A stretch of 64,000 nt of DNA. Source: a virus. Lineage: Duplodnaviria; Caudoviricetes. The translations under genes were made by a program, and so were the position numbers. Where the stretch lies: IMG/VR virus record IMGVR_UViG_3300033475_000009, positions 1 through 64,000 of that record; one strand, given 5' to 3'. This document shows positions 1 to 64,000 of the stretch, piece after piece. The notes beneath the pieces are model-generated. The model was not told the origin of the DNA. It did no database searches and saw only the letters and a list, made by a program, of their open reading frames with translations. How positions within the stretch are numbered: the first letter of the stretch is position 1; every line of letters begins with the position of its first letter.

Positions 1-2
1 AG

Positions 3-215
3 TTATATAGTTTTATATGATTCTCTTATTCTATAGTTTTTAATCCAATCAAGATTAGATCTTAATTCTTCTATATGTTTATTAGCTTCTTCTATAGTAT
101 TATGTTTGGTAATATTAGTTGCTAATTCAACTATTAAATCTGGTTCTTTATAGAAGTTATCTTTTATATCTAATATAATAGTTTCTATTTCATGTAATAT
201 ATAAGTTATATACAT
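3..215 (-). CDS. hypothetical protein (70 aa)
   Basis: ORF track; ATG preceded by an A-rich initiation region. Confidence 0.55.
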   Translation of the reverse strand: MYITYILHEIETIILDIKDNFYKEPDLIVELATNITKHNTIEEANKHIEELRSNLDWIKNYRIRESYKTI

Positions 216-351
216 AGTTGTAGTATTTTTAAGGTTTCGTAAGGAGTGAAATAGGGTGAATAGTGAGATGATAGGAAAAGTAGTGAGGTAATGTCTGTAC
301 AGTACAAGTATATATCTACTACTATTCTAAATATATACTTATATTATACTA

Positions 352-591
352 CTACTTCATTATTATACTTAAGGTATCTTCAATAGTATTATTATAATTA
401 CCTCTAAGTTGATTACTAATATCAAAGTACTTACAGGAAGATGGATAGAATTCTATTATTCTATTACCATAATTACATCTGAATACTCCAGGTGTTTGTT
501 CTTTAACTATAACTTTATTCTTTGTAAGTTCTGGAATAACTATAGATTTGAAATACTCTCTTAGAGCTTTCTTAACTGATTCTGAAGCCAT
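352..591 (-). CDS. hypothetical protein (79 aa)
   Basis: ORF track; co-oriented with neighbours. Confidence 0.6.
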   Translation of the reverse strand: MASESVKKALREYFKSIVIPELTKNKVIVKEQTPGVFRCNYGNRIIEFYPSSCKYFDISNQLRGNYNNTIEDTLSIIMK

Positions 592-729
592 ATTATCTGA
601 TTAGATTTAAATTAAAGAAAAAAAATGAAAAAATTTAAGAAAGGTACCCCAAAGAACTAAAACAGCTTCTTTATTAGTAACTATGAGGACTACTCCTCAA
701 AGTTCTAGATTTCTGACCACATTTCCAAA

Positions 730-987
730 CTATTTAACGACTTTATTTATCTTAAAATCATAATCTTTTAGTAGTTCATTGTCTACTAGTACTCTAATTA
801 TTTCATAGTCCTTTGGTATTATTAATTCTTGTTCTAATAACCATAGAATATATTTAGGCTTTTTAAATACTATTTGTCTAATAGTCAAGTATTTATATTT
901 ACCAAAACTTAACATAGTATCCATATTAACTCTAATAGGATTAAACTTTTTATATGATTTGTCTTTATTTACTTTTCTCTTGTACAT
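730..987 (-). CDS. small protein with FGKYK motif (DUF3820 / exonuclease X C-terminal-like)
   Basis: Motif MLSFGKYKYLTIRQIVFKKPKYILWL. Start moved to ATG 987 because the track's GTG start lies inside a hairpin. Confidence 0.6.
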   Translation of the reverse strand: MYKRKVNKDKSYKKFNPIRVNMDTMLSFGKYKYLTIRQIVFKKPKYILWLLEQELIIPKDYEIIRVLVDNELLKDYDFKINKVVK

Positions 988-1023
988 AATTATCTTAATA
1001 ATTCTATATTCTAATAAAAGAAT

Positions 1024-1056
1024 AACCACAGTACCTTATTATAGGATACTGTGGTT
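1024..1056 (-). terminator. hairpin downstream of 1123..1437, possible terminator
   Basis: AACCACAGTA ... TACTGTGGTT inverted repeat. Confidence 0.5.
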
Positions 1057-1122
1057 CTCTACCTTCCGTCACCTCAATCAAGCTTATTATTCTTTATTAC
1101 CATTAGAATATAGAATATAGAA

Positions 1123-1437
1123 TTAGGATAAGCTGAAGGTAGGAGTGATGTTCTTAGAAACCAGGAATTCCATGAGTTCTTTAGAGTCATACTTCTTTAC
1201 TACCTGCTTACCAGCTCCTACATATTCATTTCTGTCTTTTTGAAGTGTACCTTCAGTGCCATCAGACTTGGTATATTTCTCACCAGCCTTTAGAGTTTTG
1301 TAGCTGATTTGTTCAGCGTTAGTGTCAAACTTAGACTTTGGCACCCATACAGTATTACCTGATGCAGTGTTGACAATATACATATCTCTACCATTATAAT
1401 TGGCTGTAGTCCAAGATGAAATTAGTTCTGTGATCAT
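1123..1437 (-). CDS. hypothetical protein (104 aa), possibly beta-rich nucleic-acid-binding
   Basis: Clean ORF with less AT-skewed codons than its neighbours; function is a guess. Confidence 0.7.
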   Translation of the reverse strand: MITELISSWTTANYNGRDMYIVNTASGNTVWVPKSKFDTNAEQISYKTLKAGEKYTKSDGTEGTLQKDRNEYVGAGKQVVKKYDSKELMEFLVSKNITPTFSLS

Positions 1438-1601
1438 AGTTGTAAATATTTATAGGTTGAACATTTTTATAGTAGAGTATACCGGGGTACTCCAACTCAA
1501 CTTCAAGGTGGGGGAGTTTGTAGTGGCAATCCACCATCTAAACATCTACACTATATTTTAAAATTTTATCTATTATAAATTTTTAAAACTAAATTATATA
1601 T

Positions 1602-1609
1602 TATATTTG
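1602..1609 (+). promoter_or_regulatory. Bacteroidota sigma70-type -7 element
   Basis: TATATTTG matches TAnnTTTG, upstream of ORF 1661. Confidence 0.55.
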
Positions 1610-1660
1610 TAATACCTGACCAAGTAGGCAGAGTAATTAAACATTTAAATATTTATTATT

Positions 1661-1936
1661 ATGAAAAGTAAAGTTAGAATTGAATTAGATGAAAATAATT
1701 CACCAGTAGTTGAATTAGAATTTATTGCTTCAGAAGATCTAAGAGATAAAGTAGCACATCAATTTAGAGAAAGATTTGAATACTGGAGTAGTTACTGTAT
1801 AGTTAGATGGGATGATACTCCTGTAGTAGGTAAAGGGTCTAGAATGCTTATATCTCCTGTACCTCCTGATGAAATGGAAGCTTTAGTAGAAAAGATTAAA
1901 GTTAGAATTAAGGAGTATAAAGAAAGAATAAAATAG
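1661..1936 (+). CDS. hypothetical protein (91 aa)
   Basis: ORF track; has its own promoter and terminator. Confidence 0.7.
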   Translation: MKSKVRIELDENNSPVVELEFIASEDLRDKVAHQFRERFEYWSSYCIVRWDDTPVVGKGSRMLISPVPPDEMEALVEKIKVRIKEYKERIK

Positions 1937-1948
1937 AATGTAAACTAT

Positions 1949-1975
1949 AAAGGGTAGTTATTAGCTACCCTTTTT
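1949..1975 (+). terminator. intrinsic terminator, probably bidirectional
   Basis: AAAGGGTAGTTA/TAGCTACCCTTT stem plus T-tract, between convergent genes. Confidence 0.75.
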
Positions 1976-1977
1976 CA

Positions 1978-2148
1978 TTATAAACTTTTATGTCTTATTC
2001 TTTCTAAACTTAAAAATATACTATTAAAATCTTTTTCAGATAAGGCAGTGATAAAAGGCACTGATTTATTACCGTCTTTAATAATAAGATATTTAGTAGC
2101 AAAATACTAAGGATTATTTTTACATTTCTCTAATTCTTTTTTATCCAT
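1978..2148 (-). pseudogene. 56-codon ORF interrupted by an in-frame TAG (2107-2109)
   Basis: MDKKELEKCKNNP*YFATKYLIIKDGNKSVPF...RHKSL; fills the gap between the upstream gene and the terminator. Confidence 0.55.
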
Positions 2149-2159
2149 AATTACTAAAG

Positions 2160-2483
2160 TTAAATCATATATTTTTCTGCTAGTTCTTTAATTCTAGCAA
2201 ACTCTGACATTTGATTATCATCCAATACATCATGATTCTCTATTACTGAACTTGATAATAATTGATACTTATAGATACTTATTATAAAGTCATTCATTAA
2301 GTTTAGTAGTATATCCTGATCTAAGTAATAGAAATCACCTGATTTAATCATAGGCCTTTTATACCAGTATCCATCTATTAGTACTCTTAACTTAGTTTCA
2401 AATCGTATGTAGTAAGTTATATTACCATGTCTATTTATAGTCTTGACTTCTTTTTCTATTTCTGGAAATATATATTCTTTCAT
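2160..2483 (-). CDS. hypothetical protein (107 aa)
   Basis: ORF track; operon packing. Confidence 0.65.
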   Translation of the reverse strand: MKEYIFPEIEKEVKTINRHGNITYYIRFETKLRVLIDGYWYKRPMIKSGDFYYLDQDILLNLMNDFIISIYKYQLLSSSVIENHDVLDDNQMSEFARIKELAEKYMI

Positions 2484-2495
2484 ATTATAAAGAAC

Positions 2496-2798
2496 TTAAA
2501 AGTGTTTATTATTTATTTCTTCTATATATTCTAAAGCTTTATCTATAACTTGTTCTAAAGACAAACATCCTCCAAAACTAGTTAATTCAATTCCACCTTT
2601 TTCTATATAAACGTTATTTTCTTCTTTATCCCAGAACTGAAAATTAAATTGGTACTTACCAGACCAATATTTTATTTTTTCAAATCTACTAAGTTCATCA
2701 TACTTTAATCTCTTATCTGAGATATTTTTATAATGTTGATTTTTATTTTTAGAATTTTCTAATTGTTCTTGCCAATTACTACCTTCATGAAAGCTCAT
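2496..2798 (-). CDS. hypothetical protein (100 aa)
   Basis: ORF track; ATGA overlap with the upstream gene. Confidence 0.65.
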   Translation of the reverse strand: MSFHEGSNWQEQLENSKNKNQHYKNISDKRLKYDELSRFEKIKYWSGKYQFNFQFWDKEENNVYIEKGGIELTSFGGCLSLEQVIDKALEYIEEINNKHF

Positions 2799-3049
2799 AT
2801 TATAGGAAACTTTAAAATTAATTGATCTACTTCTTTAGTTAATTGTTCTTTAATTATATTAACTATCTCTTCACTACTAACTATAGTACATCTTTTCTGT
2901 ATCTCTTCTGTTCTCTTCTTAGGTATATCATAATGATTCTTATGAAACCAACATTTATCTATATCTAACTCCTTTGCCATCTTATGTAAGTTATTTATAG
3001 AATAAGGTTTATAGACTAAATGTCTTTTATTATCGCAATAATAAATCAT
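2795..3049 (-). CDS. DUF4031-like protein
   Basis: Motif LHKMAKELDIDKCWFHKNHYDI. Confidence 0.6.
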   Translation of the reverse strand: MIYYCDNKRHLVYKPYSINNLHKMAKELDIDKCWFHKNHYDIPKKRTEEIQKRCTIVSSEEIVNIIKEQLTKEVDQLILKFPII

Positions 3050-3294
3050 ATATCTATATGTTCTTTTTCAGATATAAATAATATTATATATACTTTACTA
3101 AACCAGCTAATAGATAGTTGGTATCTATCACTATATACTCCATCACTAAATTCATATACATAGTAAGGACCATTAGTAACTTTAAATCTATTAAAACTAA
3201 TGTCTAACTTATTATGCATTCTATCAGTATACATTAAAGTTGTACGTGCTTCATGTATATTTTCCTTTGTATATTTATTATATCTTATTTTCAT
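3046..3294 (-). CDS. hypothetical protein (82 aa)
   Basis: ORF track; overlaps with neighbours. Confidence 0.55.
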   Translation of the reverse strand: MKIRYNKYTKENIHEARTTLMYTDRMHNKLDISFNRFKVTNGPYYVYEFSDGVYSDRYQLSISWFSKVYIILFISEKEHIDI

Positions 3295-3511
3295 GGCTAT
3301 TATCTTTTTCTAAGTAAGGCACTATTTTAAATCTAATATTATTTATAACATAAATTTTATTTAAATCTGAATCTATTTCTACATTAGCAAATGTATCTAG
3401 TACTAACTTTTGTTCTTCAGTAATTCTTATAGTATATTTCGGTACTATTTTACTTATAGTAGTAGAATTATCTAATTCATACTTTTCTCCTATTTCTATA
3501 TTATAGTTCAT
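3278..3511 (-). CDS. hypothetical protein (77 aa)
   Basis: ORF track. Confidence 0.55.
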   Translation of the reverse strand: MNYNIEIGEKYELDNSTTISKIVPKYTIRITEEQKLVLDTFANVEIDSDLNKIYVINNIRFKIVPYLEKDNSHENKI

Positions 3512-3512
3512 A

Positions 3513-3752
3513 TTATTCTATATTTTTATCCCATTCTTTTAATATACTACTCCAGATTTCTTTGTCTTTATACCAACTCTCAGTTAGTTCTCTACCTTCC
3601 TTATCATACTAACATATACAATACCAACTCTTACCCTGCTTCCAGGATTGTAATACTATATCTTTAAAGTAAGGTATTTGTATATGTAGTAAATCATCTA
3701 TATAAATCTTTATATAATTACCTGTTATCTTTAACTCTACTTTACTATTCAT
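3513..3752 (-). pseudogene. 79-codon ORF interrupted by an in-frame TAG (3609-3611)
   Basis: MNSKVELKITGNYIKIYIDDLLHIQ...WYCIC*YDKEGRELTESWYKDKEIWSSILKEWDKNIE; ATGA overlap upstream and stop 1 nt before the next ATG. Confidence 0.6.
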
Positions 3753-4510
3753 ATACTTTTTAAGAGTTTATATAATTCATAATTCCATCTTGCATCAGAG
3801 AGTGCATTATATTCATTGGTTTGAGTAGGGTAATTAGGATGTGTTTTTATTTCATGTCCATAAATAAATTGATCCTTATTAGATCCAAAATAAATTCTAC
3901 CATCACCTGTTTTATCATAAGCTTCAGTAATCTTATTTTCTAATTCCTGTTTCAGATCAATGCAATACATCGGAAATCCTTTGGGAAGATCAATCATCCT
4001 ACCAAATAACCAGCAGAATACTACCCAATCATAGTCTGAATAAAAGCCATAAAATTGAGGTAGTCTATTTTCTCTTTTTAATAATTCTATTCTGCCTTCG
4101 TAAGTTGATCTAGCTTCAGATGTCATTTTATTCCTAATAGTAAGTCCATTTTTTAAATCTAACTGATCTTTATAAGAAACAAAATCTTTAATCTCTTCTG
4201 CTATTTGTTTATTAGATTTACCAAAATGATTTATAAGTCTAGTAAATTCTTGTAGGTAGACTATCTCAGAGTAGTGTTGATATTTATCATTATTAAAAAG
4301 ATTCTTTAATACATTGTCTCTTAACCACTCATTATTCCAGGCAGCTTTTATATCAAAATCTTTAGATATGGCGTAGTACTCTCTACCATCTTCAGCTACT
4401 ACACCTATTGAAATTAATTCAATAGTATCTACTGGTTTATTACTCATTAAAATATCTAAAAGATTCTTCTTTTGATATTCATGAAATTCTGTATCTATAA
4501 AATATTTCAT
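3749..4510 (-). CDS. DEDD 3'-5' exo(ribo)nuclease, DUF5051/Rv2179c-like
   Basis: N-terminal YFIDTEF, ELISIGVVAEDGREYYA, YSDYDWVVFCWLFGRMIDLP, C-terminal NALSDARWN. Confidence 0.85.
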   Translation of the reverse strand: MKYFIDTEFHEYQKKNLLDILMSNKPVDTIELISIGVVAEDGREYYAISKDFDIKAAWNNEWLRDNVLKNLFNNDKYQHYSEIVYLQEFTRLINHFGKSNKQIAEEIKDFVSYKDQLDLKNGLTIRNKMTSEARSTYEGRIELLKRENRLPQFYGFYSDYDWVVFCWLFGRMIDLPKGFPMYCIDLKQELENKITEAYDKTGDGRIYFGSNKDQFIYGHEIKTHPNYPTQTNEYNALSDARWNYELYKLLKSI

Positions 4511-4511
4511 A

Positions 4512-4877
4512 TTAGTCTATAATCATATAGTTATTTAATTCCATATCTTCTCTTACATAATGATTAAAGCCTAACTCTTTATATCTAGTTTGTATAATTA
4601 AATCTTCACTATTAATTGATTTATTTACATATAACACTCTATCATATACTATATCATATAACTTCATGCCTTCTTTAAGTTCTTTATATGAAATAATATT
4701 TCTTAAAGTAGAACGGATTAATGCTCTCTTTTCATTAAGTAGAGTTAATATATAACTATAATCTACATATGATTTTTCTATGATACTTCCTAATTCTCCT
4801 GTATAAGCATGTGTATGAGGAAGGGATTGAAGTAGTTCTATTTCTACTTCTAATTTAAGTTTTTCTTTTTCTGTCAT
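4512..4877 (-). CDS. hypothetical protein (121 aa)
   Basis: ORF track. Confidence 0.65.
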   Translation of the reverse strand: MTEKEKLKLEVEIELLQSLPHTHAYTGELGSIIEKSYVDYSYILTLLNEKRALIRSTLRNIISYKELKEGMKLYDIVYDRVLYVNKSINSEDLIIQTRYKELGFNHYVREDMELNNYMIID

Positions 4878-4919
4878 AAATATTTATTTTGGGTTGTTTG
4901 CAATTTAGTAAAATATTAT

Positions 4920-4927
4920 TACCTTTA
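4920..4927 (+). promoter_or_regulatory. -7-like promoter element for leader 1
   Basis: TACCTTTA, TTTG at 4897-4900, ATG 4 nt downstream. Confidence 0.55.
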
Positions 4928-4931
4928 CATT

Positions 4932-4985
4932 ATGTTATTCACTAGAAAAAATAATAATGGTAAGGATTGGGCTAGAAGGGTCTAA
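4932..4985 (+). CDS. attenuator leader peptide 1 MLFTRKNNNGKDWARRV
   Basis: 17-codon ORF; KNNNGKDW run matches downstream tRNAs Trp/Gly/Asn/Asp/Lys. Confidence 0.85.
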   Translation: MLFTRKNNNGKDWARRV

Positions 4986-5012
4986 GGCTAAACTATTATA
5001 TAAATATATTAG

Positions 5013-5050
5013 AATCCTTAGACCTGATAAATCTAAGGATTTTTTATTTT
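5013..5050 (+). terminator. attenuator terminator 1
   Basis: AATCCTTAGA/TCTAAGGATT stem + TTTTATTTT; 5' arm can instead pair with GGTCTAAGG (4979-4987). Confidence 0.85.
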
Positions 5051-5052
5051 AT

Positions 5053-5121
5053 ACACTTTAGGCTAAGGTAGCCAAGAGATCTCCAAAATCTTAGGAAGTA
5101 GTTCGATTCTACTAGAGTGTG
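5053..5121 (+). tRNA. trnW: tRNA-Trp(CCA)
   Basis: ACACTTT/AGAGTGT acceptor, GAGAT-CTCCAAA-ATCTT anticodon arm, AGTAG-TTCGATT-CTACT T arm. Confidence 0.85.
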
Positions 5122-5126
5122 CATAA

Positions 5127-5198
5127 GCAGTATAAGTGTTGATGAATACATACCTGACTTCCAATCAGGAGTAGACAGATTATTACTGTCATACTGCT
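5127..5198 (+). tRNA. trnG: tRNA-Gly(TCC), atypical T loop
   Basis: GCAGTAT/ATACTGC, CCTGA-CTTCCAA-TCAGG, T loop ATTATTA, U73. Confidence 0.8.
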
Positions 5199-5203
5199 CT
5201 AAA

Positions 5204-5275
5204 GAGATAGGTAATAGTTCGATTCTATTTATAATATCTTAAAGATATTATAAGGTGTACTGGTGGCATAATCTC
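5204..5275 (+). ncRNA. circularly permuted tRNA-like RNA 1
   Basis: GAGAT - T arm AATAG/TTCGATT/CTATT - closed acceptor-like hairpin TATAATATCTT/AAGATATTATA - D arm GTGT/ACTGGTG/GCAT - ATCTC. Confidence 0.7.
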
Positions 5276-5279
5276 GCAT

Positions 5280-5351
5280 GGGAAGTTAGCTTAATGGTAA
5301 AGCTTCTAGCTGTTAACTAGAAAGATATTAGTTCGAGTCTAATACTTCCCT
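5280..5351 (+). tRNA. trnN: tRNA-Asn(GTT)
   Basis: GGGAAGT/ACTTCCC, TCTAG-CTGTTAA-CTAGA, canonical D and T arms. Confidence 0.95.
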
Positions 5352-5357
5352 CTACAA

Positions 5358-5513
5358 TGTTAGGTGATGAAATTGGTAGACATTTCCCTACTGTCTCTAG
5401 GGAGAGGAACAACTGATAAACTCAGAATAGTGGATTGACCACCAAAGTAAGTTAAAAGATATTTTGTTCTGAAGCTAAAGTCCTCGTGTAAGGTTCGAGT
5501 CCTTCCCTAACAG
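5358..5513 (+). ncRNA. tRNA-like RNA with GTC anticodon and 85-nt variable arm
   Basis: TGTTAGG/CCTAACA acceptor, class II-type D arm, TCCCTA-CTGTCTC-TAGGGA, variable arm closed by GAGGA/TCCTC, T loop TTCGAGT. Confidence 0.8.
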
Positions 5514-5514
5514 C

Positions 5515-5638
5515 TAAGAAAGAAGAATAGGTTAAAAACCTATATAAGTAAATGTTGGCTAGAACTAAAATATTAAAAGTAATATAGATAACGCTTTTAT
5601 TTTATACTTATTGATGTAACTGACAGCATACTTTCTTA
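5515..5638 (+). ncRNA. circularly permuted tRNA-like RNA 2
   Basis: TAAGAAAG - ATAGG/TTAAAAA/CCTAT - ATAAGTA...54 nt...TACTTAT - TG - ATGT/AACTGACA/GCAT - A - CTTTCTTA. Confidence 0.6.
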
Positions 5639-5642
5639 ACCT

Positions 5643-5714
5643 GGTCTATTAGTATAATGGTTATTATATTCCACTGTCACTGGAAAGAAGAGAATTCAAT
5701 TTTCTCATAGACCG
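5643..5714 (+). tRNA. trnD: tRNA-Asp(GTC)
   Basis: GGTCTAT/ATAGACC, TTCCA-CTGTCAC-TGGAA, G73. Confidence 0.9.
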
Positions 5715-5719
5715 CTTAT

Positions 5720-5793
5720 TTCCTTGTAGCTTAATTGGCTAAAGCACCATCCTTTTAAGATGGGTTATGTGAGTTCAAATCTCACCAGGGAAA
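5720..5793 (+). tRNA. trnK: tRNA-Lys(TTT)
   Basis: TTCCTTG/CAGGGAA, CCATC-CTTTTAA-GATGG. Confidence 0.92.
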
Positions 5794-5809
5794 CTAAAAT
5801 TTATTTTAT

Positions 5810-5817
5810 TATCTTTA
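5810..5817 (+). promoter_or_regulatory. -7-like element for HNH 1
   Basis: TATCTTTA-CAAA-ATG, same spacing as leaders 1 and 3. Confidence 0.45.
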
Positions 5818-5821
5818 CAAA

Positions 5822-6271
5822 ATGAAAAAATGTACTAGATGTAAAGAAGAAAAATCTTTTGAATCCTTTAGTATAAAAGGAAATAGAAAAAAAGATAATA
5901 GTATTATATATCAAGATTTTTGTAAGAATTGTCAAAATGAATATACTAAAAAATGGTATATAGAGAATAAAGAGAAACATAAAAGAAATACAGCTATTCT
6001 AAATAAGAAAAACTTTGAAAGTATTCGATATTACATATACAATTATTTAAAAGATAAAGAATGCATAGATTGTAAATCAATAGATTTTAGAACTTTTCAA
6101 TTTGATCATAGAGATAGAAATAACAAAGTTTCAGAAATATCTACAATGGTAAAAAATAGAGTTAGACTAGAATTGATAAAGTTAGAAATAAATAAATGTG
6201 ATATAAGATGTGCTAATTGTCATATCATTAAAACAGGTATTGAAAATAATGCTTGGTGGACAAAATTATAA
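5822..6271 (+). CDS. HNH endonuclease, homing type, with Zn-binding N-terminus
   Basis: CTRC...CKNC; CIDC...FQFDHRD...KCDIRCANCHIIKT. Confidence 0.85.
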   Translation: MKKCTRCKEEKSFESFSIKGNRKKDNSIIYQDFCKNCQNEYTKKWYIENKEKHKRNTAILNKKNFESIRYYIYNYLKDKECIDCKSIDFRTFQFDHRDRNNKVSEISTMVKNRVRLELIKLEINKCDIRCANCHIIKTGIENNAWWTKL

Positions 6272-6312
6272 AATATTTTTGTTTACTATTTTGAACTTTT
6301 AATTATTAATAT

Positions 6313-6320
6313 TAGTTTTG
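6313..6320 (+). promoter_or_regulatory. -7 promoter element for tRNA-Met and leader 2
   Basis: TAGTTTTG matches TAnnTTTG, 8 nt before the tRNA. Confidence 0.55.
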
Positions 6321-6328
6321 TACCATAT

Positions 6329-6401
6329 TGCGAGTAGGACAAGTGGCTAAGTCAGAAGTCTCATAAGCTTTCAGGAGTGGGTTCAATTCCCACACTCGCT
6401 A
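6329..6401 (+). tRNA. trnM: tRNA-Met(CAT), probably initiator type
   Basis: TGCGAGT/ACTCGCT with 1:72 mismatch, GAAGT-CTCATAA-GCTTT, A73. Confidence 0.85.
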
Positions 6402-6412
6402 CTAAAAATAAT

Positions 6413-6481
6413 ATGAAAAATTTATCACTATATAGTTTATGTTCGTATCTCTTATATAAAGAGGTTGATATAACTATATAG
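6413..6481 (+). CDS. attenuator leader peptide 2 MKNLSLYSLCSYLLYKEVDITI
   Basis: 22-codon ORF; 12 consecutive Leu/Ser/Tyr/Cys codons matching the downstream array. Confidence 0.88.
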   Translation: MKNLSLYSLCSYLLYKEVDITI

Positions 6482-6510
6482 TAAATAAAAAACTAATAAA
6501 TAGTTATTTG

Positions 6511-6545
6511 ACCTCTAGGAATAAAATCTTAGAGGTTTTTTATTT
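6511..6545 (+). terminator. attenuator terminator 2
   Basis: ACCTCTAGGA/TCTTAGAGGT + TTTTTATTT; alternative helix 6460-6477 with 6500-6516. Confidence 0.85.
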
Positions 6546-6548
6546 CAG

Positions 6549-6622
6549 GTCCTTATGATGGAATAGGTATACATACTAGTTTTAGAAACTAGGTTCTGTA
6601 GGTTCGAGTCCTACTAAGGATA
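6549..6622 (+). tRNA. trnL: tRNA-Leu(TAG), short variable region
   Basis: GTCCTTA/TAAGGAT, CTAGT-TTTAGAA-ACTAG, A73. Confidence 0.88.
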
Positions 6623-6625
6623 CAA

Positions 6626-6703
6626 GTACCATTGGTGGAATAGGTAGACACGCTACACTTAAGATGTAGTCTTCGGGTATAAGTTCGAGTCTTATATGGT
6701 ACA
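6626..6703 (+). tRNA. trnL: tRNA-Leu(TAA)
   Basis: GTACCAT/ATGGTAC, CTACA-CTTAAGA-TGTAG, miniature UUCG variable arm. Confidence 0.92.
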
Positions 6704-6708
6704 CAATA

Positions 6709-6779
6709 GGGATAAAGGTCAGGGTAACTCACAATGACTGTAAATCATAGGTGCTGAAGTTCGATTCTTCATTATCCCA
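6709..6779 (+). tRNA. trnY: tRNA-Tyr(GTA), short variable region
   Basis: GGGATAA/TTATCCC, ATGA-CTGTAAA-TCAT, TGAAG-TTCGATT-CTTCA, A73. Confidence 0.8.
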
Positions 6780-6784
6780 CTTAT

Positions 6785-6870
6785 AGAGAGTAAACTAATC
6801 AGGGGATTAGACCTTCCTGCTAAGAAGTGTGAAGCCTAAAAACTTTGAGTTTCGAGTACTCTGCTCTCTG
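6785..6870 (+). tRNA. trnS: tRNA-Ser(GCT)
   Basis: AGAGAGT/GCTCTCT, CTTC-CTGCTAA-GAAG, long variable arm, G73. Confidence 0.88.
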
Positions 6871-6876
6871 CTATAA

Positions 6877-6967
6877 GGAGGTTATCTGGCTGGATGAAGA
6901 GCCTGTCTTGAAAACAGGTAAGTCGATTTAATAAGTTGGCTTGTGAGTTCGAGTCTCACAGCCTCCT
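6877..6967 (+). tRNA. trnS: tRNA-Ser(TGA)
   Basis: GGAGGTT/AGCCTCC, CCTGT-CTTGAAA-ACAGG, long variable arm. Confidence 0.9.
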
Positions 6968-6970
6968 CTT

Positions 6971-7042
6971 GTCTAGTATTACTAATGGATAGTATATAGT
7001 CTGCAAAACTATAAATAGAAAGTTCGATTCTTTCACTAGACT
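6971..7042 (+). tRNA. trnC: tRNA-Cys(GCA)
   Basis: GTCTAGT/ACTAGAC, ATAGT-CTGCAAA-ACTAT, U73. Confidence 0.9.
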
Positions 7043-7066
7043 CTTGTTTATTTAAAATAAAATATA

Positions 7067-7074
7067 TAATTTTA
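7067..7074 (+). promoter_or_regulatory. -7-like element for leader 3
   Basis: TAATTTTA-CATT-ATG; TTTACATTATG is identical to leader 1. Confidence 0.5.
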
Positions 7075-7078
7075 CATT

Positions 7079-7153
7079 ATGAAACAGATAATAATAGCCA
7101 TTATTCGTATAGCAGTCAGATCTAATCTGAGTGAGGATAATGTTATTATATAA
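7079..7153 (+). CDS. attenuator leader peptide 3 MKQIIIAIIRIAVRSNLSEDNVII
   Basis: 24-codon ORF; 11 consecutive Ile/Ala/Arg/Val codons matching the downstream array. Confidence 0.88.
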   Translation: MKQIIIAIIRIAVRSNLSEDNVII

Positions 7154-7186
7154 GATACGATTGTTGTAGATTTTGATTAATACACT

Positions 7187-7221
7187 AGCCTTACTCTAAA
7201 AAAGTAGGGCTTTTGTATTTT
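7187..7221 (+). terminator. attenuator terminator 3
   Basis: AGCCTTACT/AGTAGGGCT + TTTGTATTTT; alternative pairing GAGTGAGG (7129-7136) with CCTTACTC (7189-7196). Confidence 0.82.
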
Positions 7222-7223
7222 AT

Positions 7224-7296
7224 GGGGGATTAGTTAAGATGAATATAATAATACACTTGCAATGTATAGTCAGGAGTTTGAGTCTCCTATTCTCCA
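7224..7296 (+). tRNA. trnA: tRNA-Ala(TGC)
   Basis: GGGGGAT/ATTCTCC with G3:U70, ATACA-CTTGCAA-TGTAT. Confidence 0.9.
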
Positions 7297-7301
7297 CTAG
7301 T

Positions 7302-7373
7302 AGGAATATAGTAGAAAGGTTAGCACAATTGCCTGATAAGCAATTAATCCTAGTTCGAGTCTAGGTATTCCTA
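7302..7373 (+). tRNA. trnI: tRNA-Ile(GAT)
   Basis: AGGAATA/TATTCCT, ATTGC-CTGATAA-GCAAT. Confidence 0.9.
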
Positions 7374-7377
7374 CTAT

Positions 7378-7449
7378 AGCTTTATAGTACAATGGATAGT
7401 ACATCTGTCTTCTAAACAGAGAATGATTGTTCGATTCAATCTAAAGCTA
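7378..7449 (+). tRNA. trnR: tRNA-Arg(TCT)
   Basis: AGCTTTA/TAAAGCT, TCTGT-CTTCTAA-ACAGA. Confidence 0.92.
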
Positions 7450-7452
7450 CAG

Positions 7453-7524
7453 GGAAGTATAGTTCAATGAATAGAATCTATAGCTACGGACTATAGGATA
7501 AAGGTTTGAATCCTTTTACTTCCT
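7453..7524 (+). tRNA. trnR: tRNA-Arg(ACG)
   Basis: GGAAGTA/TACTTCC, TATAG-CTACGGA-CTATA. Confidence 0.88.
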
Positions 7525-7529
7525 CTTAT

Positions 7530-7600
7530 TGCTTATTAGTTTAATGGAAGAACACTAGTTTTACATACTAGTAGAGATAGTTCGATTCTATCATAAGCAA
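7530..7600 (+). tRNA. trnV: tRNA-Val(TAC)
   Basis: TGCTTAT/ATAAGCA, CTAGT-TTTACAT-ACTAG. Confidence 0.9.
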
Positions 7601-7605
7601 CATAC

Positions 7606-7680
7606 TGAGAGTTCATATAATGGTTATTATGCCAATCTTATACATTGGTCAAAAGAGTTCAATTCTCTTACTCTCTACCA
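7606..7680 (+). tRNA. trnI: tRNA-Ile(TAT)
   Basis: TGAGAGT/ACTCTCT (1:72 mismatch), CCAAT-CTTATAC-ATTGG, A73, encoded CCA. Confidence 0.85.
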
Positions 7681-7725
7681 TTAAAACTTTTATTATTTTT
7701 ATTTTGTATATATTATACTTTATAT

Positions 7726-7733
7726 TACCTTTG
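7726..7733 (+). promoter_or_regulatory. -7 promoter element for leader 4
   Basis: TACCTTTG, exact TAnnTTTG match; ATG 7 nt downstream. Confidence 0.65.
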
Positions 7734-7740
7734 AATTAAT

Positions 7741-7800
7741 ATGAAGAATGTAACAATCTTTACTCCCTTTACGCAAGAGCATCAGTTTCTGATGGGGTAA
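7741..7800 (+). CDS. attenuator leader peptide 4 MKNVTIFTPFTQEHQFLMG
   Basis: 19-codon ORF; Thr/Phe/Gln/Glu/His make up 10 of 12 codons in the control run, matching the downstream array. Confidence 0.88.
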   Translation: MKNVTIFTPFTQEHQFLMG

Positions 7801-7833
7801 AGGATATTGTTTTCTTCTACATTAAATTTCCTT

Positions 7834-7871
7834 CCCTATCAAACTAAAAATCTGATAGGGTTTTTCTTTTT
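7834..7871 (+). terminator. attenuator terminator 4
   Basis: CCCTATCA/TGATAGGG + TTTTTCTTTTT; alternative pairing TGATGGGG (7790-7797) with CCCTATCA. Confidence 0.85.
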
Positions 7872-7881
7872 ATGTATTTAT

Positions 7882-8382
7882 ATGATAGTAAGTTGTCAAC
7901 ACTGTGGAAAAGATTTTAATTGTACTAGTAGAAGATATAATTTTAATATTAAAAAAGGTTTTAAAATATATTGTTCTAGAGAATGTAATCATAAAGATAA
8001 AATTAAAAACATAATAGTAAGATGTAATTATTGTGGTAAAGAAGTAATTAAAAAACAATATAATCTAAATAAAACTAAATCAGGTAATTATTATTGTAAT
8101 AAGTCTTGTGCTAATTCTATAAATAATTCTTTGTATAAAGTTGGAGAAAAGCATCCTAATTTTATTAATGGTAGATCCTCATATAGAAATATAAAACTTA
8201 GAGATTCTAATTACTGCTGTGAAAATTGTGGAATAACTGATAAAAGAGTTATAGAAGTTCATCATATAGACAGAGATAGAACCAATAATAAATTAGAAAA
8301 TCTTAAAATTTTATGTGCTAATTGTCACTTAATAGAACATTATGAAGAAAGAAAATTAAAAAATGGTGTTAGTGGCAGATAG
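7882..8382 (+). CDS. HNH endonuclease with Cys-rich Zn-binding repeats (166 aa from the corrected start)
   Basis: CQHCGK..YCSREC, CNYCGK..YCNKSC, CENCG..EVHHIDRDRTNNKLENLKILCANCH; start moved downstream of the terminator. Confidence 0.85.
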   Translation: MIVSCQHCGKDFNCTSRRYNFNIKKGFKIYCSRECNHKDKIKNIIVRCNYCGKEVIKKQYNLNKTKSGNYYCNKSCANSINNSLYKVGEKHPNFINGRSSYRNIKLRDSNYCCENCGITDKRVIEVHHIDRDRTNNKLENLKILCANCHLIEHYEERKLKNGVSGR

Positions 8383-8437
8383 GTAATGCGCTAGTTTGTG
8401 AAGCTAGTTTATATGGGTTCAAATCCCATCTAACACC
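8365..8437 (+). tRNA. trnH: tRNA-His(GTG)
   Basis: G-1:C73, GTGTTAG/CTAACAC, CTAGT-TTGTGAA-GCTAG. Confidence 0.92.
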
Positions 8438-8442
8438 TATTA

Positions 8443-8514
8443 GCTCCTGTCGTCTAGTGGCTAGGACGAATGCTTTTCAAGCATTAAAAGAGGGATCGAA
8501 ACCCTTCAGGAGTA
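8443..8514 (+). tRNA. trnE: tRNA-Glu(TTC)
   Basis: GCTCCTG/CAGGAGT, AATGC-TTTTCAA-GCATT. Confidence 0.9.
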
Positions 8515-8520
8515 CTATAT

Positions 8521-8594
8521 TCCAGATTAGTTTTATATGGCTAAAACACATCTCTTGTAAAGATAAGTACTCAGTTCGATGCTGAGATCTGGAT
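8521..8594 (+). tRNA. trnT: tRNA-Thr(TGT)
   Basis: TCCAGAT/ATCTGGA, ATCT-CTTGTAA-AGAT, CTCAG-TTCGATG-CTGAG. Confidence 0.88.
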
Positions 8595-8599
8595 CTTAT

Positions 8600-8672
8600 G
8601 GAACTAAAGCTAATCAGGTGAAAGCACTGGTCTGAAAAACCAGAGAGGTTAGATCGTTACTAACTGGTTCCA
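8600..8672 (+). tRNA. trnF: tRNA-Phe(GAA)
   Basis: GGAACTA/TGGTTCC, CTGGT-CTGAAAA-ACCAG. Confidence 0.88.
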
Positions 8673-8679
8673 CACATAA

Positions 8680-8752
8680 TGTCCTATGGTGTAATTGGCA
8701 ACACGTCTGACTTTGATTCAGGAGAGTCTAGGTTCAAACCCTAGTAGGATAA
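8680..8752 (+). tRNA. trnQ: tRNA-Gln(TTG)
   Basis: TGTCCTA/TAGGATA, TCTGA-CTTTGAT-TCAGG. Confidence 0.92.
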
Positions 8753-8757
8753 CTAAG

Positions 8758-8928
8758 TTATTTTATAATTAATTTTGTTATAAAATTCTTAATTTTAGAT
8801 AATATATTTTCTTCACTAACTATCTGAGTACTAATTTCTTCTATTACCTTAGTATCTTCTACTTTATTTTTATATCTTTTTAAGTGAGTAAATCCACTAT
8901 GTTTTCTATGTCTATTTCTATTTCTCAT
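8758..8928 (-). CDS. small hypothetical protein (56 aa) with basic N-terminus
   Basis: Manual translation MRNRNRHRKHSGFTHLKRYKNKVEDTKVIEEIS...; not in the ORF track. Confidence 0.4.
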   Translation of the reverse strand: MRNRNRHRKHSGFTHLKRYKNKVEDTKVIEEISTQIVSEENILSKIKNFITKLIIK

Positions 8929-8995
8929 ATAACATTTATTTATTTTATATTTAAAATTAATAATTAATTATATGGTTTTATAATTATTTTAATTA

Positions 8996-9003
8996 TATAT
9001 TTG
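8996..9003 (+). promoter_or_regulatory. -7 promoter element at the start of the + strand module
   Basis: TATATTTG upstream of ORF 9030. Confidence 0.55.
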
Positions 9004-9029
9004 TCTAACCAAAACAATAGTAGTTATAT

Positions 9030-9425
9030 ATGTCAGAAGTAGGTACTTCATCCAAGATATTAACTCTTAGGATTAGTCAGGAAGATTATATAGAGAAGTA
9101 CCTACTTCTTTGGAAAGGTTATTTAAATCTTACTAATAGTGATATATCTGTTCTTAAAGAATTTATTATTATATTTCGTAGTATAAATAATACTAATGAG
9201 GATTTAGCTTTCATAGAAGTATTTAATAAAGAAAATAGGAAAGTAGTAGCTGATAGATTAGGCATATCTGAATACTCATTTAATAATATCTTTATGAGGT
9301 TAAAGAATGAGAAAGGTATTATACAGAAGACCAGATATGGATACAGACTTAATCCTAAAGTACTACCAGTAGATGAAATTACCTTTAAATTTAAGATAGA
9401 TGGCATACAATCTAGTACCTACTGA
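9030..9425 (+). CDS. putative winged-helix DNA-binding protein
   Basis: HTH-like RKVVADRLGISEYSFNNIFMRLKNEKGII followed by a beta wing. Confidence 0.6.
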   Translation: MSEVGTSSKILTLRISQEDYIEKYLLLWKGYLNLTNSDISVLKEFIIIFRSINNTNEDLAFIEVFNKENRKVVADRLGISEYSFNNIFMRLKNEKGIIQKTRYGYRLNPKVLPVDEITFKFKIDGIQSSTY

Positions 9426-9735
9426 TCTATATGATAATATAAAAAGAAATGAAGTTACTATAGTTGAAGATTATATTAAGACATTAGAATATAATAATAA
9501 AACTTTAGATTTCATTACTACTTTATTTATGTATGCAGTAACTATGAAGGTATATGATACTGCTAAAATGCTAGCTTGTTATGGAGCTAATACTCATGGA
9601 AACTGGGGAGACTGGGCATTATATTATAATATGAGAAGAAGAGTGCCTTTTATAGGCCCAGTAATTAATGATCCTAGAGAGGTATGCGAATCTTGTGGTA
9701 AAACTACTATATGTAAATGTGGATGTAATGAATAA
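9400..9735 (+). CDS. hypothetical protein with C-terminal Cys cluster
   Basis: CESCGKTTICKCGC. Confidence 0.6.
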   Translation: MAYNLVPTDLYDNIKRNEVTIVEDYIKTLEYNNKTLDFITTLFMYAVTMKVYDTAKMLACYGANTHGNWGDWALYYNMRRRVPFIGPVINDPREVCESCGKTTICKCGCNE

Positions 9736-9994
9736 AGTTATAGCTTATAAAACTATTTTAATAAATACTTCTACTAATTGTACTTTTATAGCTAGTAAAT
9801 TAGACGAACAAATTCAAACAGGTTCTAGAAATAATGATAGCCATATAGAATGGGCAGGGGAACTAGATATTTCTATAATAAATAATTTAAAATACTTACT
9901 TTATGAGTTATACGAAGATATAAAACATGGTGATGAAGAACATCAGTTATGGTTAAAAAATAAAATAGATGATTTTATAAAAATTAAAAGTTAA
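9668..9994 (+). CDS. hypothetical protein; true start probably ATG 9728
   Basis: ORF track; HGDEEHQLWLKNKI motif. Confidence 0.55.
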   Translation: MILERYANLVVKLLYVNVDVMNKVIAYKTILINTSTNCTFIASKLDEQIQTGSRNNDSHIEWAGELDISIINNLKYLLYELYEDIKHGDEEHQLWLKNKIDDFIKIKS

Positions 9995-10006
9995 ACTTAA
10001 AACTAT

Positions 10007-10249
10007 ATGGATTTCGGAAGTGCTTTTACAGCTATAAAAGATAGTACTTTATCTAAAATATTTAATAATAATCCTAAAGGTATGAGGCTACCTTCTTGGA
10101 GTAGTGATGTAATTATTAGAATATATAAACCTATAGAAGGTAGTGATATGACTGCTCCTTATTTATATGTAGAAAGTAGATTTGGTAGAGTACCTTGGAA
10201 AGAAACTATGATTGAACTTTTTTCTGATAATTGGGAATTAGTAGACTAA
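10007..10249 (+). CDS. DUF2829-family protein (Tad2-like)
   Basis: MDFGSAF..K...MRLPSW...MTAPYLY......PWKETMIELFSDNWELV. Confidence 0.7.
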   Translation: MDFGSAFTAIKDSTLSKIFNNNPKGMRLPSWSSDVIIRIYKPIEGSDMTAPYLYVESRFGRVPWKETMIELFSDNWELVD

Positions 10250-10560
10250 AATATTATATGAGTCAATATCTTAATCTATATAAAAGAGTTCAAGCTAATC
10301 TTAAAGCTAAAGGTATAGAAGTAGAGATTAGAGTTATAGAAAAATGCTTCAGACACCAGTTTAAATTTACTAGAAAGATAATAGAAACCGGTGATTGGTA
10401 TGCAGTAAGATTACAGTACTTAGGTATATTTGGAGTTAAAACTAATAGAGTTAAATATACTAATCAGGGTGAGATTAGAAATCAGGTAATAGAAGCTAAT
10501 AAAGGAGATATTGTCACAGTTAAAACCCCATCTAATAAGTACATTAACATACGGGTATAA
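10231..10560 (+). CDS. HU/IHF-like DNA-binding protein
   Basis: Helical N-terminus then VRLQYLGIFGVK arm. Confidence 0.5.
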   Translation: MGISRLKYYMSQYLNLYKRVQANLKAKGIEVEIRVIEKCFRHQFKFTRKIIETGDWYAVRLQYLGIFGVKTNRVKYTNQGEIRNQVIEANKGDIVTVKTPSNKYINIRV

Positions 10561-10720
10561 TAGTATTTCTATTGAAGAGGTATTAAGAGAATCTCTTAGT
10601 AAAGATATTATACTTAGTCAATTCTGTAGTACTAATGAATTTTTCTATGAAAAGAATATTCATTTAACTAATATAGAAAGTAAATATTTATTAGTTATTA
10701 ACATGTTTAGATATGAGTAA
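10511..10720 (+). CDS. hypothetical protein
   Basis: ORF track; start uncertain. Confidence 0.35.
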   Translation: MSQLKPHLISTLTYGYNSISIEEVLRESLSKDIILSQFCSTNEFFYEKNIHLTNIESKYLLVINMFRYE

Positions 10721-11222
10721 TGATGTATTTGAAGTTATTGATGGAGAAATTTTAATCAATGACTTTAATAAAATGATACCTGAGTTTAGAATTCTTACTA
10801 CTAAAGAAGATCTTTTATATGTATATCATATGGGTAGTTATAGATCTCCTTATAGTAATTATGATTCTGATATAAAAAAACAAAAGGTAATAAATGATTT
10901 TTGTCCTGACCTTACTATAAGCATTCATCATCAGCAAGCTATAGATAAATTTATTGAGCTTCAGGAAACACCTAGTATGAGATTTTATTTGGCTAATGAA
11001 AAAGCTATGAAGAATCTTACAGATTTTCTTAATGAAGTAGATATTAGAATTATGGATGATAAAGGTAAACCTATTTATAAACCTTATGATCTTACTAATG
11101 CTATGAAAGAATCAGGTAAAATTATAGAAGCACATAAAACTCTTAAAGAACAGGTAATGAAAGAATCTGTAGTATCTAATACTATTAGAGGAGGTTATGT
11201 ACCTAATAAGTGGGAAGAATAA
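10713..11222 (+). CDS. conserved crAss-like protein upstream of TerL, candidate small terminase
   Basis: Position, helical content, C-terminal IRGG motif. Confidence 0.5.
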   Translation: MSNDVFEVIDGEILINDFNKMIPEFRILTTKEDLLYVYHMGSYRSPYSNYDSDIKKQKVINDFCPDLTISIHHQQAIDKFIELQETPSMRFYLANEKAMKNLTDFLNEVDIRIMDDKGKPIYKPYDLTNAMKESGKIIEAHKTLKEQVMKESVVSNTIRGGYVPNKWEE

Positions 11223-11372
11223 ACTATTAAAATTTAAAATTATGATAACTAAAAAACAAAAATTACATCTCTTAGACCTGGAGATCCTAACTCTAAATGT
11301 AATAAAATTATTAAGTATTATTTTCTAGGCTTATTAGTTTTCAAAAGTGAAGAACTAATAGAGGACTAATTA

Positions 11373-13397
11373 ATGAAATTTACTAATACTAAATATTTCT
11401 CAGAAGCTGGCAATTACTATTTAAAAAATGGTATCTATACTAAAGCTTTACCTAATACAATAGAGCACAGTAAATTTTGGGATGAAGAAAAAAGAAGATG
11501 TATAGAAGGTTATACTATAGGAGATACTGAAATTACAGGAGATCATTACTTTTATTTAAATTATTCTCCTATCAGAAGAGTAGTATATGATAAAGGAGGC
11601 AATGTTACTAAAAATGTATCTAAGAAAGTATCATTACCTGATTTTTGGGATGGGGATTATGAATTTTTTTGGTGTAGAGAAATAGCTAAGAACGGTATAG
11701 ATGAAAATAAATATAAAAGTCTTCAATTAAAATCTAAAATAAAACACTTATCTGGAGGTAGACATTTAATATGTGGTAAATCCAGACGTAAAGGTTTTAG
11801 TTTTAAGACAGGTAGCATAGCTTTAAAAGAATATTTATTCAATCGTAAGAGTCAAACCCTTATAGCTTCTTTTGAAGAAAAATATGCCAAAGATACTTTT
11901 GTAAAAGCTAAAGAATATTCAGATCACTTAAATTCAATAGCTATAAATTCCCCATTTGCTAAGAGAAAACTTATCAATTCTGTAGCTGATCTTCATATGA
12001 AGTCAGGATTTAAGAAATCTATAGATGGTATAGAAGTAGATGCAGGATTTTTATCTGAGATAGTAGGTGTCACTTTTCAAAACAACCCTGATGCTTCTAG
12101 AGGTAAAGACCCTAACCTAGTAATATTTGAAGAAGCTGGTACATTTGCTAATCTTAAAGATGCTTTTAGAGCTGTAGAACCTTCTTTAAAGGATGGAGAT
12201 TATGTAACAGGACAAGCTATTATTTTTGGTACAGGTGGAGATATGGAATATGGTACATTGGAGTTTAATGAAATGTATTATAATCCAGAACCTTATGATA
12301 TGTTAGCTTTTGAAAATATATGGGATGAAGAATATTCAGATCAAACTTGTGGATTTTTCTTTCCTGTATATCTTAATAAAGTAGGTCATATAGATGATGA
12401 TGGTAATTCTAATATAGAATCAGCTATTCAATCAGAGAAGGCTAAAAGAGAACTTATTAAGAAAACAGCTAAAGATAAACAACAATTAGTTAAATATATT
12501 GTAGAGCAACCTTTTACTCCAAAAGAAGCCTTTAGTATATCTTCTACCAATATATTTAATGTATATGAGTTAGATCTTCATTTACGAAGTTTAGAAGCTA
12601 ATCCTACTATAGATAGTACAGGAATAAGAGGATTTTTAACTGTAGGAAGTGCTGGAAATATAGAATTTGTAAAAGACGATACTTTAATAGAATGTGGTTT
12701 TCCAGTTACTGAGAAGGAAAAACATGCAGGTGCTATAGTTATTTATGAGTTTCCTCCTACTGATGGTATACCTGAAACTTTATATATAGCTGGTTTAGAC
12801 CCTTATGCAAAAGATCAGGCCGTATATAGTTCCTCATTAGGAGCCTGTTATATATATAAAAGATCTACTATTAATAATGGTACAGGAGATAGATTAGTAG
12901 CCTCTTATATAGGAAGACCTGAAACTCTTAAACAATATCATGAAGCTGTACGTAGATTACTATTATTCTATAATGCTAAGTGTCTATATGAGAACCAAAT
13001 AAATTCCTTTAAAGAATTTTTGGAAAATAAAAATTGCTTATATTTACTAGCCGAAACTCCAACTTGTCTAAAAGCTACTAAAAATATCATTAGAAAGGGT
13101 TATGGACAAACAATGAATAAAGATGTAAAGTTAGAGTTAGAGACTTATTTAGCTGAATGGTTATTAGAAATTAATTCAGAAGGAGTACCTAATTATAAGT
13201 TTATATATGATAAAGCTTTAATTAAAGAACTTATATCATATAATGATAAAGGAAACTTTGATAGAGTTATAAGTCTTATGTTATGTATTTTATATAAGAT
13301 ACAGTTGACTAAGATTATAATAGAAGAAAGAAAGAAAGTAATTAAAGATTCCTTCTTAACCAGAAGATTATTCTCAAACAGACATATAAATGGCTAG
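11373..13397 (+). CDS. terL: terminase large subunit
   Basis: Walker A-like GKSRRKGFS, Walker B IFEEAG, coupling motif GTGGDM, RNase H nuclease IAGLDPY and DRVISL. Confidence 0.95.
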   Translation: MKFTNTKYFSEAGNYYLKNGIYTKALPNTIEHSKFWDEEKRRCIEGYTIGDTEITGDHYFYLNYSPIRRVVYDKGGNVTKNVSKKVSLPDFWDGDYEFFWCREIAKNGIDENKYKSLQLKSKIKHLSGGRHLICGKSRRKGFSFKTGSIALKEYLFNRKSQTLIASFEEKYAKDTFVKAKEYSDHLNSIAINSPFAKRKLINSVADLHMKSGFKKSIDGIEVDAGFLSEIVGVTFQNNPDASRGKDPNLVIFEEAGTFANLKDAFRAVEPSLKDGDYVTGQAIIFGTGGDMEYGTLEFNEMYYNPEPYDMLAFENIWDEEYSDQTCGFFFPVYLNKVGHIDDDGNSNIESAIQSEKAKRELIKKTAKDKQQLVKYIVEQPFTPKEAFSISSTNIFNVYELDLHLRSLEANPTIDSTGIRGFLTVGSAGNIEFVKDDTLIECGFPVTEKEKHAGAIVIYEFPPTDGIPETLYIAGLDPYAKDQAVYSSSLGACYIYKRSTINNGTGDRLVASYIGRPETLKQYHEAVRRLLLFYNAKCLYENQINSFKEFLENKNCLYLLAETPTCLKATKNIIRKGYGQTMNKDVKLELETYLAEWLLEINSEGVPNYKFIYDKALIKELISYNDKGNFDRVISLMLCILYKIQLTKIIIEERKKVIKDSFLTRRLFSNRHING

Positions 13398-15864
13398 TTC
13401 AATAGAAGTAAAGATTAAAAATGCAGCAGGAAATAATAATACTATTTTCCCTGCATCTATGCCTCCACAAAAGCTGTCTTTTAAAGCTAAAGATGAAGAC
13501 TGGAAAAAAACTTGTATTGATGCTATTATAGCTAAAGGTAATGTAACTTATTATAATACTAGAACTACTAAGTATAATAAACAAGTAAACTATAATTTAG
13601 TAAATAGTATTTTTAGAGAAGAAGATTTTATTTATATAACTGATCCATATGGTTTAAGTAATACTTTTGGTGAAGCTCCTGCTAGAATGGAGAATTACAA
13701 TATTATAAGAAATGTAATAGAGTTCTTAAAAGGAGATGATCTTAGAAGACCTTTTGGTTTTTCAGCAGTAGCAGAGAATGGAGAAGCTATTTCAACAAGA
13801 CAAGAATATAAAGCTAATATGCTTAAACAGGCACTAGCTCAATATATCCAGTCTGAAGAAGCTAAATACGGTCTAGCTCAGCCTCCAGTAGATGCAGATG
13901 GAAATCCTGTGCAACCTCAAACTCCTCACCAGATAGAGGAGTATATGACCTATAGTTATAAAGATATAGCTGAAAAACAAACAAACGATATACTTAATTA
14001 TTTAATTAAAAAAGAAGATATAGTCCTTAAGTTTACTGAAGGCTGGGAACATGGACTAATATCAGGAGAAGAAATATATTATGTAGGTATTAGTTATGAT
14101 GAACCTATACTTAGAGTAGTAAACCCTCTATATTTTGATTATGATAAAAACCCTGATGTAAAAACTATAGAAGATGCTCAGTGGACTAGAGAAGAAAGAT
14201 TTATGACAGTAGGAGAAATTCTTGATGAATATAGGGAATATCTTACTGAGGATGATCTAATAGCTTTAGATGAAGAGTATGTAGGTCTTTCTGAATCAGT
14301 ATCTAAATTTGATGCTTTTCCTGGGTACTCTTATGATAGTTATATTACAGGTAATATGACTACAGCTAATACTAGAAGGGCTAAATATATTAATGTAAAT
14401 GTTTGTTGTTGGAAAACTTGGAAAAAAATAGGTTTCTTTAGTTATACTGATCCTGAGAATAATCAACCTAGATCTCAGATAGTAGATGAAGACTTTAAAG
14501 TACCTAATGAATTTAAACTTCTAAATATACCTTATACTCTTGAATGGGAATGGATTAATGAAGTATGGTCAGGAGTAAAAATAGGTAACCTTATTTATTT
14601 AAATATAGGTCCTATAGAAAATCAATGTAGAACAGCAAATAATCCTTCTTTATGTAAAATGCCTTATGTAGGTAGAATATACAGTGCTACTAACTCAGTA
14701 TCTGTATCAATGGTAGACTTACTTAAGAAGTACCAATTTATATATAATACAATGTGGTATAGGCTTGAAGTAGAAATAGCTAAAGCACAAGGTAAAAAAA
14801 TGGTAATTGACTTAGCTCAAATACCTGAATCAAAAGGAGTAGATCTTGATAAATGGTTATATTACTTTACTAATGTAGGTATAGCTTTTATTAATAGTTT
14901 AGAAGAAGGTAGACCTGGAGATGCTAATTCAGTATCTAAATTTAATCAGTTTACTTCTATAGATATGACAGTATCTCAATCTATAGGGCAGTATATTAGT
15001 GTGATAAATAAGATTGAAGAAGCAGTAGAAAGAGTTTCAGGAGTATCTAGACAAAGATTAGGAGATACTTTCTCTTCTGAATCAGCTACAGGTATACAAA
15101 ATTCAGTAGTACAGTCTAGTATTATTACTGAATTTATGTTCTATAATCATAATAAAGTTAAAGAAAGAGTATTAGCTCAGTTAGTAGAAGCTGCTAAGAT
15201 AGCATATCAAAATAATAAAACTATTACTTATGTAACAGATGATATGCAAAGAGTATTTCTTACAGTAGATTCTGAAAGACTAAATAACTCTGATATAGGT
15301 ATATTTATAAGTAATACTACAAAAGACTTAGATGTTAAACAAAAGATTGAAGGTTTACTTCAGGCAGCTCTACAGAATGATAAAATATCAATGTCCGAAA
15401 TTATTAGAGTTTATAAATCTAATTCTATAGCTGAACTTGATAATATTACTAAACAAGTTGATGCTAGAATGCAGCAACAAGAAGAGCAAGAGAGACAACA
15501 TGCTATGGAGATGCAGCAACAACAATTAGAACAAGCTGCTCAGATACATTCAGAAGAAAGAGAAGATAAAGCTTTAGATAGAGAGAATAAACTTGCTATA
15601 GCTCAATTGCAAACTATAGGATTAGCTTCAAGAAGTAATACTCCAGAGAAAGATAATACTGATGAAATTAGTCTTCAAATTAATGAAGTACTTAATAAAA
15701 GAAAAGAAGCTTCTGATAAAATTAGATTAGAATATGACAAGATAAATGCTAATCAATTAAATGATGATCTTAGAATGCAACATGAGAAAGAGATGAAGGA
15801 TAGAGATTATCAGATTGAAAAGATGAAGATTAAAAGTAAACCAAAACCTGCTAAAAAGAAATAA
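13390..15864 (+). CDS. portal protein (crAss-like, 824 aa)
   Basis: Follows TerL; size; VSGVSRQRLG motif; Gln-rich C-terminal coiled coil. Confidence 0.88.
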   Translation: MASSIEVKIKNAAGNNNTIFPASMPPQKLSFKAKDEDWKKTCIDAIIAKGNVTYYNTRTTKYNKQVNYNLVNSIFREEDFIYITDPYGLSNTFGEAPARMENYNIIRNVIEFLKGDDLRRPFGFSAVAENGEAISTRQEYKANMLKQALAQYIQSEEAKYGLAQPPVDADGNPVQPQTPHQIEEYMTYSYKDIAEKQTNDILNYLIKKEDIVLKFTEGWEHGLISGEEIYYVGISYDEPILRVVNPLYFDYDKNPDVKTIEDAQWTREERFMTVGEILDEYREYLTEDDLIALDEEYVGLSESVSKFDAFPGYSYDSYITGNMTTANTRRAKYINVNVCCWKTWKKIGFFSYTDPENNQPRSQIVDEDFKVPNEFKLLNIPYTLEWEWINEVWSGVKIGNLIYLNIGPIENQCRTANNPSLCKMPYVGRIYSATNSVSVSMVDLLKKYQFIYNTMWYRLEVEIAKAQGKKMVIDLAQIPESKGVDLDKWLYYFTNVGIAFINSLEEGRPGDANSVSKFNQFTSIDMTVSQSIGQYISVINKIEEAVERVSGVSRQRLGDTFSSESATGIQNSVVQSSIITEFMFYNHNKVKERVLAQLVEAAKIAYQNNKTITYVTDDMQRVFLTVDSERLNNSDIGIFISNTTKDLDVKQKIEGLLQAALQNDKISMSEIIRVYKSNSIAELDNITKQVDARMQQQEEQERQHAMEMQQQQLEQAAQIHSEEREDKALDRENKLAIAQLQTIGLASRSNTPEKDNTDEISLQINEVLNKRKEASDKIRLEYDKINANQLNDDLRMQHEKEMKDRDYQIEKMKIKSKPKPAKKK

Positions 15865-15866
15865 AT

Positions 15867-16583
15867 ATGAAAACTAAGAAAGTAATTAAGATTAAAAAAT
15901 ATCCTGAAGGTACTAGTTCAGTTTCTTCCAAAAAAGAAGTATCTAGAATAAGTAAGCCTTTAGATACCTATAATAGAGAAACTACCACTACCTATGAAAC
16001 TAAACCTGGAGTCAAAGGTAAATTATATATTACTAAAGGTACAGTACAAAGAAATTCTATAGGAAAAGGAGTAGATTTTAAACCAGAAGGTACTGAAGAA
16101 AGAAAAAATAATAAGATAGTAGATCCTAAATCCAGAGCATTAGAATCTACTAGTCAAGCTACTCTACGTCAAGCTACTCAAGAAGTACATAAAGATGTAG
16201 ACCTTTCTAAAAGATATAAAGAAGGAGACTATGTAACTTATAATACTAAAAAAGGATCTCAGGTAGCTGGTAGAGTAGATAAAACTCCTGATATACCAGC
16301 AGAATATGAAACTGAAACTAAAAGAGAAGTACAAGTTTCTAGGAAAGGAGATACTAAAGACTCAGGAGGTAGATCAACTTTAGGTAAACAATATGAATCC
16401 CAAGGATATAAGAATATTCCAGGTACGTACAAATATACCAAAGCTGATGAACATAAATTTGTACCTGAGGATCAGGTAGATGCTCATATAAAACAAGGAT
16501 ATTATAGATCAGATAGGGTGAAATCTGAACTAGATAAAAAGAAAAACGGCGTTAAAAAGATTAAAGTATTTAAGAAAAAGTAA
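15867..16583 (+). CDS. Lys-rich protein, probable internal virion protein
   Basis: Between portal and scaffold; KIKKYPEGT N-terminal motif shared with ORF 31656. Confidence 0.6.
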   Translation: MKTKKVIKIKKYPEGTSSVSSKKEVSRISKPLDTYNRETTTTYETKPGVKGKLYITKGTVQRNSIGKGVDFKPEGTEERKNNKIVDPKSRALESTSQATLRQATQEVHKDVDLSKRYKEGDYVTYNTKKGSQVAGRVDKTPDIPAEYETETKREVQVSRKGDTKDSGGRSTLGKQYESQGYKNIPGTYKYTKADEHKFVPEDQVDAHIKQGYYRSDRVKSELDKKKNGVKKIKVFKKK

Positions 16584-16589
16584 TAGTAA

Positions 16590-17084
16590 CTACTCAGTTA
16601 CTATTACTACTACATACCAATCTAATTCATGTATATAACCTATACCAATACCTATTTGAGTATCTTTATTATTAATACCTAATAGATGTTTTCTATGACC
16701 TTTAAATAAACTATTCTTGTCTAAAATTAACTGCTTGCAGATTTTATCAAGACTAGTATTAAAAGCTATAGACTCATTATAACCTAAAGTGCTATGAGAA
16801 CAAGTAATATTATCTTTATTATATTTACTATTAGCTAAGTATTCGGCATAGCTATGTGCTTTCTTACATAGTCTATAACTAATAGTTAGTGAATCTTTAA
16901 TAGATAATGTATCTAATCTTTCACTTACTATATTCTTATCTATAGAATATTTATAAGGATCAGCTCTAGCAGTATTAATCTCTCTTACTAATATCTTAAC
17001 TTCATTAGTAATTAGATTTCTAGGTTGTGCATTAACCACTTTAATACCTAAAATAGTTAATAAAATAAACAATTTAGTTTTCAT
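16590..17084 (-). CDS. secreted CAP/SCP-domain-like protein
   Basis: Signal peptide ending A-Q; INTARA, AHSYAEYL, H-S, GHRKHLLG, QIGIGIG motifs. Confidence 0.7.
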   Translation of the reverse strand: MKTKLFILLTILGIKVVNAQPRNLITNEVKILVREINTARADPYKYSIDKNIVSERLDTLSIKDSLTISYRLCKKAHSYAEYLANSKYNKDNITCSHSTLGYNESIAFNTSLDKICKQLILDKNSLFKGHRKHLLGINNKDTQIGIGIGYIHELDWYVVVIVTE

Positions 17085-17175
17085 AATAGATGTAATTTAG
17101 CCGTTAGTTTAACCAAAATTATAATTTTAAATAAAATAGATATAACAAAATTTGTTATAATTAGTAATTAGTAAT

Positions 17176-17183
17176 TAAATTTG
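17176..17183 (+). promoter_or_regulatory. -7 promoter element for scaffold/MCP
   Basis: TAAATTTG, 7 nt before ATG 17191. Confidence 0.5.
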
Positions 17184-17190
17184 AACATAT

Positions 17191-18261
17191 ATGTTAGACA
17201 ATACCCAAAACAACTCAAAAAAAGTCTCTCATTTTCTTGATGAATTAGTAGAAGAAACTACTACAATAACTAATGTTAAAGATAAGGATGTAAGTCCTAA
17301 TAAAACATTAGAACAAGAAGTAGAGGAAACTGAAGAAGTAGAAGAAATACAGGAAGAAGAAACTAAGACTCCTGAAGAAACTCCTGAAGAAGTACCTACA
17401 GAAGAGGATGATTTTACCTATGCTCCTTTATTTCAAGATTTAATAGACAATGATCTATTACAAGTATCAGAAGAAGGTAAAGAATATGATGATACTATTG
17501 AAGGTGTAAGAGAAGCTATAGATGATACTATTAAAGTAAAATTTCAGCAGTATAAAGATTCATTAGTTAATGATAAATCTAAAAAATTCCTAGAGTATCT
17601 GGAAAATGGAGGCAATCCTGATGAATTTATAGAAAGAACTGTTGAATTTGCTGATTATGAAAGCTTAAATATAGCAGATGAAGAGATAGCTAAGAACGTT
17701 ATATATGATAGTATGATAGTTCAAGGCTTTGATGAAGAAGATATTAAAGCTCAAATAGAAGAATTTTCTGAGATAGGTTCTTTAGCTAGAAATGCTAAGA
17801 TAGCTCAGAAGAAAATGGTTAAGTATGTAGAGGAACAGACTGAAGCTATATTAGCTGAACAAAAAGCTAAGGAGCAAGAAAGAATAAATAGGCTTCAACA
17901 GGAAGCTGAATCATTTAAAAAGATGATTTATGACTCTAAAGATATAGCAGGTTTTAATCTATCTAAAGCACAGAAGGATAAGTTTCTAGATTATATGACT
18001 AAACCTATTAAAGATAATACAGGTAAAGTATATACTCAACATATTCTGGAAACTACAGAAGAAGATAAACTCAAAATGGCTTTATTCAAGTTTATGAAAT
18101 TTGATTTTAAAGAAGTTGAAAAAAATGTTCAAACTAAAACAGTAAATGAACTTCAAATGCAACTTAAGAAAAAAACAGATAAAATAACTACTAGAAATAC
18201 AGCGCAAAATAGAGAAAATGAGGATAATATTAAATTACCTGATTATAATTGGCTATCGTAA
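17191..18261 (+). CDS. capsid scaffolding-type protein
   Basis: Highly acidic N-terminus, coiled coil, directly upstream of the MCP. Confidence 0.7.
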   Translation: MLDNTQNNSKKVSHFLDELVEETTTITNVKDKDVSPNKTLEQEVEETEEVEEIQEEETKTPEETPEEVPTEEDDFTYAPLFQDLIDNDLLQVSEEGKEYDDTIEGVREAIDDTIKVKFQQYKDSLVNDKSKKFLEYLENGGNPDEFIERTVEFADYESLNIADEEIAKNVIYDSMIVQGFDEEDIKAQIEEFSEIGSLARNAKIAQKKMVKYVEEQTEAILAEQKAKEQERINRLQQEAESFKKMIYDSKDIAGFNLSKAQKDKFLDYMTKPIKDNTGKVYTQHILETTEEDKLKMALFKFMKFDFKEVEKNVQTKTVNELQMQLKKKTDKITTRNTAQNRENEDNIKLPDYNWLS

Positions 18262-18290
18262 AAACTTTAAATTTAAAATAAAAACAAAAT

Positions 18291-19748
18291 ATGGCACTAA
18301 CCGTTAGTAAATTTGTAGTCCAACAACCAAGGACTTTTGCTGGTCTGTCAGATACTAATTACTTATATAATAACTATCTAGCAGAACCTGATAAATTAGC
18401 TTCTATCTTTACCTACCAGTTTGGACTATCACAGTATAACATTGTGAATTTACTAACAGGTGGACTAGGAAATGTTTTAGAAGTAAATAGTAATGAGTAC
18501 TGGTGGGATCTATTTTCCAGAAATGATAAATGTCTTACAGTTACTAAAAACTGGGGAGATGGTGGTTCTACACCTGGTATTCAAGGTACTACTTTTAGAC
18601 TTACTATGAATGGAGACTGGTGGGAAGTAGAAGATGTACTTTACTCTGATAAAGGTTCAATGGTACAAGTTAAGGCCAAAGAAATAGATGGAGATGGTTA
18701 TATTTATACTTTAAGACTAACTGACCCAGATCCAATTAAATTCCTTGATTCTACTGAAGTTGCTATAGGAGCATTGTACTCTAAAATGTGGACTGCTGTA
18801 GGAGAATTCTCAGAAAAAGGTGGTGGTATTATTACTTCTACTGGATTTAAACTACACAATAGAACTAATATCCTTCGTAAAGACTATGCAGTAAGTAGAT
18901 CAGCTGCTAATACTCCTCTTACTGTAGATATGTATGCTCCTAATGATCCTAGCAAGAAAACTAGACTTTGGACTACACTACTTGAGTGGACTGCTATGCA
19001 GGAGTTCCATACAGAGATTGAGAAATCTTTAATGTATTCTATCTATAATAAGAATGCTCAGGGTTATGATACTAACTTTGGTAGAAATGCCAGACCTATT
19101 CAAATGGGATCAGGTATTAGAGAACAGATTTCTCCTTCTAATATTAGATATTACTCAGAATTGACCTATGATATTCTAGATAGTTTCCTACTAGATCTTT
19201 CATATAGTGCTAAGCTTTGGGGAGGACAAACTAAGTTTGTAGCTCTTACAGGTAAGATGGGTATGAGAGAGTTCAATAGAGCTATTACTGAGAAAGCTAA
19301 AGGAAATGGATTCTTGGTTTATGATAAAGATACCTTTATCTCAGGTAATGGTACTGAACTAGAATTCTCTGGATACTTTACTAAGGTTAAACTACAAAAT
19401 GGTATTGAACTTTCAGTAGTAGAATTCCCTCTTTATGATGATCTGGAAATGCATAGAGAGCTTCATCCTAAAACTAAATATCCACTTGAGTCTTATAGAT
19501 TTACTATCCTAAATATTGGTAAAGATCAAAAAGGTCAATCTAATATTAGAAAAGTAGTTAGAAAGAATGCTGATATGATCATGTGGCATACAGGAGGTTC
19601 TATTGATATGAGTGGAAAAGTTAAGAATAGTATATCTGTTCTTGGTTCTTCTGCAAGAGATGGAGCTGAAGGTCACTTGGTTACTGAATGTGGAGTTATT
19701 ATTAATGATCCTACTTCATGTGGTGAACTTATAATGAGACTTTATTAA
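18291..19748 (+). CDS. major capsid protein (crAss-like HK97 fold)
   Basis: 485 aa; position; codon bias of a highly expressed gene; motifs EIEKSLMYS, IQMGSGIREQI. Confidence 0.9.
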   Translation: MALTVSKFVVQQPRTFAGLSDTNYLYNNYLAEPDKLASIFTYQFGLSQYNIVNLLTGGLGNVLEVNSNEYWWDLFSRNDKCLTVTKNWGDGGSTPGIQGTTFRLTMNGDWWEVEDVLYSDKGSMVQVKAKEIDGDGYIYTLRLTDPDPIKFLDSTEVAIGALYSKMWTAVGEFSEKGGGIITSTGFKLHNRTNILRKDYAVSRSAANTPLTVDMYAPNDPSKKTRLWTTLLEWTAMQEFHTEIEKSLMYSIYNKNAQGYDTNFGRNARPIQMGSGIREQISPSNIRYYSELTYDILDSFLLDLSYSAKLWGGQTKFVALTGKMGMREFNRAITEKAKGNGFLVYDKDTFISGNGTELEFSGYFTKVKLQNGIELSVVEFPLYDDLEMHRELHPKTKYPLESYRFTILNIGKDQKGQSNIRKVVRKNADMIMWHTGGSIDMSGKVKNSISVLGSSARDGAEGHLVTECGVIINDPTSCGELIMRLY

Positions 19749-19756
19749 CTATAATA

Positions 19757-19788
19757 AGTAGGTAATTATAGAAATATAGTTACCTACT
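19757..19788 (+). terminator. 14-bp GAAA-tetraloop hairpin after the MCP (terminator or mRNA stabiliser)
   Basis: AGTAGGTAATTATA-GAAA-TATAGTTACCTACT; no clear U-tract. Confidence 0.55.
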
Positions 19789-19822
19789 AAATTTAAATTA
19801 ACCCAAACTAAAATAAAATATT

Positions 19823-20614
19823 ATGAATAATACAGTAACTTTAAGAAGAATTAAAAAGCATCAACAACTTGGCGCTCCTGCATATAAAAATGCTAAGGTA
19901 TATTTTTCTGTTAATTTAGATAAAAGAACAGGTGAAAGACCTAGAATTTTAGATGAAGAAGAAGTAAAGTATTTCTCTGAACAATTAGGTATTGATCCTA
20001 AACAATTATCTGTACCTAGTTCAGAATACTGGAGAGACTTTGTATATATTATGCAAGGTGAAAAAGAAGAGTTATCAGAAGATGACCCCTTGCATAAATT
20101 AGTTCTTAAAGTGTTAGAGAGAGATGAAAGAGTAGCTAATGGTCAGGAAGATATTAAAAATAAATCAAGAGCTGAATATCTTCTAGTAAAAGAATCTCAA
20201 GTAATTAAAACAGAACTTGATAGAGCTACTTATAAAATTGATGCAATGGCTAAGTTTGCTCAACTTTCAGAAGAGGATCATATCAATATACTACTAGTAT
20301 ATGGAAGAAATCCTAAAGATATGAAGGCTGATAAAATTAAACTTTCAGTATATCAGGAAATAGAAAGTAATCCTGCTAAGTTCCTTAATATAGTAAATGA
20401 TAAAAACTTTGATACTAAAGTTCTTATTAATGATCTAGTACAAGAAGGTAAGATTAAGAAACAAGGTTCGGCATTTGTCTTTGATGGAGAAATGATAGCT
20501 CATGATCTTGAATCAATGGTTAAATATATTAAAGATCCTAAGAATGTTAATGTTGTTATAGGCTTAAAAAGAGCTTTAAACTCTAGTAGACAATCTGAAA
20601 AGTATAGTGTTTAA
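19823..20614 (+). CDS. conserved crAss-like protein following the MCP
   Basis: Synteny with the crAss capsid module. Confidence 0.6.
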   Translation: MNNTVTLRRIKKHQQLGAPAYKNAKVYFSVNLDKRTGERPRILDEEEVKYFSEQLGIDPKQLSVPSSEYWRDFVYIMQGEKEELSEDDPLHKLVLKVLERDERVANGQEDIKNKSRAEYLLVKESQVIKTELDRATYKIDAMAKFAQLSEEDHINILLVYGRNPKDMKADKIKLSVYQEIESNPAKFLNIVNDKNFDTKVLINDLVQEGKIKKQGSAFVFDGEMIAHDLESMVKYIKDPKNVNVVIGLKRALNSSRQSEKYSV

Positions 20615-21315
20615 TGAATATACAACAAGCACATATAGAATTTAGGCAAGCTATGGATAGGTTAGATTCTTCAGCCTATCCAGACTTCCTACCTGAACAA
20701 GTAGACTATTTTCTAAATGAAGCTTATAATAGATTTATTAAAACTAGATATTCTGGAAATAATCCTGCTAAAACTTCAGTAGAAGAAACACAGAAAAGAA
20801 CAGATGATTTAAGAAATCTAATAGTAACAGATTTTGCTAACACATCATTAAATACTAATGAAGTAAATATATATAATGTATCTCTCACCAGCTTATTTAC
20901 TAATGAGGGTAGAACTGTAAGTTCAACAAATCAATATATGTTTTATTTTAGAGGTAGAGTTAAAGTAAGTAGTCAAAGTTGTGGTAGTAATTATGTATCT
21001 ATAAGAATATATGACCATGATGAAATAAATAAAGTATTAGATGATCCTTTCAAAAAACCAGTAATATATGAACCTGTAGGTTATTTTGAAGGAGATAATT
21101 TATGTGTAGTTACAGATGGTACATTTACAGTAGATAATTTTAAACTTAGTTATATTAAAATACCTACACCTGTTTCTTATAGTGATAATATTACATTTGA
21201 AACAGCACCACATACACATAAAGAAATTATAACTATAGCTGTTTATGTAGCTTTAGAAGATATAGAATCTCCTAGACAACAAACACAAATACAGGCTCAA
21301 TCAATGATGGAATAA
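20614..21315 (+). CDS. head-tail ring/adaptor protein
   Basis: FLPEQVDYFLNEAYNRFIK, EETQKRTDDL, YIKIP, HKEIITIAV motifs. Confidence 0.7.
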   Translation: MNIQQAHIEFRQAMDRLDSSAYPDFLPEQVDYFLNEAYNRFIKTRYSGNNPAKTSVEETQKRTDDLRNLIVTDFANTSLNTNEVNIYNVSLTSLFTNEGRTVSSTNQYMFYFRGRVKVSSQSCGSNYVSIRIYDHDEINKVLDDPFKKPVIYEPVGYFEGDNLCVVTDGTFTVDNFKLSYIKIPTPVSYSDNITFETAPHTHKEIITIAVYVALEDIESPRQQTQIQAQSMME

Positions 21316-21336
21316 ACTTTAAACCTTATAATAAAA

Positions 21337-21786
21337 ATGGCTATTAGTAAAATAAGTAATGTATTTATAAGTACTATAGGATGTTGGACTCCTATTAATA
21401 CAGGTCTTAAGAAAATAAATGAAATTATAGATTATATTAGTAATGGTTCTTTAGTACTTAGTACGCAAACTTTTACACAACAAACTAGTTTAGCTACAGC
21501 TGTACCTACTACAGGTTCTAGTGGGAAGATTGTAACAGTAGATCCCACTTCTGCTGATATAGAAGGACAAGCATATTTTACATTTAGTATGCAAAATCCT
21601 TTGATCACTACTAGTTCTAATATTCAAGCTACTATAAGATATAATCCTGGTGGTTCAGCAGGTATACCAGTAGTTACAGTATCTGCTCAAAATAATGGTA
21701 ACTGTACCTTTAAAGTGTATAATGCTATTGCTACAGGACAACCATTTAATATTACATTAACAATAAACTACTTAATAATAAACTAA
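21337..21786 (+). CDS. virion structural protein (beta-rich)
   Basis: Thr/Ser-rich; structural context. Confidence 0.55.
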   Translation: MAISKISNVFISTIGCWTPINTGLKKINEIIDYISNGSLVLSTQTFTQQTSLATAVPTTGSSGKIVTVDPTSADIEGQAYFTFSMQNPLITTSSNIQATIRYNPGGSAGIPVVTVSAQNNGNCTFKVYNAIATGQPFNITLTINYLIIN

Positions 21787-21810
21787 AATTTAAAATATAT
21801 ATAAATAATT

Positions 21811-23100
21811 ATGGGAAAACCAGTTGAAAAAGTATTAGTAACAAATGTTACTGGTGCAAATACAGGAACAAGTGTAGCCACTATTGTAAATGGTGATATA
21901 CTTATTTTCAATAGAACCTGGGGTACAGCTCTAACTGGTACTCCTACAATTACTTCTAATACTGCTAATGACGTTATCTATATTTCTTTAGGATTAGCTC
22001 CAGAAGGTAACATGACAATGCTTACCTCAGATGCTATACCTGTTAGAAATGTTACAGGATATACTCTTAGCACTTATGTAGCTCCAGTTGAAGAAGTTAT
22101 GACTATACCTTTTGGTACTAATGTTATAACTAGTAATTCTGAGTATTCTTTCGATATTCAGTATATTAACTCTAACTTTAGAGTACTTCAACAAAAGCCT
22201 ATGGCTGAAAGATATAGTTATGTAACTACAGCTAATGCTACTCAAGCTGAATTAGCTTTTGCTATGGCAGTTAGAGCAGGTAATGATAATAACGCTAATA
22301 GATATAGAAAAGTAGAAGTTACTTCAGATGGTACATTTACTGCTTCTTCAGGTGGTGCTGCTACTATGACTCAGTATAGTAAAACATTTACTATTGTTGA
22401 ATCTTCAGGTGGTGCTAATGATGCAGGTCTATATAATGCTGATGGTTCTCAGATGAAGGTAGGAGATATTCTAAAAATAGGTGGTACAAGTGCTACTACT
22501 CCTCTATATCAAATTACAGCAGTAAGCGGTATAGGTACAGCTTTAGCTACTATTAGTATCTCTGAAAGATATCAAGCTACTTCAGGTTCAGTATCAGCAC
22601 CTAATCTATTAGTACAAACTACAGCTGCTACTACTTATAACTTGGTTATTACAGGCTTACCTATTCAACCAACTTCTTCTAGTCCTAATATTCCTCTGGA
22701 TCTATATACTAAAGTAAACTTTACTATTACTTTATTTGAAGTAAATGGACCAGTAGTACCTGCATTTACTCCTACTATAACTACTAGTCTTAACTGGGGT
22801 ATTGGTTATTGGGAAGAAGTTAGAGATAAAGAGTTCTTGGCTTCAGGATACCTTGGAGTACAGAATAGAACTATGTTCCCTGGAATGCTTCTTAACCCTC
22901 CAATCCATGCAGTGTCTGGAAACCAGTATGATTTATTAACTATTTCTTATTATGAGAAAGTAGTAGATGGCCTTAATGCAGTAGATAATAATTCTAAAAT
23001 TCTTACAATTGCATTTAAATCAGATGTAACTACTAAAAGAGCTGCTGTAGTAACTATTCTAAACTCACTATTTGGATCGGTAGGTCTACCAGCACAATAG
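21811..23100 (+). CDS. abundant virion protein, auxiliary capsid-like
   Basis: 429 aa; Thr/Ala/Gly-rich; followed by a terminator. Confidence 0.6.
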   Translation: MGKPVEKVLVTNVTGANTGTSVATIVNGDILIFNRTWGTALTGTPTITSNTANDVIYISLGLAPEGNMTMLTSDAIPVRNVTGYTLSTYVAPVEEVMTIPFGTNVITSNSEYSFDIQYINSNFRVLQQKPMAERYSYVTTANATQAELAFAMAVRAGNDNNANRYRKVEVTSDGTFTASSGGAATMTQYSKTFTIVESSGGANDAGLYNADGSQMKVGDILKIGGTSATTPLYQITAVSGIGTALATISISERYQATSGSVSAPNLLVQTTAATTYNLVITGLPIQPTSSSPNIPLDLYTKVNFTITLFEVNGPVVPAFTPTITTSLNWGIGYWEEVRDKEFLASGYLGVQNRTMFPGMLLNPPIHAVSGNQYDLLTISYYEKVVDGLNAVDNNSKILTIAFKSDVTTKRAAVVTILNSLFGSVGLPAQ

Positions 23101-23149
23101 TGTTCTTAAATAACAGTATATTTAGATGTACTGTTGTTTTGGGTTAATT

Positions 23150-23186
23150 AAGTAAGCTGTAACTAAAAACTACAGCTTACTTTTTA
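23150..23186 (+). terminator. intrinsic terminator
   Basis: AAGTAAGCTGTA/TACAGCTTACTT + T-tract. Confidence 0.8.
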
Positions 23187-23215
23187 TATACTAGTATTTT
23201 ATCTATATTTACTTC

Positions 23216-23929
23216 ATGTCTAAACTCTCAGAAATTATCTCTACTATAAGAAATCTACCTAGAGGTGGTCAGGGTGATTTTGATGATAATGCTTATACTG
23301 ATAGACAAATAGCTTTTATAGTAAACTACTATAGAGCAAAATTAGTACAGCAGGATATAGATAGAGGTAGTTATTTAACTCAGTTCTATAATCAAACATT
23401 AGGTAAAGTAAAACTTATAAGAGCTACTAAAATAGAATGTGGTGATATGGATTGTGAAGTAGGTAACTATATTTTAAGATCTGAATTTGAAATACCTAAA
23501 GCAATAGATACTAAAGACAAAAATTTAATAACTTATGTAGGTACAGTAGATGGTAATTTACCTTATCAAAGAACTACATTTCAAGAAGCTACTTTTGATA
23601 AATATGCTAAATATACCGGTAGAAGAACTAAGTATTATGAATTAAATAATTATATTTATATAATAAATCCACCTACTAATAATCTTAAGTATATTACTAT
23701 AATAGGTGTATTTGAAGACCCTATTAAGGTAAATGAATTTAAGAAAGTAGCTTGTGATAGTAATGACTATTGTTTTAATCCTTTTGATATGGAATATCCA
23801 ATGGGTATGAAATATATAGATACTATTTATAAGTTAATAACAGCTACTGAGTTTAGATTTAATCATATATTACAATATGATACATCTAATAACTCTAAAG
23901 ATGATAATCAAATAGTTCCAGTTCAATGA
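23216..23929 (+). CDS. tail ring protein (crAss-like)
   Basis: TDRQIAFIVNYYRAKL, GVFEDP, EYPM motifs. Confidence 0.65.
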   Translation: MSKLSEIISTIRNLPRGGQGDFDDNAYTDRQIAFIVNYYRAKLVQQDIDRGSYLTQFYNQTLGKVKLIRATKIECGDMDCEVGNYILRSEFEIPKAIDTKDKNLITYVGTVDGNLPYQRTTFQEATFDKYAKYTGRRTKYYELNNYIYIINPPTNNLKYITIIGVFEDPIKVNEFKKVACDSNDYCFNPFDMEYPMGMKYIDTIYKLITATEFRFNHILQYDTSNNSKDDNQIVPVQ

Positions 23930-24444
23930 TAACTAGAATAGCTAAAAACCGTATTACTAATAGAAGGAAAAAGAAGTATACATTTCCTACTTATAATTCG
24001 GATGATATATATAAAAGCTTTAAAATAGCTCAGCAGGAATTACCAGAAGATATTAGAGTTATTATATCCTGTAAAGAATTTAAAGATATAGTGTACGAGG
24101 CTAATAAAGAATTATCTACTATGATAGCTTCAGAAGGTATGTGCTTTAAATTACCTTATAGTCTAGGAGAGTTATCAGTAATAAAAAGTAAAGTTACTTT
24201 TCAGGATAATGAACTCAAAGCTATGATAGATTGGGGTCATTATAATAAAACAAAAGAAAAAAAATTATTTGTTTTAAAAGAAAAAGACTATAGAGCTAGA
24301 TGGTGGTGGAAAAAAAGGCTGTGTAGAGTAAAGAATAAAAATATGTATTCATTTACTCCAACAAGAACTAATACTAGAAAGATAGCTGAAGTAATGCAAA
24401 AGCAATTTGGATATAATACTTATCATACAAAATCTAAATTATAA
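23926..24444 (+). CDS. IHF-like protein of the crAss tail module
   Basis: FKLPYSLGELSV, IDWGHY, WWWKK, YSFTPTRTNTR. Confidence 0.65.
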   Translation: MITRIAKNRITNRRKKKYTFPTYNSDDIYKSFKIAQQELPEDIRVIISCKEFKDIVYEANKELSTMIASEGMCFKLPYSLGELSVIKSKVTFQDNELKAMIDWGHYNKTKEKKLFVLKEKDYRARWWWKKRLCRVKNKNMYSFTPTRTNTRKIAEVMQKQFGYNTYHTKSKL

Positions 24445-25163
24445 TGGTACAAAAGTTTATATCAGTAAATTATGCTATAAGAAAGATCATTAATAATTTA
24501 GGTATTAATGATAAAGAAGTTGCTTTGGATGATTATATAGAATGGATTGGTGAAGCTCTTCAATATATTGGTAGTTACTATCAATATTGTGAAAAACCAG
24601 CAATTATAGAGATAGAAGATTATAAAGGTGAATTACCTTGTGATTTTTGTAAATTAATATCTATAAAGAATGGATATGATAATCTAAGAAATAATTTTAA
24701 TAAACAACTAATAGGTAATAATACACAAGTACTAAATAAAGCTAAACATTCAGAGAGAGATTATAATCTTAATGGAGATGTAATTACAGTAAGTTTTAGA
24801 AAAGGTACATTACATATTCAGTATTTAGCAATACCATTAGATTCTGATGGATTACCCATGATACCTGATGATATTAATTATTTAGATGCAATGGTGTGGA
24901 AATGTGCTTATCAACTTTCTATAAGAGGATATACATTCAAAAGCGCACAGCTAAATAACTTTCAATGGGTAGAAGCTAAATGGAATAGATATTGTTTACA
25001 AGCTAGAACTAGTTTAAATTCTCCTGATCTAGATGCATTAGAAAGAATTAAGAATATAGTAGTAAGATTTAAACCTGATCTTAATGCTTACTATAATGAC
25101 TTTAAAAATCTAGGTAAGCAAACTTATCAACATGAAATAAATGATTATAGAGCTAACTTCTAA
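24444..25163 (+). CDS. tail tubular/ring protein
   Basis: IEWIGEAL, IEDYKGELPCD, YLAIPLDSDGLPMIPD. Confidence 0.7.
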   Translation: MVQKFISVNYAIRKIINNLGINDKEVALDDYIEWIGEALQYIGSYYQYCEKPAIIEIEDYKGELPCDFCKLISIKNGYDNLRNNFNKQLIGNNTQVLNKAKHSERDYNLNGDVITVSFRKGTLHIQYLAIPLDSDGLPMIPDDINYLDAMVWKCAYQLSIRGYTFKSAQLNNFQWVEAKWNRYCLQARTSLNSPDLDALERIKNIVVRFKPDLNAYYNDFKNLGKQTYQHEINDYRANF

Positions 25164-25999
25164 TGGTAAATTTAATAGTTAATGTATTTGATGATAGTAG
25201 TTTTCCTACTCTAACTCCTTTAGATCCTACAGGAATATCTATTACTATAGGTACTAATAGTGCAGTTACAAATGTTAATACTCTTACTACATCTGTATCT
25301 GAAAGTAGCTATATTACAGTATTAGTGACTAAAGAAGGTTATACAGATTACTTTACTACTATAGCTATAGAAAATTCAAATGTAACTATAGTAGTAGCTA
25401 TGACTCCTATTAGTACTCAAGCATGTAGTTTTATTAGTATAACTGAAGGAGTCTGTCATCAATATACTATAACTAACTCAGGTACTACTTCAGATCAGAA
25501 TGTTACCTATAGTATAGTAGATCTTGATTATAATCCTGTAACTGGATATACTAATATACCTTTAAATTATGGTAATACTTCTAATTTTACATCTACTTCA
25601 GATAATGTCTACATTGTAATATTTAGAGATCAATCTTCTAATATAATTTGTAATATGATTATTATGGACTTATGTTCTATAATGAGTTGTATTACAAATA
25701 AATTAAAAGATATATTATGTGATTGTGATTGTAAGAAAGATAAATGTCATGATTTCTGTAAAGATCTATATGATTTAGATAGAATATTAGTATTAGGTTT
25801 TGATTTACTTAATAGAGTTAATAGAGAGTATAGATTAAATTCATTCTATAGTACTATAGATGAAGCTAAAATATATGAACTTAAGACTGCTAAAGATGTA
25901 ATAGATAAATTAAATAGTTATTGTTTTGAATGTATGGACTCTCAACCAGCTTCTAATACATTTATAGGAGTTATTAAAAAAGACTGTGGATGTTCCTAA
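25163..25999 (+). CDS. virion protein with Cys-rich C-terminus
   Basis: Structural context; CDCDCKKDKC and DCGC motifs. Confidence 0.55.
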   Translation: MVNLIVNVFDDSSFPTLTPLDPTGISITIGTNSAVTNVNTLTTSVSESSYITVLVTKEGYTDYFTTIAIENSNVTIVVAMTPISTQACSFISITEGVCHQYTITNSGTTSDQNVTYSIVDLDYNPVTGYTNIPLNYGNTSNFTSTSDNVYIVIFRDQSSNIICNMIIMDLCSIMSCITNKLKDILCDCDCKKDKCHDFCKDLYDLDRILVLGFDLLNRVNREYRLNSFYSTIDEAKIYELKTAKDVIDKLNSYCFECMDSQPASNTFIGVIKKDCGCS

Positions 26000-26439
26000 G
26001 TAATACATGTGAAGTACCAGATTTGTTGCCAGCAGAACAGGTAACTATAGATGTCTATAATACTATAGAATCTTCATTAAAACTTTATATTGATAAAGGA
26101 TATAAGTTAGATAATTATGGAGAATCTAAAGCTAATGATATGTGGGGTTATGGAAGATATATGGTATTTTTAGTAGCTTATTTAAATATTGTTAGAAATA
26201 ATATACAAAAAGACTATTTATCTTGTAATCTAAAAACTTTACAAGAGTATAAACAAATATATAAACTAGATTGTATTAGAGAAAAATTCTCCTGTTTCTC
26301 TATACCTTATGATGTAGATGATCTATATGAAACATTTGGTGCAGGAAAATCTTTAGCCTTTACAGGAATAGCTTATATGGGAGTAGAGATAAATGGAGCT
26401 ACAGTTTGTGGTAAAAGTAGTATTTTAAAAGTTATATAA
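25990..26439 (+). CDS. virion/tail-associated protein
   Basis: Structural context; true start may be downstream. Confidence 0.5.
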   Translation: MFLSNTCEVPDLLPAEQVTIDVYNTIESSLKLYIDKGYKLDNYGESKANDMWGYGRYMVFLVAYLNIVRNNIQKDYLSCNLKTLQEYKQIYKLDCIREKFSCFSIPYDVDDLYETFGAGKSLAFTGIAYMGVEINGATVCGKSSILKVI

Positions 26440-26440
26440 T

Positions 26441-27595
26441 ATGCCTACTAAAAGATTAAGATCCTGGTTCTTTCAACCTACTTCAGTACCTAGACTAGAT
26501 GGTACTACAGGTGGAGTTAGATTTAGAACAAATGATGAACCTACTCAGTCTACTTTAGAAGATCTAACTGCTTCAGCAGCTTTCTTTACTGAAAGTAATT
26601 CTAAAGCTAATGTATCTTCTAATTCAGCTATAGAGAATGAGCAGGGGTTAGTAGTTTTAGCTAATGATACTCAAGCTAGGTCTAATAGCTCACAACCGTC
26701 TGATAGATCTATAGTAGTACAACCCTCTCAATTACCTACAGTAGAACAGATAAATATTACAGGTATACAAGATATGCCTGATAGTCAACTACAAATAGGT
26801 ACTAGTGGATTAACTAGTACTAGAAATAGATATATAGTAGGAATGAATACTAGCTGGATTAATTGGTTAATATCAAGAATATTTAAACAAGGAGGAGTAT
26901 CTGGAGATGTACCTATAAAAAATAGTTCTACTAATTATGACTGGTCTTATGGTAATGTGGGTAATAATCCTGCTACTATAAGTGCTTTATTAGCTAATAC
27001 TACTTTCATAAATAATTTAACCACTACTATTATAAATAATAATCCTAGTGCTATCTCTGATGCATTACCTGTAGGTACTACTTTAGATTGGTTAGTAACT
27101 ACTATGCCTAGCTCTAAGTGGCTAAGAATGGATGGTAGTGCTATTTCAAGAACTACTTATTCAGATTTATTTACTTTGTTAGGTACTACTTATGGAGTAG
27201 GAGATGGATCTACTACTTTTAATTTACCTGATTTTAGAGATAGACAATCTACTGGATATTCAGGTACTAAAAGTATTGCAAGTAGTGGTGGAGCAGACTC
27301 CCAAGTAATAGGTACTACTAATCTTCCTCCTCACACACATGATGTAGGATCAATATCTGTAGGTAATCACACCCATACAATAGGTTATAATAATCTTCCA
27401 TTACTAGATGGAGGTAGTGGTTCTCTAGTACATGTTATGAGTCAAACTGATGGTGTATTAGCTAGTTATAATACAGGTTTAGCAGGTGCTGGTTCAGCAA
27501 GTGGAAATACAGGAGATGGAGGATTTGCTAATACTGCTCTTAGTACTATGGATAAATATTTAGCTATAAATAAAATAGTAAAGGTTCTACCTTAA
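26441..27595 (+). CDS. tail fibre-associated protein with phage tail collar domain
   Basis: LPVGTTLDW...WLRMDGSAISRTTYSDLFTLLGTTYGVGDGSTTFNLPDFRDR. Confidence 0.85.
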   Translation: MPTKRLRSWFFQPTSVPRLDGTTGGVRFRTNDEPTQSTLEDLTASAAFFTESNSKANVSSNSAIENEQGLVVLANDTQARSNSSQPSDRSIVVQPSQLPTVEQINITGIQDMPDSQLQIGTSGLTSTRNRYIVGMNTSWINWLISRIFKQGGVSGDVPIKNSSTNYDWSYGNVGNNPATISALLANTTFINNLTTTIINNNPSAISDALPVGTTLDWLVTTMPSSKWLRMDGSAISRTTYSDLFTLLGTTYGVGDGSTTFNLPDFRDRQSTGYSGTKSIASSGGADSQVIGTTNLPPHTHDVGSISVGNHTHTIGYNNLPLLDGGSGSLVHVMSQTDGVLASYNTGLAGAGSASGNTGDGGFANTALSTMDKYLAINKIVKVLP

Positions 27596-30500
27596 ATGAT
27601 AGATCAAAATAATTCTTTTGAAAAAGGTTTAGTAACAGATGTAAATGCTGTAAAACAACCTGAAAATTCTTATATGTATGCATTAAATTTTGTAAGACTT
27701 TCAGAGAAAGGAGACTATTATTCTTTTACTAATGAAAAAGGTACTGAAATCTATTGTGATTTATCTTCTATAAACGGGTATTCAATAATAGGTCAAACAG
27801 TATTAGAATCAGATATAATATTATTTTTAGTAAAAAATGATTTAACAACTTCTCAAATAGGTATAGTAGATAGTAATGGTACGTATACCACTAAATTAAA
27901 TGATATTAATAATGAGTTACATTTAGACTTAGATCATCCTATAGATGCACAAGGTAGGGTATTAATTAATTCTAATAGAATAGTTTACTTTGTAGATAAT
28001 AAAAATCCAGCAAGAACTATAGATCTGGATGATGTACCTCCAGTTGGTTCTATAGATAAATTATCTTCTCTAGTACCTAAATCTAATTTTCCTACTATAG
28101 ATAATTTTACTGTTAAAGATTCTTCTACATCTTTAACTTGTGGTGCTTACCAATTTGCCTTCAGATATCTAGATAGAAAAGGTAATATAACTAATATTAG
28201 TTTACCTTCTGCTTTAGTATCTATAGGTCAAAATTCAGTGTCTTCTGGAGATCAATATGAAGGAGGTTATCCTGATATTATTGCAGCTAAATCTATTTTA
28301 TTAAATATTAATAATGTAGATACAGATTATTTTAAATTAGAAGTAATAGCAATTAATTATGCAGGTACTACTAATACTTTAACTGCTAATGTAGCAGCTC
28401 AAATAGATATTAATAGCAATACTATTATTTATGAATATAAGGGAGAAATACTGTATAATGTAACTATAGAAGAATTACAAGGTTCTATTACTAATTATAG
28501 TACTGCTAAAGCTATACAACAAAAAGATGGTAGATTAATTATTTCTAATTTAAAAGAAGATATTAATATAGAAGCTAACCTTCAGACTATAGCTAATAAT
28601 ATTACTCTAAAATACGATATTACTGAAGAACAAATACCTGCGTATAAATCTGGTAATCATACAGCTTTAGAAGTAGGATATAAAAGAGGAGAAATTTATT
28701 CATTTGCTTTTGGTGTAATATATAAATCAGGTGCTAAATCTTTAGCTTATCATATTCCCGCACCTTATAGTACAGGAATACCAGGAAGTATAGTTACTAA
28801 TGCTAATACAGGAACTAAAGTATTAGGTACTTATCTATCTACTTTAACTTATCCTACAGGTCAGGGATATCCATTAGGTAATATTAGATACCATGTGATG
28901 CCTACTTTTCAACAAGAAGTACCTTATTCTATAGCTGATATTAATAATGGTACTATAAGAATATTAGGTATAAAAATAGATTTTCCTACTGGTGTAATAG
29001 CTGAGTGGGAAGCTATAAAAGACCAGATTCAAGGTATTTATCTAGTAAGAAGAAGTAGAAATAGTATAGAAAATATGTCTATCTTTTCTCAGGGTATTAG
29101 TAATTATCTAATGGATGGGTTTTATATTAATACTGATAGTAATGAAGATGAAGTAGCTACTGCTAATAATGGTACATATGATTTTAGAGTATATGGTTTT
29201 ACAGGAAAATATTTAACTAAAACACCTTTTCTTGGCGGTATAAGTCTTAAAGGTTATATGCCAGATAAAGATGGAAGTTATGATGGAAGTAGTTCAGGTG
29301 GAGATGCCTTACAACCTATTAATCAACCTTTAGCCTATACATATGTAAATTCTGATTCAGTACAAGAATCTTTAAATAGTTTACCTGTAAACAATATAAA
29401 CACTAATAGCTATGGTACAGATAAAACTATAGCTATAGGTCAGTTATATAAAAGATTAATGGTATTTTATTCTCCTGAGTCTGAACTATTACCTAAAATA
29501 GATGCTGGTACTTTTACTAAAGTCAAAAGAGTAGGACAACTTACTTTTTCAGATACTTTAAATGTAAGATGGCAGCATTCAGAATATCAAAATGAATCAG
29601 GTTCTGGAGATGGAGAATCTGAATTAATAAGACCTCCCCTATATTGGAATTATTTTACAAGTACTTCTGTGGATACTTCATTATACTCTAATGATGAGGT
29701 ACAAATAACTAGAAACTTCTATATACCTAGAAATTCTGTTATACCTTCTAATTACTCTACTTTAAATATAGTAAATACAGATCAAGAAGAATTCTTATTA
29801 ATAGAGACTGAAAATAATGATATATTCACTAATAATGAAAATACATTTAAGAAGTACCAAGTACAAAATGTAGATGAAAGTGGGGGAGCTACTAAAAATG
29901 ATAAGATAACTACTTTAGATCTTACTAAAAATATATATGAACTAACTAGTGATAATACTAGTCAGTATGGAGGAGTATCAGGTCAAGAATATATCCTATG
30001 TAAATATATAGTATATGATCAAACTACTACTCCTAATTTAGATAATTATAATGACACTATTTTCTTTGGTGGAGACACTTATATTACAAGAGTAGCTTTT
30101 ACTAATAAAACACCTATTAAATCTAAAGCTTATTTCTTTGCTAGTGCTAATAATTCATTTAGGTATGCAGAAAATGCTCAAGATAATTCTTTTGGTAAAG
30201 AGTATTTAGATTTTAGAAGTGTTATAGAATTTTATGTAGAGACTAGTAAAAATACAGATCTAAGACATTCCTTAGTAGGAGGTAATGGATTCTATAGATA
30301 TTCTTCTTTAGAGAATACTCTTATTACAGATCCTAGTTTAGTAGATGATGCTAAATCATATAATAACCAGTATGATTTTGAAAATGATGTACAATTGTTC
30401 TTTTCAAAATCTGATATAGCTAGTTCTACTAATAGCCACTACAAAACAAGAACTATATGGTCAGATCAAACTATTCTAGGTGAATTAAGAGACAGATATA

Positions 30501-31651
30501 GAGATATTAGACCTGATAATTTCTATGATATTCCTTTTAATACAGGAGAGATATGGGATACTTTTGTATTTAATAATATATTATACTTACATACACCTAA
30601 AACTCTTTGGAGAACTTTCTTTAATGCTATAGAACAAACAGCTTCTACAGCAGGACAAGTAACATTAGGTACGGGTGGAGTGTTTCCAGTAGATTTACCT
30701 CCTCAGCAAGTTATTAATCAAGAAGGTGGATATAGTGGAACTATAAGCCAGTGGGGTGGGTGTAATACTCCTTTTGGGTATATATTTCCTGATGCTTTAC
30801 AAGGTAAAATATTTCTATTAAGTGGAGAAGGATTAGCTGAAATATCTAATCAAGGAATGCAAAGATTCTTTCAGGATAATTTATCAGTACTTGAAAATAA
30901 ATATACTAATTATATAGATAATCCTTATAAATACAATAGTAGAGGTATACTATCTTGTTATGATTATGAATTAAAAAGATGGGTATTAGTTAAAAATCAT
31001 GAAGATCCTTTACAAAGGTTTACTATATCTTATGATTTATTAGGTAACCAATGGAGTAGCTATCATTCTTATAATCCTAATTTATTAGTTGCTAGAGATA
31101 ATAAACTATTTGGATTAATGAATAATAATTTAACTTATCTATATCAACATAATGTAGGAGATTATGGTAAGTTTTATAATAATGATCCTCAAAATTCTAT
31201 AATCACTTTTATAGTTAATAAAGGATTTAATATTGAAAAAGTATTTGATAATATAGTTTTAAGTGCTGGCTCAGATAGTAATACTAAAATACAGGCTTAT
31301 AGAGGTACAGGAGATACTATAACTATATATAATGATAGACAGCATACAGGTGTAACTAATTTAGTATGGAATAATACTTATGGCTATACTCCTGCTAGAA
31401 ATGAATGTAGAGTTCAGATGTTAAGAAATAACTATAACATTAAAGTACCTCTAAATAGTCTTATATCTGATGCTAATGCTATATTTGATTCTAATGGAAA
31501 TTTAATTACTGGTAATATAGATCAGAATAAACTGTTTAGAGATAGATTAAAAGGTAATTATTGTGTAATACAATTTAGTTTTAGTAATCAAGATAATTAT
31601 AGATTGACTTTAAACCAAATAAGTACTACATTTAGAGAGTATTATAGATAA
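27596..31651 (+). CDS. tail stabilisation/muzzle protein (1351 aa)
   Basis: N-terminal FEKGLVTDVNAVKQPENSY; GYKRGEIYSFA; position before the cargo genes. Confidence 0.75.
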   Translation: MIDQNNSFEKGLVTDVNAVKQPENSYMYALNFVRLSEKGDYYSFTNEKGTEIYCDLSSINGYSIIGQTVLESDIILFLVKNDLTTSQIGIVDSNGTYTTKLNDINNELHLDLDHPIDAQGRVLINSNRIVYFVDNKNPARTIDLDDVPPVGSIDKLSSLVPKSNFPTIDNFTVKDSSTSLTCGAYQFAFRYLDRKGNITNISLPSALVSIGQNSVSSGDQYEGGYPDIIAAKSILLNINNVDTDYFKLEVIAINYAGTTNTLTANVAAQIDINSNTIIYEYKGEILYNVTIEELQGSITNYSTAKAIQQKDGRLIISNLKEDINIEANLQTIANNITLKYDITEEQIPAYKSGNHTALEVGYKRGEIYSFAFGVIYKSGAKSLAYHIPAPYSTGIPGSIVTNANTGTKVLGTYLSTLTYPTGQGYPLGNIRYHVMPTFQQEVPYSIADINNGTIRILGIKIDFPTGVIAEWEAIKDQIQGIYLVRRSRNSIENMSIFSQGISNYLMDGFYINTDSNEDEVATANNGTYDFRVYGFTGKYLTKTPFLGGISLKGYMPDKDGSYDGSSSGGDALQPINQPLAYTYVNSDSVQESLNSLPVNNINTNSYGTDKTIAIGQLYKRLMVFYSPESELLPKIDAGTFTKVKRVGQLTFSDTLNVRWQHSEYQNESGSGDGESELIRPPLYWNYFTSTSVDTSLYSNDEVQITRNFYIPRNSVIPSNYSTLNIVNTDQEEFLLIETENNDIFTNNENTFKKYQVQNVDESGGATKNDKITTLDLTKNIYELTSDNTSQYGGVSGQEYILCKYIVYDQTTTPNLDNYNDTIFFGGDTYITRVAFTNKTPIKSKAYFFASANNSFRYAENAQDNSFGKEYLDFRSVIEFYVETSKNTDLRHSLVGGNGFYRYSSLENTLITDPSLVDDAKSYNNQYDFENDVQLFFSKSDIASSTNSHYKTRTIWSDQTILGELRDRYRDIRPDNFYDIPFNTGEIWDTFVFNNILYLHTPKTLWRTFFNAIEQTASTAGQVTLGTGGVFPVDLPPQQVINQEGGYSGTISQWGGCNTPFGYIFPDALQGKIFLLSGEGLAEISNQGMQRFFQDNLSVLENKYTNYIDNPYKYNSRGILSCYDYELKRWVLVKNHEDPLQRFTISYDLLGNQWSSYHSYNPNLLVARDNKLFGLMNNNLTYLYQHNVGDYGKFYNNDPQNSIITFIVNKGFNIEKVFDNIVLSAGSDSNTKIQAYRGTGDTITIYNDRQHTGVTNLVWNNTYGYTPARNECRVQMLRNNYNIKVPLNSLISDANAIFDSNGNLITGNIDQNKLFRDRLKGNYCVIQFSFSNQDNYRLTLNQISTTFREYYR

Positions 31652-31655
31652 GACT

Positions 31656-33659
31656 ATGAAAAAAGTAAAAAAAATTAAAGTTAAAAGATATGCATCAGGT
31701 ACTCAATTAGTAAGTAATACTGATCCTACAACTTTATATTCTACCAATAGACAGAATAGTATTAAAGATACTGAGTTCAATAACTCTCAACAAGCTCAAT
31801 CTAATCAAGATTTAACTAAGTTAGGTTATAATGATAAATTTAATAGTTCTTTACAAAATGTAAGTCAGAATACTTCTAGTAGAGCTTCTGCACAAGGAAC
31901 TATTCAAGGAGTAGCTGGAGCTATTAATCCTTTATATGGAGCTGCCTATGGAGTAGCTAGCAAAGTAGGTAATTCTTTTTCTAATAAAGCTAGCCAGAAT
32001 GAAGTTAATACAGGTAAAGCAGATACTAAAAATAATTTCTTATCTAGTGTAACTACAGATACAGGCAGTAAATTATTGTCCGCTAAAAGTGGTAATGATG
32101 TATTAAATGCTTTTGTTCCTTTCTTAGGAGTAAATAGTACTACAGCAGCTAAAGATGCTCTTAAAGCTAATTATAATAAGAAAAGACAAGACTATGCTAA
32201 TGGTCAAATAGCTAATTATGGAGCTATAGATACTACAGTACAGAATACTCAACTAAAGTCTGGTACTTCTGGTATTCATATAAAACCAGAGAATAAAGGT
32301 AAGTTTAATGCGCTTAAAGCTAGAACAGGTAAATCTACAGAAGAACTAACTCATTCTAAAAATCCTCTTACTAGAAAAAGAGCTATATTTGCTCAAAATG
32401 CAGCTAAGTGGAAACATGAGGATGGCTCTAAAGATATTACCTTAGATAATCTTATAAAAATACATGAACTTCCTTATAATCAAATTGAAAAGAAAGAAGG
32501 CACTAAGATTGAAAAAGATGAACTTAAGGAATTTAAAAAGTTAAAGAAATATGAAACTTCTAAACTAAAGTCAGGTACTAGAATGATAGAAACTGAAGGT
32601 AGAGAACCTATATTCTCTCCTAAGAAATCTGATGGAAGTAGAGATCTGTTATATTATAATCCTAATGCTCCTACACATAAAGAAGGAGGAGTTAAAGCTT
32701 TAGTTACTAAAACTAATAAATTTAAAGTAAATGGACTACTAAATATACCTGAGGGATCAGCTATTGTTACAGCTAATAAAGGTAAGAATAAGGAAGCTAT
32801 TAATGCTTATAAAAAAGGAGATGTTAGTAAATTAGAAAAAGTAATTAAACAAATGCCTTCTGATAAATCTAATAAAAAAGCTGGAGGTACTAGTAATCTA
32901 TTAGATCCTTCTAATAAATATAATCCTTATGGTAAATTAGATCCTAATCAATCTAATCCTTCAGATAAATGGGGTAATGTAGCTACACAAGATTTAGACT
33001 TTAGTAATTCTAATCAAGTAACTTCTACTACTAATACTAATAATACAGGCTCTAAGCTAAATAATTATTTATTAGAGGGAGTACAAGCAGCTCCTAGTTT
33101 ATATAATTTAGGAAGAGGTCTTTATGATAAACCTTATAAGACTAATAGAAGATATATTAATAATCAATCTTATCAATATCAGGATTTATCAGCCCCTTCA
33201 AAAAGAGCAGCTAATGAGGCTTATTTAATGGATTCTCAGAATATTAGAAATGCTACAGGAGGTGCAGGTGCTACTTATCTAGCTAACCAAAACTTAGCTT
33301 CAGCTAATAGATTTAAGAATCTATCAGATATTAATAATCAGCAAGCTGAGCTTAGAATGAATATTAATAATACTAATACAGATCTTAGAAATCAACAGAA
33401 TTCTGCTAACTTAAATCTAGCTAATCAATATGATGATATGGATTTGCAGAATAGAGCTAGAAAAAATGATTTTATAGGATCAGGTTTAACAGGTCTTTCA
33501 GATCTAGCTTACCATAAACAAAGAGATGCTAATATGGTAAATGCTGATAATATTAGATTACAAACTCTACAATCTAATAACTATAGATATGATCCTAATA
33601 AAGGATATATGTTCAAGTCTAAAAAAGGTATTAAGAATATTAAGACTAAGAAGAAATAA
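31656..33659 (+). CDS. internal virion (cargo-associated) protein
   Basis: IHIKPENKGKF...HSKNPLTRKRAIFAQNAAKWKH motif; IETEGRE; repeated K-x-x-G-T/S motifs. Confidence 0.65.
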   Translation: MKKVKKIKVKRYASGTQLVSNTDPTTLYSTNRQNSIKDTEFNNSQQAQSNQDLTKLGYNDKFNSSLQNVSQNTSSRASAQGTIQGVAGAINPLYGAAYGVASKVGNSFSNKASQNEVNTGKADTKNNFLSSVTTDTGSKLLSAKSGNDVLNAFVPFLGVNSTTAAKDALKANYNKKRQDYANGQIANYGAIDTTVQNTQLKSGTSGIHIKPENKGKFNALKARTGKSTEELTHSKNPLTRKRAIFAQNAAKWKHEDGSKDITLDNLIKIHELPYNQIEKKEGTKIEKDELKEFKKLKKYETSKLKSGTRMIETEGREPIFSPKKSDGSRDLLYYNPNAPTHKEGGVKALVTKTNKFKVNGLLNIPEGSAIVTANKGKNKEAINAYKKGDVSKLEKVIKQMPSDKSNKKAGGTSNLLDPSNKYNPYGKLDPNQSNPSDKWGNVATQDLDFSNSNQVTSTTNTNNTGSKLNNYLLEGVQAAPSLYNLGRGLYDKPYKTNRRYINNQSYQYQDLSAPSKRAANEAYLMDSQNIRNATGGAGATYLANQNLASANRFKNLSDINNQQAELRMNINNTNTDLRNQQNSANLNLANQYDDMDLQNRARKNDFIGSGLTGLSDLAYHKQRDANMVNADNIRLQTLQSNNYRYDPNKGYMFKSKKGIKNIKTKKK

Positions 33660-33682
33660 TTTGTCTTTAATATAATTAAAGG

Positions 33683-33723
33683 TATATTTGTAATAGCTAG
33701 TAAATCAATAAGTTACTAGCTAT
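33683..33723 (+). promoter_or_regulatory. -7 promoter followed immediately by an 11-bp hairpin
   Basis: TATATTTG (33683-33690); ATAGCTAGTAA/TTACTAGCTAT (33693-33723). Confidence 0.5.
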
Positions 33724-33757
33724 TTCTATTATAGATATAATTATAAATATTATATAA

Positions 33758-34468
33758 ATGATAATAAGTACATTAGCTGGTAATATAGAAGTAGTTAATA
33801 AATATCCTTTTATCTTACCAGAAGATTATAATTTTCATACAAGAATTTATTGTAAAGAACCCTGTATATATTTAATTAAATTTCCAAACAATAAAATTTA
33901 TATAGGTTCTGCTATAGATCTAAGAAAAAGAATAAAATTACACAGACAAAGTACAGATAAAAATAGTCACTTTAATAAAATGATTATAAGATCAATAAAT
34001 AAATATGGTATTAAAGATATTGAAATTTATACTCTTGAAGAAAATATATCTAGAGAAATACTACTAAGTAGAGAACAATATCATTTAGATTTATATAAAC
34101 CATATAGTAGAGAAATAGGTTATAATATATGTACTATAGCAGGATCTAGATTAGGAACTAAACAATCATTAGAAACTATCGAAAAAAGAAGGAAATCTTT
34201 AATTGGTAGGACTTTATCTAAAGAACATAAAGAAAAAATATCAAAGAATAGATTAGGTAAAATAGGAAACCTATCTAATAATCCTAGATTAAGACCTATA
34301 ATTCAGAAAGATTTATTAGGAAATATAGTTGTTGAATATGATTGTATTGCTGATACTTTTAGAAAACTAAGTAGAAAAAATAATTTATCTTGTATAGGAA
34401 ATTGTCTAAGAGGTAGAAGTAATACAGCTCTAGGATATAAATGGGAATATAAAAATATTATAAAATAA
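33758..34468 (+). mobile_element. free-standing GIY-YIG homing endonuclease with NUMOD3/NUMOD1-like repeats
   Basis: CIYLIKFPNNKIYIGSAIDLRKR, REQYHLD, GYNI, LSKEHKEKIS, CLRGRSNTALGYKWEY. Confidence 0.85.
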
Positions 34469-34469
34469 A

Positions 34470-36434
34470 ATGATTTCTCGCTACGATAATCCTGCACAAC
34501 AACCAGTATATGACACATATGTACCTATTCCTTATCAGGAATTAGCATATGGTCTAAGAAATAAACAGAATGAATATGATGTTCTTAAGAATACTGCTGA
34601 TCAAGCTGATAATGCTATAGCTGCTTTAAAAGCTCCAAGCTTCATTAGAACCTCTACTGATTATTCTCCTACTGGAACTATAGAGAATCCTCAAGCTATG
34701 TTACTAAAACAAGCGCAGGAACAGTTTGCACAGCAAAAACAAGATCTATTAGAATCAGGTCTAGATTTTACTACTCCTGAAGGTAAACAAAAGATTAGTC
34801 AATATGTAAGAAATGCTTCTAACTTCTATAATACTCATGGAAGACAGATACAACAGGATTCACAAAATATAGAACAGCATAATAAAAACTTTGATGAATA
34901 TCTTAAGAAAGGTGTAGGTTACCAAGGTAATGCTTATTATGCTGATAGTAATGTAGATAAATTTCTTAATAATGGTGCTGGATTTGAAGTTACTTCTTTA
35001 AATCCTTATCAAGAAAGAAATAAGATAGTAGGTGATGCTCTAGATAAAATAAAATCTCAGGTTATCACTACTAGGGATAAGAATGGTTTAGTTTCTTTAA
35101 CTGATAAAGAGACAGGTCAAAGATTAGCTACTATACAGAACGGTAGAACTATTTGGGAAGGAGTTAGTAAACAAAGAGTATTAGATGCTTTAAAAGGAGT
35201 AGTAGGTACAGAATTAGAAGGAGGTATCCAAAATGAAGCTAAGTCATACATGGAATATTTACTAGGTAAAAACTCTGATAAAGTATATGATGAAAATGGT
35301 AAGATAAAAAGAGTAGAATATGAAACTAAAGATTCTAAAGGTAATAAAATAAAATTATCCGAAGATGCTGATAAGTATTACTATAATAAAAAATATAGTC
35401 AACTTAATAAAGATCTAGAAGATTATGCTTTAAATACATTTGTATCTTCTAAAGTTAATGATACTCAAACTAATAAATTATTACCAGATGATTATCAATT
35501 AGGTAAAGAAAATATAGCTGGAGGTATACCTACAACAGTTACAGGATATGCTAATGTAGAACAGAATAGTTCCTCTACTCCAGCTAAAGATGCCTATAAT
35601 AGTTTTAGAGAAAAAACTAAACAAAATCCTGTAGTTACTCACAACTATGGAGGAGGCACTGTAGTAGGTGGTTATGATAAAATGCCTTATAAAGAAAAAC
35701 TAAAAGATTTTAAAAGTACTGTTATTAGTTCTTTTAATGATCCTAATGATCGTAAGAAAGCTGAAGTATTACTAAATCAGATAGCTAATGATATGCCTAG
35801 AGGTCATCTGGAAACAGATAAAGAAATTATAAACCAAATAGCTGATGATTTTGATTCTAGATGGAAAAATGTAAAAGCTGATAAACTAGTAAATTTTGTA
35901 CCTACTAAAAATACAGCACAGGTAGAAAAAGCATTTACTAACTTTGTTAAAAATACTGCTGCTGGTTCTATAGTAAGTACTCCTAATGGAGAAGAAACTG
36001 ACTTTGATCCAGATAGTGATTATACTTTCTCTGGTATTATAGTAGGAGATAATGGAGTATCTTTTAATATGAGAAATACTAAGAATCCTAAAGATGTTAT
36101 TAAAGTATATAATAGAAGTAATATAGGAGCTAATAATATTGGTGTAGCTAGAAATGATCTTAAGCAGATAGATAATGCAGGTCATGTACAAGATAATCCT
36201 TTATTAAGAAATTTAGTATCTGCTGTATATGGAGATAAAGGAAGCAATTATACCTATAAGGTAGTAACTGATCCTGATTCTCCTTCATTATCTTCAGTAG
36301 TATTATTGAATAGTGATGGTAGAATTATTGAATCTATACCTGATGAAGTATTAGATAATCTTACATTAGAATCAGTAGCTGCTAGTATGGGAAGTGTAGG
36401 ATTAGGAGCAGCTCCTAAACATAAATTAAAATAA
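34470..36434 (+). CDS. ejected cargo protein 1 (crAss-like)
   Basis: N-terminal SRYDNPAQQPVYDTYVPIPYQEL; precedes the giant RNAP. Confidence 0.65.
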   Translation: MISRYDNPAQQPVYDTYVPIPYQELAYGLRNKQNEYDVLKNTADQADNAIAALKAPSFIRTSTDYSPTGTIENPQAMLLKQAQEQFAQQKQDLLESGLDFTTPEGKQKISQYVRNASNFYNTHGRQIQQDSQNIEQHNKNFDEYLKKGVGYQGNAYYADSNVDKFLNNGAGFEVTSLNPYQERNKIVGDALDKIKSQVITTRDKNGLVSLTDKETGQRLATIQNGRTIWEGVSKQRVLDALKGVVGTELEGGIQNEAKSYMEYLLGKNSDKVYDENGKIKRVEYETKDSKGNKIKLSEDADKYYYNKKYSQLNKDLEDYALNTFVSSKVNDTQTNKLLPDDYQLGKENIAGGIPTTVTGYANVEQNSSSTPAKDAYNSFREKTKQNPVVTHNYGGGTVVGGYDKMPYKEKLKDFKSTVISSFNDPNDRKKAEVLLNQIANDMPRGHLETDKEIINQIADDFDSRWKNVKADKLVNFVPTKNTAQVEKAFTNFVKNTAAGSIVSTPNGEETDFDPDSDYTFSGIIVGDNGVSFNMRNTKNPKDVIKVYNRSNIGANNIGVARNDLKQIDNAGHVQDNPLLRNLVSAVYGDKGSNYTYKVVTDPDSPSLSSVVLLNSDGRIIESIPDEVLDNLTLESVAASMGSVGLGAAPKHKLK

Positions 36435-36447
36435 ATTAACTTTCAAT

Positions 36448-39400
36448 ATGCCAGATCCAAAAGAAAAGAAATCTTCTTTTAATAATATAGATTATAAATC
36501 TATAGCTAATAATATAGTTTCTAGTGATCCTGCTTTTAATCCTTCTCAATACGAAGGAAAACTTGATTTAAAAAGTTCTACTTTAGAAGGTGGAGTACCT
36601 GCTGCTTTAGTAGGTAATCCTTCTGCTGATGAATATCTAGCAGAATTAAAAGCTAAGAGACAAGGACTGTTAGATAAGTTTGCTAATGGTACTTTACAGG
36701 CAGCTAATACTGCTGTGGTAGGTACTATAGGTAATACTGCTGGAGTTATAAATGGTTTGGTAGATTTAGCAGATAATAAATCTTTCTTTGATAACCCTAC
36801 ATTTAAATTTATGGATGAATGGGATGAATCAGTTAAAGAAGCTTTCCCTCTTTATAGATCTAAGAAAGAAATGATAGGATCTGTAGGTGATAGAGTATTA
36901 GATAAAGATTTTCTTTTTGGTGATATTTTTCAAGGTTTAGGGTTTGTAGGTTCTTCTTTAATACCTGGTGCTGGATGGAGTAGAGCAGGTAAAGTAGCCA
37001 GAGGTGCTATATTAGCCAATAGACTAAATAGACTAGAACAATTAGTAGCTAAAGGAGCTGTAACTACAGCTGAATATAATAATCTATCTAAGTTCATTAA
37101 AACTACTGATGATATTATTAGTACAACTTCTAACTTAGGAGCTGCTACTATGGGTAGAATGTATGAAAGTAGACTAGAAGCTAAAGATGTATATGATCAA
37201 ACTTATAATTCTTCTTATGATAAAAAGCTAGATGAATTAAGAACTTCAGGGTTATCAGATGATCAAGCTATGATACAGGCTGATAATTATGCTACTAAGA
37301 AAGCAACTGATGCTAGAAATTATTCTTTTGGAGCTAATATGTTATTATCTATACCTGATTTCTATCAGTATACTAAGATATTTGGAGGTATAGGAAATAA
37401 AGTAAATACTGTTAATAAAATAGCTTCTAAGACTGCTTCAGAGACTATTGAACAAGGATCTAAGGGTTTACTAGGTAAAGCAACTAATCTTCTTGGAAAA
37501 GCTATTAAAAATGAAAAACTTGCAGTAGCAGGTACTGAAGCTTTAGAAGAAGGTACTCAATATAATATCGCTGAAACTGCTAAGAAATTAGCTGAAAGAG
37601 ATTATGATTTTAATGTTTCTAATTTTGTAGACGAGTTTATAAATCAGTCTATTCAGAATATATCTTCTCCTGAGTTTTTAACTTCTTCATTAGCTGGAGC
37701 AGTAATAGGAGGAGGTTTAGGCTTTATAGGTAATAACAATAATACAGATAATCCAAATCTTAAAAATAGTATTCAAGCAGTACAAGAAAATTCAGATCTA
37801 CTAAAATCTACTGAAAAGGCTAGAGATGGATTTTCTAAATTCACTCAGCTAGAACAGAATAAAACAGAATTAGCTGAAAAGATAGCTAATAAAGATACTA
37901 AAGAAGAAGATAAAGTAAGAGCTGAAGTATCACATAGACAATTAGATAATTTATCTTTTGCTCAATCAGTTAAACAAAATGTTGAATCTGGTAAATTAGA
38001 TAATTATCTAATGGAACTAGAAACTATAGGTAATAATACTAAGGAACAAATTACTAGTGATTTTGGTACTACTTCTTTTGAGTATAAATCTAATGGAGAT
38101 GAACTTAGTCCAAAAGAAGTTATTGATAAAAAGATTCAAAGAGCTAAAAGACAAGCAGCCGTTTATCAGGATATACAAACTAAATTTAATAATTTATCTC
38201 AGGTAAGTAAAGATGAACTGTACAATCTTCAAGTAACTACTGATTATAATAGAGAAAAATTAGGAGTAGTTACAGGTATGATAGATAGATTAACTCTAGA
38301 AAAACAAAATTCAGAGTTATCTAAAATTCCTTTTACTGCTGAAAAACAATCAGATCTTAATAATTTAAATAAAGAAAAAGAGTATCTAATTGAAGATCAA
38401 AAGAAAATAGACGAAAGATTTCTAGATATTAAATCAGGTAAAGCAGAAGATAGAAAGTTAAAAACTGACAATCTTCCTACTCCTTCAATCCCTAAAGTAA
38501 AACAAGAACAAGTAGAAACTCCTATAGAGACTATTAAAGCTTCTAAAGAAGGTAAATACAAAGGTTCAAATATTGAGGTGTTAAGTAAAACTCCTATAGG
38601 AGATAGAATTACTTTTAGAGTAGAAGGTAATAACTCTAAAATATCTTTATCAGAAGAAGAATTTAATAAACAAGTATTATCTAAAGGATCAGATACTAAT
38701 TATAATACAGGAGATACAGTTATACTTTCCGATGGTAAAAATGTAATAGATACTAGTAAGTTGTCTAATAATAGAAAAGAATTAGGTACAGTTTCTTTCT
38801 TTAATAGCCCTATAGAATTTAAGTCTAATACTATACTAGATAGAAAAAATGAAATATTATCTGATCCTAATTGGAAATCTAAGTTTAGAATTAAAGTTAC
38901 AGATTTCTATGCTAAGAATAAACCTTTAGCTACTAAAGCTTATTCTAATAGTGAAGTACACACATATACTAATGGAGGAGATAATGCTATAGATATTATA
39001 TTGGAATATAATGATACTATAGATGATAAAGATAATTGGGTTACTTATGGATCTTTACCTTATTCTGGTATGATTAGAGATTCTAAAGGTAAACCTTATG
39101 ATTTATCTACTATGAATTATTCTGATTTTGTTAGTAAATTTTATATAGCAAAAATCATAGATAGTAATGGAGTAGAGCAAACTATAGAATATACTCCTGA
39201 TCAATTTAGCCAGCTTAAAATAGAACAATCTAAATTTAATGAATTTGAAGAGTTGCTAAAACAACAGTTTAATAAAAATAACAAAGAAGAAGCTATACTA
39301 CCTACTAATGTAGTAGATACCAGAATATCCTATTTCGTTAATTCTGTAGATACTTTATTAAACAATATTCTAACTAATCCTGAATTTACTAATAGTAAAT

Positions 39401-42400
39401 TATTAGTTATTTCAGATGGTAAAATAAATAAGGATCTTACTAATACAGATAGAAGATTAGCTATACCTGATTATTTAACAGAAACTTATGGTACTAACAA
39501 TAAAACATTTATAAATGTAGAACTACCTAATGGAGTATCTTTCTGGACTATAGCTTATGTAAAAGGTAATAATAAAAAATTAGAATCAGAAATCATAGCT
39601 GATCTAATTGGGCTTATTACTAATTATAGTAAGATTTCAGTGAATCCTGAAAATGATAATAAAGTAAATAATATAATTAAAGATATAAATAGCAAACTAT
39701 TTATAAGTAATAGTTTATCTAGCTATCTAAGTTTTAGAGCTTATCCTTTAGAAGATAAAACAGGATATAAGATAAAAGTACAATTAAAAACAGATGCAGG
39801 TACTAAATATATAGATATTTTTAATCCTGAAATTACAGTTAAATCTGATGGTACTTCTTTAACTATAAATGACTTAAATTCTTACTTTAGTTTTGATAAT
39901 TTATCTACTTTAATAAATAGTGGATTTAGTAAATTAGGTTCTCCTATTAATATTAATGCTGAGAATTTTATATCCAATAATACTAAAGGTAATCCTAAGT
40001 TAGAGGATTTAACAGTACCTATAGGTTCTCTAAATTATAATATTAAATTAGAATATAATAGTAATAATTTACCTACATTAACTTCTTCTGAAACTTTAGA
40101 TAAATCTACTAATAAGGATTTAGATAATGAAGTAGAGAATGATGTAGCTGATTTAGTAGCTAAGAGCAAAGAGAAAAAGAAAACTAAATTTAGTTTAGAA
40201 TATAATAGTATTGATAATACTAAAGTATCTAGGCAGTATTTAGAAAATATAGCTACTAAGATTAATTCTCAATACAATTTAAATGTATCTATAGAACCAG
40301 TATTTGATAATTCAGGTAGACCAGTTAAAGGTAAATTTGAAAATGGTACTGTTTATCTAAATCCTCAGTTTGCTACAGAAGATACTCCTATACATGAAGT
40401 AATTCACCCTTTTATCTCTATTATAGAGGATAAGAATCCTTTACTATATAAGAACCTTATTAAAGAAATGAAGGCTTCTAGTATAGGTAAAAGAGTATTA
40501 CAGTCAGTCACTGATAATTATTCAGATCTTACAGATACAGAATTAGAACAAGAAGCTTTAGTTTCATTAATAGGATACTATGCTTCAGGAGTTATACCTA
40601 ATGAAGAAAGAGACTTAATATCTGTTATAAAAGCTTTATTTAAGAAAATAGCTTCTTATATTAAATCTATATTTAATAGAGATATAGATCCTTCTGATAT
40701 AGCTACAACTACTACTATTTCTGATCTATCAGATATTATAGTTAATTCTAATATAGATTTAGGTACAGTAATAACTAGAGATTCTAAAGAAGCTAAATTA
40801 GACTTATTGTCGGCTAATGATAGTAATAAGCTAATAAATACTGTAGGAGCTAAAACAGTATTAAGAATTGATACTAGACCTACTAAAGAGAATCTTAAAC
40901 CTATTATTAATTCTATTATAGAACAAACTAAGCTAGAAAATAATACTAGAAATATAGATGCTTCTAATATAGAAGATTTAGAGGAAAGAAAAGCTTATAA
41001 ATTAAAAAGACACTTAGTTTATGAAGCTTTAAATATTCAGGATAATGTAGATAGTATTATTAAATCAGTCACTGAAGATATACTTAAAATGCATTACTCA
41101 GAAGAAGGTACTTATTCTGAAGAAGATGATACTGTACAGAATGTAAATGATGAAGCTGATATTAGAGATTATGAAGAAGGAGTAGAAAATTCAGGCGGTT
41201 GGAATAATGTAGATCCTGAAGTAAGAAACTTTATATATTATAATACTTATACTTATATAGATGAAGCAGGATATGAAATTACTGAAGCTATAGATGGAGT
41301 AAATGTATATAAAACAATACAATCTTCTTTAGCTGATAAAGATCCTTCAGAATTTATTTCTATACTAGAGGTTATTAGTAAATATGATTTACAGCTTAAA
41401 TCAGTATTAGATAATTTTAAAGTAAAAACAGGTTATGGTATAGAAGGTACTAAAACTTTATCTCAATCTAATTTCTATAATAAATTCTTTAAAGCTTTTG
41501 AAAACTCAAAACTTGAATATGTACAAGTATTTGAAAGTAAAAAAGGTGATCTTATAGTAAATTCTGCTAATAAATCTATGACAGCAGGTAGACTATTTAG
41601 TAGATGGAAAAATAATTTTATAGTTAATAAAGATACTTTAAAAGTAAATTCTGATAAATTAAACAAGATTATAAATGATATAGGTTCAGAAGTAATTTCT
41701 TCTCCTATAGATATAGTTAATAGTTTATATACAGGTTTAAATAATATTGGTATAGGAGTATCTAAACCTTTCATAGAATATTCCTTTATATCCGAATCTC
41801 CTTTATCTACTTTTGAAAAAGAAGGAGTAATTAAACTAGATATTAATACTATAAAGAGGCTTTTAACTTCCATTAAAAAAGATATAGATATTTTTGATAA
41901 AGGAGAAAAAGGAAGTACTGGATTATTATATGAAATAGCTGAAGCTGACGCTATATTTAGAACTGATGCTATTGAAGATACTTATAGAGATTCCAGAGGT
42001 AAACTAAGAAATAGTTTTACTAAACAAAATCTAATAACTAAAGCTATTAGTACCTGGAAAAGAAATATACAAGATTCAGATTTTATTAGATCTATTAAAG
42101 GAGATAAAAATAATTATTATCATTATAATTATTTATTTAATAATAAATTATTTGATTCAGAAGCACAACTTAAAGAAGTATTTAAGAATGCTGATTTAGC
42201 TCTTATAGGTGATATAAGATCGGGTAAAGATAAATATACCACTAGAAATATAGTTACAGATGCTTTCTCTAAGATGCAAATAGCCTTATTTAGAAATGCT
42301 ACTTCTCCTAAAGATATCTCTGATAATAGTTCTTTTAAGTTTGATCCTAGAACTGATTCAAGACAAAAATTTGCTTTTGTAGACTTTGGTAAAATATCAG

Positions 42401-45400
42401 ATAAGAATACAGAAATAGCTTTAAGATTACCTATAGATAATAGATTCTTTGATGGTAAAGAGTTTACAAGTTGGTATATAGATCAATTATATGATACTAT
42501 ATTCCTACAAGAATATAATAAGCTTAAGAACTATGAAACTAAAGGAAGATTATATTATTCTAAAGATAAACCTCTTACTTTAAATCCTAATGTAATTAAA
42601 AATAATAAATTGGGTAATGGCTGGATGAATCTATCAGTATTAAATAATTCAGTAATAGATCAATTTAGTACTACTAATAATAAACCTGAATATCTAGAAT
42701 TAAAGGACTTACTTAAAGTAGAAGATTTATCTACTAAAAAAGAATTAGTTAAGAAATATCTTAATGAAACATTTACCAAAAGCTTTAAAGATTATCTAAA
42801 TATATTACTAAGTGAAGGCTCTATTAATAAAGATTCTGATTTAGTAGAGTTAGGTAATATGTATGCTAATAATTATATACTGAGGACTTCTTTTCAACAA
42901 TTAGTTAAAGGAGATTTAGCAGTATCTAAAGATTTAGATGATGACTTAAAAAGAAATGGTAGAGTTACAGCTTATGGAGATTCAGGAATAGACTTTACAG
43001 GAGATAAAACTAATACTTATAAAGTATTGTATATGACTGAAGCTATTAACTATAAGATTAAAGAAGATAATAACTTTAGAGATTTAACTCCAGAAGAAAA
43101 TAAACTTAGAGAAGAAGGTAAAGAAGTAAAAGGTTTAATAGAAATAAATTCAGATGATGCTGGAGTTAGAATGACAGTTAAACATTTTATAGATACTTTA
43201 CAGAGATTAGGCAGGCTAGATGATAATACTTTAAAGATATTAACTAAACTAGATAATGGAGAACACCTAACTCCTGGAGAAATTAATAAGATAGACTTAA
43301 TACCTCTTAAAGGAGTACATGGAGGATTAGATAAATATTTTAAAATGTCTCAACTTTGTCTTACTAAAGAACTTACTTCAGTTAAAGATAAAGATGGTAA
43401 TTGGATACCTAGATTAGGCAGAGAACAATTACATAATATGAGAGAATTAATGGAAAGAAATAATATAGGTTTGGCTATGCCTAAATCTGCTTCTAAATCT
43501 ATTAGTAAATCTTTATTTAATCAAAAACAATTATTTGAGTCTAGTGATTTTGATATAACTGAACATTCAGAAGATGTTAGTTGGGAAGATTGGAGGTTAC
43601 AAGTAGAAAACCAATCTGGTAAAATAGAAATTTCTCAACCTGTGCAGATTTTACAAATGATTGATGGATCTTCTAAAATATCTCAGGATATTAAAGATAA
43701 ACTTCAAACATTATATGAACAACAGAGAGAAGCTGATATTAATGATGCTATGAATATAGCTACAGGTAATACAGTTTTTGGTAAACAAGCTTTAGTAGAT
43801 AAGTTTTATGATAATGCTATATCTTCAGCTGCTGATGCTAATACTCTAGAGTATTTATCAGGTAATGAAGGAGAATTTAAATATAATCCTAACTTACCTC
43901 ATATAGCATTTACCTTTGAAAATTATTACACTTCTCATTTTAATAAAGGAGTATTAGCGCAGAAAGTAGCTGGTTATAAATGTACATTAGCTCCTTCTAC
44001 AGGCATTAAAGTTTTAAGGAATACTCAGACAGGAGATATAGTAAGATCTGATGCCTATGAAGCTAATAAAACAGAATTTAAAGGTAAAGAATACCAAGTA
44101 TCAGAATTAAGAATTCATTCAGGCATTTCTCCTTATGCTGAATGTTTAATGACTAAATCTCAAGCTCAGAAATTAGGGCTAGTTATTGGAGATAGTATAG
44201 ATCAGGAAGTATTTAAAATGGTAGGAACTAGATTACCTTGTCAAGGTTACAGTTCTATGATACCAATTAAAATAGTAGATTTCTTACCAGAATATTATGG
44301 TTCTACTATTATAGCTCCAGAAGAAATAGTTTATATAGCTGGTTCAGATTATGATGTGGATAGTCTTTTTATAATGAGAAAAGAAGCTTATTTAGATAAA
44401 GAAGGTAATACTAGATATTATACTTATAATGAGTCTAATAATGATCTTAGATGGAATGATTATTACAACTATTTAACTACAGCTAATAAGAATGTAGTTT
44501 CTAAGATTAGGCAAGGTATGCCAGTAGAAGAAGCTTTAAAAGCTTATAATTATTCTTCTACTAAAGAAGAGTTCTTAGCTAAAGAAAAAGAAACTGGTAA
44601 GTTTTTTAACTCTAAGTATTCAGTAACTAATGAGATAGTTAATATCTATGAACAAATATTAACTGATCCTAAGATGTTACCTGACCTTCAGGAACCAGTT
44701 ACTACATCAGGATTTGATATTATAGGTAAGGCTATTTACTTTGGATTATTTAATGAAGGTAGTAAAATGAATTACTTCCATAATTCAGACAAAGCCCTTA
44801 AAAAACATTTTGAATTAGCTACACAAGGTAAAAGAGATGTAGGTCCAGCAGCTTTAGGATCTAGTATTAGTAGTTTCTTTAAAAAACATAAAGTTACTTT
44901 AAATGAAGGAGATGAAAAAAGAAATATCCCTTCATGGCATTTTATGTTTAATAATAAACTAGTTAATAATTTCTATGAAGATGATGTAATAGATTTTGAT
45001 TTTGTATATAAAGATGGTAAACCAGTATTAAATGAAGAAGGCATGCCTCTTACTACAGATATAGCTACTGTATCTAAACAGGAAGTACATTCAGGATTAA
45101 TATCTATTACAGTAGATAACCAGAAAGATCCTGTTTGCTTTATGCTTAATTTAGATGAAACTAATACAGCTATAGCCTCTACAATGATACATTTAGGTAT
45201 AGGAGGTAAAGGATTTATAGCTACTTTAATGAACTCAGGACCAGTTAAATATGGTATAGGTAATCCTTTTGAAGGAAATAGAAACCAAGTTACTAAAGAA
45301 TCTTTAGTTAAATCTATGATGGGTAAAGCTTCTGAAAAAGAAGAAAATGATATAGCTGCTCTATATAAACATTTATCTAATATATCCTCTTCTACTTTTA

Positions 45401-46989
45401 AAGTTAGTACTTTACTAGCTACTAATAAGGGTATAGGATCTACCTTTGATGATCTGGATAGAATATATAATGCTTTTAATGCATTAAAAAATCCTTTAAA
45501 TAATGCTTTTGGTAATATCTTTAAAGCCATTAAAGAAAATAAGAATTTATCTTTTAATTTAAATTCTATTGATAAAATAGATACTGAAGTACTATCTAAA
45601 GTATTCTTAAGTAGATCAGGATTTATGACTAATTTAAGAGAATTATTTACTCCTTCTCTAAAGAAAAATGACATAAATTTAGATAAAGACTTTAGTGGTT
45701 TCTTAATAAGTAATATATTAAAACATAATAGAAATACTGATTTATTTGCAGCTACAGAATTAGCTTTACCTAATAATCAAAGTAGTATAGTTAGTAAGTA
45801 CTATAACTTATTAAAACAATATCCCGAATTTAAGAATAATATTCTAGTTAAGTTCTTAACTACTGAAAGAGGAGATAATGTAAAACCTGATTTATTATAC
45901 TTTAATCAAAGTATTAAGCTAAATGGCAAATCTCTTGAAAATTTAACAGATGGTTATAGAGAATTACTACAATCAGATAATGAAGAAATTTCTTCCTTTG
46001 CTAAAGATATGTTTTATTATCTATTAGTTAAAGATAATATGAAATTTACAGTTAATAGTTTTGGTAGACTAGTAGCTCCTGAAGTATTTGAACAGCTTTC
46101 TAATGAGCTTAAAGTAGCTGTAGAAGGTATTATGGAACAGGATGATACTAAACTAAAATCTATAACTGGAAAGAGTTTTAATACTCTTAGAAATGAATTT
46201 ATAGATACTTATACCAGATGGATAGGTAATATAGATAAATTTGAAAACTATCATCCAAAAATCTTAAAAGGTATGGGATTATCCACTACTAGAACAGAGA
46301 ATAAAGAATTAATATTAGGAGTTAAAGATGAATCTAAATTTACTAAAAGTAAATTCTTTATGAATGGATTTCCTGAATTTTTAAGATCTGATAGTTCTAT
46401 GTATAGATTAATAGAAAATAACGATTATTCAGCTAAATATGCTTATAAATCTCCTATTGGATTATCTATTATATCTCCTTATCATTTAGATTTAGAGACT
46501 AATAAAACTTTATTTAATCATAGAAATGAATTATTAAACACTCCTAAGACAGATAATCAGGATGTGGATTTTACTCCTAATGTAAATATGAGAACTTCTA
46601 TAGTAGGAGATTCAGAAGCTGTTAAACCTGAAGAATATATAGATGATACTACAATAGATGATCAGCCTATAATAATTACAGATAATACAGAACCTAATTA
46701 TAAATATAGTCTAGATCAACCTATAAATATTTTAGAAAGTAATGTCTTAACTAAGCCTTCAGACAAGTTAGAAGGAAGTATAAATGAAGCTCTAGAACAG
46801 AATATCACTAAATATTTTGAAAATTTCTATTATAACTTAAGTAATGAAGATAAATCTAGATTAGCCAATAAAGGAGTACCTAGATTATCTAGTCCTGGAG
46901 ATATTATTAAAGATTTTAATAAAGTTAAAAGTGCTTATAATAATGATTATAATAAGTATTTAGAGTATATTCGTAATTGTAGATTATAA
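36448..46989 (+). CDS. virion-packaged DNA-dependent RNA polymerase polyprotein (3513 aa)
   Basis: RLPCQGYSSM and AGSDYDVDSL (DxDxD at 44347-44361); double-psi barrel RNAP motifs; size and position typical of crAss-like phages. Confidence 0.9.
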   Translation: MPDPKEKKSSFNNIDYKSIANNIVSSDPAFNPSQYEGKLDLKSSTLEGGVPAALVGNPSADEYLAELKAKRQGLLDKFANGTLQAANTAVVGTIGNTAGVINGLVDLADNKSFFDNPTFKFMDEWDESVKEAFPLYRSKKEMIGSVGDRVLDKDFLFGDIFQGLGFVGSSLIPGAGWSRAGKVARGAILANRLNRLEQLVAKGAVTTAEYNNLSKFIKTTDDIISTTSNLGAATMGRMYESRLEAKDVYDQTYNSSYDKKLDELRTSGLSDDQAMIQADNYATKKATDARNYSFGANMLLSIPDFYQYTKIFGGIGNKVNTVNKIASKTASETIEQGSKGLLGKATNLLGKAIKNEKLAVAGTEALEEGTQYNIAETAKKLAERDYDFNVSNFVDEFINQSIQNISSPEFLTSSLAGAVIGGGLGFIGNNNNTDNPNLKNSIQAVQENSDLLKSTEKARDGFSKFTQLEQNKTELAEKIANKDTKEEDKVRAEVSHRQLDNLSFAQSVKQNVESGKLDNYLMELETIGNNTKEQITSDFGTTSFEYKSNGDELSPKEVIDKKIQRAKRQAAVYQDIQTKFNNLSQVSKDELYNLQVTTDYNREKLGVVTGMIDRLTLEKQNSELSKIPFTAEKQSDLNNLNKEKEYLIEDQKKIDERFLDIKSGKAEDRKLKTDNLPTPSIPKVKQEQVETPIETIKASKEGKYKGSNIEVLSKTPIGDRITFRVEGNNSKISLSEEEFNKQVLSKGSDTNYNTGDTVILSDGKNVIDTSKLSNNRKELGTVSFFNSPIEFKSNTILDRKNEILSDPNWKSKFRIKVTDFYAKNKPLATKAYSNSEVHTYTNGGDNAIDIILEYNDTIDDKDNWVTYGSLPYSGMIRDSKGKPYDLSTMNYSDFVSKFYIAKIIDSNGVEQTIEYTPDQFSQLKIEQSKFNEFEELLKQQFNKNNKEEAILPTNVVDTRISYFVNSVDTLLNNILTNPEFTNSKLLVISDGKINKDLTNTDRRLAIPDYLTETYGTNNKTFINVELPNGVSFWTIAYVKGNNKKLESEIIADLIGLITNYSKISVNPENDNKVNNIIKDINSKLFISNSLSSYLSFRAYPLEDKTGYKIKVQLKTDAGTKYIDIFNPEITVKSDGTSLTINDLNSYFSFDNLSTLINSGFSKLGSPININAENFISNNTKGNPKLEDLTVPIGSLNYNIKLEYNSNNLPTLTSSETLDKSTNKDLDNEVENDVADLVAKSKEKKKTKFSLEYNSIDNTKVSRQYLENIATKINSQYNLNVSIEPVFDNSGRPVKGKFENGTVYLNPQFATEDTPIHEVIHPFISIIEDKNPLLYKNLIKEMKASSIGKRVLQSVTDNYSDLTDTELEQEALVSLIGYYASGVIPNEERDLISVIKALFKKIASYIKSIFNRDIDPSDIATTTTISDLSDIIVNSNIDLGTVITRDSKEAKLDLLSANDSNKLINTVGAKTVLRIDTRPTKENLKPIINSIIEQTKLENNTRNIDASNIEDLEERKAYKLKRHLVYEALNIQDNVDSIIKSVTEDILKMHYSEEGTYSEEDDTVQNVNDEADIRDYEEGVENSGGWNNVDPEVRNFIYYNTYTYIDEAGYEITEAIDGVNVYKTIQSSLADKDPSEFISILEVISKYDLQLKSVLDNFKVKTGYGIEGTKTLSQSNFYNKFFKAFENSKLEYVQVFESKKGDLIVNSANKSMTAGRLFSRWKNNFIVNKDTLKVNSDKLNKIINDIGSEVISSPIDIVNSLYTGLNNIGIGVSKPFIEYSFISESPLSTFEKEGVIKLDINTIKRLLTSIKKDIDIFDKGEKGSTGLLYEIAEADAIFRTDAIEDTYRDSRGKLRNSFTKQNLITKAISTWKRNIQDSDFIRSIKGDKNNYYHYNYLFNNKLFDSEAQLKEVFKNADLALIGDIRSGKDKYTTRNIVTDAFSKMQIALFRNATSPKDISDNSSFKFDPRTDSRQKFAFVDFGKISDKNTEIALRLPIDNRFFDGKEFTSWYIDQLYDTIFLQEYNKLKNYETKGRLYYSKDKPLTLNPNVIKNNKLGNGWMNLSVLNNSVIDQFSTTNNKPEYLELKDLLKVEDLSTKKELVKKYLNETFTKSFKDYLNILLSEGSINKDSDLVELGNMYANNYILRTSFQQLVKGDLAVSKDLDDDLKRNGRVTAYGDSGIDFTGDKTNTYKVLYMTEAINYKIKEDNNFRDLTPEENKLREEGKEVKGLIEINSDDAGVRMTVKHFIDTLQRLGRLDDNTLKILTKLDNGEHLTPGEINKIDLIPLKGVHGGLDKYFKMSQLCLTKELTSVKDKDGNWIPRLGREQLHNMRELMERNNIGLAMPKSASKSISKSLFNQKQLFESSDFDITEHSEDVSWEDWRLQVENQSGKIEISQPVQILQMIDGSSKISQDIKDKLQTLYEQQREADINDAMNIATGNTVFGKQALVDKFYDNAISSAADANTLEYLSGNEGEFKYNPNLPHIAFTFENYYTSHFNKGVLAQKVAGYKCTLAPSTGIKVLRNTQTGDIVRSDAYEANKTEFKGKEYQVSELRIHSGISPYAECLMTKSQAQKLGLVIGDSIDQEVFKMVGTRLPCQGYSSMIPIKIVDFLPEYYGSTIIAPEEIVYIAGSDYDVDSLFIMRKEAYLDKEGNTRYYTYNESNNDLRWNDYYNYLTTANKNVVSKIRQGMPVEEALKAYNYSSTKEEFLAKEKETGKFFNSKYSVTNEIVNIYEQILTDPKMLPDLQEPVTTSGFDIIGKAIYFGLFNEGSKMNYFHNSDKALKKHFELATQGKRDVGPAALGSSISSFFKKHKVTLNEGDEKRNIPSWHFMFNNKLVNNFYEDDVIDFDFVYKDGKPVLNEEGMPLTTDIATVSKQEVHSGLISITVDNQKDPVCFMLNLDETNTAIASTMIHLGIGGKGFIATLMNSGPVKYGIGNPFEGNRNQVTKESLVKSMMGKASEKEENDIAALYKHLSNISSSTFKVSTLLATNKGIGSTFDDLDRIYNAFNALKNPLNNAFGNIFKAIKENKNLSFNLNSIDKIDTEVLSKVFLSRSGFMTNLRELFTPSLKKNDINLDKDFSGFLISNILKHNRNTDLFAATELALPNNQSSIVSKYYNLLKQYPEFKNNILVKFLTTERGDNVKPDLLYFNQSIKLNGKSLENLTDGYRELLQSDNEEISSFAKDMFYYLLVKDNMKFTVNSFGRLVAPEVFEQLSNELKVAVEGIMEQDDTKLKSITGKSFNTLRNEFIDTYTRWIGNIDKFENYHPKILKGMGLSTTRTENKELILGVKDESKFTKSKFFMNGFPEFLRSDSSMYRLIENNDYSAKYAYKSPIGLSIISPYHLDLETNKTLFNHRNELLNTPKTDNQDVDFTPNVNMRTSIVGDSEAVKPEEYIDDTTIDDQPIIITDNTEPNYKYSLDQPINILESNVLTKPSDKLEGSINEALEQNITKYFENFYYNLSNEDKSRLANKGVPRLSSPGDIIKDFNKVKSAYNNDYNKYLEYIRNCRL

Positions 46990-47001
46990 AATATAAAACA
47001 T

Positions 47002-47406
47002 ATGCTATTAATAGAAACATATCTTAGAGAAGTATCAGGTAAAGGTATAGGACTCTTTACTAAAAATGATTTATTTGAAGGTCAAATAATTTATGAAGAC
47101 TGTAATATATTTTCAAAAACATTTACAGCGGAAGAATTTAGCTCTCTATCTATTAATCATCAGAATTTTATTAAAATTTATGGTTGTTATATAGAAAAAC
47201 ATAATACTTGGTATTTAGATACAGATAATGGTAGATTTATGAATCATTCTGAAAATCCAAATGTATCTTATGATTGGGGAACATATCTAGAAGGAGGTAA
47301 AGGTACTATGGTAGCACTAAAAAATATTCCAGCAGGTACAGAATTATGTTCTAATTATAGACTACATAGTGATCAATATAAAGATACTCTATTAACATTT
47401 AAATAA
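47002..47406 (+). CDS. SET-domain lysine methyltransferase
   Basis: GKGIGLFTKNDL, RFMNHSENPNV, VALKNIPAGTELCSNY. Confidence 0.88.
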   Translation: MLLIETYLREVSGKGIGLFTKNDLFEGQIIYEDCNIFSKTFTAEEFSSLSINHQNFIKIYGCYIEKHNTWYLDTDNGRFMNHSENPNVSYDWGTYLEGGKGTMVALKNIPAGTELCSNYRLHSDQYKDTLLTFK

Positions 47407-47407
47407 A

Positions 47408-50400
47408 ATGACTAAATGTTTTAATAAAAATCTAAAAGAGTATAAAGTATTACTTAATAAATATAAGTCAGATGCTTTAGTTAATGCTATTATAGAAAAA
47501 CATCAATATAATAAAGGTGATGATACTTATCCTACTATAGAAGAAGCTGAAGAAATATCTAAGGATAAATCTTTTACTAACTATAGTTTAATTAATAATC
47601 TTAAAAAATCATTAGCTATTAGAGTTAAAACTCTTAGAGATGAATTAAGTAAAAGAGAGATTAGTAATAAAATCTATATAGTTAATAAAACTAAAATAGA
47701 TAGGCTTCTTAGACAGATAAATAATTCTCAAGACGAACAAAGCTTTGTATACTCAGTAGAATTTGCTAATCAATATTTAAAAGATATTAAGGACTCCTTA
47801 GAAGATGGAAGATTTGATAAAGCCTCTTTATCTAATAAAGCTAGGTTTTTATCTGATGCTAGTAGATATGTCAAAACTTATGACTCTTTAAGATATATAG
47901 ATACTACTGATTTTTCAGAAAAATCTAAAAAATTGAAAGCAGATTTTAATAATGAGATAGTTATTTTAGAAAAGAAATTACAAGAGTATAAAAAAGAGAC
48001 TGCTATAAATATTGTAGAAGCTCCTTTAACTTCTGAAGAAAAAGAATTTACAGATTTCTCTGATCTACTTACTAATGAGATACAGGATATAAACTCTTTA
48101 GAATTTAGTTTTGGAGCGTTAGCTACTTCTACGAATCCAATACTTGCCAGTATTGATAGAACTTATAAAGCAGAATCAGATAAATCCAGATTAGATACTG
48201 AAGTAGATTATAAAGAACTAGTAGAATTAGATAAAGAACTTACCAAGTTACATGGTTCAGATAAATCCTTTATGTATAATATTTCTTCTGATAATAAAGT
48301 ACAAAATAAATATATAGTATCTGAAATACAACCAGAATTCTATGAACAAAGAGCCAATCTATCTAATCAGTTTCCTACAGTAGATGATAATGGAGATAGA
48401 ATAGAATACAAGTTTGTAGCTAAAGAAGATAATACATCTGAAGCTAATTCTAATAGATTACATAATTTATCTTTAAAGGATAATAAGAAAAAGAAAGGAA
48501 GTTGGTATAAAGAAAACACAGAATACACTAAAGAATTTAAAGATGAACTAGATAAATTTACTAAAGCTAAATATATACTAGTTAATACAGTAAAAGATCC
48601 TAAAGGAAATTCTTTATTTGAGGAATATAGTATTAATCCTAACTTATCTCAACATCAGTATGAACAAATAGAGTACTTTATAGAAACTCAGTTTGATGCA
48701 AGTACCTATTATAGTATAGATAAAGAAGGTAATATTATAGATATAGTAGATCCTTATGATGAAGAAGGTAAGATTAATAATAATTTAGCTGCCTGGAGAC
48801 CCAAAACTAATAATTTTAAACCTAAAGATAAATGGAATGATAGTAGATATAAAGAGTTAATGTCTGGAAGAGATGTTAAATCTGTATATTATCAAACTTA
48901 TAGGAAACTATATGAGAAATACGGTAATAAAGTACCTGAATATTCTTATAAGAATAATGAACTTATAGCTATGCAAAGAAATTGGATTGATAATTTAATA
49001 GATAATCCAAGTTTAAAAAGATTAGGTATTGGTTTATTTCCTGAATGGAAAAGTTCTAATATAAGTAATATAAAAAGAGATGAAAATGGTAATATTATAC
49101 CTATTGGACTAAAACTATTATATACAGGTAGTATAGATACTAATATACAAGATAAAATTAATGCTTTAGAAACTCAGAAACAAAAAGCTTCTACTCAGGA
49201 AGAAATAGATTCTATAGATCTTAAACTTAGTAAATTATATAGTTCAGTTGAGCTTGGTGAAATAAATACTAATCTAACAGAGTCTTTACTTAACTATATG
49301 AATATGGCTAGTAAGTATGAACTTAAAAGTAAATTAGAAAGACAGTTTAGCTTAGTACAGGATGTAGTAGAAGATTCTCAATCTTTTTCTAAAGATTATT
49401 TTACAGGTAAAATTAGACCTACTAATAATAGAATAGCTACTAGATTACAGGATTTTATTAATACTAGAATATATGATGAAGTAAGAGCTGATAGAGATTT
49501 AATTTCTACTAAAATAGCTGATACTATAAGTAAAGTAACTTCTATATCAGGTATAGGATTAGCTATTAGACCTGCATTAGGTAACACTATTACAGCTACT
49601 TTTAATAACTTTATAGAAGGGTTTGGAGGACAGTTCTATTCTACTAATAATTATCTTAAAGGTAAAAAAATAGCGACAGGTAACATTAAACAATTACTTA
49701 ATAGTTTATCTAATGGAGAACAGACTAAAGTTAATGCTCTTATAGATAGATTAGGATTGTTTGAAAAATTTAATCCTGTAAATCCTAATGATGTAGTAGA
49801 GAAACTAGATTGGAAGAGAAAAATGACTTCTGATATATTTTTTATTATGCAAAATGCCTCAGAATACTACGTACAATCTTCTGTAGCTCTAGCTATGACG
49901 CACTCTCACAGAGTAGTAGATGGTAAAATATTAACTGAGTTAGAATATAAAGATTTATATAAAAATAATGAATTTGAAAATTATCCTACCTTTTATGATA
50001 GTATAGATTTTATTGATAATGATATAAAATTTAAAAATGGTTTAGAGGTAAATAATGATAAAACAAAAGATGAAATATTTTTATTTAGTCAAAGAATAAT
50101 AGGTGTTAATCAAAAGATTCATGGTAGATACACTACAGATGATGCTAATAGGTTACAACAATTTGCTTTGGGTAGAATCTTTCAACAATTTAAAAGATGG
50201 ATCTCAGCAGCAGTAGAAGAAAGATTTACTAAGAAACATTATGATTATAGATTACGTTCAGATATAGAAGGTAGATATGTAACTATGTATAGAGTACTCT
50301 CTAATCTAAAGAAAGAAGGTTTAAAAATATTATGGGATTGGAAAAATTTAAATGAATTAGAAAAATCTAATATAAGAAAGATATATATAGAATTATCAGC

Positions 50401-50794
50401 TATTATGACTACTGGTATATTAGCTTATTTAGCTAAAAAAGCTGGAGATAATTTTGATGATGAAGATGAATATTATCTTAGAAAATTAGCTCATTTTGGT
50501 GCTTATATGAGTAATAGAACCTATAGTGAATTAACTACTTTCTATCAACCTAATGTATTATTAACAGCTTCTAATGCTCCAGTATTAGGTACTATTAAAG
50601 AGATGGGTGAATTTGGTAATGCTGTACTTATGTATCCTTTTAGAGATGAAGATACTAATCATTATAGTAGAGGTACTAATAAAGGTAGATTAAAAGTAGA
50701 AAAAGAGTTTGGAGATTTAGTACCTATATGGAAAGATATTAGTTTCTATAACTCTTTAGATGTACAGGGTAATTATTACTTTAGTATAAAATAG
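47408..50794 (+). CDS. ejected cargo protein 3 (1128 aa)
   Basis: Third large helical gene after the RNAP; HGRYTTDD...GRIFQQFKRW motif. Confidence 0.65.
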   Translation: MTKCFNKNLKEYKVLLNKYKSDALVNAIIEKHQYNKGDDTYPTIEEAEEISKDKSFTNYSLINNLKKSLAIRVKTLRDELSKREISNKIYIVNKTKIDRLLRQINNSQDEQSFVYSVEFANQYLKDIKDSLEDGRFDKASLSNKARFLSDASRYVKTYDSLRYIDTTDFSEKSKKLKADFNNEIVILEKKLQEYKKETAINIVEAPLTSEEKEFTDFSDLLTNEIQDINSLEFSFGALATSTNPILASIDRTYKAESDKSRLDTEVDYKELVELDKELTKLHGSDKSFMYNISSDNKVQNKYIVSEIQPEFYEQRANLSNQFPTVDDNGDRIEYKFVAKEDNTSEANSNRLHNLSLKDNKKKKGSWYKENTEYTKEFKDELDKFTKAKYILVNTVKDPKGNSLFEEYSINPNLSQHQYEQIEYFIETQFDASTYYSIDKEGNIIDIVDPYDEEGKINNNLAAWRPKTNNFKPKDKWNDSRYKELMSGRDVKSVYYQTYRKLYEKYGNKVPEYSYKNNELIAMQRNWIDNLIDNPSLKRLGIGLFPEWKSSNISNIKRDENGNIIPIGLKLLYTGSIDTNIQDKINALETQKQKASTQEEIDSIDLKLSKLYSSVELGEINTNLTESLLNYMNMASKYELKSKLERQFSLVQDVVEDSQSFSKDYFTGKIRPTNNRIATRLQDFINTRIYDEVRADRDLISTKIADTISKVTSISGIGLAIRPALGNTITATFNNFIEGFGGQFYSTNNYLKGKKIATGNIKQLLNSLSNGEQTKVNALIDRLGLFEKFNPVNPNDVVEKLDWKRKMTSDIFFIMQNASEYYVQSSVALAMTHSHRVVDGKILTELEYKDLYKNNEFENYPTFYDSIDFIDNDIKFKNGLEVNNDKTKDEIFLFSQRIIGVNQKIHGRYTTDDANRLQQFALGRIFQQFKRWISAAVEERFTKKHYDYRLRSDIEGRYVTMYRVLSNLKKEGLKILWDWKNLNELEKSNIRKIYIELSAIMTTGILAYLAKKAGDNFDDEDEYYLRKLAHFGAYMSNRTYSELTTFYQPNVLLTASNAPVLGTIKEMGEFGNAVLMYPFRDEDTNHYSRGTNKGRLKVEKEFGDLVPIWKDISFYNSLDVQGNYYFSIK

Positions 50795-50880
50795 TGGCTA
50801 AATTACTTATAGTTAATTATTTATACTAATATATAGAATATATTATTTAATTTTACTAGTTTTATAAAAAAATTACAGCT

Positions 50881-51210
50881 ATGTATGGATGGGATTCTTT
50901 CGCCAAGGGTTTAAATGAATTAATAAGAGCTTTTAAAGGAGGTACTAGTCTTGCAGATGAAGTAACTACTTCTACTACAGGTGCTAACTTTGTACAGTTA
51001 GCTGATCACAAATGTTATACAGTTACTATAATAAATGATTCAGGTCAAGATATTAAAGTAAAAGTAAAAACATCTACTGCTTTAATAACAGTATTTAATG
51101 GTTCTTACTTTACCTTTGATGGTATTGAAAACAGTACTAATTTATCTATAAGAAGAAAAGACTCAGTTGGTACAGGAGTTACTGTTCAGTATATTTGTAA
51201 TTCTTATTAA
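50881..51210 (+). CDS. small beta-sandwich virion protein
   Basis: Context; composition. Confidence 0.55.
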   Translation: MYGWDSFAKGLNELIRAFKGGTSLADEVTTSTTGANFVQLADHKCYTVTIINDSGQDIKVKVKTSTALITVFNGSYFTFDGIENSTNLSIRRKDSVGTGVTVQYICNSY

Positions 51211-51223
51211 TCTTTAACAAGCT

Positions 51224-53146
51224 ATGGTTACAGGACAAAAAGGAGGCTTACTTAAAACTGAGTCAAGTAATGATGTATTAAATACTGGATTAGCAGGTTT
51301 TGTAGCTAGTCCTAATACTCCTATAACTAGCTCTGATACTATTTTAACTGCTTTTGATAAAACTCAAGCTCAGTTAAACTCTATAGGTGTAGGCCCATTT
51401 GTAAAAACTGATGGAACCACTCCTCTAACAGGTAATTGGGCTGCTGGTAATTTTTATATATCCGCTCAAACTATAGGTATTAATACAGATGGTACTATTC
51501 CTATTGGTAGTTTACAAGTAGCAGGTAATCTTACTTCTACCATTAGAGGTATAGTTAATGATCAGTATTCTACTGATACTTTATCAGCTAAAATATACAA
51601 TAGAAAAGCTAGAGGTACATTTGCTTCTCCTTCTACTATAATAACTGGAGATGTAATAAGTAATTGGACTTCTTCAGCATATGATGGTACTTCATTTGTA
51701 GATACTGCCGATACAAGAATATTAAGTGCTGGCACTATAAGTACTGGAATAATACCTTCTCAGATGATGTTTAGGACGACTAATAGCTTGGGTACATTAA
51801 CCCAAGCATTAACTATAGATGAAAATCAAAATATATCTGTAGGAAATATCAATCCAGTTACTGGAATGGGAAGAGTTATACATTTGTATAATACTTCTAA
51901 CGTTGCAACATCAGCAGATAATGCATCTTTTTTAGCACAGTCAGTTAATAGAAATTCTTTATTTATAGCAAGAACTTCAGCCACTGGTACTTCATCTTTT
52001 CAACATCAATCTAATGATGGGTTAACAACTTATGGAAGTATGTTATGGTTTGCTTTAGGTGGATCCCATGTTTGGCAAATTAATTCAGATAATACTCAAA
52101 AATTAGCTATAGATACTACTGGATTTTTTTCATTAGGAACTGTAGCCACTCCAACAGCATTACTAGATGTTAATGGTGTATCTACAGCATTTTCTAAAAC
52201 TGCATGGACTACTAATGGAACTATTTTAAGAATCCGACCTTTTACTATTACAGACACAAATTCTTCTGGTACAGTTCCAGCACAATATGTAAATGTTTTT
52301 GGCGCACCAACAATTGCTGCTTCATCAACTACTGCTTATACGTTAAGTGCTAATACATTTATTGCTGGACCTACTGCTGGAACAAATGTAACTCAGACTA
52401 ATACAGCAGCTTTAGTATTAGGAGGAAATTTGTATTTTAATGCTAGTGCGACTGTTGTTGTGGGTACTTTTGATGCACAAACATTAAGTTTAAGAACAAA
52501 TAATACTACTAGACAGTCCATAACTTCAGCGGGAGCATTTACATTTTCATCTTCTGCATTTTCAGGTACACAAGCTTTCATGACCTTTACACCTGGTACA
52601 TCATCATCAGGTACATCATCGGGATTAATTTGGACAGGCGCACCTCATACTGGTCAAACTGCAAGTACTGAGATAATTGATATTAACTATGCTCTTAACA
52701 GAACTATTACATGGTCTACAGGAGCGTTGACTACTCAAAGATTCTTTTTAGTTCAAGCACCTACTATAGCATTTGCAGGAGCTAGTACAGTAACACAAGC
52801 AGCTACATTTGTTATTAGTGCAGCACCTATTGCTGGGGCTAATGCTACTATAACAGAAAGTAATGCTTTTTGGGTACAAAGTGGGCAAAGTAGATTTGAC
52901 GGAGCTATCAAAATAATTGATAATAATATTATTTTAAGCACAGTAACAGGTACTATACTTGGTACATCCACTACTCAGAAATTATCTTTCTGGAATAAAA
53001 CACCAGTAGTTCAACCTACAACATCTATAACAGCGTCTACATTTGCAGCTAACACTTCTGGAATATTGAATGATACAGCTACTTGGGATAGTTATACAAT
53101 AGGAAAAGTAGTAGCAGCTTTAAGACAAGTAGGAATTCTAGCATAA
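51224..53146 (+). CDS. tail fibre / receptor-binding protein (640 aa)
   Basis: Thr/Gly/Ala/Ser-rich beta repeats; C-terminal TQKLSFWNKTPVVQP...LRQVGILA. Confidence 0.75.
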   Translation: MVTGQKGGLLKTESSNDVLNTGLAGFVASPNTPITSSDTILTAFDKTQAQLNSIGVGPFVKTDGTTPLTGNWAAGNFYISAQTIGINTDGTIPIGSLQVAGNLTSTIRGIVNDQYSTDTLSAKIYNRKARGTFASPSTIITGDVISNWTSSAYDGTSFVDTADTRILSAGTISTGIIPSQMMFRTTNSLGTLTQALTIDENQNISVGNINPVTGMGRVIHLYNTSNVATSADNASFLAQSVNRNSLFIARTSATGTSSFQHQSNDGLTTYGSMLWFALGGSHVWQINSDNTQKLAIDTTGFFSLGTVATPTALLDVNGVSTAFSKTAWTTNGTILRIRPFTITDTNSSGTVPAQYVNVFGAPTIAASSTTAYTLSANTFIAGPTAGTNVTQTNTAALVLGGNLYFNASATVVVGTFDAQTLSLRTNNTTRQSITSAGAFTFSSSAFSGTQAFMTFTPGTSSSGTSSGLIWTGAPHTGQTASTEIIDINYALNRTITWSTGALTTQRFFLVQAPTIAFAGASTVTQAATFVISAAPIAGANATITESNAFWVQSGQSRFDGAIKIIDNNIILSTVTGTILGTSTTQKLSFWNKTPVVQPTTSITASTFAANTSGILNDTATWDSYTIGKVVAALRQVGILA

Positions 53147-53170
53147 TAACCATATAAATAAACTATATTC

Positions 53171-54238
53171 ATGAAAAAAATAATATTTTCCTTATTATTA
53201 ACACTATATTTTACAAATTTAAAAGCTCAAAGCTATGGTGGTATTATAGCCTATATAGCAAATTTCAATGATAGTACGTATAGTCTATATCAACAAAATT
53301 CACCAACAAATTTTTATGGTAATAGATTAGAATATATGTGGGTTAGTAGAAAACAAACTCACTTATATGCAAATACTATTTATTTTGATTCATCTAAATA
53401 TAGATCTGATACTCAAATATTAGGCAAACTAATGTGGGTAGATAATAACGGATTAATTAATTATAGTATTATAGATTCACTTAAATTAGGGTATAATAGT
53501 TTACCTTTTACATCTACTACCTTTTTAACTAAAGCTATAGCAGATGGATATTATTATCCTTTAAATACTAATCCTTCTGGATACTTAACTTCTATTACTA
53601 ATTCTCAAGTAATAGGTGCTATTGGATATATTCCTTATAATGGTACTTCTAATTCATTAGGATTTCTTACTAGTTCTTCACTAACTCCTTATCAATTAGT
53701 TTCTAACTTACAAAGTAATTTAATTTCTTCTTCTACTAAATACCCTTCTATAGATGCTGTAAATACAGGACTAGCTACAAAACAAAATACTATAACAGTT
53801 ACTACTATTGGAAATAGTGGAAATGCTACATTTTCAGGTAATACTCTAAATATTCCTAATTATACATATACTCCAATTACCCCTACATTTAATAATAATG
53901 TTTCTAGATCTATAAGTAATTCTACAGGTAGTATTAATCAATATACTATATCTACTACTCAAAATTCTAGAGTAACTTATACTATAACTATAACTTGGAG
54001 TATTACAGCTTTATTAGCTACCTCAGGTACAATATTTTTAGAATATTCTACTAATTCTGGTTCTACTTGGAATATTGTAGCCTCTCCAGGTAAAAGTATT
54101 AATTTAGGATTAGTGCAGTCAGGAACTGATGATTTAAGTGTATCTGGAGATATTCCAGCTAATGCTTTAGTTAGACTTAGACCTTCTAATACTAATTCTT
54201 CTTTTACTTATGTGAGAGGACAAGAAATACTATATTAA
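53171..54238 (+). CDS. fibre-like protein carrying an N-terminal signal peptide
   Basis: MKKIIFSLLLTLYFTNLKA-Q; NPSGYLTSIT repeats. Confidence 0.6.
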   Translation: MKKIIFSLLLTLYFTNLKAQSYGGIIAYIANFNDSTYSLYQQNSPTNFYGNRLEYMWVSRKQTHLYANTIYFDSSKYRSDTQILGKLMWVDNNGLINYSIIDSLKLGYNSLPFTSTTFLTKAIADGYYYPLNTNPSGYLTSITNSQVIGAIGYIPYNGTSNSLGFLTSSSLTPYQLVSNLQSNLISSSTKYPSIDAVNTGLATKQNTITVTTIGNSGNATFSGNTLNIPNYTYTPITPTFNNNVSRSISNSTGSINQYTISTTQNSRVTYTITITWSITALLATSGTIFLEYSTNSGSTWNIVASPGKSINLGLVQSGTDDLSVSGDIPANALVRLRPSNTNSSFTYVRGQEILY

Positions 54239-54261
54239 TACATTATTAAAATATATTTATT

Positions 54262-54486
54262 ATGAAAATACACTTAAAATTTAAAGAAGAAGACAAACCT
54301 CTACAGATGGGTTTAAATCAAATATTTAATTCAGAAGAATTAGATAAATTTCTATTAGATCGTTCTGAAATATTAGTAGGATATACTATCTTTGAAGATA
54401 GATCTCAAATTAATTTCACTAAAGAAGATGGTTCTATAGGAGTAGCCTATTTGACTGAAGTACCTGATGATTTTAAATTAAATTAA
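54262..54486 (+). CDS. hypothetical protein
   Basis: ORF track. Confidence 0.55.
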   Translation: MKIHLKFKEEDKPLQMGLNQIFNSEELDKFLLDRSEILVGYTIFEDRSQINFTKEDGSIGVAYLTEVPDDFKLN

Positions 54487-54507
54487 TTCAATAAAACCAA
54501 AACAATT

Positions 54508-54792
54508 ATGTTATTAGATTTTAATAAAGACTTAAAAAGTCTAGATGGAATTAAAGGAGAAACTCCTATTAATTTAGGACAAGCTCTAGCTAATTTATTA
54601 GTAAATCAACCTAAAGGAGATGCTATTAAGTATTGGGGCTGGGCTTCAAAACTTTATAATAAAGAAGCTATTAATGTAGATGAATCTGATTACAATACTT
54701 TAAAAGATTTTATTAAAAATAATGAATCAGCTTATATTATATTTAAAGCTCAATTATTAGAAGTATTAGGAAGTGAATTTATTAAAGATTAA
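54508..54792 (+). CDS. hypothetical protein, possible fibre chaperone
   Basis: Small helical protein after the fibres. Confidence 0.5.
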   Translation: MLLDFNKDLKSLDGIKGETPINLGQALANLLVNQPKGDAIKYWGWASKLYNKEAINVDESDYNTLKDFIKNNESAYIIFKAQLLEVLGSEFIKD

Positions 54793-54795
54793 GTA

Positions 54796-55176
54796 ATGAT
54801 AATATCCTCTATTATATTTATTTTACTTCAATTAACTGTAGCTGGAGCTTCTACTATACAAATAGGTAATTTTATACTATTTATATTTAACACTTTATAT
54901 AGTATAATTATAACAGCTTTAGTTATACCTACATATAAGGAACATAAACTTATAATGAAAGACTATGAACAAAGAAATAGTCCTCAAGCTAAAATACTGG
55001 CTGATAGAGAAGCTGAAGTAATAAAGAAATATGGTAGTGATATAGCTGAAATAAAACATAGTTTAAATAATCTTACTAATCAATTACAAGTAGCTCTTAA
55101 GAGAAAAGAAGATGAACCTGAATGGGTAGATGTTCTTAAAGCTATAAATAAACTTAATGATAGATTAGATAATTAA
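54796..55176 (+). CDS. holin-like membrane protein
   Basis: Two N-terminal hydrophobic segments, coiled-coil C-terminus. Confidence 0.55.
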   Translation: MIISSIIFILLQLTVAGASTIQIGNFILFIFNTLYSIIITALVIPTYKEHKLIMKDYEQRNSPQAKILADREAEVIKKYGSDIAEIKHSLNNLTNQLQVALKRKEDEPEWVDVLKAINKLNDRLDN

Positions 55177-55202
55177 TTTATTTATTTTAAAATTATAAAT
55201 AG

Positions 55203-55436
55203 ATGAAAAAGTATAAACTTTATTTCTCTATATTTAATGCTGTACAAGAGACACAAAAAGAAATAACCAGACTACAAGTAGCTAATAAAACTCTTATGGC
55301 TGCTTTATTAGGTACTTCTTTTATTTCTGGTTCTCATATTAGTACATTTATAATAGCAGCTGTAGGAGCATCAATAGATTTTATACTTTCATGTTGTTGG
55401 TTAGAAGAGATAAATGGAATTCCTGAAAAACAATAG
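55203..55436 (+). CDS. small membrane protein, holin-like
   Basis: Two hydrophobic helices. Confidence 0.5.
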   Translation: MKKYKLYFSIFNAVQETQKEITRLQVANKTLMAALLGTSFISGSHISTFIIAAVGASIDFILSCCWLEEINGIPEKQ

Positions 55437-55695
55437 TCTTACTATAGTAGTTATTATACTATTACTAATAATTATCTTCTTAGATAATAGGCATAAACCT
55501 ATTAATTCTATAACTCCTATACTTAATAGAGATTCTATAGAATCTAGTATTAAAGAGCAGTATAGAGTTAAACTAGATAGTGCTATAAAAGACCATAATA
55601 CTAAAATAATTCAATTAAAAGCTAAAAATAAAAAGATTGAAAAAGATATTAATAATCTTGATAGTATTATTGGTCAACTTCCTGACTTTAAATAA
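55414..55695 (+). CDS. i-spanin-like protein
   Basis: N-terminal transmembrane helix + coiled coil; overlaps the next gene. Confidence 0.55.
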   Translation: MEFLKNNSLTIVVIILLLIIIFLDNRHKPINSITPILNRDSIESSIKEQYRVKLDSAIKDHNTKIIQLKAKNKKIEKDINNLDSIIGQLPDFK

Positions 55696-56038
55696 AAGTG
55701 TTGCTCAAATTTTTTTAGATAGCAACACTCAACAGGTATATATGCCTAAAACTATCTATAAGGCTATTAGGAGTAAGCTTATATTAAAGGATAGTATTAT
55801 TAGTATACAAAAAGAAATAATAGCTCAGAAAGACTCCATAATTGAAATAGATAGTCTAGAATCTTTAAGCTATAAAACTGAATTATTACAAAAGAATTTT
55901 ACTATAGATACTTTAGCTACTAACTATAATAAACTACAAAAAGACTATAATAAAGAAAAAACCTCTGTAATATCTAACTTTAAATTATGGTTAGGTATTA
56001 CAGTAGGTCTTGTATTTGGAGTACTAATAGCTAATTAA
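55637..56038 (+). CDS. spanin-like protein
   Basis: Signal peptide ending A-Q, coiled coil, C-terminal transmembrane segment. Confidence 0.5.
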   Translation: MKKILIILIVLLVNFLTLNKSVAQIFLDSNTQQVYMPKTIYKAIRSKLILKDSIISIQKEIIAQKDSIIEIDSLESLSYKTELLQKNFTIDTLATNYNKLQKDYNKEKTSVISNFKLWLGITVGLVFGVLIAN

Positions 56039-56040
56039 CA

Positions 56041-56382
56041 CTATTTTCTTCTTGCTCTATCTCTTTTATTATACTTTTTTTGATACTTAATAGTACTTAC
56101 TCTTCTAAGTTTTATATTAGTATCTCTATAATCTTTTGCCATAGCAAATACTAATAATTGGGTAGTTAGTTTCTCCCTAAGTTGAGGAATTGTATACTTT
56201 GTTTTATATTCTCTTATACTTTCTTCAAAAGAACCAGCCTCTATTTTATAAAGCATATAATCTATATGAGTTAATTGTTTAGAAAAATAATGCATTATTT
56301 CTCTTTCCTGATTAATTAACTCTCTAGATTCTAATGTATATAATTCTGTACTTAAACAGCTTCTACCTCCAGTATAACTCAT
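56041..56382 (-). CDS. hypothetical protein
   Basis: ORF track. Confidence 0.6.
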   Translation of the reverse strand: MSYTGGRSCLSTELYTLESRELINQEREIMHYFSKQLTHIDYMLYKIEAGSFEESIREYKTKYTIPQLREKLTTQLLVFAMAKDYRDTNIKLRRVSTIKYQKKYNKRDRARRK

Positions 56383-56395
56383 TTATAATAATTAT

Positions 56396-56860
56396 TTAAA
56401 ATCCAGCTTCACTAAACTTACTAGTTATTATTTTCTTATATTTAATACCATATTTACTAGCTTTTAAGGTATTATCTCTAGGCTCTAATACTTTTATTAA
56501 AACTTCTTCTAAAGTACATACATCTTCTATACTTTTACATAATACTACTTTAATAAGATATTTAGATAAATCTAATCCATGATAAGTGATTCTAGCAATT
56601 CCATTACTAGTTTTATCAGATCTTAAATCTATCCATTTTTGAAAATGTCTATATAGAGTTTTCTTAACATCTGTTTTACTTCTACCTATATATACTACTA
56701 TATCATTTTCTTTAATAAGATATACTCCTGGTCCTGTATAAGATAGAGAACAAATTCTTTTATTATTCTCTATCTTATATGGAGGAAACCATTTACTATA
56801 AATTCTATCCCTCTTTGGCATATTCTCTAATATAGTATTTAAGAAGTTTCTCACAATCAT
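56396..56860 (-). CDS. GIY-YIG family nuclease
   Basis: GPGVYLIKENDIVVYIGRS...LYRHF...LEEVLIKVLEPRDN. Confidence 0.8.
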   Translation of the reverse strand: MIVRNFLNTILENMPKRDRIYSKWFPPYKIENNKRICSLSYTGPGVYLIKENDIVVYIGRSKTDVKKTLYRHFQKWIDLRSDKTSNGIARITYHGLDLSKYLIKVVLCKSIEDVCTLEEVLIKVLEPRDNTLKASKYGIKYKKIITSKFSEAGF

Positions 56861-57044
56861 CTGAATTAAACTCTTCTCTTAAATATTCTTCAAACTGTAA
56901 TAGATTACTAAAATTTAAAGCTTCTCTAATTTGATCTTCAGTAAAAGATATAAACCTACTTTTGCTATAAAAATAGTAATCTATATTTACTGAATTCTCA
57001 TTAGTAATAGTATAATCTTCAATAGTAAATTCTTTCATATACAA
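56805..57044 (-). CDS. hypothetical protein
   Basis: ORF track. Confidence 0.5.
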   Translation of the reverse strand: MYMKEFTIEDYTITNENSVNIDYYFYSKSRFISFTEDQIREALNFSNLLQFEEYLREEFNSDDCEKLLKYYIREYAKEG

Positions 57045-57232
57045 GTTATTAATAAAGTACCTTTAAATTCTTCAAAGTTATTATGTCCTATTGTTACAAA
57101 TTCTACCTTACCAGTATGTTTTCTTTTTATAGGATTATATAAAATAATACCTCTACTAAAATAAGGAGTATATTCTATTAATATAAATAATTCTCCAGTT
57201 TCTATATTTCTATATATTTTACCTTCTTTCAT
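57035..57232 (-). CDS. hypothetical protein
   Basis: ORF track. Confidence 0.55.
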   Translation of the reverse strand: MKEGKIYRNIETGELFILIEYTPYFSRGIILYNPIKRKHTGKVEFVTIGHNNFEEFKGTLLITCI

Positions 57233-57346
57233 TTATTTATCTTTTTCTATAAACATAATAGTTAAGCATATTATTATCCATATACCTACAAATAAAGAAG
57301 TCCAAGGATATTCATTAATTATTTGAAATATTTCTTTTAGCCACAT
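57233..57346 (-). CDS. 37-aa membrane peptide
   Basis: Manual translation MWLKEIFQIINEYPWTSLFVGIWIIICLTIMFIEKDK; abuts both neighbours. Confidence 0.55.
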   Translation of the reverse strand: MWLKEIFQIINEYPWTSLFVGIWIIICLTIMFIEKDK

Positions 57347-57347
57347 A

Positions 57348-57515
57348 TTATTTTAGATTATCTAATTCTTCTTGAACTCTATTAAGTTCATTTTCACAAT
57401 TTTCTAATTCCTTAGTAAGATTTATAATAGCATCTCTCAAATTAGAATTTTCTTCTTCTAACTCTTCTATCTTATTAACAATAGAATCTACTATTTTTTG
57501 ACTATCTAAATTCAT
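57348..57515 (-). CDS. 55-aa coiled-coil protein
   Basis: Manual translation MNLDSQKIVDSIVNKIEELEEENSNLRDAIINLTKELENCENELNRVQEELDNLK. Confidence 0.6.
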   Translation of the reverse strand: MNLDSQKIVDSIVNKIEELEEENSNLRDAIINLTKELENCENELNRVQEELDNLK

Positions 57516-58024
57516 ATCTCTAGTTTATAATTATTACTAATACTAAATGTCTCTTCTATTTCATCAGGTATAGGAAATACTTCATTAATATCTTCTATCT
57601 TTACATCAAATTTATCTGCTAATGCTTTTCTATCTTCAGGAAGAGAGTTAAGAATTTTATTTAATTCTCCTTTCTTTATTTTATAAGTTTTTAATAATAC
57701 TTCTTTAAACCTAGTACTAAAACTATTATACTTACCATTATAAAATAATTTAAAGTCATCTGTATATTCATTAGGAATTTTAAATATATATACTTTGAAT
57801 CCATCTACATCATAATTAGTTATATAAAATCTACTTCTACTAATAATATTATTAGTATCAATAGAAATGTCTTTATATACTACATATATTCTTTCGTCAT
57901 TATTAAATATAGTTTTATAGTATACATTATAAAAATTAGAAAATGCATTTAGATTTATATCTAACATTGGTAATAGAAAGATAGCTGATTTATTATATTG
58001 TTTATCTTTACTTTCTATAATCAT
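57512..58024 (-). CDS. conserved phage hypothetical protein
   Basis: KSAIFLLPML, FYNGKYNSFS motifs. Confidence 0.6.
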   Translation of the reverse strand: MIIESKDKQYNKSAIFLLPMLDINLNAFSNFYNVYYKTIFNNDERIYVVYKDISIDTNNIISRSRFYITNYDVDGFKVYIFKIPNEYTDDFKLFYNGKYNSFSTRFKEVLLKTYKIKKGELNKILNSLPEDRKALADKFDVKIEDINEVFPIPDEIEETFSISNNYKLEI

Positions 58025-58977
58025 AAACTTATTATTTTTCTATACTCTATATATTTTGACTTATCTAAAGTCCAATTATTACTTATAATACAATATTCTA
58101 AATCAGTTAAAGCATTAGTCCATTTATTATAGGCTATATCTTCATCTTTTGAATGTATTTCTACAAAATCTATTATATTAAAAGGATAACTAGTTCTTTG
58201 AGGTATAAATACAAATTTAATATTACTATAAGGTATAATTATTCCAAATCTTTCTTCTATCCATGACTGTACAGCTAATTTATAGAAGCTCTGCTGTATA
58301 TCATATCCATACTTCTTAATAGAATAAATAAATTCAGATAAATTATAAACACTACAGGTTTTTAAGTCTTCTATATACACTTCAGTAAAATTAGGACTAA
58401 TATAAATACAGTCGATCTTTGCTTTAAGTAGTAAATTAGTAAAATTACTTCTCCAGAAAATAATTTGTTCTCTATAAATGGACCACTCCTTATTTCTAGC
58501 CATCTCTAAAATATGATTATCTCTTTGATAAATCATTTTCATAGAATTAGCAGTACTAAACCATTCCTGAGATATTATTTGCTTACCAGAAGCTTCTAAT
58601 AAAGAATTATAATAGTTTTTATATAAAGCTGCTTTAGTACCATTTTCAAAGTCTTCCTTAACCCTACTATGAGATATTTTAAATCCTGAATTAGTATAAG
58701 CTTCTTCAGGTGTCATAGTAATAAGGTATTTAATATAATCTCCCATCATACCACCTATCATAGATGAATCAGGTATAGAAATATATTCTCTATCTACCAA
58801 ATAATTTTCATAATATACTGTATGACAGAATCTACCAAAAGACATATCTTCAGTATCTTGGTGAGGTATATTTTTATCTATATAAAGACCTTTATAAAGA
58901 TATTTATCTTTAATAAAAGTTTTTATCATAGATTGACTAATTCCTTCTTCTTGATAATAATTACTCATTAGCTTCAA
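58021..58977 (-). CDS. PD-(D/E)XK exonuclease (RecE/DUF3799-like)
   Basis: ISQSMIK, FGRFCH, LLKAKID, IEDLKT, YGYDIQQSFY. Confidence 0.85.
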   Translation of the reverse strand: MKLMSNYYQEEGISQSMIKTFIKDKYLYKGLYIDKNIPHQDTEDMSFGRFCHTVYYENYLVDREYISIPDSSMIGGMMGDYIKYLITMTPEEAYTNSGFKISHSRVKEDFENGTKAALYKNYYNSLLEASGKQIISQEWFSTANSMKMIYQRDNHILEMARNKEWSIYREQIIFWRSNFTNLLLKAKIDCIYISPNFTEVYIEDLKTCSVYNLSEFIYSIKKYGYDIQQSFYKLAVQSWIEERFGIIIPYSNIKFVFIPQRTSYPFNIIDFVEIHSKDEDIAYNKWTNALTDLEYCIISNNWTLDKSKYIEYRKIISL

Positions 58978-59377
58978 CTATTTCTTTAAGATCAGGTATA
59001 TTTTCTTCTTCTATTGTTCTAAACTTAATACTAAGTTCCATAATATTAAAATTTAAATCTATATTATCGGTTATCTTATTCATAGGATTATAATCTATTA
59101 TTATAGTAAATAAATATTTTCTATCAAAAAAGAATCTTTCTTTTATTATAGTATAAGGATCTCCAGCTAATATAGCTGAAGCAATTCTTTTAGATTCTTT
59201 CCTGAGAATAGTTTCAAATTGACTATCCCTAAGATCTAATTTATTTTTTAATTTATCTGTAACTAATTTATTTTTAGTTACAATTATATTACTAAATAGA
59301 AGATTTATTTTCTCAGATAGGTGAGCATTAACTACTCCTTCTACTGTAATAGGGCTTTTTGTTTCTTTATTACTCAT
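58961..59377 (-). CDS. hypothetical protein
   Basis: ORF track. Confidence 0.55.
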   Translation of the reverse strand: MSNKETKSPITVEGVVNAHLSEKINLLFSNIIVTKNKLVTDKLKNKLDLRDSQFETILRKESKRIASAILAGDPYTIIKERFFFDRKYLFTIIIDYNPMNKITDNIDLNFNIMELSIKFRTIEEENIPDLKEIVEANE

Positions 59378-59954
59378 TATATACTATTTTACTTATATGA
59401 AATTCCATCTTTTCTTTATGTCTTGGAGTAGGTATCCATTCAGTACCTCCTGAAGCTCTTATATACTCTACTGAATCATCAGGTATAATATTCTTTTTAA
59501 CTAATAAATCAGTAAATACCTTAAAATAAATCGGACCTTTGTTATCAATGTCCACCGGCATCTCGTTAGAATATATAAATAATTGCAATCTTAAAGGAAA
59601 CTCGGTAATAGGTTCTATATTAATCCAATCATCTAAATGGGCTTTTATAATGTTCATATAATTAGATCTTTGTATTGGTTTAATATAGCCATTATATATA
59701 GATTGAAAATTAATAACCCAATATCTTTCTTTACCAACTATTATAGGATTAGAAATTATTTTTTCTTCTGTAAGTACGTTTATTAGTATACCTTGATTAT
59801 TAAAAGTATAATTATTATTATTATATTTTTTTGGAAGAGACTTACCATTAATATTAAATGGTTTATATTTAGATTTTAGATAATATTTAGGTCTAATTTT
59901 TTGACTTATTGTTATCTTATCTAGATAAGGCATCTGTATTATTATCTTTTCCAT
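59370..59954 (-). CDS. RusA-like Holliday junction resolvase
   Basis: DIDN...KVFTDLL...IIPDD acidic triad. Confidence 0.75.
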   Translation of the reverse strand: MEKIIIQMPYLDKITISQKIRPKYYLKSKYKPFNINGKSLPKKYNNNNYTFNNQGILINVLTEEKIISNPIIVGKERYWVINFQSIYNGYIKPIQRSNYMNIIKAHLDDWINIEPITEFPLRLQLFIYSNEMPVDIDNKGPIYFKVFTDLLVKKNIIPDDSVEYIRASGGTEWIPTPRHKEKMEFHISKIVYNE

Positions 59955-60699
59955 TATTAATCATTAAACTATTTAAAAATCCTTCTTTTACATCTACTAA
60001 CCAATTATTATAATCTCTAATAGTATTAAACTTAGGTATATTAAGAGTTTTAGATATTTCAGCTTCTATAGAATCTACGAATATAGTAGGAATACTATAG
60101 TCTTTAATTAGCTTAGTTATCTTATTATAAGTTATTAACTCGTTACCTAAACATCTATTCTTACCATCTTTTATAGCTAATATATAGAAACAATCAAATT
60201 CTGGTTCTACTTTAGCTAATATACAAAGTTTAATATAATAAATATATTCTGGTTTAATACAACATAAATATATAAATCCATTATCATTACCTAAAGTATA
60301 AAAAGATAATATACCAAAAGAAGATCTATGTAATGAATTACTTAAACAAGTAATCATTTGTGATAAATATTTAAGACTAGTATAAGTATTAGCTATAAAT
60401 ATATTATTAGTTCTATAATTAGATAAAAAAGTATTTAAGTTAGCTTTATTAAATTTATCTATTTCTACAAAACTACTTAAATTATAATATTTTTTATTTA
60501 TAGTAATATTATTGATTACACTAGATTCAAAATAAAAAGTATCTTCTATTAAGTTAGTAAAGTCTAATAATTTAAATACAGGATAATGTTTATTAAGATC
60601 CAAATAATAATTTAAATCTGGAAAATCTTGATTTATTTTAGAACTTATAAAACTTTTATCTATGGATATTAGCATATTGTTGTCTTGTATAGTTTTCAA
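59917..60699 (-). CDS. hypothetical protein downstream of E1
   Basis: ORF track; true start probably the second Met. Confidence 0.6.
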   Translation of the reverse strand: MKTIQDNNMLISIDKSFISSKINQDFPDLNYYLDLNKHYPVFKLLDFTNLIEDTFYFESSVINNITINKKYYNLSSFVEIDKFNKANLNTFLSNYRTNNIFIANTYTSLKYLSQMITCLSNSLHRSSFGILSFYTLGNDNGFIYLCCIKPEYIYYIKLCILAKVEPEFDCFYILAIKDGKNRCLGNELITYNKITKLIKDYSIPTIFVDSIEAEISKTLNIPKFNTIRDYNNWLVDVKEGFLNSLMINNGKDNNTDALSR

Positions 60700-61213
60700 A
60701 TAACATCATAGGACTATTAAATGTAGTAGCAAAAGGTATTTCTCTAATATCTATACCTTTCATTTTATTAGCTACAAAGTTTAAAAATCCTATAGATATA
60801 ATACTAGCTATCATAGTACCTGTTTGACAAGTAGCTTTAAAACTACAAGGAGCATCAGGTACTTCTATATCTTCAAATAAAGTAGTCTTATATAGTTCTG
60901 CATCAGCTTTGTTTTTAATAAAGAATACTTGCATAGATTCAATATTCATTCTACTATCAATGAAAATATTTATTTCATTAGGATTTGCTTCTCTATATTC
61001 AGGTGTTTTAGATAACTGATAAGAATACCATTTATCAAATAATATTTTTCTAGCATTCATATTATCAAAGCAACTAAATACAATATTATCTATAGGAGAA
61101 TCTTCATCAAATCTACCTAAAGCAGTATAAGTACTATTACCATATTCTAAAGCAATTTCTTTAGCTTTCTGAGCTTTATTCTTACCTATATCTTTTATAC
61201 CATACATTTGACT
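60656..61213 (-). CDS. ThiF/E1-like adenylating enzyme, exon 2
   Basis: SQMYGIKDIGKNK, FSCFDNMNARK, IDSRM, PCSFKAT. Confidence 0.88.
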   Translation of the reverse strand, partial: SQMYGIKDIGKNKAQKAKEIALEYGNSTYTALGRFDEDSPIDNIVFSCFDNMNARKILFDKWYSYQLSKTPEYREANPNEINIFIDSRMNIESMQVFFIKNKADAELYKTTLFEDIEVPDAPCSFKATCQTGTMIASIISIGFLNFVANKMKGIDIREIPFATTFNSPMMLFENYTRQQYANIHR

Positions 61214-61459
61214 CAAATGTATAAACATATATACTTTCATATATAACTGGACTATACCTTAATCCTATAAGGATTCCCATTGGTAGTCTCTGAGAGCTTA
61301 TCCTTTTTATAAGAATCTATCTCTGCTGATTGTCCAATCTTTTAAATTTTTAGATATTTTATACATTACTATATAAAATTACTATTAAAAGCTCTAAGGA
61401 GTTTCCAGCATATTCTGGGTTTGCTAATTAAATCACTTTAATTAGGGGCAGTCAACTTT
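61214..61459 (-). mobile_element. group I self-splicing intron (246 nt, no ORF)
   Basis: 5' exon ends in U, intron ends in G; P ATGCTGGAAA, Q AATCAGCAG, R TCAGAGACTA, S AAGGTATAGTCC; P1 GGGU/GCCC; P10 UUGACU/AGUCAA; splicing restores the frame. Confidence 0.93.
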
Positions 61460-61642
61460 ACCCACATTAACAGTATCAATAGTATCAAAGTCATATAAAT
61501 AAGTATCATATCCTTGTCTACTTAGTATATAAGATAGATGGCTACCTATTCCTCCTAGTCCTGCTATAATAACTGATAAATTAGGATTAAAAAAAGGAGC
61601 GTCTTTAAAACGCTCCTGTGTTTGTTTAGCTTTTATTTCCAT
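61460..61642 (-). CDS. ThiF/E1-like adenylating enzyme, exon 1
   Basis: IIAGLGGIGS Rossmann motif; LYDFDTIDTVNVG. Confidence 0.88.
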
Positions 61643-62754
61643 TCTTCTGTAATTTCTTGTTTAATTACATCTATTGTATCTTTAATAATGTCTTTAATAG
61701 CTACTTCACTTGGATGTTCTCCCATCATTATTTGAATATGATTTCTAATTTCAAATAATTCAGTAGGGGTAGTATTTTCTCCAAATATTTTATAAAAAAC
61801 ATCTTCAGCAATAGCTTCTATATATTCTTTATATTGCTCTATTACTGACATACCTATTTCTTCATTCCAACTATCTTTAGCTTGAGAAAGTGTTAATAAC
61901 TCACACTCTACACAATCTTCATCCTGCATAATTAAACTAATTAGAAAGTCAGCAGATTTGCCTTTAAGATCTCTCTTTTTACCATTATAAGTATCATATT
62001 TATTTAAAGATTTATTAAAGGATTGTTGATTTTGTGAAACTTGCCATTTATAATTAGGTTGATAAGAAGTATTATAATTCAAATTTAAACTTAGTTGTTT
62101 AGCTTCTTCTTTAGCTATCTTAGCTTGAGTAAGTTTATTAAATTCTTCATCTACGTCATTCTGTATATTTATAATACAATCATAGGTATAGATCACTTCT
62201 ACTTTCTCTACTACAGCTACTTTCTCTACATACCCTTTTTTGAATTTATAGCTATATTTAACGTTACCTTCTTTGAAACCATGTAAAGATACTTTAGCTA
62301 TACAATCTCCTTGTATATTCACTATAACTGATAAAAAATAAGGATAATCCTGAGCTTTCTCTAATAGAGTATCCCAATCTGTGCCAGAAAAGAATACCTT
62401 CATATTATTGTGAGTATGTAGTAAACCTTGTTTTAATTCCATTAACTGAGGTCTTTTATCAAACATTTCTACTACTTGCTCTCCTGTAGGATCTATTTCT
62501 GTAAAAGCTGCTGTTCCTAAATCCATTAATACAAATTCTTCTACATTAAGAATTAAATTATCAGGATCTTCTATACTGCCTTCAGGTCTAAAGTATATAT
62601 AACCTGAATACTCTTCTTTATACTTAGCATGTAAGTAATGAATATCAGACCATATTTTCTGAGGTATATTAACTTTAATCTTTTCACTACATTCAATTTT
62701 GTTCTTTGTCGATGTAGTAGTCATAGACTCTGAAAAGGATGTATTTTTTTGCAT
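61633..62754 (-). CDS. JAB/MPN metallo-isopeptidase
   Basis: EYSG ... HTHNNMKVFFSGTD (E-HxH-x7-SxxD); probable start 62724. Confidence 0.88.
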   Translation of the reverse strand: MQKNTSFSESMTTTSTKNKIECSEKIKVNIPQKIWSDIHYLHAKYKEEYSGYIYFRPEGSIEDPDNLILNVEEFVLMDLGTAAFTEIDPTGEQVVEMFDKRPQLMELKQGLLHTHNNMKVFFSGTDWDTLLEKAQDYPYFLSVIVNIQGDCIAKVSLHGFKEGNVKYSYKFKKGYVEKVAVVEKVEVIYTYDCIINIQNDVDEEFNKLTQAKIAKEEAKQLSLNLNYNTSYQPNYKWQVSQNQQSFNKSLNKYDTYNGKKRDLKGKSADFLISLIMQDEDCVECELLTLSQAKDSWNEEIGMSVIEQYKEYIEAIAEDVFYKIFGENTTPTELFEIRNHIQIMMGEHPSEVAIKDIIKDTIDVIKQEITEEWK

Positions 62755-64000
62755 ATTCTGTTATATTAGGATGTACTACTTTTTTAAAATTAGTATTTTC
62801 ACTACTAACTATATTTTCTATTTCTAAAAAAACTTTCTTATTACCTAAAGTACATAAAGGTTTTATATATTCAGATTCTAAAGGCTCTATATTATTATTA
62901 AGTTTAAAATATTGATTAAGCTCTGTATCTTTATAACAAAACTGTTTATATATAGTAGGGAAATTTAAAGCTAACTCAGTAATAGAATCTTCTAATAAAT
63001 TAAAATCTAAACTAAAGTTATTATTAATCTTATCAAAAGTTAAGTTAATATTAACTTCATTATTAGCTATAGCTTCTGAAATTATTTTCTTTCCATTATT
63101 TTCTATACTATAATTATCTATAGATCTTTTTACTAATAATTGATCTATTCTTCTATGAGGACCACCTTCTATTGATTCCCAGCCTACATATATAGATAAA
63201 GTAGCAAAGAATATTTCATAATCTATTATATTATAATCTCTATATAACTTTCCTTTTAACTCTACTAATGGGCCTGATCCTAAACAGAAAGTATTTATAG
63301 AAAAATCATTATTATTAGGTAAATGAGAATGATGGTATTTATTATGTTTTTCTATATTAGTAAGCTTACTTCTAAAACCAAATGGACCTCTTAGTAATTT
63401 ACCTTGTGTATTAATAGTAATACCTACATATAAATCTTTTATTGTATGGTTAATTTTATCGGCATTAGTAATATTTATTTCTGGAAATTTAATAATTAAA
63501 ACTAGTGGAGCATTAAAGAAATCTAATTCACTATAATAAGTTCTTCTAGTTTGGCAATTTAAATCAAAAGTTTCACTAGTATTCTGTAACCACCAATTAC
63601 CTGGATAGAATTTATCTATAGATTCTTTAAATTCTTTATAAAAAGATAAAGATTCAATATCTATCTTATTATATTTTCTTCTTTGCCATACACCATTAAT
63701 TATAGCAAATCCATTAGAGAGAGCTACTTCTGTATTTATAAAATAATATACAACTTCTCCCTCTTCTACTATTTTTATTAGATTTTTTGTATCATCTGCT
63801 ACACTTACTGTATCTTCAGAATCTATATACGCCTCTACTATTCTATGAATATCTTCATATCTATTATTATAACTAACATAATAATATTCATATCTAGAAA
63901 CCCAATAATTTCTATGGCTTACAAATTCATATTCTGAACTAGCTTCTACAAAACTACCATCTCTTAATTGTATAAGATCTTTAGCTACACTTTCTTCTAC
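62693..64000 (-). CDS. prokaryotic E2-like protein (5' end outside the window)
   Basis: Manual translation of 435 open codons: IKFPEINITN..HTIKDLYV, YHHSHLP, FCLGSGP (Cys 63284-63286), WESIEGGP. Confidence 0.8.
   Translation of the reverse strand, partial: VEESVAKDLIQLRDGSFVEASSEYEFVSHRNYWVSRYEYYYVSYNNRYEDIHRIVEAYIDSEDTVSVADDTKNLIKIVEEGEVVYYFINTEVALSNGFAIINGVWQRRKYNKIDIESLSFYKEFKESIDKFYPGNWWLQNTSETFDLNCQTRRTYYSELDFFNAPLVLIIKFPEINITNADKINHTIKDLYVGITINTQGKLLRGPFGFRSKLTNIEKHNKYHHSHLPNNNDFSINTFCLGSGPLVELKGKLYRDYNIIDYEIFFATLSIYVGWESIEGGPHRRIDQLLVKRSIDNYSIENNGKKIISEAIANNEVNINLTFDKINNNFSLDFNLLEDSITELALNFPTIYKQFCYKDTELNQYFKLNNNIEPLESEYIKPLCTLGNKKVFLEIENIVSSENTNFKKVVHPNITEYAKKYILFRVYDYYIDKEQN

Follow-up and report, generated by a model that had tools for sequence, protein, structure and literature searches.

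Codon-matched leader ORFs and predicted transcription attenuators ahead of the tRNA gene arrays of a crAss-like phage

The window considered here, i.e., the whole stretch of 64,000 nucleotides that was analysed, carries four units on its plus strand, each of which consists of a short open reading frame (ORF; starting at 4932, 6413, 7079 and 7741), a U-tailed terminator and a block of tRNA genes. The source is a soil crAss-like phage of ~90 kb, and its G+C content is 27%. The leader ORFs, terminators and tRNA identities named in the original prediction are all present in the window; the start of the fourth leader, earlier given as 7742, is corrected to 7741.

ARAGORN reports 21 tRNAs in the window, to which Rfam adds one at 5127-5198 that relaxed ARAGORN settings identify as Gly-UCC; the same settings assign 6783-6871 to Ser-GCU. 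The array compositions given here combine these three sets of calls. Array 1 (5053-5794) encodes Trp-CCA, Gly-UCC (5127-5199), Asn-GUU, an odd tRNA-like element of ~155 nt (5358-5514), Asp-GUC and Lys-UUU. It is followed by a gene for an HNH endonuclease (5822-6271), which has a −7 box of its own (5810-5817), and then by a sigma-A −7 box (TAGTTTTG, 6313-6320) with tRNA-Met-CAU (6329-6402; together 6313-6402), which is ungated and is transcribed before leader L2. Array 2 (6549-7043; Leu-UAG, Leu-UAA, Tyr-GUA, Ser-GCU at 6783-6871, Ser-UGA and Cys-GCA) and array 3 (7224-7680; Ala-UGC, Ile-GAU, Arg-UCU, Arg-ACG, Val-UAC and Ile-UAU) were called with ARAGORN, as was array 4 (8365-8753; His-GUG, Glu-UUC, Thr-UGU, Phe-GAA and Gln-UUG), where a second HNH endonuclease gene (7882-8382) is inserted between the L4 attenuator and the tRNAs. 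According to these calls the amino-acid sets of the four arrays are disjoint, as had been proposed.

The four leader ORFs are 17-24 codons long. L1 (4932-4985) encodes MLFTRKNNNGKDWARRV, with the control run KNNNGKDW at codons 6-13; L2 (6413-6481) encodes MKNLSLYSLCSYLLYKEVDITI, with the run LSLYSLCSYLLY; L3 (7079-7153) encodes MKQIIIAIIRIAVRSNLSEDNVII, with the run IIIAIIRIAVR; and L4 (7741-7800) encodes MKNVTIFTPFTQEHQFLMG, with the run TIFTPFTQEHQF; each frame ends in a stop codon. Every amino-acid identity of an array is represented in its own leader in all four cases. The stronger statement that the control runs are built from the amino acids of their own array holds for all four leaders, except that the L4 run includes two non-cognate codons, ATC (Ile) and CCC (Pro). 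Reading of GGT in L1 and of GTC and GTT in L3 requires four-way wobble by U34. The longest cognate runs of L1 to L4 comprise 8, 12, 11 and 7 codons, with P values of 3.6e-4, <2.5e-6, 2.5e-6 and 2.7e-4, respectively, against the codon usage of the phage itself. When the leaders were permuted against the arrays, the true pairing ranked top of the 24, with 44 cognate codons (runner-up 31, mean 19), in line with the earlier view that a chance match was unlikely.

A simple terminator scan detects two of the four terminators, and folding gives a hairpin followed by a U-tract in all four. The hairpins have free energies of −9.5 to −14.2 kcal/mol and end 3-13 nt ahead of the first tRNA or, in unit 4, of the inserted HNH gene. 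The L1 terminator (5014-5050) has a 9-bp stem (5014-5022/5032-5040) and a U-tract at 5041-5050; those of L2 (6510-6546) and L3 (7187-7221) have 11-bp and 9-bp stems with U-tracts, and that of L4 (7834-7871) an 8-bp stem (7834-7841/7853-7860) with a U-tract. Upstream of each lies a segment, region 2, which overlaps the stop codon of the leader or lies shortly 5' of it and is complementary to the terminator region. In L1, region 2 (GGTCTAAGG, 4979-4987) extends across the stop codon and can pair with 5016-5024 (duplex −14.9 kcal/mol, z −4.1). In L2, region 2 (6460-6477) has its partner at 6500-6516 (9 + 8 bp with one bulge) and can alternatively pair back with 6427-6437, giving a 1:2 structure. 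In L3, region 2 (GAGTGAGG, 7129-7136) is matched by CCTTACTC (7189-7196), and in L4 it again runs across the stop codon (TGATGGGG..AAGGA, 7790-7804), with its partner at 7829-7841 (z −4.1). These antiterminator (2:3) duplexes range from −11.1 to −14.9 kcal/mol in the window (P 0.001-0.018 vs shuffles), and folding indicates that they and the terminator (3:4) pairings are mutually exclusive in all four units.

In folds of nascent transcripts with a modelled ribosome, the four window units behaved alike, as did L032, L053a, L053c, L191A and L052, which belong to the distant relatives described below. With the A-site inside the control run, capture of region 3 was 0.6-1.0, and a few codons past the run it fell to about 0-0.6 (≤0.4 in most). 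The folding check thus agrees with the predicted behaviour: region 2 would stay accessible as long as the ribosome is within the run and would be masked by a ribosome near the stop codon. At equilibrium, the terminator probability was lower with the ribosome in the control run in seven units. In W2 (unit 2 of the window), L052, L191A and L053c, equilibrium folds favoured the terminator at all ribosome positions, and therefore the switch in these units must be kinetic. A 1:2 pairing, which would act as an anti-antiterminator, is clear in W2, L052, L053c and L001. The ribosome-free truncated transcripts of units 1, 3 and 4 of the window still favour 2:3 pairing; hence, not every unit has a well-defined 1:2 state.

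A sigma-A type −7 box (TACCTTTA, 4920-4927) ends 4 nt 5' of the AUG of the first leader and predicts a leaderless transcript. Similar boxes lie 4 nt 5' of the AUG in unit 3 (TAATTTTA, 7067-7074) and 7 nt 5' of it in unit 4 (TACCTTTG, 7726-7733), and L2 starts behind tRNA-Met, from which it is separated by an A-rich spacer. When the relatives are included, 8 of the 13 leaders have a TAnnTTT[G/A] box whose end lies exactly 4 nt 5' of the start codon, as compared with 0.5% of all ATGs in the genome. In Flavobacterium, where leader-peptide attenuators have been reported, the sigma-A box is located at −12 to −5 (PMC9723704). Placed 4 nt ahead of a start codon, −7 boxes of the Bacteroidota sigma-A type would imply leaderless mRNAs made by the host RNA polymerase, and the boxes lend support to the host transcription that the original prediction had assumed. 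Against a leaderless attenuator stands the rarity of leaderless mRNAs in Bacteroidota (about 4-5%). The fact that crAss-like phages also encode an RNA polymerase of their own likewise counts against the attenuator reading.

Nine further units were found in five distant crAss-like contigs (L032, L053 with three, L191 with three, L052 and L001), which show 37-76% identity in TerL or 40-42% in RNase H. Their amino-acid groupings are unlike those of the window, and in eight of the nine the leader matches the array behind it; in L191, for instance, the run YFRPCFYPPFRR precedes tRNAs for Pro, Tyr, Phe, Cys and Arg. The covariation that had been suggested as a check is thus observed: leader content follows array content. 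For the 13 units pooled, a set that was partly chosen by eye and from which a rule-based scan missed W4, L191A and L052, the number of cognate codons is 149, compared with a mean of 70.9 and a maximum of 128 under permutation; the observed match was reached by none of 200,000 permutations, also at the strict codon level. An amino acid occurs in the leader in 61 of 65 cells where its tRNA is encoded and in 94 of 195 where it is not (Fisher 3e-12), and His appears in four of five leaders with the tRNA and in none of eight without it. The 2:3 duplex is better than shuffles (P≤0.02) in 10 of the 13 units. The match extends to isoacceptors: where an array serves two codon boxes, the leader holds both (5/5), and for single-box arrays 15 of 19 codons fall in the matching box (9.3 expected, P=0.007), which favours sensing of tRNA species over sensing of amino acids. 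A leader that fails to track its array, the observation named in advance as refuting, occurs once: the leader of L001 has no codon for the Pro and His tRNAs of its array. This unit also has the weakest terminator and no significant antiterminator, and it is a chimeric, degenerate derivative.

Taken as a whole, the codon-anticodon statistics, the exclusive pairings and the covariation support the reading of the leaders as attenuators tuned to their own arrays, and it is likely that every tRNA block stands under the control of a transcription attenuator of the ribosome-mediated trp/his/ilv type. All of this support is computational, comprising anatomy, codon match, covariation and promoter geometry; we infer that the leaders are translated and that their translation is coupled to RNA polymerase, and likewise in which direction, and by what physiological trigger, the arrays are regulated. 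In the proposed mechanism, the host sigma-A RNA polymerase would initiate at or beside the leader AUG, so that the mRNA is leaderless, and a ribosome would read the run of codons matched to the tRNAs encoded downstream. Slow decoding of any codon of the run would hold the ribosome there and leave region 2 free to pair, as the antiterminator, with the 5' half of the terminator stem, and the polymerase would enter the array. With fast decoding, the ribosome would reach the end of the ORF and cover region 2, the terminator would form and the array would stay silent. Each block is thus probably made only when its matching codons are decoded slowly. Since the product is the sensed tRNA, each unit would be a negative-feedback controller of the supply of one tRNA group and would operate as an OR gate across 4-12 tRNA species.

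A genome of 27% G+C has many short frames rich in Ile, Asn, Lys, Leu and Tyr, and the ORFs could in principle be chance frames or unrelated micropeptides next to hairpins that terminate transcription constitutively or insulate the tRNA operons from one another. The permutation, isoacceptor-box and per-amino-acid statistics oppose this, as do the covariation across phages, the specific promoter geometry and the occurrence of rare residues (Trp, His, Cys and Pro) in cognate runs only where the tRNA is encoded, which makes such an arrangement scarcely credible. If the ORFs are translated, they might still act on RNA processing or stability (RNase access or maturation of tRNA precursors) rather than on transcription termination. 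The hairpins lie 3-20 nt from the first tRNA, so RNase P/Z processing could be affected, and both L2 and L053b lie immediately 3' of a tRNA-Met; however, a U-tract of 5-9 residues comes after each of the hairpins, as is typical of intrinsic terminators, and the significant 2:3 complementarity to the 5' arm of the terminator is a requirement of a termination switch. Action through processing is accordingly rated as very improbable.

A different question is the purpose of the same attenuator, which might be counter-defence, with the arrays turned on when host anticodon nucleases (PrrC/RloC-type, PARIS AriB and others of the kind) or infection-induced tRNA decay remove particular host tRNAs; nucleases of this kind are the trigger suggested in the original prediction. 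Sensing that resolves tRNA species instead of amino acids would suit this purpose, distinct channels per tRNA group would fit targeted depletion, and amino-acid starvation logically cannot be cured by extra tRNA. On the other hand, no link to a defence system is seen in the window or the related loci, the leaders span nearly all amino acids, beyond the usual nuclease targets Lys, Glu, Gln and Thr, and a phage of this base composition needs its A/T-ending codons served anyway, so feedback on supply would be sufficient. Counter-defence as the purpose is therefore considered rather unlikely, and supply-and-demand feedback on decoding speed fits the data at least as well as an anticodon-nuclease trigger.

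The predicted tRNA attenuators share with those of enterobacteria (ilvGMEDA, ilvBN and thr; trp, his, leu and pheA) a small leader ORF in which regulatory codons form a run, a 2:3 antiterminator set against a 3:4 intrinsic terminator and a stop codon placed such that the terminating ribosome masks region 2; with ilv and thr they also share the sensing of several amino acids by a single leader. The enterobacterial attenuators regulate biosynthetic enzymes, whereas the phage units would regulate tRNAs; moreover, a phage leader would sense up to 11 amino-acid identities, the match reaches the level of isoacceptor boxes and transcription from a Bacteroidota sigma-A promoter is predicted to give leaderless mRNAs. 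Rfam leader families gave no match at the tRNA locus, and sequence homology to the enterobacterial attenuators was neither expected nor found. In E. coli, the pheST operon with its pheM leader is an example of leader-peptide attenuation of a component of the translation apparatus, with feedback on the decoding of cognate codons; this attenuator is cellular, controls an aminoacyl-tRNA synthetase and senses one amino acid. Leader-peptide control of the translation apparatus would thus be shared, with tRNAs and not a synthetase as the phage output. T-box riboswitches also report the state of a specific tRNA to translation-related genes through transcription attenuation, but they bind uncharged tRNA directly, using the T-box sequence together with a specifier codon and involving neither ribosome nor ORF. 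A T-box was rejected at this locus: Rfam gave no T-box match in 4500-9200 even at E≤1, the phage leader elements are ORF-containing and ~110-140 nt long, and it is in Firmicutes rather than Bacteroidota that T-boxes typically occur. The Bacteroides phage crAss001 likewise has arrays of about 20 tRNA genes, interrupted by HNH genes, in a crAss-like genome; no units of leader ORF and terminator were seen ahead of its tRNA blocks. A literature search found no description of leader-peptide attenuation controlling tRNA genes. A search for an RNA sequencing run that contains the locus gave no match, and no cultured phage with leader-terminator-tRNA units was found.

Phage tRNA genes are usually seen as constitutive cargo that offsets a mismatch in codon usage or the loss of host tRNAs, and to our knowledge their regulation is essentially unknown. 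If the attenuator reading is true, a textbook mechanism would be put to a new use, in which the output is the sensed tRNA itself, with direct feedback on tRNA supply through several independent channels per genome. The leaders would be a sequence-readable record of the tRNAs that the phage treats as limiting; since leader content follows array content over evolution, they can also help to identify odd phage tRNAs, such as CAU-anticodon tRNAs in arrays with AUA-using leaders. In Bacteroidota, the units would further serve to test the coupling of translation to transcription and the translation of leaderless mRNAs. As natural OR gates with multiple inputs that respond to decoding speed, they could be used as reporters of tRNA availability, and they would offer a concrete test of inducible tRNA synthesis as the phage answer to tRNA-cleaving defences. 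Tentatively, a crAss-like clade may carry an evolvable roster sensor, in which leaderless test ORFs would gauge in real time the decoding speed for each phage tRNA and turn the corresponding block on or off, making for a self-tuning supply that would also replace tRNAs lost to host anticodon nucleases.

The genome to which the window belongs is a single contig of 90.5 kb with 27% G+C. It encodes a terminase, a portal and a major head protein of the crAss type, the head protein having at most 37% identity to that of any named phage, and the hosts of its relatives, where known, all belong to the Bacteroidota. The tRNA region occupies 3.9 kb of the + strand between a leftward replication module, with RNase H at 3749-4510, and a rightward structural module. 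The latter contains an ORF of 3513 amino acids (36448-46989), which resembles in size and position the giant virion RNA polymerase of crAss-like phages and is a candidate for this enzyme. ARAGORN identified 21 tRNAs in the window; an extra one at 5127-5198 was found with Rfam and called Gly-UCC by relaxed ARAGORN, which also assigned 6783-6871 to Ser-GCU. No tmRNA match was obtained in the window; in the related locus L052, a permuted tmRNA (6350-6730; Rfam RF04321, 59.6 bits) lies directly 3' of an ungated tRNA-Met.

The tRNA region is organized into four blocks, and ahead of every block there is a short ORF followed by a U-tract hairpin. The leader ORF L1 (4932-4985; peptide MLFTRKNNNGKDWARRV) precedes Trp, Gly, Asn, an odd element, Asp and Lys, while L2 (6413-6481; MKNLSLYSLCSYLLYKEVDITI) is followed by Leu-UAG, Leu-UAA, Tyr, Ser-GCU, Ser-UGA and Cys, and L3 (7079-7153; MKQIIIAIIRIAVRSNLSEDNVII) by Ala, Ile-GAU, Arg-UCU, Arg-ACG, Val and Ile-UAU. 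The L4 ORF of the original prediction is present, though its start had been placed one base off; it spans 7741-7800 (peptide MKNVTIFTPFTQEHQFLMG), with an HNH gene and then His, Glu, Thr, Phe and Gln downstream. This HNH endonuclease gene (7882-8382) is presumably under attenuator control, since it separates the L4 attenuator from the tRNAs of that unit. For another HNH endonuclease gene of the region (5822-6271), a separate -7 box lies 4 nt ahead of the ATG, and an array of the related locus L053 is also split by an HNH gene. The odd element of array 1 (5358-5514) is a tRNA-like sequence of about 155 nt in which the acceptor stem and the T arm are well formed but a long internal insertion is present; relaxed ARAGORN calls it tRNA-Gln(CUG) with a 78-nt intron, and the original prediction gave it a GUC anticodon and a long variable arm. 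The gaps without a tRNA call in this array (5200-5279 and 5515-5642) had been described as permuted tRNA-like RNAs.

Each of the four leaders contains all the amino-acid identities of its own array. The longest runs of cognate codons in L1 to L4 are 8, 12, 11 and 7, respectively, with P values of 3.6e-4, <2.5e-6, 2.5e-6 and 2.7e-4 when the codon usage of the phage's own long ORFs is taken as the null. The proposed match between leader codons and array was borne out, in that the true pairing ranked at the top of the 24 possible ones: it has 44 cognate codons, the second-best pairing has 31 and the average over pairings is 19; under strict wobble rules it was still at the top (38 vs 27).

Relatives were fetched using the terminase and RNase H gene as anchors, and 197 loci were scanned for a terminator-like hairpin at most 45 nt from a tRNA together with any ATG ORF ending just upstream. 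Among these loci, at least three tRNAs were found only in five fetched loci and in the window's genome; units like those of the window occur in four of the five (L032, L052, L053 and L191) and in the two-tRNA contig L001. The fifth locus, that of crAss001 (Steigviridae), has 23 tRNAs and no unit of leader and terminator. At about 1655-1670 it carries a TATCTTTG box, a 4-nt spacer and the mini-ORF ATG ATT AGA AGA TAA, followed by tRNA-Gln and tRNA-Arg(UCU); this may be a coincidence, because there is no terminator. With the HNH gene as anchor, only three partial matches were obtained, none of which revealed a further unit, and when the region was compared with named phages by blastn, the matches were confined to single tRNAs. 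The sequencing runs listed for the locus include no RNA run; contigs of the two DNA runs, both soil metagenomes and one of them probably the source, re-covered the same locus along with short divergent tRNA fragments. The cultured relative Flavobacterium phage FpV4 (30% MCP identity) was rejected as a model because it has no tRNAs.

The amino-acid groupings of the relatives' units differ from those of the window, and the leaders track their own groupings. In L032, the leader MVMKQLHLNQPKPLKLFKG precedes Pro, Gln, His, Leu and Arg. L053 has three units, with leaders beginning MKSISTYTSTFAASYEVK (a; Thr, Ala, Val, Ser, Lys, Glu), MKKGLQHDFRFDGQLPL (b; Pro, Gln, Leu, Leu, Phe, Asp, His, Gly) and MQSRRNNNIRINSICINWRN (c; Asn, Trp, Met, Ile, Arg). 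In L191, the leader beginning MNNSTTYFRPCFYPPFRR (A) is followed by Pro, Tyr, Phe, Cys and Arg, the 36-codon leader of unit B covers all 11 identities of its 12 tRNAs, and that beginning MILFQHSYQSQSQ (C) precedes Gln and His. The L052 leader, (GTG)KNLLYSCYSSFSFK at its beginning, is followed by Ser, Ser, Tyr, Phe and Cys. CAU-anticodon tRNAs of L053 unit c and L191 unit B were called Met, and the leaders of these arrays contain AUA codons; some of these tRNAs may be lysidine-type tRNA-Ile2. On the minus strand of L053 (about 4300-4450 in reverse-complement coordinates), a very Lys-rich ORF of 48 codons is immediately followed by tRNA-Lys and tRNA-Glu, with no terminator.

Over all 13 units, including the counter-example L001, the leaders have 149 codons that match the array behind them, compared with an average of 70.9 (sd 11.6; at most 128) after permutation. 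The observed match was not reached in any of 200,000 permutations, with an identical outcome at the codon level, and the co-variation expected in related phages is thereby upheld. Leader usage was higher with the tRNA in the array for 20/20 amino acids, and the amino acid was present in the leader in 61/65 cells with the tRNA vs 94/195 cells without it (Fisher 3e-12), as for His (4/5 vs 0/8), Trp (3/3 vs 1/10) and Pro (3/4 vs 1/9). The match extends to isoacceptors: where both Arg, Leu or Ser boxes are in the array, both are in the leader (5/5 cases), and for single-box arrays, 15 of 19 leader codons fall in that box vs 9.3 expected (P = 0.007). The run P values and the pairing and permutation statistics argue against an origin of the leaders as chance ORFs, which was rejected. 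A T-box riboswitch was rejected as well, no T-box match being found with Rfam over 4500-9200.

The sigma-A box of Flavobacterium psychrophilum, TAnnTTTG, is located at -12 to -5, and leader-peptide attenuators ahead of amino-acid operons are reported in the same study (PMC9723704). In 8/13 leaders of the tRNA units, exactly 4 nt separate the end of a TAnnTTT[G/A] box from the start codon, and in two others the distance is 5 or 7 nt; the 4-nt geometry is found at 0.5% of all ATGs of the genome and at 2/97 long ORFs. With the box at -12 to -5 and a 4-nt spacer, +1 would therefore be the A of AUG, and these leaders are predicted from box geometry to be leaderless mRNAs made by host RNA polymerase, a type otherwise rare in Bacteroidota (3.7-5.5%). 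A scan for E. coli-type promoters found 32 vs 28 expected, and the same box geometry at ATGs elsewhere in the genome revealed no further attenuators. An ungated tRNA-Met with its own sigma-A box (6313-6412) is positioned directly upstream of L2, with 10 nt from its end to the L2 AUG, and the order of Met, then leader (b) recurs on the minus strand of L053; leaders so placed are thus predicted to start at an internal AUG of a transcript that they share with the tRNA.

Equilibrium folds, in which the ribosome footprint was masked at each codon in turn, showed in 7/13 units a terminator that prevails both when no ribosome is present and when one is near the stop codon, and that is lost with the A-site in the control run, the stretch of leader codons cognate to the array. 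Since attenuation is kinetic and equilibrium folding alone gave no switch in W2 (the window's second unit), L052, L191A and L053c, nascent transcripts, each ended before the terminator's 3' arm, were also folded. With the A-site anywhere in the cognate run, region 3, the 5' arm of the terminator, is held by an upstream partner at a level of 0.6-1.0, and it is freed within a few codons past the run end in W1-W4, L032, L053a, L053c, L191A and L052, in agreement with the attenuation switch that had been proposed. The antiterminator duplex (2:3) exceeded shuffles (P<=0.02) in 10/13 units, with region 2 at or shortly before the stop codon; it pairs 4979-4987 with 5016-5024 in W1, 6460-6477 with 6500-6516 in W2, 7129-7136 with 7189-7196 in W3 and 7790-7804 with 7829-7841 in W4. 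A clear 1:2 (anti-antiterminator or pause) hairpin was seen in some units only.

The leaders of the other relatives follow their arrays, the one homologous locus that departs from this being L001, the closest relative (76% terminase identity), where the leader MKQNIIIAICKAVRATLIGKDSII does not match the downstream Pro and His tRNAs. In the alignment, the promoter region is of the L1 type and is fused to a leader of the L3 type whose control run has substitutions, and the tRNA-His is homologous to that of window array 4. The L001 terminator is much weaker than any other (-4.2 kcal/mol vs -9.5 to -18.9), and the 2:3 complementarity of this unit is no greater than expected by chance (z = -0.1). 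From these sequence features, we read L001 as a decaying unit that arose by deletion; units with mismatching leader and array can thus exist. The window has no tRNA-Pro, yet a CCC codon is kept in L4. In L001 (204-279), tRNA-Pro lies directly before the homologous tRNA-His, at the position of the window's HNH gene, and tRNA-Pro may therefore have been lost from array 4 of the window.

The evidence on the units is computational, and their anatomy fits the classical attenuator model. In full-text searches of a literature that included few subscription journals, no description of tRNA genes, phage or cellular, under leader-peptide attenuation was found, which agrees with the novelty claimed for a phage tRNA array under such control, although an older report may exist. 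Slow decoding of any cognate codon would favour the antiterminator and allow the array to be transcribed, while fast decoding of the leader would lead to termination. Because the output of each unit is the tRNA that it senses, each would regulate one tRNA group by negative feedback. For a shortage to start, it would be enough that the A+T-rich codons of the phage are poorly matched to the host tRNA pool; as a special case, the cleavage or decay of host tRNAs is an attractive candidate trigger.

Follow-up and report, generated by a model that had tools for sequence, protein, structure and literature searches.

The window, that is, the whole stretch of 64,000 nucleotides analysed here, has a G+C content of 26-30% and belongs to a virus record of 90,549 bp with terminal repeats, recovered from a soil metagenome. 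The phage is uncultured; the only sequencing run found to contain its DNA in full was one of soil DNA, possibly the source itself, and no RNA run was among those listed. The terminase, portal and major head proteins of the phage match phage families, and the head protein shares 35-37% identity with its counterparts in crAss-like phages of Bacteroides, Flavobacterium and Cellulophaga. An ORF of 3513 codons is also present, and a Shine-Dalgarno core precedes only 1 of 33 long ORFs. Taken together, the head protein identity, the giant ORF, the scarcity of Shine-Dalgarno cores and the low G+C content point to a divergent crAss-like phage with a Bacteroidota host. On the plus strand between 4.9 and 8.8 kb, 21 tRNA genes were called by ARAGORN, and a tRNA-Gly(UCC) was detected by Rfam only. 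The block studied here (5053-5794) is preceded by a candidate promoter, a short ORF and a set of alternative RNA helices, which we refer to as cassette 1. Its features are as follows.

4897-4900, plus strand: TTTG, putative -33 element (-35 to -32 relative to 4932)
4920-4927, plus strand: TAccTTTA, candidate Bacteroidota sigma-A -7 box, 4 nt before the ATG
4932-4985, plus strand: leader ORF of 17 codons, ATG at 4932 and stop codon TAA at 4983-4985
4947-4970, plus strand: control codons 6-13, AAA AAT AAT AAT GGT AAG GAT TGG (Lys Asn Asn Asn Gly Lys Asp Trp)
4954-4973, plus strand: region 1, 5' strand of the 1:2 hairpin in MFE folds, overlapping the control codons
4978-4987, plus strand: region 2, 5' strand of the antiterminator, spanning the stop codon and pairing with 4967-4973 (default) or with 5016-5025
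5011-5025, plus strand: region 3, used by the terminator as its 5' arm (5011-5022) and by the antiterminator (5016-5025)
5032-5044, plus strand: region 4, 3' arm of the terminator
5042-5050, plus strand: U tract TTTT A TTTT (TTTTATTTT after the hairpin, to 5050), ending 2 nt before tRNA-Trp
5053-5122, plus strand: tRNA-Trp(CCA), the first gene behind the terminator
5127-5198, plus strand: tRNA-Gly(UCC) with a non-canonical T loop, Rfam tRNA score 35.7 bits, missed by ARAGORN
5280-5352, plus strand: tRNA-Asn(GUU), called by ARAGORN
5643-5715, plus strand: tRNA-Asp(GUC), called by ARAGORN
5720-5794, plus strand: tRNA-Lys(UUU), called by ARAGORN, closing the block

Several other elements lie in or near the array. 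Within block 1, a tRNA-like RNA at 5358-5513 has GUC in its anticodon loop, a D arm of the Leu/Ser type and a variable arm about 85 nt long; it was called by neither ARAGORN nor Rfam. The spacers at 5199-5279 and 5515-5640 likewise carry no assigned feature. Two HNH endonuclease genes (5822-6271 and 7882-8382) interrupt the array. Outside the window, the minus strand of the record carries a tRNA-Met and a short tRNA match (record positions 87307-87380 and 76165-76226); a leader cassette was found at neither, and the short match is omitted by ARAGORN.

The candidate promoter resembles those of the presumed host phylum. The sigma-A consensus of Bacteroidota is TAnnTTTG spanning -12 to -5 (PMC9723704), and TTTG near -33 belongs to the promoter consensus of this phylum (PMC7366714). 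The candidate box at 4920-4927 ends in A where the consensus has G. As it ends 4 nt before the ATG, the predicted +1 is the A of the start codon, and the mRNA of cassette 1 is probably leaderless with its start site at ATG 4932. The same arrangement of box, 4 nt and ATG occurs at 5810 (first HNH gene), 7067 (cassette 3, see below) and 23204, while the box pattern as such showed no significant enrichment in the window (9 matches, with 4.7 expected; at least 9 in 7 of 100 shuffles). At 23151-23218 a terminator-like hairpin follows an ORF ending at 23100; behind it come a -7 box, 4 nt and the ATG at 23216, an order which suggests that the phage commonly begins leaderless mRNAs directly past terminators. 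Translation of the leader ORF (4932-4985) would likewise proceed without a Shine-Dalgarno sequence. Since such cores are absent from 32 of the 33 long ORFs, a leader ORF lacking one is normal in this phage.

The control codons reported at codons 6-13 by the first-pass annotation were read directly at 4947-4970, and its reading of the ORF as a sensor for Lys, Asn, Gly, Asp and Trp agreed with the downstream block, whose five tRNAs (Trp, Gly, Asn, Asp and Lys) have the same five identities. A run of eight residues drawn from {W,G,N,D,K} was the sole case among 416 ATG ORFs of 10-40 codons in the window's six frames, with 4 as the next best run. These five amino acids make up 30% of residues, and the Trp codon is rare (0.8% of residues). 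The control codons are those favoured by the phage's own genes (AAA 80%, AAT 91%, GGT 54% and GAT 92%). Because they are its commonest synonymous codons, the leader would act as a test ORF that samples the demand of these genes. The glycine codon deserves a remark, as a UCC anticodon cannot read GGT by ordinary wobble. The tRNA-Gly(UCC) of the block may read it via superwobble, and the GGT of the leader could equally be read by a host tRNA-Gly(GCC). A second frame, from an internal ATG at 4957, passes through the terminator.

The helices of cassette 1 were arranged as expected for a termination switch. As the first-pass annotation had stated, GGTCTAAGG (4979-4987, across the stop codon) is the exact reverse complement of CCTTAGACC (5016-5024). 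The latter sits inside the 5' arm of the terminator (5011-5022 with 5032-5043/44), which confirms the further claim that antiterminator and terminator exclude each other. A Watson-Crick match of 9 nt between the upstream 77 nt and the terminator arm arose in only 0.75% of 2000 dinucleotide shuffles (P = 0.0075). In the MFE fold, the 1:2 hairpin consists of the pairings 4954-4961:4992-4999, 4963-4964:4988-4989 and 4967-4973:4979-4985. It had been called less obvious than its counterparts, and it is indeed weak, with several G-U pairs and a z-score of -1.7, but it is still present in the MFE fold. The z-scores of the terminator hairpin alone and of the whole element were -3.6 and -2.2, respectively. 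The helix energies were -12.1 kcal/mol for 1:2, -16.1 kcal/mol for 2:3 and -11.7 to -12.1 kcal/mol for 3:4, from which the default fold is predicted to be 1:2 plus the terminator, whereas blocking region 1 would let the antiterminator win. Terminator 1 is modest, with three G-C pairs and a 9-nt loop, and owing to this modest stem and loop it was missed by the consensus scan. Searches with the Rfam T-box and the Trp, His, Leu and Thr leader families gave nothing at gathering score in the window, and at E ≤ 10 the region 4880-5830 returned a non-significant 'trpB motif' (20.3 bits against a cut-off of 59, E = 4.5).

The effect of a ribosome on these helices was modelled by treating it as an unpaired footprint from -15 to +11 around the A site and computing the probability of the terminator helix in a transcript ending at 5041. 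This probability was 0.94 in the free RNA and 0.95 with the ribosome at codons 2-4, fell to between 0.18 and 0.00 at codons 6-13, and returned to 0.95 from codon 14 to the stop codon. The proposal that a ribosome which has reached the stop codon masks the antiterminator was thus borne out in silico. Under six footprint settings the read-through window stayed 7-8 codons wide and shifted by at most 2 codons. As the modelled read-through is confined to codons 6-13, stalls on codons belonging to other blocks are predicted not to open cassette 1. In leader 1 such codons stand near the start (Leu, Phe and Thr) and near the end (Ala, Arg and Val). The predicted folding of cassette 1 hence fits the needs of a channel-specific sensor.

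Cassette 1 is not alone in the window. Three further cassettes lie downstream in the tRNA array.

6413-6546, plus strand: cassette 2, leader ORF 6413-6481 and terminator 6510-6537, before tRNAs for Leu, Leu, Tyr, Ser and Cys
7079-7222, plus strand: cassette 3, leader ORF 7079-7153 and terminator 7187-7211, before tRNAs for Ala, Ile, Arg, Arg, Val and Ile
7741-7871, plus strand: cassette 4, leader ORF 7741-7800 and terminator 7834-7860, before an HNH gene and then tRNAs for His, Glu, Thr, Phe and Gln

Each of the four leaders was the unique top scorer in the window for its own tRNA block. In a 4 x 4 matrix of leaders by blocks, the own-block runs of leaders 1-4 were 8, 12, 11 and 7, and the off-diagonal values did not exceed 4. 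With G-U pairs allowed, the P values of the antiterminators of cassettes 1-4 were 0.016, 0.0025, 0.022 and 0.038. In cassettes 2-4 region 2 repeats the 3' arm of the cassette's own terminator. A strict search for a hairpin followed by a T run returned 13 sites in the 64 kb; four of them separate a short ORF from a tRNA block, the rest being at gene ends.

Some details of the array around these cassettes were also recorded. A tRNA-Met (6329-6402) with a -7 box of its own (6313-6320) ends 10 nt before leader ORF 2 (6413); since it precedes attenuator 2, it would be transcribed ahead of it and escape attenuation. Its positions 1 and 72 are unpaired. An earlier reader had proposed a second Ser tRNA at 6786-6872, which was supported by neither ARAGORN nor Rfam. 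By eye the segment can be folded as a possible tRNA-Ser(GCU), which would account for the AGT codon of leader 2. The second HNH gene lies between terminator 4 and the tRNAs of that cassette, and the 3' end of the gene overlaps tRNA-His (8365).

The sensor might be real and its output a different one, namely 5' processing or stability of the tRNA precursor, or Rho-type polarity. In fact, the hairpin and U tract (to 5050) end only 2 nt before the RNase P site of tRNA-Trp (5053), and the terminator stem is only moderately strong. However, the repeat shared by regions 2 and 4 and the exact 9-bp pairing of 2:3 suit a termination switch. Furthermore, a G+C-rich hairpin followed by a T run occurs in all four cassettes and in the corresponding units of other phages (see next), and the same style of hairpin is found at gene ends, so we regard an output of this kind as unlikely.

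Units consisting of a leader, a terminator and tRNA genes were also found in other phages. Further loci were retrieved via neighbouring or embedded genes (an RNase H-like protein and an HNH alignment), and nine more units were identified on five contigs: L018, L019 (three units), L103, L122 and L202 (three units). The closest relative by the RNase H-like neighbour protein, among IMG/VR and metagenome contigs, was 53% identical, and most of the loci had no tRNA array. With the HNH protein as sole query no relatives were found, and a DNA search of the phage collection gave single-tRNA matches only. The tRNAs of the other contigs are about 60-65% identical to those of the window and are grouped differently, and each leader names its own block. 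For example:

L019, leader for Asn/Trp/Met/Ile/Arg
L019, leader for Pro/Gln/Leu/Phe/Asp/His/Gly
L018, leader for Ser/Tyr/Phe/Cys
L202, leader for Pro/Tyr/Phe/Cys/Arg
L103, leader with a 16-residue run for Pro/Gln/Ser/His/Leu/Arg
L122, minus strand, ORF at reverse-strand position 8509: five consecutive Lys codons, a strong terminator and then five tRNA-Lys genes

The leaders of L018, L019 and L202 are likewise preceded by the box, 4 nt and a start codon. When the blocks were permuted among the 13 leaders, the diagonal sum of 116 compared with a mean of 36.9 and a maximum of 91 (200,000 permutations; P ≤ 5e-6), and the test is conservative since unit 1 of L019 was anchored out of frame.

Additional observations were made on these contigs. 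The order of -7 box, tRNA-Met and leader ORF is repeated in L019, and related HNH genes lie inside the arrays of L019 and further contigs. In L202 a Ser(GCU)-like tRNA, of which only the 5' half is present, follows the Gln-His block on the minus strand (about 5560-5605) and is continued by unrelated sequence. The leader of this block keeps Ser and Leu codons, and it seems to preserve a trace of the tRNAs that its block once had.

These data bear on a reading in which the ORF arose by chance in AT-rich DNA and the hairpin serves simply as a terminator, or as an insulator separating divergent transcription units and tRNA sub-operons. Codons for Lys, Asn and Asp are common at 28% G+C, and the five amino acids of block 1 account for the large share of residues given above. 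The run of eight is nevertheless unique among the short ORFs, contains the rare Trp and covers all five identities of the block. The same match recurs in three neighbouring cassettes and in nine units elsewhere. In addition, genes lying immediately behind a plain terminator on their own strand would be silenced by it. Given the leader statistics, chance is very unlikely, and the reading as a whole is hardly tenable.

The units differed in how they behaved in the equilibrium model. A clear or partial switch was obtained for cassettes 1 and 4 of the window, partial in cassette 4, and for three units of L019 and L202. Cassette 1 gave the cleanest switch of the four attenuators in the window and is thus not the weakest of them. 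No equilibrium switch was seen in cassettes 2 and 3, L018, L122 and unit 1 of L202, where strong terminators dominate, and for these units a kinetic argument is needed. The trp attenuator likewise depends on kinetics. In a snapshot of the transcript from before synthesis of the 3' arm, the terminator's 5' arm was already paired upstream when the ribosome stood on the control codons and was freed when the ribosome had moved past them, which supports kinetic switching in cassettes 2-4 as far as the folding model goes.

We consider it highly probable, on the strength of the sequence and the modelled folds, that 4897-5050 is a promoter followed by a trp-type, ribosome-mediated attenuator which controls the Trp-Gly-Asn-Asp-Lys tRNA block (5053-5794). 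Transcription would start at or next to ATG 4932 from the Bacteroidota-type promoter, probably by the host polymerase, and a ribosome would enter the 17-codon ORF. The crAss-like phages encode RNA polymerases of their own, and the polymerase used here, the transcription start, translation of the ORF and the response of read-through to decoding speed are what we infer. If aminoacyl-tRNA for Lys, Asn, Gly, Asp or Trp is scarce, be it at the onset of infection, through a mismatch between the host tRNAs and the AT-rich phage or through loss of tRNA, the ribosome would linger on codons 6-13 and hold region 1 (4954-4973) single-stranded. Region 2 (4978-4987) could then pair with region 3 (5016-5025), the terminator would be blocked and the polymerase would enter the tRNA genes. 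When decoding is fast, the ribosome would reach codons 14-18 and cover region 2, so that the 3:4 terminator could form and transcription stop at 5042-5050. Untranslated RNA is expected to terminate too, as region 2 would be sequestered by 1:2. The phage thus probably makes these five tRNAs only while their codons are decoded slowly. Because the block yields the same tRNAs whose shortage the leader would sense, the circuit would be a closed negative-feedback loop on tRNA supply, and cassette 1 would be one of four parallel channels in the phage.

The same mechanism could also respond to amino-acid starvation, with uncharged tRNA rather than tRNA abundance as the signal and the output tied to host nutrition. 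A stalled ribosome is blind to the difference between a missing and an uncharged tRNA, and amino-acid supply is the input of the classical attenuators. However, extra tRNA would not relieve amino-acid starvation and hence would bring no gain, and the leaders name exactly the tRNAs of their own blocks, including paired isoacceptors in cassettes 2 and 3, which fits product feedback. Furthermore, the grouping of amino acids tracks the order of the tRNA genes and not biosynthetic families. We therefore regard starvation as the signal as quite unlikely, and favour feedback on tRNA supply.

The finding bears on why phages carry tRNA genes and how these genes are controlled. A leader spelled in the codons of the tRNAs that it gates implies that the phage gauges decoding speed and supplies tRNAs block by block on demand. 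The reach of classical attenuation would grow to include non-coding RNAs as products and mRNAs that are leaderless, in a phylum lacking Shine-Dalgarno sequences. An annotation rule is provided as well, in that the text of the leader predicts the downstream tRNAs, including non-canonical ones missed by the finders (e.g. tRNA-Gly(UCC)), and the cassettes could act as natural sensors of tRNA availability. More broadly, phage tRNA arrays might be demand-driven closed loops in which each block is gated by a leaderless ORF written in its codons, the leader co-evolving with the content of the block; this is a tentative generalization that we would sooner doubt than assert. If true, it would amount to a read-out of host decoding capacity per codon family, and to an automatic answer whenever host tRNAs fit the phage poorly, are broken down during shut-off or are cut by anticodon-nuclease defences. 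The tRNA-Lys, a member of block 1, is a classical target of such nucleases. The device is not general, since leader/terminator units were missing from the 23-tRNA array of crAss001 (L081, 1-6000) and from several contigs with 14 to 36 tRNAs, large arrays that were used as negative controls. In crAss001, tRNA-Gln and tRNA-Arg(UCU) are directly preceded by an ORF of 4 codons, two of them AGA, which itself comes after a -7 box.

In full-text searches of the literature, we found no published description of leader-peptide attenuation of tRNA genes, and the comparison is therefore with systems that control other genes. The prototype of leader-peptide attenuators is trpL, and leaders sensing several amino acids are known from ilvGMEDA (Ile/Leu/Val) and thr (Thr/Ile). 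Like cassette 1, the ilv and thr leaders have a short ORF in which codons for several amino acids form a run, the alternative helices 1:2, 2:3 and 3:4, a region 2 masked by the ribosome at the stop codon and an intrinsic terminator before the regulated genes. They control biosynthetic enzymes, whereas cassette 1 gates tRNA genes and the sensed molecules are its products; the phage cassettes are moreover probably leaderless, occur in a phage of a Bacteroidota-like host and divide, as a set of four, almost the whole tRNA set among them. That its gated genes encode tRNAs, and not enzymes of amino-acid biosynthesis or aminoacylation, sets cassette 1 apart from the described leader families. A closer functional parallel in E. 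coli is the pheM leader of the pheST operon, where Phe-tRNA synthetase is under leader-peptide attenuation. In both cases a component of decoding is controlled by the speed of the ribosome on cognate codons. In pheM one amino acid is sensed and a protein enzyme is controlled, whereas cassette 1 would sense five tRNA species and supply the same five. T-box riboswitches also read tRNA charging and choose between terminator and antiterminator before translation-related genes. They do so by direct tRNA binding without translation and carry conserved Stem I and T-box motifs, whereas cassette 1 had no Rfam T-box match.

Leaderless attenuators have been reported from mycobacteria, in which leaderless short ORFs with polycysteine runs act as Cys-responsive attenuators (bioRxiv 10.1101/834739). 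They resemble cassette 1 in coupling decoding speed to downstream expression through a codon run in a leaderless short ORF, and differ from it in sensing a single amino acid, in controlling cysteine metabolism genes, in belonging to a different phylum and in having no tRNA output. Nearest to the presumed host, leader-peptide attenuation has been described upstream of amino-acid operons in Flavobacterium psychrophilum (PMC9723704), and attenuation of this kind is therefore at work in the probable host phylum of the phage. That phylum has the same type of promoter and likewise lacks Shine-Dalgarno sequences; the Flavobacterium attenuators control biosynthetic operons of the host, whereas cassette 1 would control tRNA genes of a phage.

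Follow-up and report, generated by a model that had tools for sequence, protein, structure and literature searches.

The DNA that precedes a block of six tRNA genes (Leu, Leu, Tyr, Ser, Ser and Cys) in the genome of a crAss-like phage of a soil Bacteroidota host is likely to function as a ribosome-mediated (leader-peptide) transcription attenuator by which expression of the block is demand-driven and self-limiting, a conclusion held with good confidence in the absence of any experimental or RNA data. The phage probably makes these six tRNAs only when ribosomes decode the codons of the leader slowly. An open reading frame, its codon match to the tRNA block, three alternative helices, a switch dependent on ribosome position, the pattern of conservation and the lack of a scan-detected promoter past the terminator were all observed, either directly or by computation. 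The window analyzed, a stretch of 64,000 nucleotides, is the beginning (64 kb) of an IMG/VR virus record that is 90,549 bp long and has direct terminal repeats. The GC content is 28%, and the window encodes a crAss-like terminase, portal and major head protein; Crass_capsid Pfam matches were obtained in relatives. The closest cultured relatives by terminase (∼36% identity) infect Flavobacterium and the other matching records are Cellulophaga and Bacteroides phages, thus all of the named hosts belong to the Bacteroidota. A sequencing-run search found the complete DNA of the record in one run only, a soil metagenome from which this DNA may originate, and listed no RNA dataset carrying the sequence of the record.

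The tRNA array is located at 4930-8760 on the plus strand, where 21 tRNAs were identified by ARAGORN and an additional Gly(tcc) at 5127-5199 and Ser(gct) at 6783-6871 were recovered with Rfam or relaxed ARAGORN settings. Comparison of the array with cultured phages by megablast gave no match. The gated block (6549-7043, plus strand; ARAGORN and Rfam) is composed of Leu(tag) at 6549-6623, Leu(taa) at 6626-6704, Tyr(gta) at 6709-6780, the Ser(gct) gene called only at the relaxed ARAGORN threshold, Ser(tga) at 6877-6968 and Cys(gca) at 6971-7043, all on the plus strand. Upstream on the same strand is tRNA-Met(cat) at 6329-6402 (ARAGORN; 50.5 bits with Rfam), found at the same position in all relatives. 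It is the sole tRNA of the array placed between promoter and leader, a placement kept in all relatives, and it has a U1.U72 mismatch atop the acceptor stem and is without the three G-C pairs of the initiator anticodon stem. A tRNA-like gene at 5353-5525 in the first block of the array has matching acceptor strands, a T arm and ∼90 extra bases in the middle of the gene, and was called by neither ARAGORN nor Rfam; it may be an intron-containing or otherwise interrupted tRNA. The counterparts in relatives were called oddly, as '???(ttat)' in contig L054 (4084-4172) and as a 94-nt 'Ile(tat)' in contig L065 (3035-3128). Also within the array of the window are two HNH endonuclease ORFs (5822-6271 and 7873-8365). 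HNH homing-endonuclease ORFs are likewise present in the arrays of relatives (L054 6299-6796; L065 3756-4238) at positions that differ between them, and two such ORFs occupy the sites of absent tRNAs, namely tRNA-Pro in the window and both Leu tRNAs in L065. Beyond the window, the full record contains two tRNA matches outside of the array on the minus strand (76165-76226 and 87307-87380).

Between tRNA-Met and the gated block is an ORF of 22 codons (leader b; 6413-6481, plus strand) that extends from an ATG to a TAG stop codon at 6479-6481 and is without a Shine-Dalgarno sequence. Codons 4-15 (6422-6457, plus strand) constitute a control run of twelve consecutive Leu/Ser/Tyr/Cys codons, TTA TCA CTA TAT AGT TTA TGT TCG TAT CTC TTA TAT, specifying Leu-Ser-Leu-Tyr-Ser-Leu-Cys-Ser-Tyr-Leu-Leu-Tyr. 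With TTA and TAT each present three times, together with CTA and CTC, AGT, TCA and TCG, and TGT, the leader samples all six of the downstream tRNAs, including both Leu and both Ser isoacceptors in addition to Tyr and Cys. The probability of at least 12 consecutive in-set codons in 21 codons was calculated to be 9e-8 from phage codon usage and 1.7e-5 from raw trinucleotide composition, and the longest Leu/Ser/Tyr/Cys run among the 311 other short ORFs of the window was 7. Counting against an attenuator, CTC and TCG require extended wobble by tRNAs with U34, and the start codon is only 10 nt 3' of the folded tRNA-Met.

Three sister ORFs are located in the array at 4932-4985 (leader a), 7079-7153 (leader c) and 7741-7800 (leader d), each followed by a hairpin and a T-run. 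The four leaders contain 8, 12, 14 and 10 codons for their own blocks versus 1-5 for the blocks of other leaders, and each of the 22 tRNAs in the four blocks is sampled by the leader of its own block. Three of the four leaders (starts at 4932, 6413, 7079 and 7741) open with Met-Lys-Asn or Met-Lys-Gln, specified by A-rich codons with no Shine-Dalgarno sequence. The product of the four run probabilities is ∼1e-20. These results bear on the possibility that the region is an ordinary spacer in which a chance ORF in AT-rich DNA happens to precede the terminator or processing hairpin of the upstream tRNA-Met unit. Short ORFs are indeed abundant in the AT-rich window, and Leu/Ser/Tyr/Cys codons account for 34% of random trinucleotides at its composition; however, the probabilities calculated for leader b alone (at most 1.7e-5) and for the four leaders are difficult to reconcile with chance. 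Furthermore, the frame and control run are conserved across phages with terminases 68-74% identical (two measured), and the downstream tRNAs would be left without a promoter. Chance is therefore considered a very improbable explanation.

A pattern match to the Bacteroidota-type promoter motif (-33 TTTG, -7 TAnnTTTG) was identified at 6290-6320 on the plus strand, just 5' of tRNA-Met. The motif occurs 10 times in the window versus 3.4 expected, a count reached by none of 100 shuffles. A second occurrence at 7703-7733 is 5' of leader d, and a -7 box directly 5' of tRNA-Met is also present in relatives L054 and L064. Consensus scans, which cannot exclude a promoter, revealed no promoter-like site between 6403 and 6549. 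The terminator is thus situated between the sole promoter-like site and the six tRNAs, with a gap of only ∼11 nt separating its stem from tRNA-Leu. With no promoter detected by the scans 3' of the leader and so short a gap before tRNA-Leu, transcription of the six tRNAs would be possible only via read-through of the terminator. In contrast, tRNA-Met is upstream of the gate and for that reason would be made regardless. In cassettes a, c and d a mere 4-7 nt separate the -7 promoter box from the ATG, an arrangement suggestive of leaderless or near-leaderless mRNAs.

An earlier note on this DNA, made from the sequence alone, had described a leader ORF and attenuator at 6413-6545 with a complete set of three trp-like pairings. 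Re-examination found every coordinate to be correct, the ORF to be present and the codon list to be exact, with Leu(tag), Leu(taa), Ser(gct) and Ser(tga) all sampled; each of the three pairings, including the CTCTT/AAGAG addition to the first, was found to exist as described. Region 1 (6427-6437, plus strand) forms the 5' strand of the 1:2 protector by pairing with 6472-6482 in 11 perfect pairs, enclosing an inner hairpin between 6449-6453 and 6459-6463, with an energy of -13.1 kcal/mol when the inner hairpin is included. Region 2 (6460-6482, plus strand) contains the stop codon and contributes 6472-6482 to region 1 or 6460-6477 to region 3. The 2:3 helix joins 6460-6468 and 6470-6477 with 6500-6516 in 17 pairs with one bulge, and has an energy of -12.3 kcal/mol as named and -16.5 kcal/mol in the masked fold. 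Region 3 (6500-6520, plus strand) comprises the 3' strand of the antiterminator (6500-6516) overlapping the 5' arm of the terminator (6510-6520). The intrinsic terminator (3:4), identified by a terminator scan at 6510-6547 on the plus strand, consists of an 11-bp stem (6510-6520 with 6527-6537), a 6-nt loop and a T-run, and has an energy of -14.7 kcal/mol. The unconstrained minimum free energy (MFE) structure of 6403-6548 is exactly 1:2 plus 3:4. The published energies of the trp helices, ∼-11, -12 and -20 kcal/mol, are in the same range.

Equilibrium folds in which the full terminator was transcribed always favored the terminator, as is likewise the case for the trp attenuator, and the switch must therefore be kinetic, that is, dependent on kinetic trapping. 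Since the complete terminator always wins at equilibrium, folds were computed on the RNA present before the 3' arm is made, with the ribosome footprint masked at each A-site. The 5' arm of the terminator was paired upstream with a probability of 0.53-0.71 for A-sites 6419-6449; the value was ∼0.1 without a ribosome and 0.09-0.28 with the A-site anywhere from 6452 to the stop codon. For the six core bases of the arm the values were 0.93-0.99 in the stalled state versus ∼0.01, across four footprint sizes and three RNA end points, the single exception being the smallest footprint at the stop codon. The contrast between stall and stop was matched by 1 of 150 dinucleotide shuffles of the upstream part, and the three-state contrast by none of 150. 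The same three-state fold picture was obtained for cassettes c and d.

The results are consistent with a mechanism in which transcription would begin at the 6290-6320 promoter and pass the ungated tRNA-Met before entering the leader. When the Leu/Ser/Tyr/Cys codons are read fast, the ribosome would proceed to codons 14-22 and the stop codon and cover region 2, permitting the terminator at 6510-6537 to form and halting RNA polymerase ∼11 nt 5' of tRNA-Leu. If any of the six cognate charged tRNAs were scarce, the ribosome is predicted to stall within 6422-6449, covering region 1 and leaving region 2 free. Free region 2 would pair with region 3, the 5' arm of the terminator would be sequestered and RNA polymerase would read through into the Leu, Leu, Tyr, Ser, Ser and Cys genes. 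Without translation, 1:2 would form and the terminator would act. The circuit would be self-limiting because the tRNA products relieve the stall. The features that define the attenuator class (mini-ORF, cognate codons, terminator and ribosome-position-dependent antiterminator) are met in silico. Translation of the ORF, coupling of transcription to translation in the host and a response of termination to the supply of charged tRNA are inferred only, and the lack of proof for tight transcription-translation coupling in the host is a point against the mechanism.

A terminator/antiterminator output and in-frame codons that match the anticodons of neighboring tRNAs are also what would be expected of direct tRNA sensing similar to a T-box, in which the codons serve as specifiers for the anticodons of uncharged tRNAs without translation. 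A cmscan of 4700-9100 at E ≤ 1 returned only matches to the tRNA clan and one weak unrelated match, with no T-box or other Rfam cis-regulator, and the T-box reading was rejected on the absence of a match to an Rfam T-box model. In addition, the element has a conserved ATG together with a stop codon and an intact frame, twelve different specifiers in a row would be unprecedented, and exposure of the antiterminator follows the position of the ribosome. Direct sensing therefore retains hardly any plausibility compared with sensing by a translating ribosome.

Contigs of relatives (L054, L057, L064 and L065) were found via homologues of the terminase and a neighboring gene. Terminase identity to the window is 74% for L054 and 68% for L057; L064 and L065 were reached by the neighbor gene (63% and 67% identity). 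Homologous arrays with the same four cassettes are present in all four contigs, and the Leu/Leu/Tyr/Ser/Ser/Cys block in the same order was also found in L054, L057, L064 and L068. The terminase of L057 (10001-13171) contains an intein with a LAGLIDADG-type endonuclease and is 1056 aa versus 674 aa in the window. Anti-defense proteins resembling Acb2 or the Tad1 hairpin and Tad2 are encoded in relatives (L060 999-1310; L065 6705-7280), among the small genes that separate the tRNA array from the terminase.

Leader b is retained in all four relatives with its ATG, and the amino acids specified by codons 1-14 hardly vary. All substitutions in codons 4-14 remain within the Leu/Ser/Tyr/Cys set. At codon 5 (Ser), TCA alternates with AGT, in which all three bases differ. 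At the remaining variable codons TGT is replaced by TGC and TCG by TCT, Ser gives way to Leu at codon 11, and codon 14 shows either a Leu to Ser replacement or TTG in place of TTA. With the four leader families pooled, control-run replacements were 11 in-set to 5 out-of-set compared with 13 to 38 in the flanks (Fisher p = 0.0027). As judged from these alignments, the pattern is that predicted by selection on membership in the codon set and not on the peptide. Conservation of the first 14 residues, near-identical in five phages, could nonetheless be taken to indicate a functional small hydrophobic peptide, with the match to the tRNAs either coincidental or reflecting a requirement of the peptide for those tRNAs. 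Such a function is scarcely compatible with the tail of leader b, the C-terminal third, which has undergone a frameshift in L064 and L065 and there specifies unrelated residues; nor would it account for the tolerance of Ser to Leu and Leu to Ser replacements provided they are in the set, or for the positional logic shared by four unrelated peptides. A peptide function thus has only the slightest chance of being correct.

The helices were compared across the same five sequences. All five retain the nine proximal pairs of 2:3, among which one A-U pair is exchanged for G-C and two wobble pairs for Watson-Crick pairs, and the eight distal pairs are found in the window and L057 only. The 1:2 helix is paired in 87-96% of the cells of the five-sequence comparison, with one compensatory edge pair, and the terminator stem is invariant in the five phages. 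Covariation was underpowered: with five sequences and one compensatory pair per helix there was no separation from shuffles, controls that are powerless with so few sequences, and conservation of the helices is therefore consistent with the switch and not proof of it. Computational folding of each homologue separately reproduced the stall-dependent sequestration. The protector 1:2 is part of the MFE structure in the window, L057 and L054, is not favored in L064 and L065, where a later stop codon leaves region 2 uncovered by a ribosome at the stop, and is absent from sister cassette a. The earlier description of the switch as 'full' therefore holds for the window, L057 and L054 and fails for L064 and L065, in which only the stall-dependent competition between 2:3 and 3:4 is kept. 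The broader proposal of a trp-like attenuator is supported by the codon-tRNA match, the masked folds and recurrence of the device in sister cassettes, relatives and a more distant phage contig (L033), with nothing experimental in evidence.

The terminase of L033 is 37% identical to that of the window. The array of this contig contains an unrelated ORF of 19 codons in which Gln, Leu, His and Pro are abundant; downstream of it are a hairpin and T-run and then tRNAs for Pro, Gln, His, Leu(tag) and Arg. Masked folds indicated a three-state switch as in the window. In L064, the entire cassette d (promoter, leader, terminator and tRNAs) is on the opposite strand (5208-6000), having been inverted as one unit. 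The match of leader to block is not absolute. Block d of the relatives starts with tRNA-Pro, and their leader d contains a Pro codon; in the window the tRNA-Pro is lost and the CCC codon is kept. In L065 an HNH gene is found in place of both Leu tRNAs, and the Leu codons of leader b are kept. A separate ARAGORN call of Leu(tag) at 3322-3409 in L065 was rejected, as the anticodon loop and position identify a Lys(ttt) gene with an insertion. Contig L002 has a homologue of leader c ahead of Pro and His tRNAs that carries out-of-set Cys and Lys. The mismatches in window block d, L065 and L002 are read as a lag after tRNA loss or rearrangement, partly beside HNH genes.

The mismatched cases also have to be weighed in favor of another explanation, namely that a translated ORF and a working terminator are present without any sensing of tRNA supply, the element being a fixed partial terminator or a general translation-capacity or polarity element. 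Such an element would set the ratio of tRNA-Met to the downstream block or tie tRNA output to overall ribosome activity. The terminator and promoter are real features under this explanation as well, and the thermodynamic dominance of the terminator is in agreement with it. However, a general sensor needs no block-specific codons, yet each of the four leaders matches its own block only; the replacements remain in the set, and the stall window coincides with the control codons. An element that does not sense tRNA supply is accordingly judged unlikely, although not to be dismissed, and codon-specific attenuation remains the preferred interpretation.

Further occurrences were sought with limited success. 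No tRNA array was found within reach on contigs L003-L032, L060, L061 and L063. In IMG/VR, searches for exact matches to a tRNA-His 24-mer, to the leader core and to the terminator yielded the contig of L002 only or nothing, a pattern scan of genome contigs found nothing, and a scan of metagenome DNA with a tRNA-Leu 20-mer returned ten chance matches inside protein-coding genes and no tRNAs. Flavobacterium phage Fpv20 contains no tRNAs. In Bacteroides phage crAss001, 23 tRNAs are annotated within the stretch examined and no codon-matched mini-ORF and terminator was seen in the gaps, which indicates that the device is not universal in the Crassvirales. Outside of the crAss-like phages, the GenBank record of phage phiCbK annotates rho-independent terminators directly 5' of three tRNA blocks (47300-52700), and an unannotated ORF with 9 of 12 consecutive in-set residues was found ahead of Phe/Val/Ile/Gln tRNAs. 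A quick look at the other tRNA blocks of phiCbK revealed a moderate or weak leader match only. The product gp083 of the same phage (45 aa, ∼58% Ser/Leu/Pro/Lys) precedes a terminator and Pro, Pro, Lys, Lys, Leu, Leu, Leu, Ser and Ser tRNAs. The sequences of the phiCbK and window cassettes are unrelated, as are the phages.

Multivalent attenuators of the enterobacteria include the ilvGMEDA leader (Ile/Leu/Val) and the thr leader (Thr/Ile), in addition to trpL, hisL, leuL and pheL. The phage element resembles them in having a short ORF with a control run for several amino acids, mutually exclusive 1:2, 2:3 and 3:4 helices, an intrinsic terminator downstream and a stop codon inside region 2. It differs in that sampling by the control run extends to isoacceptors, two tRNAs each for Leu and Ser, and in that it is phage-encoded, present four times in parallel in one array, without a Shine-Dalgarno sequence and served by a Bacteroidota-type promoter. 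The genes under control are tRNA genes rather than genes for biosynthetic enzymes, so that the product itself directly restores the decoding of given codons that serves as the signal. In E. coli, the pheST attenuator (pheM leader) controls phenylalanyl-tRNA synthetase and is similar to the phage element in that leader-peptide attenuation governs a component of the decoding machinery and not amino-acid synthesis; unlike the phage element it is cellular, senses one amino acid and controls a protein gene. T-box riboswitches are similar in that the status of tRNA drives the choice between terminator and antiterminator and the controlled genes are of the same amino-acid system, but they bind uncharged tRNA directly via one specifier codon and the T-box motif, without translation. 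To our knowledge, all described leader-peptide attenuators regulate genes for amino-acid biosynthesis or synthetases. The genes behind the attenuator of the window are six tRNA genes, outside the scope of the described members of the class, and this target is the point of novelty and no mechanistic disqualifier. Full-text literature searches, the coverage of which excludes most subscription journals, found no account of leader-peptide control of tRNA genes.

The reason that phages carry tRNA genes and the means by which they control them are debated; the proposals are that the genes compensate for codon usage, replace host tRNAs that have been degraded or allow escape from tRNA-cleaving defenses. 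A more speculative extension, advanced only tentatively and considered possible rather than probable, is that the four parallel attenuators constitute a multichannel sensor of decoding capacity in which depletion of a host tRNA turns on the matching replacement block until recovery turns it off, a counter-defense or codon-adaptation circuit that has recurred independently in unrelated phage lineages. The depletion sensed may be that produced by anticodon nucleases or other tRNA-targeting defenses, or by a mismatch between the phage, with 28% GC, and the host. If attenuation of the tRNA block is correct, a small reporter construct would allow direct tests of the trigger as well as the benefit, a mini-ORF spelled in the amino acids of the block and followed by a terminator ahead of a tRNA block would serve as an annotation rule, and the leaders would offer compact, orthogonal and codon-specific sensors for synthetic biology. 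Classical attenuation, so far associated with genes for amino acids and synthetases, would be extended to RNA genes, the products of which themselves complete the feedback loop, and the phage would gauge the decoding of specific codons for each block and supply tRNAs on demand.

Follow-up and report, generated by a model that had tools for sequence, protein, structure and literature searches.

A probable leader-peptide attenuator in front of six tRNA genes in the tRNA array of a crAss-like phage

What tRNA genes do for phages has been a matter of debate for decades, and the regulation of these genes is, to our knowledge, essentially unaddressed. Proposals for their purpose include codon compensation, replacement of a decaying host tRNA pool and escape from tRNA-cleaving defences (PMC10264068, PMC11555353, PMC11464382). 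The locus analyzed here brings regulation to the fore, since it poses a simple question: why does a spacer within a phage tRNA array contain a short ORF built from isoleucine, alanine, arginine and valine codons, followed by a strong hairpin, immediately in front of tRNA genes for those same amino acids?

The window, that is, the whole stretch of DNA under analysis, covers positions 1-64,000 of a virus record of 90,549 bp from a soil assembly, with direct terminal repeats and 27% G+C. Terminase and portal of this genome match crAss-like families, and the host of the phage is likely a member of the Bacteroidota, because the closest isolates by terminase (~35% identity) are crAss-like phages of Flavobacterium, Cellulophaga and Bacteroides. 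A plus-strand tRNA array occupies 4930-8753, between a minus-strand RNase H gene and the packaging genes. It comprises 21 tRNA genes by default search, to which Rfam and a relaxed search add Gly(UCC) and Ser(GCU). The array can be read as a chain of four candidate attenuator units, each with a leader ORF and a terminator before a block of tRNA genes, and the spacer at 7079-7221 is the third (Table 1). A tRNA-Met gene at 6329-6402 lies outside any attenuator. It follows a promoter-like site and ends 10 nt short of the leader 2 ATG; leader 2 would therefore be co-transcribed with it and lack a promoter of its own. A second tRNA-Met(CAU) gene is found outside the window (genome positions 87306-87380, minus strand), solitary and far from the array. 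In addition, a tRNA-like element of ~160 nt at 5353-5520, located between tRNA-Asn and tRNA-Asp, displays complementary acceptor-like ends, a T-arm-like stretch near its 3' end and a long internal insertion; it was called by neither Aragorn nor Rfam.

Table 1. Features of the tRNA array, with unit 3 given in detail (window coordinates).
Feature	Coordinates	Strand	Remarks
Unit 1 (candidate attenuator)	4932-5052	+	leader 4932-4985, run Lys/Asn/Gly/Asp/Trp; terminator 5013-5041; downstream tRNA genes Trp, Gly(UCC), Asn, Asp, Lys
tRNA-Gly(UCC)	5127-5199	+	missed by default tRNA search; found by Rfam or relaxed search
HNH endonuclease gene 1	5822-6271		inserted in array
Unit 2 (candidate attenuator)	6413-6548	+	leader 6413-6481, run Leu/Ser/Tyr/Cys; terminator 6510-6537; downstream tRNA genes Leu, Leu, Tyr, Ser(GCU), Ser(UGA), Cys
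tRNA-Ser(GCU)	6783-6871	+	missed by default tRNA search; found by Rfam or relaxed search
Possible Bacteroidota-type -7 promoter box, unit 3	7067-7074	+	4 nt before ATG; from sequence reading
Putative leader ORF, unit 3	7079-7153	+	24 codons plus stop (ATG to TAA)
Control run, unit 3	7088-7120	+	codons 4-14: Ile x6, Ala x2, Arg x2, Val x1
Region 1	7091-7106	+	5' strand of helix 1:2, within control run
Region 2	7129-7149	+	7135-7149 pairs with region 1; 7129-7136 pairs with terminator 5' arm (antiterminator)
Intrinsic terminator hairpin (regions 3 and 4)	7187-7211	+	5' arm 7187-7196 common to antiterminator
U-rich tract of terminator	7212-7221	+	ends 2 nt before tRNA-Ala
Putatively regulated block of unit 3	7224-7680	+	six tRNA genes
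tRNA-Ala(UGC)	7224-7297	+	
tRNA-Ile(GAU)	7302-7374	+	
tRNA-Arg(UCU)	7378-7450	+	
tRNA-Arg(ACG)	7453-7525	+	
tRNA-Val(UAC)	7530-7601	+	
tRNA-Ile(UAU)	7606-7680	+	
Unit 4 (candidate attenuator)	7741-7872	+	leader 7741-7800, run Thr/Phe/Gln/Glu/His; terminator 7834-7860
HNH endonuclease gene 2	7873-8382		inserted in array; parts attenuator 4 from its tRNA genes by ~500 nt
tRNA genes downstream of unit 4	8365-8753	+	after the HNH gene: His, Glu, Thr, Phe, Gln

Between tRNA-Cys, which ends at 7043, and tRNA-Ala, which starts at 7224, the ORF of unit 3 is the sole plus-strand ORF of at least 20 codons. Its codons 4-14 read Ile-Ile-Ile-Ala-Ile-Ile-Arg-Ile-Ala-Val-Arg without a break, and are spelled with AUA four times, AUU twice, and GCC, GCA, CGU, AGA and GUC once each. 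The Ala/Ile/Arg/Val set has a background frequency of 0.22 in this genome; among the about 180,000 codons of all six frames over 90,549 bp, this 11-residue run is the longest and the only one of its length. It sits directly upstream of tRNA genes for exactly those four amino acids, and every one of the six downstream tRNAs has a codon in it. The original prediction had further claimed that both Ile and both Arg isoacceptors of the block are represented, and the codons bear this out: AUA corresponds to Ile(UAU), AUU to Ile(GAU), CGU to Arg(ACG) and AGA to Arg(UCU). Synonymous shares in the phage genes are 5% for GCC, 2% for CGU and 2% for GUC. Since only 2% of Arg codons in the phage ORFs are CGU, its appearance in the leader cannot be put down to general codon usage. 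The U34 tRNAs of unit 3 can decode GCC and GUC only via extended wobble; these two may have been placed as deliberately ‘hungry’ codons, or the helices that contain them may require their bases. Codons that are rare in the phage also occur in the control runs of unit 2 (UCG and CUC, 6422-6457) and unit 4 (ACG, CCC and AUC, 7753-7788), and rare control codons may in general reflect selection for slow decoding or for helix base pairing. The unit had also been described as weighted to AUA. This holds as a count, AUA being the commonest control codon (4 of 11, three of them in tandem), but not as an enrichment: four of the six Ile codons in the leader are AUA, compared with 57% in the long ORFs of the phage (binomial p about 0.5). 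The AUA content of the leader mirrors demand, and the emphasis on this codon is descriptive, without special weighting.

All helices of the original prediction (1:2, 2:3 and 3:4) are present where it had placed them. Helix 1:2 joins 7091-7106 to 7135-7149, and the segment 7088-7152 folds with -16.7 kcal/mol (z -3.5), a value equalled by 1 of 200 shuffled sequences. Helix 2:3 comprises eight pairs, one of them G-U, between 7129-7136 and 7189-7196; the antiterminator segment 7127-7198 folds with -16.3 kcal/mol (z -2.6), and the duplex of the leader 3' half with the terminator arm was matched by 11 of 2000 shuffles. The hairpin at 7187-7211 has nine pairs and a loop of 7 and reaches -11.3 kcal/mol with flanks (z -3.9), a value seen in none of 200 shuffles. 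The antiterminator and the terminator have one strand in common, as do helix 1:2 and the antiterminator; helix 1:2 also extends over control codons, and helices 1:2 and 2:3 are nearly equal in energy. A strong terminator that separates an ORF from the first tRNA gene and ends 2 nt short of it is in a position that is sensible only for an attenuator.

Since the decision between these structures would fall during transcription, the RNA was folded as it stands before the 3' arm of the terminator exists (transcript 7079-7202), with a ribosome mask of 29 nt placed around each possible A-site codon. In this truncated transcript, the terminator 5' arm is held in the antiterminator, and its pairing probability is 0.80-0.84 with the A site at any of codons 2-14 (0.73 at codon 14). 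Beyond the run it declines, with values of 0.36 (codon 15), 0.26 (codon 16) and 0.10 (codon 17), and it stands at 0.24 when the ribosome is at the stop. Varying the assumed ribosome reach from +9 to +16 nt leaves this drop between codons 13 and 16. In the model, the switch point thus coincides with the end of the control run, the last control codon being the last stall that permits antitermination, as the classical attenuation model requires. Full-length equilibrium folding alone is weak support for a switch: with stalls at codons 4-12 the terminator keeps a probability above 0.85, and only stalls at codons 13-14 destabilize it. Because the terminator persists at equilibrium for most stalls, the model depends on co-transcriptional folding order, as it does for trp. 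Moreover, the antiterminator is already the minimum-energy fold of the truncated transcript without a ribosome, so the untranslated ‘off’ state would rely on helix 1:2 forming first.

The equilibrium result lends some weight to a different output. A translated, switching leader could act on pre-tRNA processing or stability, for example through access of RNase P or RNase E, with the hairpin serving mainly as a pause or processing signal instead of a terminator. Hairpin and U tract end 2 nt before the tRNA 5' end, which is the RNase P cut site, and this too would suit such a role. We nevertheless consider it improbable, given that 7187-7211 and its U tract have the makeup of an intrinsic terminator and that the same hairpin with at least six U recurs 8-12 nt before the first tRNA in more than 10 units of five phages.

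Transcription attenuation is also the reading suggested by the rest of the array. In units 1, 2 and 4, each control run is the best or only such window in the genome and lies before the block that encodes those tRNAs, and mask folding places the switch point within about two codons of the run end. The leaders even had predictive value for annotation. A Gly codon in leader 1 and an AGU codon in leader 2 predicted Gly(UCC) and Ser(GCU) genes that the default search had missed, and both were then found. Unit 3 has no 3' terminator of its own, and read-through transcripts would therefore continue into unit 4.

Searches via the RNase H and terminase genes, together with a tRNA scan of 45 related records, revealed four further arrays with the same architecture on Bacteroidota-phage contigs. 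One of them (L033) has one unit, one (L116) has three units that cover all its tRNAs, and another (L121) has three units as well. The fourth, reached through a tRNA match, is the cultured Maribacter phage Panino (L158; PP540027.1), with two units at about 4428-4556 and 5449-5567. The first Panino leader lies inside a gene annotated as a hypothetical protein, and the paper describing this phage mentions 20 tRNAs and no such control. The leaders of these four phages are dissimilar in sequence and composition, and they go with the tRNA sets of their own units. When leaders were assigned by hand, 10 of 11 fitted their own tRNA set best and 59 of 60 set amino acids were present in the own leader, a match equalled by none of 200,000 permutations. 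A set-blind procedure, which pairs a strong terminator at most 40 nt ahead of a tRNA with the longest ORF whose end lies 10-100 nt upstream, likewise gave 0 of 200,000 permutations as good for 12 units, even with the wrong ORF picked twice. In most units of the other phages, including both of Panino, mask folding again puts the switch where the control run ends, and more than 10 units in five phages carry a strong hairpin with a run of at least six U, 8-12 nt before the first tRNA. Such leaders are absent from the array of the Bacteroides phage crAss001, from a 178-kb contig with scattered tRNAs (L117, L118) and from Flavobacterium phage Fpv20, where the terminase vicinity is free of tRNAs. 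Judged from these sequences, the leader-attenuator device is lineage-restricted and not universal. Scanning viral and metagenome contigs by terminase yielded no additional relative that reaches the array, and a search with the protein downstream of the array returned nothing.

The nearest relative of the window phage (L002; terminase 76% identical) is available only as a 7-kb fragment and tells a different story. In its first 480 nt, a unit 1 promoter region is joined to a homologue of the unit 3 leader, which is followed only by tRNA-Pro, tRNA-His and a degenerate tRNA-like stretch, so that leader and tRNAs are mismatched. Its 1:2 hairpin is as good as that of the window (z -3.5) and its terminator is weak (-5.9 kcal/mol, z -1.1). 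We read this arrangement as the product of deletions between paralogous units, which reduced the array and left behind a mismatched and decaying attenuator. The fragment shows that a leader sequence can outlive its matching tRNAs, and of the comparative evidence it counts most against a strict rule. A degenerate DNA pattern made from the parts common to both sequences had no match in metagenome contigs and only this fragment in viral contigs. It is the only homologue of the unit 3 leader found, and the ungapped consensus fold of the two sequences retains only the inner hairpin. The fragment may also account for a peculiarity of unit 4, whose leader carries a lone Pro codon in a window without a tRNA-Pro gene. 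In L002, tRNA-Pro lies directly before tRNA-His, and in the window an HNH gene may now take the Pro position.

It is conceivable that the product of the ORF is a small hydrophobic peptide that has its own function, in which case the likeness to the tRNA set would be coincidental and the hairpin an ordinary terminator or structural element. The N-terminal half of the unit 3 peptide is indeed hydrophobic, and the L002 homologue has kept a similar N-terminus without the matching tRNAs. We regard this possibility as very unlikely. Within one array, each of four ORFs reflects the tRNA block that belongs to it, unrelated leaders elsewhere reflect different blocks, the predicted switch point is at the end of the run, and the rare GCC, CGU and GUC point to selection on nucleotides or codons and not on the peptide.

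If the ORF is a leader, its transcript may begin at or very near the start codon. The possible -7 box of unit 3 has the same spacing to the ATG as boxes at unit 1, in L002, in L033, in L116 and in phage Panino, which suggests leaderless or nearly leaderless leader mRNAs. The box-plus-ATG sites are at 4920-4934 and 7067-7081 in the window, and at about 50-66 in L002, 5643-5660 in L033, 1052-1068 in L116 and 4415-4430 in Panino. The -33 element of the putative unit 3 promoter is imperfect, and such boxes 4 nt ahead of an ATG are not significantly enriched in the window, where 9 occur, 4.7 are expected and 7 of 100 shuffles have 9 or more.

The lack of motif enrichment would agree with a chance origin, in which an Ile-rich ORF happens to lie in an AT-rich spacer and the terminator simply ends transcription of the preceding tRNA block; in a genome of 27% G+C, random frames often contain Ile codons in any case. 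We find chance barely credible. The control run is unique in the six-frame search and occurs at the one matching place, permutation across units never reproduced the agreement between leaders and tRNA sets, and the helices outperform shuffled sequence.

Taken together, we propose that 7079-7221 is a working leader-peptide attenuator that exerts negative feedback on the supply of six tRNAs, a reading of the sequence and folding models to which we assign a probability of about 0.78. It is supported by its fit to the anatomy of the locus, the statistics, the mask folding, the sister units and the examples from other phages, while translation of the leader, its promoter and the response in the cell are what we infer. 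The element would be a ribosome-mediated transcription attenuator of the trp/ilv type that controls six tRNA genes instead of enzymes. Transcription would start at the ATG or a few bases before it, or arrive from the upstream tRNA block, and a ribosome would translate the 24-codon leader while RNA polymerase moves ahead. When charged tRNA is scarce for AUA, AUU, GCN, CGU, AGA or GUN, the ribosome might stall within codons 4-14 and cover region 1. Region 2 (7129-7136 and its inner helices, -16.3 kcal/mol) could then capture 7189-7196 as soon as it is made, and with the 5' arm of the terminator thus sequestered, the polymerase would read on into tRNA-Ala, Ile, Arg, Arg, Val and Ile. Under fast decoding, the ribosome would pass codon 14, cover region 2 and reach the stop codon, the hairpin at 7187-7211 would form, and transcription would end 2 nt before tRNA-Ala. 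Without translation, helix 1:2 could form first and termination would again be possible. The predicted outcome is isoacceptor-resolved negative feedback on exactly those tRNAs, in one of four units that cover the array.

A stall in the leader cannot separate a shortage of tRNA from amino-acid starvation. In the trp, his and ilv attenuators, ribosome stalling depends on charged tRNA, and both shortages look alike to the ribosome. The attenuator might therefore mainly report amino-acid starvation or a general slowing of translation, and co-regulate the tRNAs with amino-acid supply without acting as a tRNA homeostat. This seems improbable to us, as extra tRNA gives no relief from amino-acid starvation and the isoacceptor resolution of the run (CGU with Arg(ACG), AUA with Ile(UAU)) fits tRNA supply better. 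A further, tentative idea, which we think rather unlikely, is that these attenuators are tripwires for the loss of particular host tRNAs and supply replacements only for the isoacceptors that become limiting. Such a loss could come about through anticodon nucleases, other tRNA-targeting defences or decay of the host pool. If this were true, phage tRNA arrays would be an inducible, self-tuning counter-defence as well as a codon supply, and not constitutive cargo.

A leader written in the codons of the downstream tRNAs would mean that the phage's own signal is slow decoding of those codons. Codon-matched leaders thereby make the competing ideas about phage tRNAs testable by simple reporters, and a cultured phage-host pair with the same device is available in Maribacter phage Panino on Maribacter halichondriae. 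The leaders could also serve as an annotation rule, as they did here for two missed tRNA genes, and as a possible way to assign ambiguous CAU-anticodon tRNAs. Finally, for use in Bacteroidota, they might offer natural sensors, modular in build, of the capacity to decode particular codons.

A full-text literature search, which included the Panino paper, found no leader-peptide or attenuation control of tRNA genes or of phage tRNA arrays. Several known systems resemble the proposed one in part. Stringent and growth-rate control of bacterial tRNA operons also fits tRNA transcription to translational demand; it acts globally on promoters, at initiation via ppGpp and DksA, without the specificity for codons or isoacceptors proposed for unit 3. 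T-box riboswitches likewise sense the state of a particular tRNA and operate a terminator/antiterminator switch before translation-related genes. However, they bind uncharged tRNA through a specifier codon and a conserved T-box sequence and involve no ribosome or ORF. At 4500-10500, neither a T-box nor any other cis-regulatory Rfam family was detected, the only matches being tRNAs (E up to 1). In the pheST operon of E. coli, with its pheM leader, a component of the translation apparatus is attenuated through decoding of cognate codons. This is the nearest case of a translation component under leader-peptide control, although its target is an aminoacyl-tRNA synthetase, a single amino acid is sensed and no tRNA gene is involved.

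Nearest in logic are multivalent biosynthetic leaders. The ilvGMEDA leader senses Ile, Leu and Val and the thr leader Thr and Ile; further cases of leader control are trpL, hisL and pheL. The ilv and thr leaders have in common with unit 3 a short leader ORF whose regulatory codons cover several amino acids, 1:2, 2:3 and 3:4 helices and an intrinsic terminator; translation of the leader and an antiterminator favoured by the stalled ribosome are predicted for unit 3 as well. They differ in that the products of unit 3 are the tRNAs that decode the control codons and not biosynthetic enzymes, so that the loop would close on tRNA supply. Furthermore, all members of the downstream set, down to isoacceptors, are represented in its run, and units of this kind are chained in one array, probably in a Bacteroidota host and possibly with a leaderless leader mRNA. 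Unit 3 has the hallmarks of a leader attenuator: an upstream ORF on the same strand, a run of regulatory codons, a terminator and alternative helices. Its downstream genes fall outside the classical target class of amino-acid biosynthesis, transport and synthetase genes. Because the genes under apparent control are six tRNAs, unit 3 is, on sequence and folding grounds, best classed as a variant of leader-peptide attenuation rather than an ordinary member.
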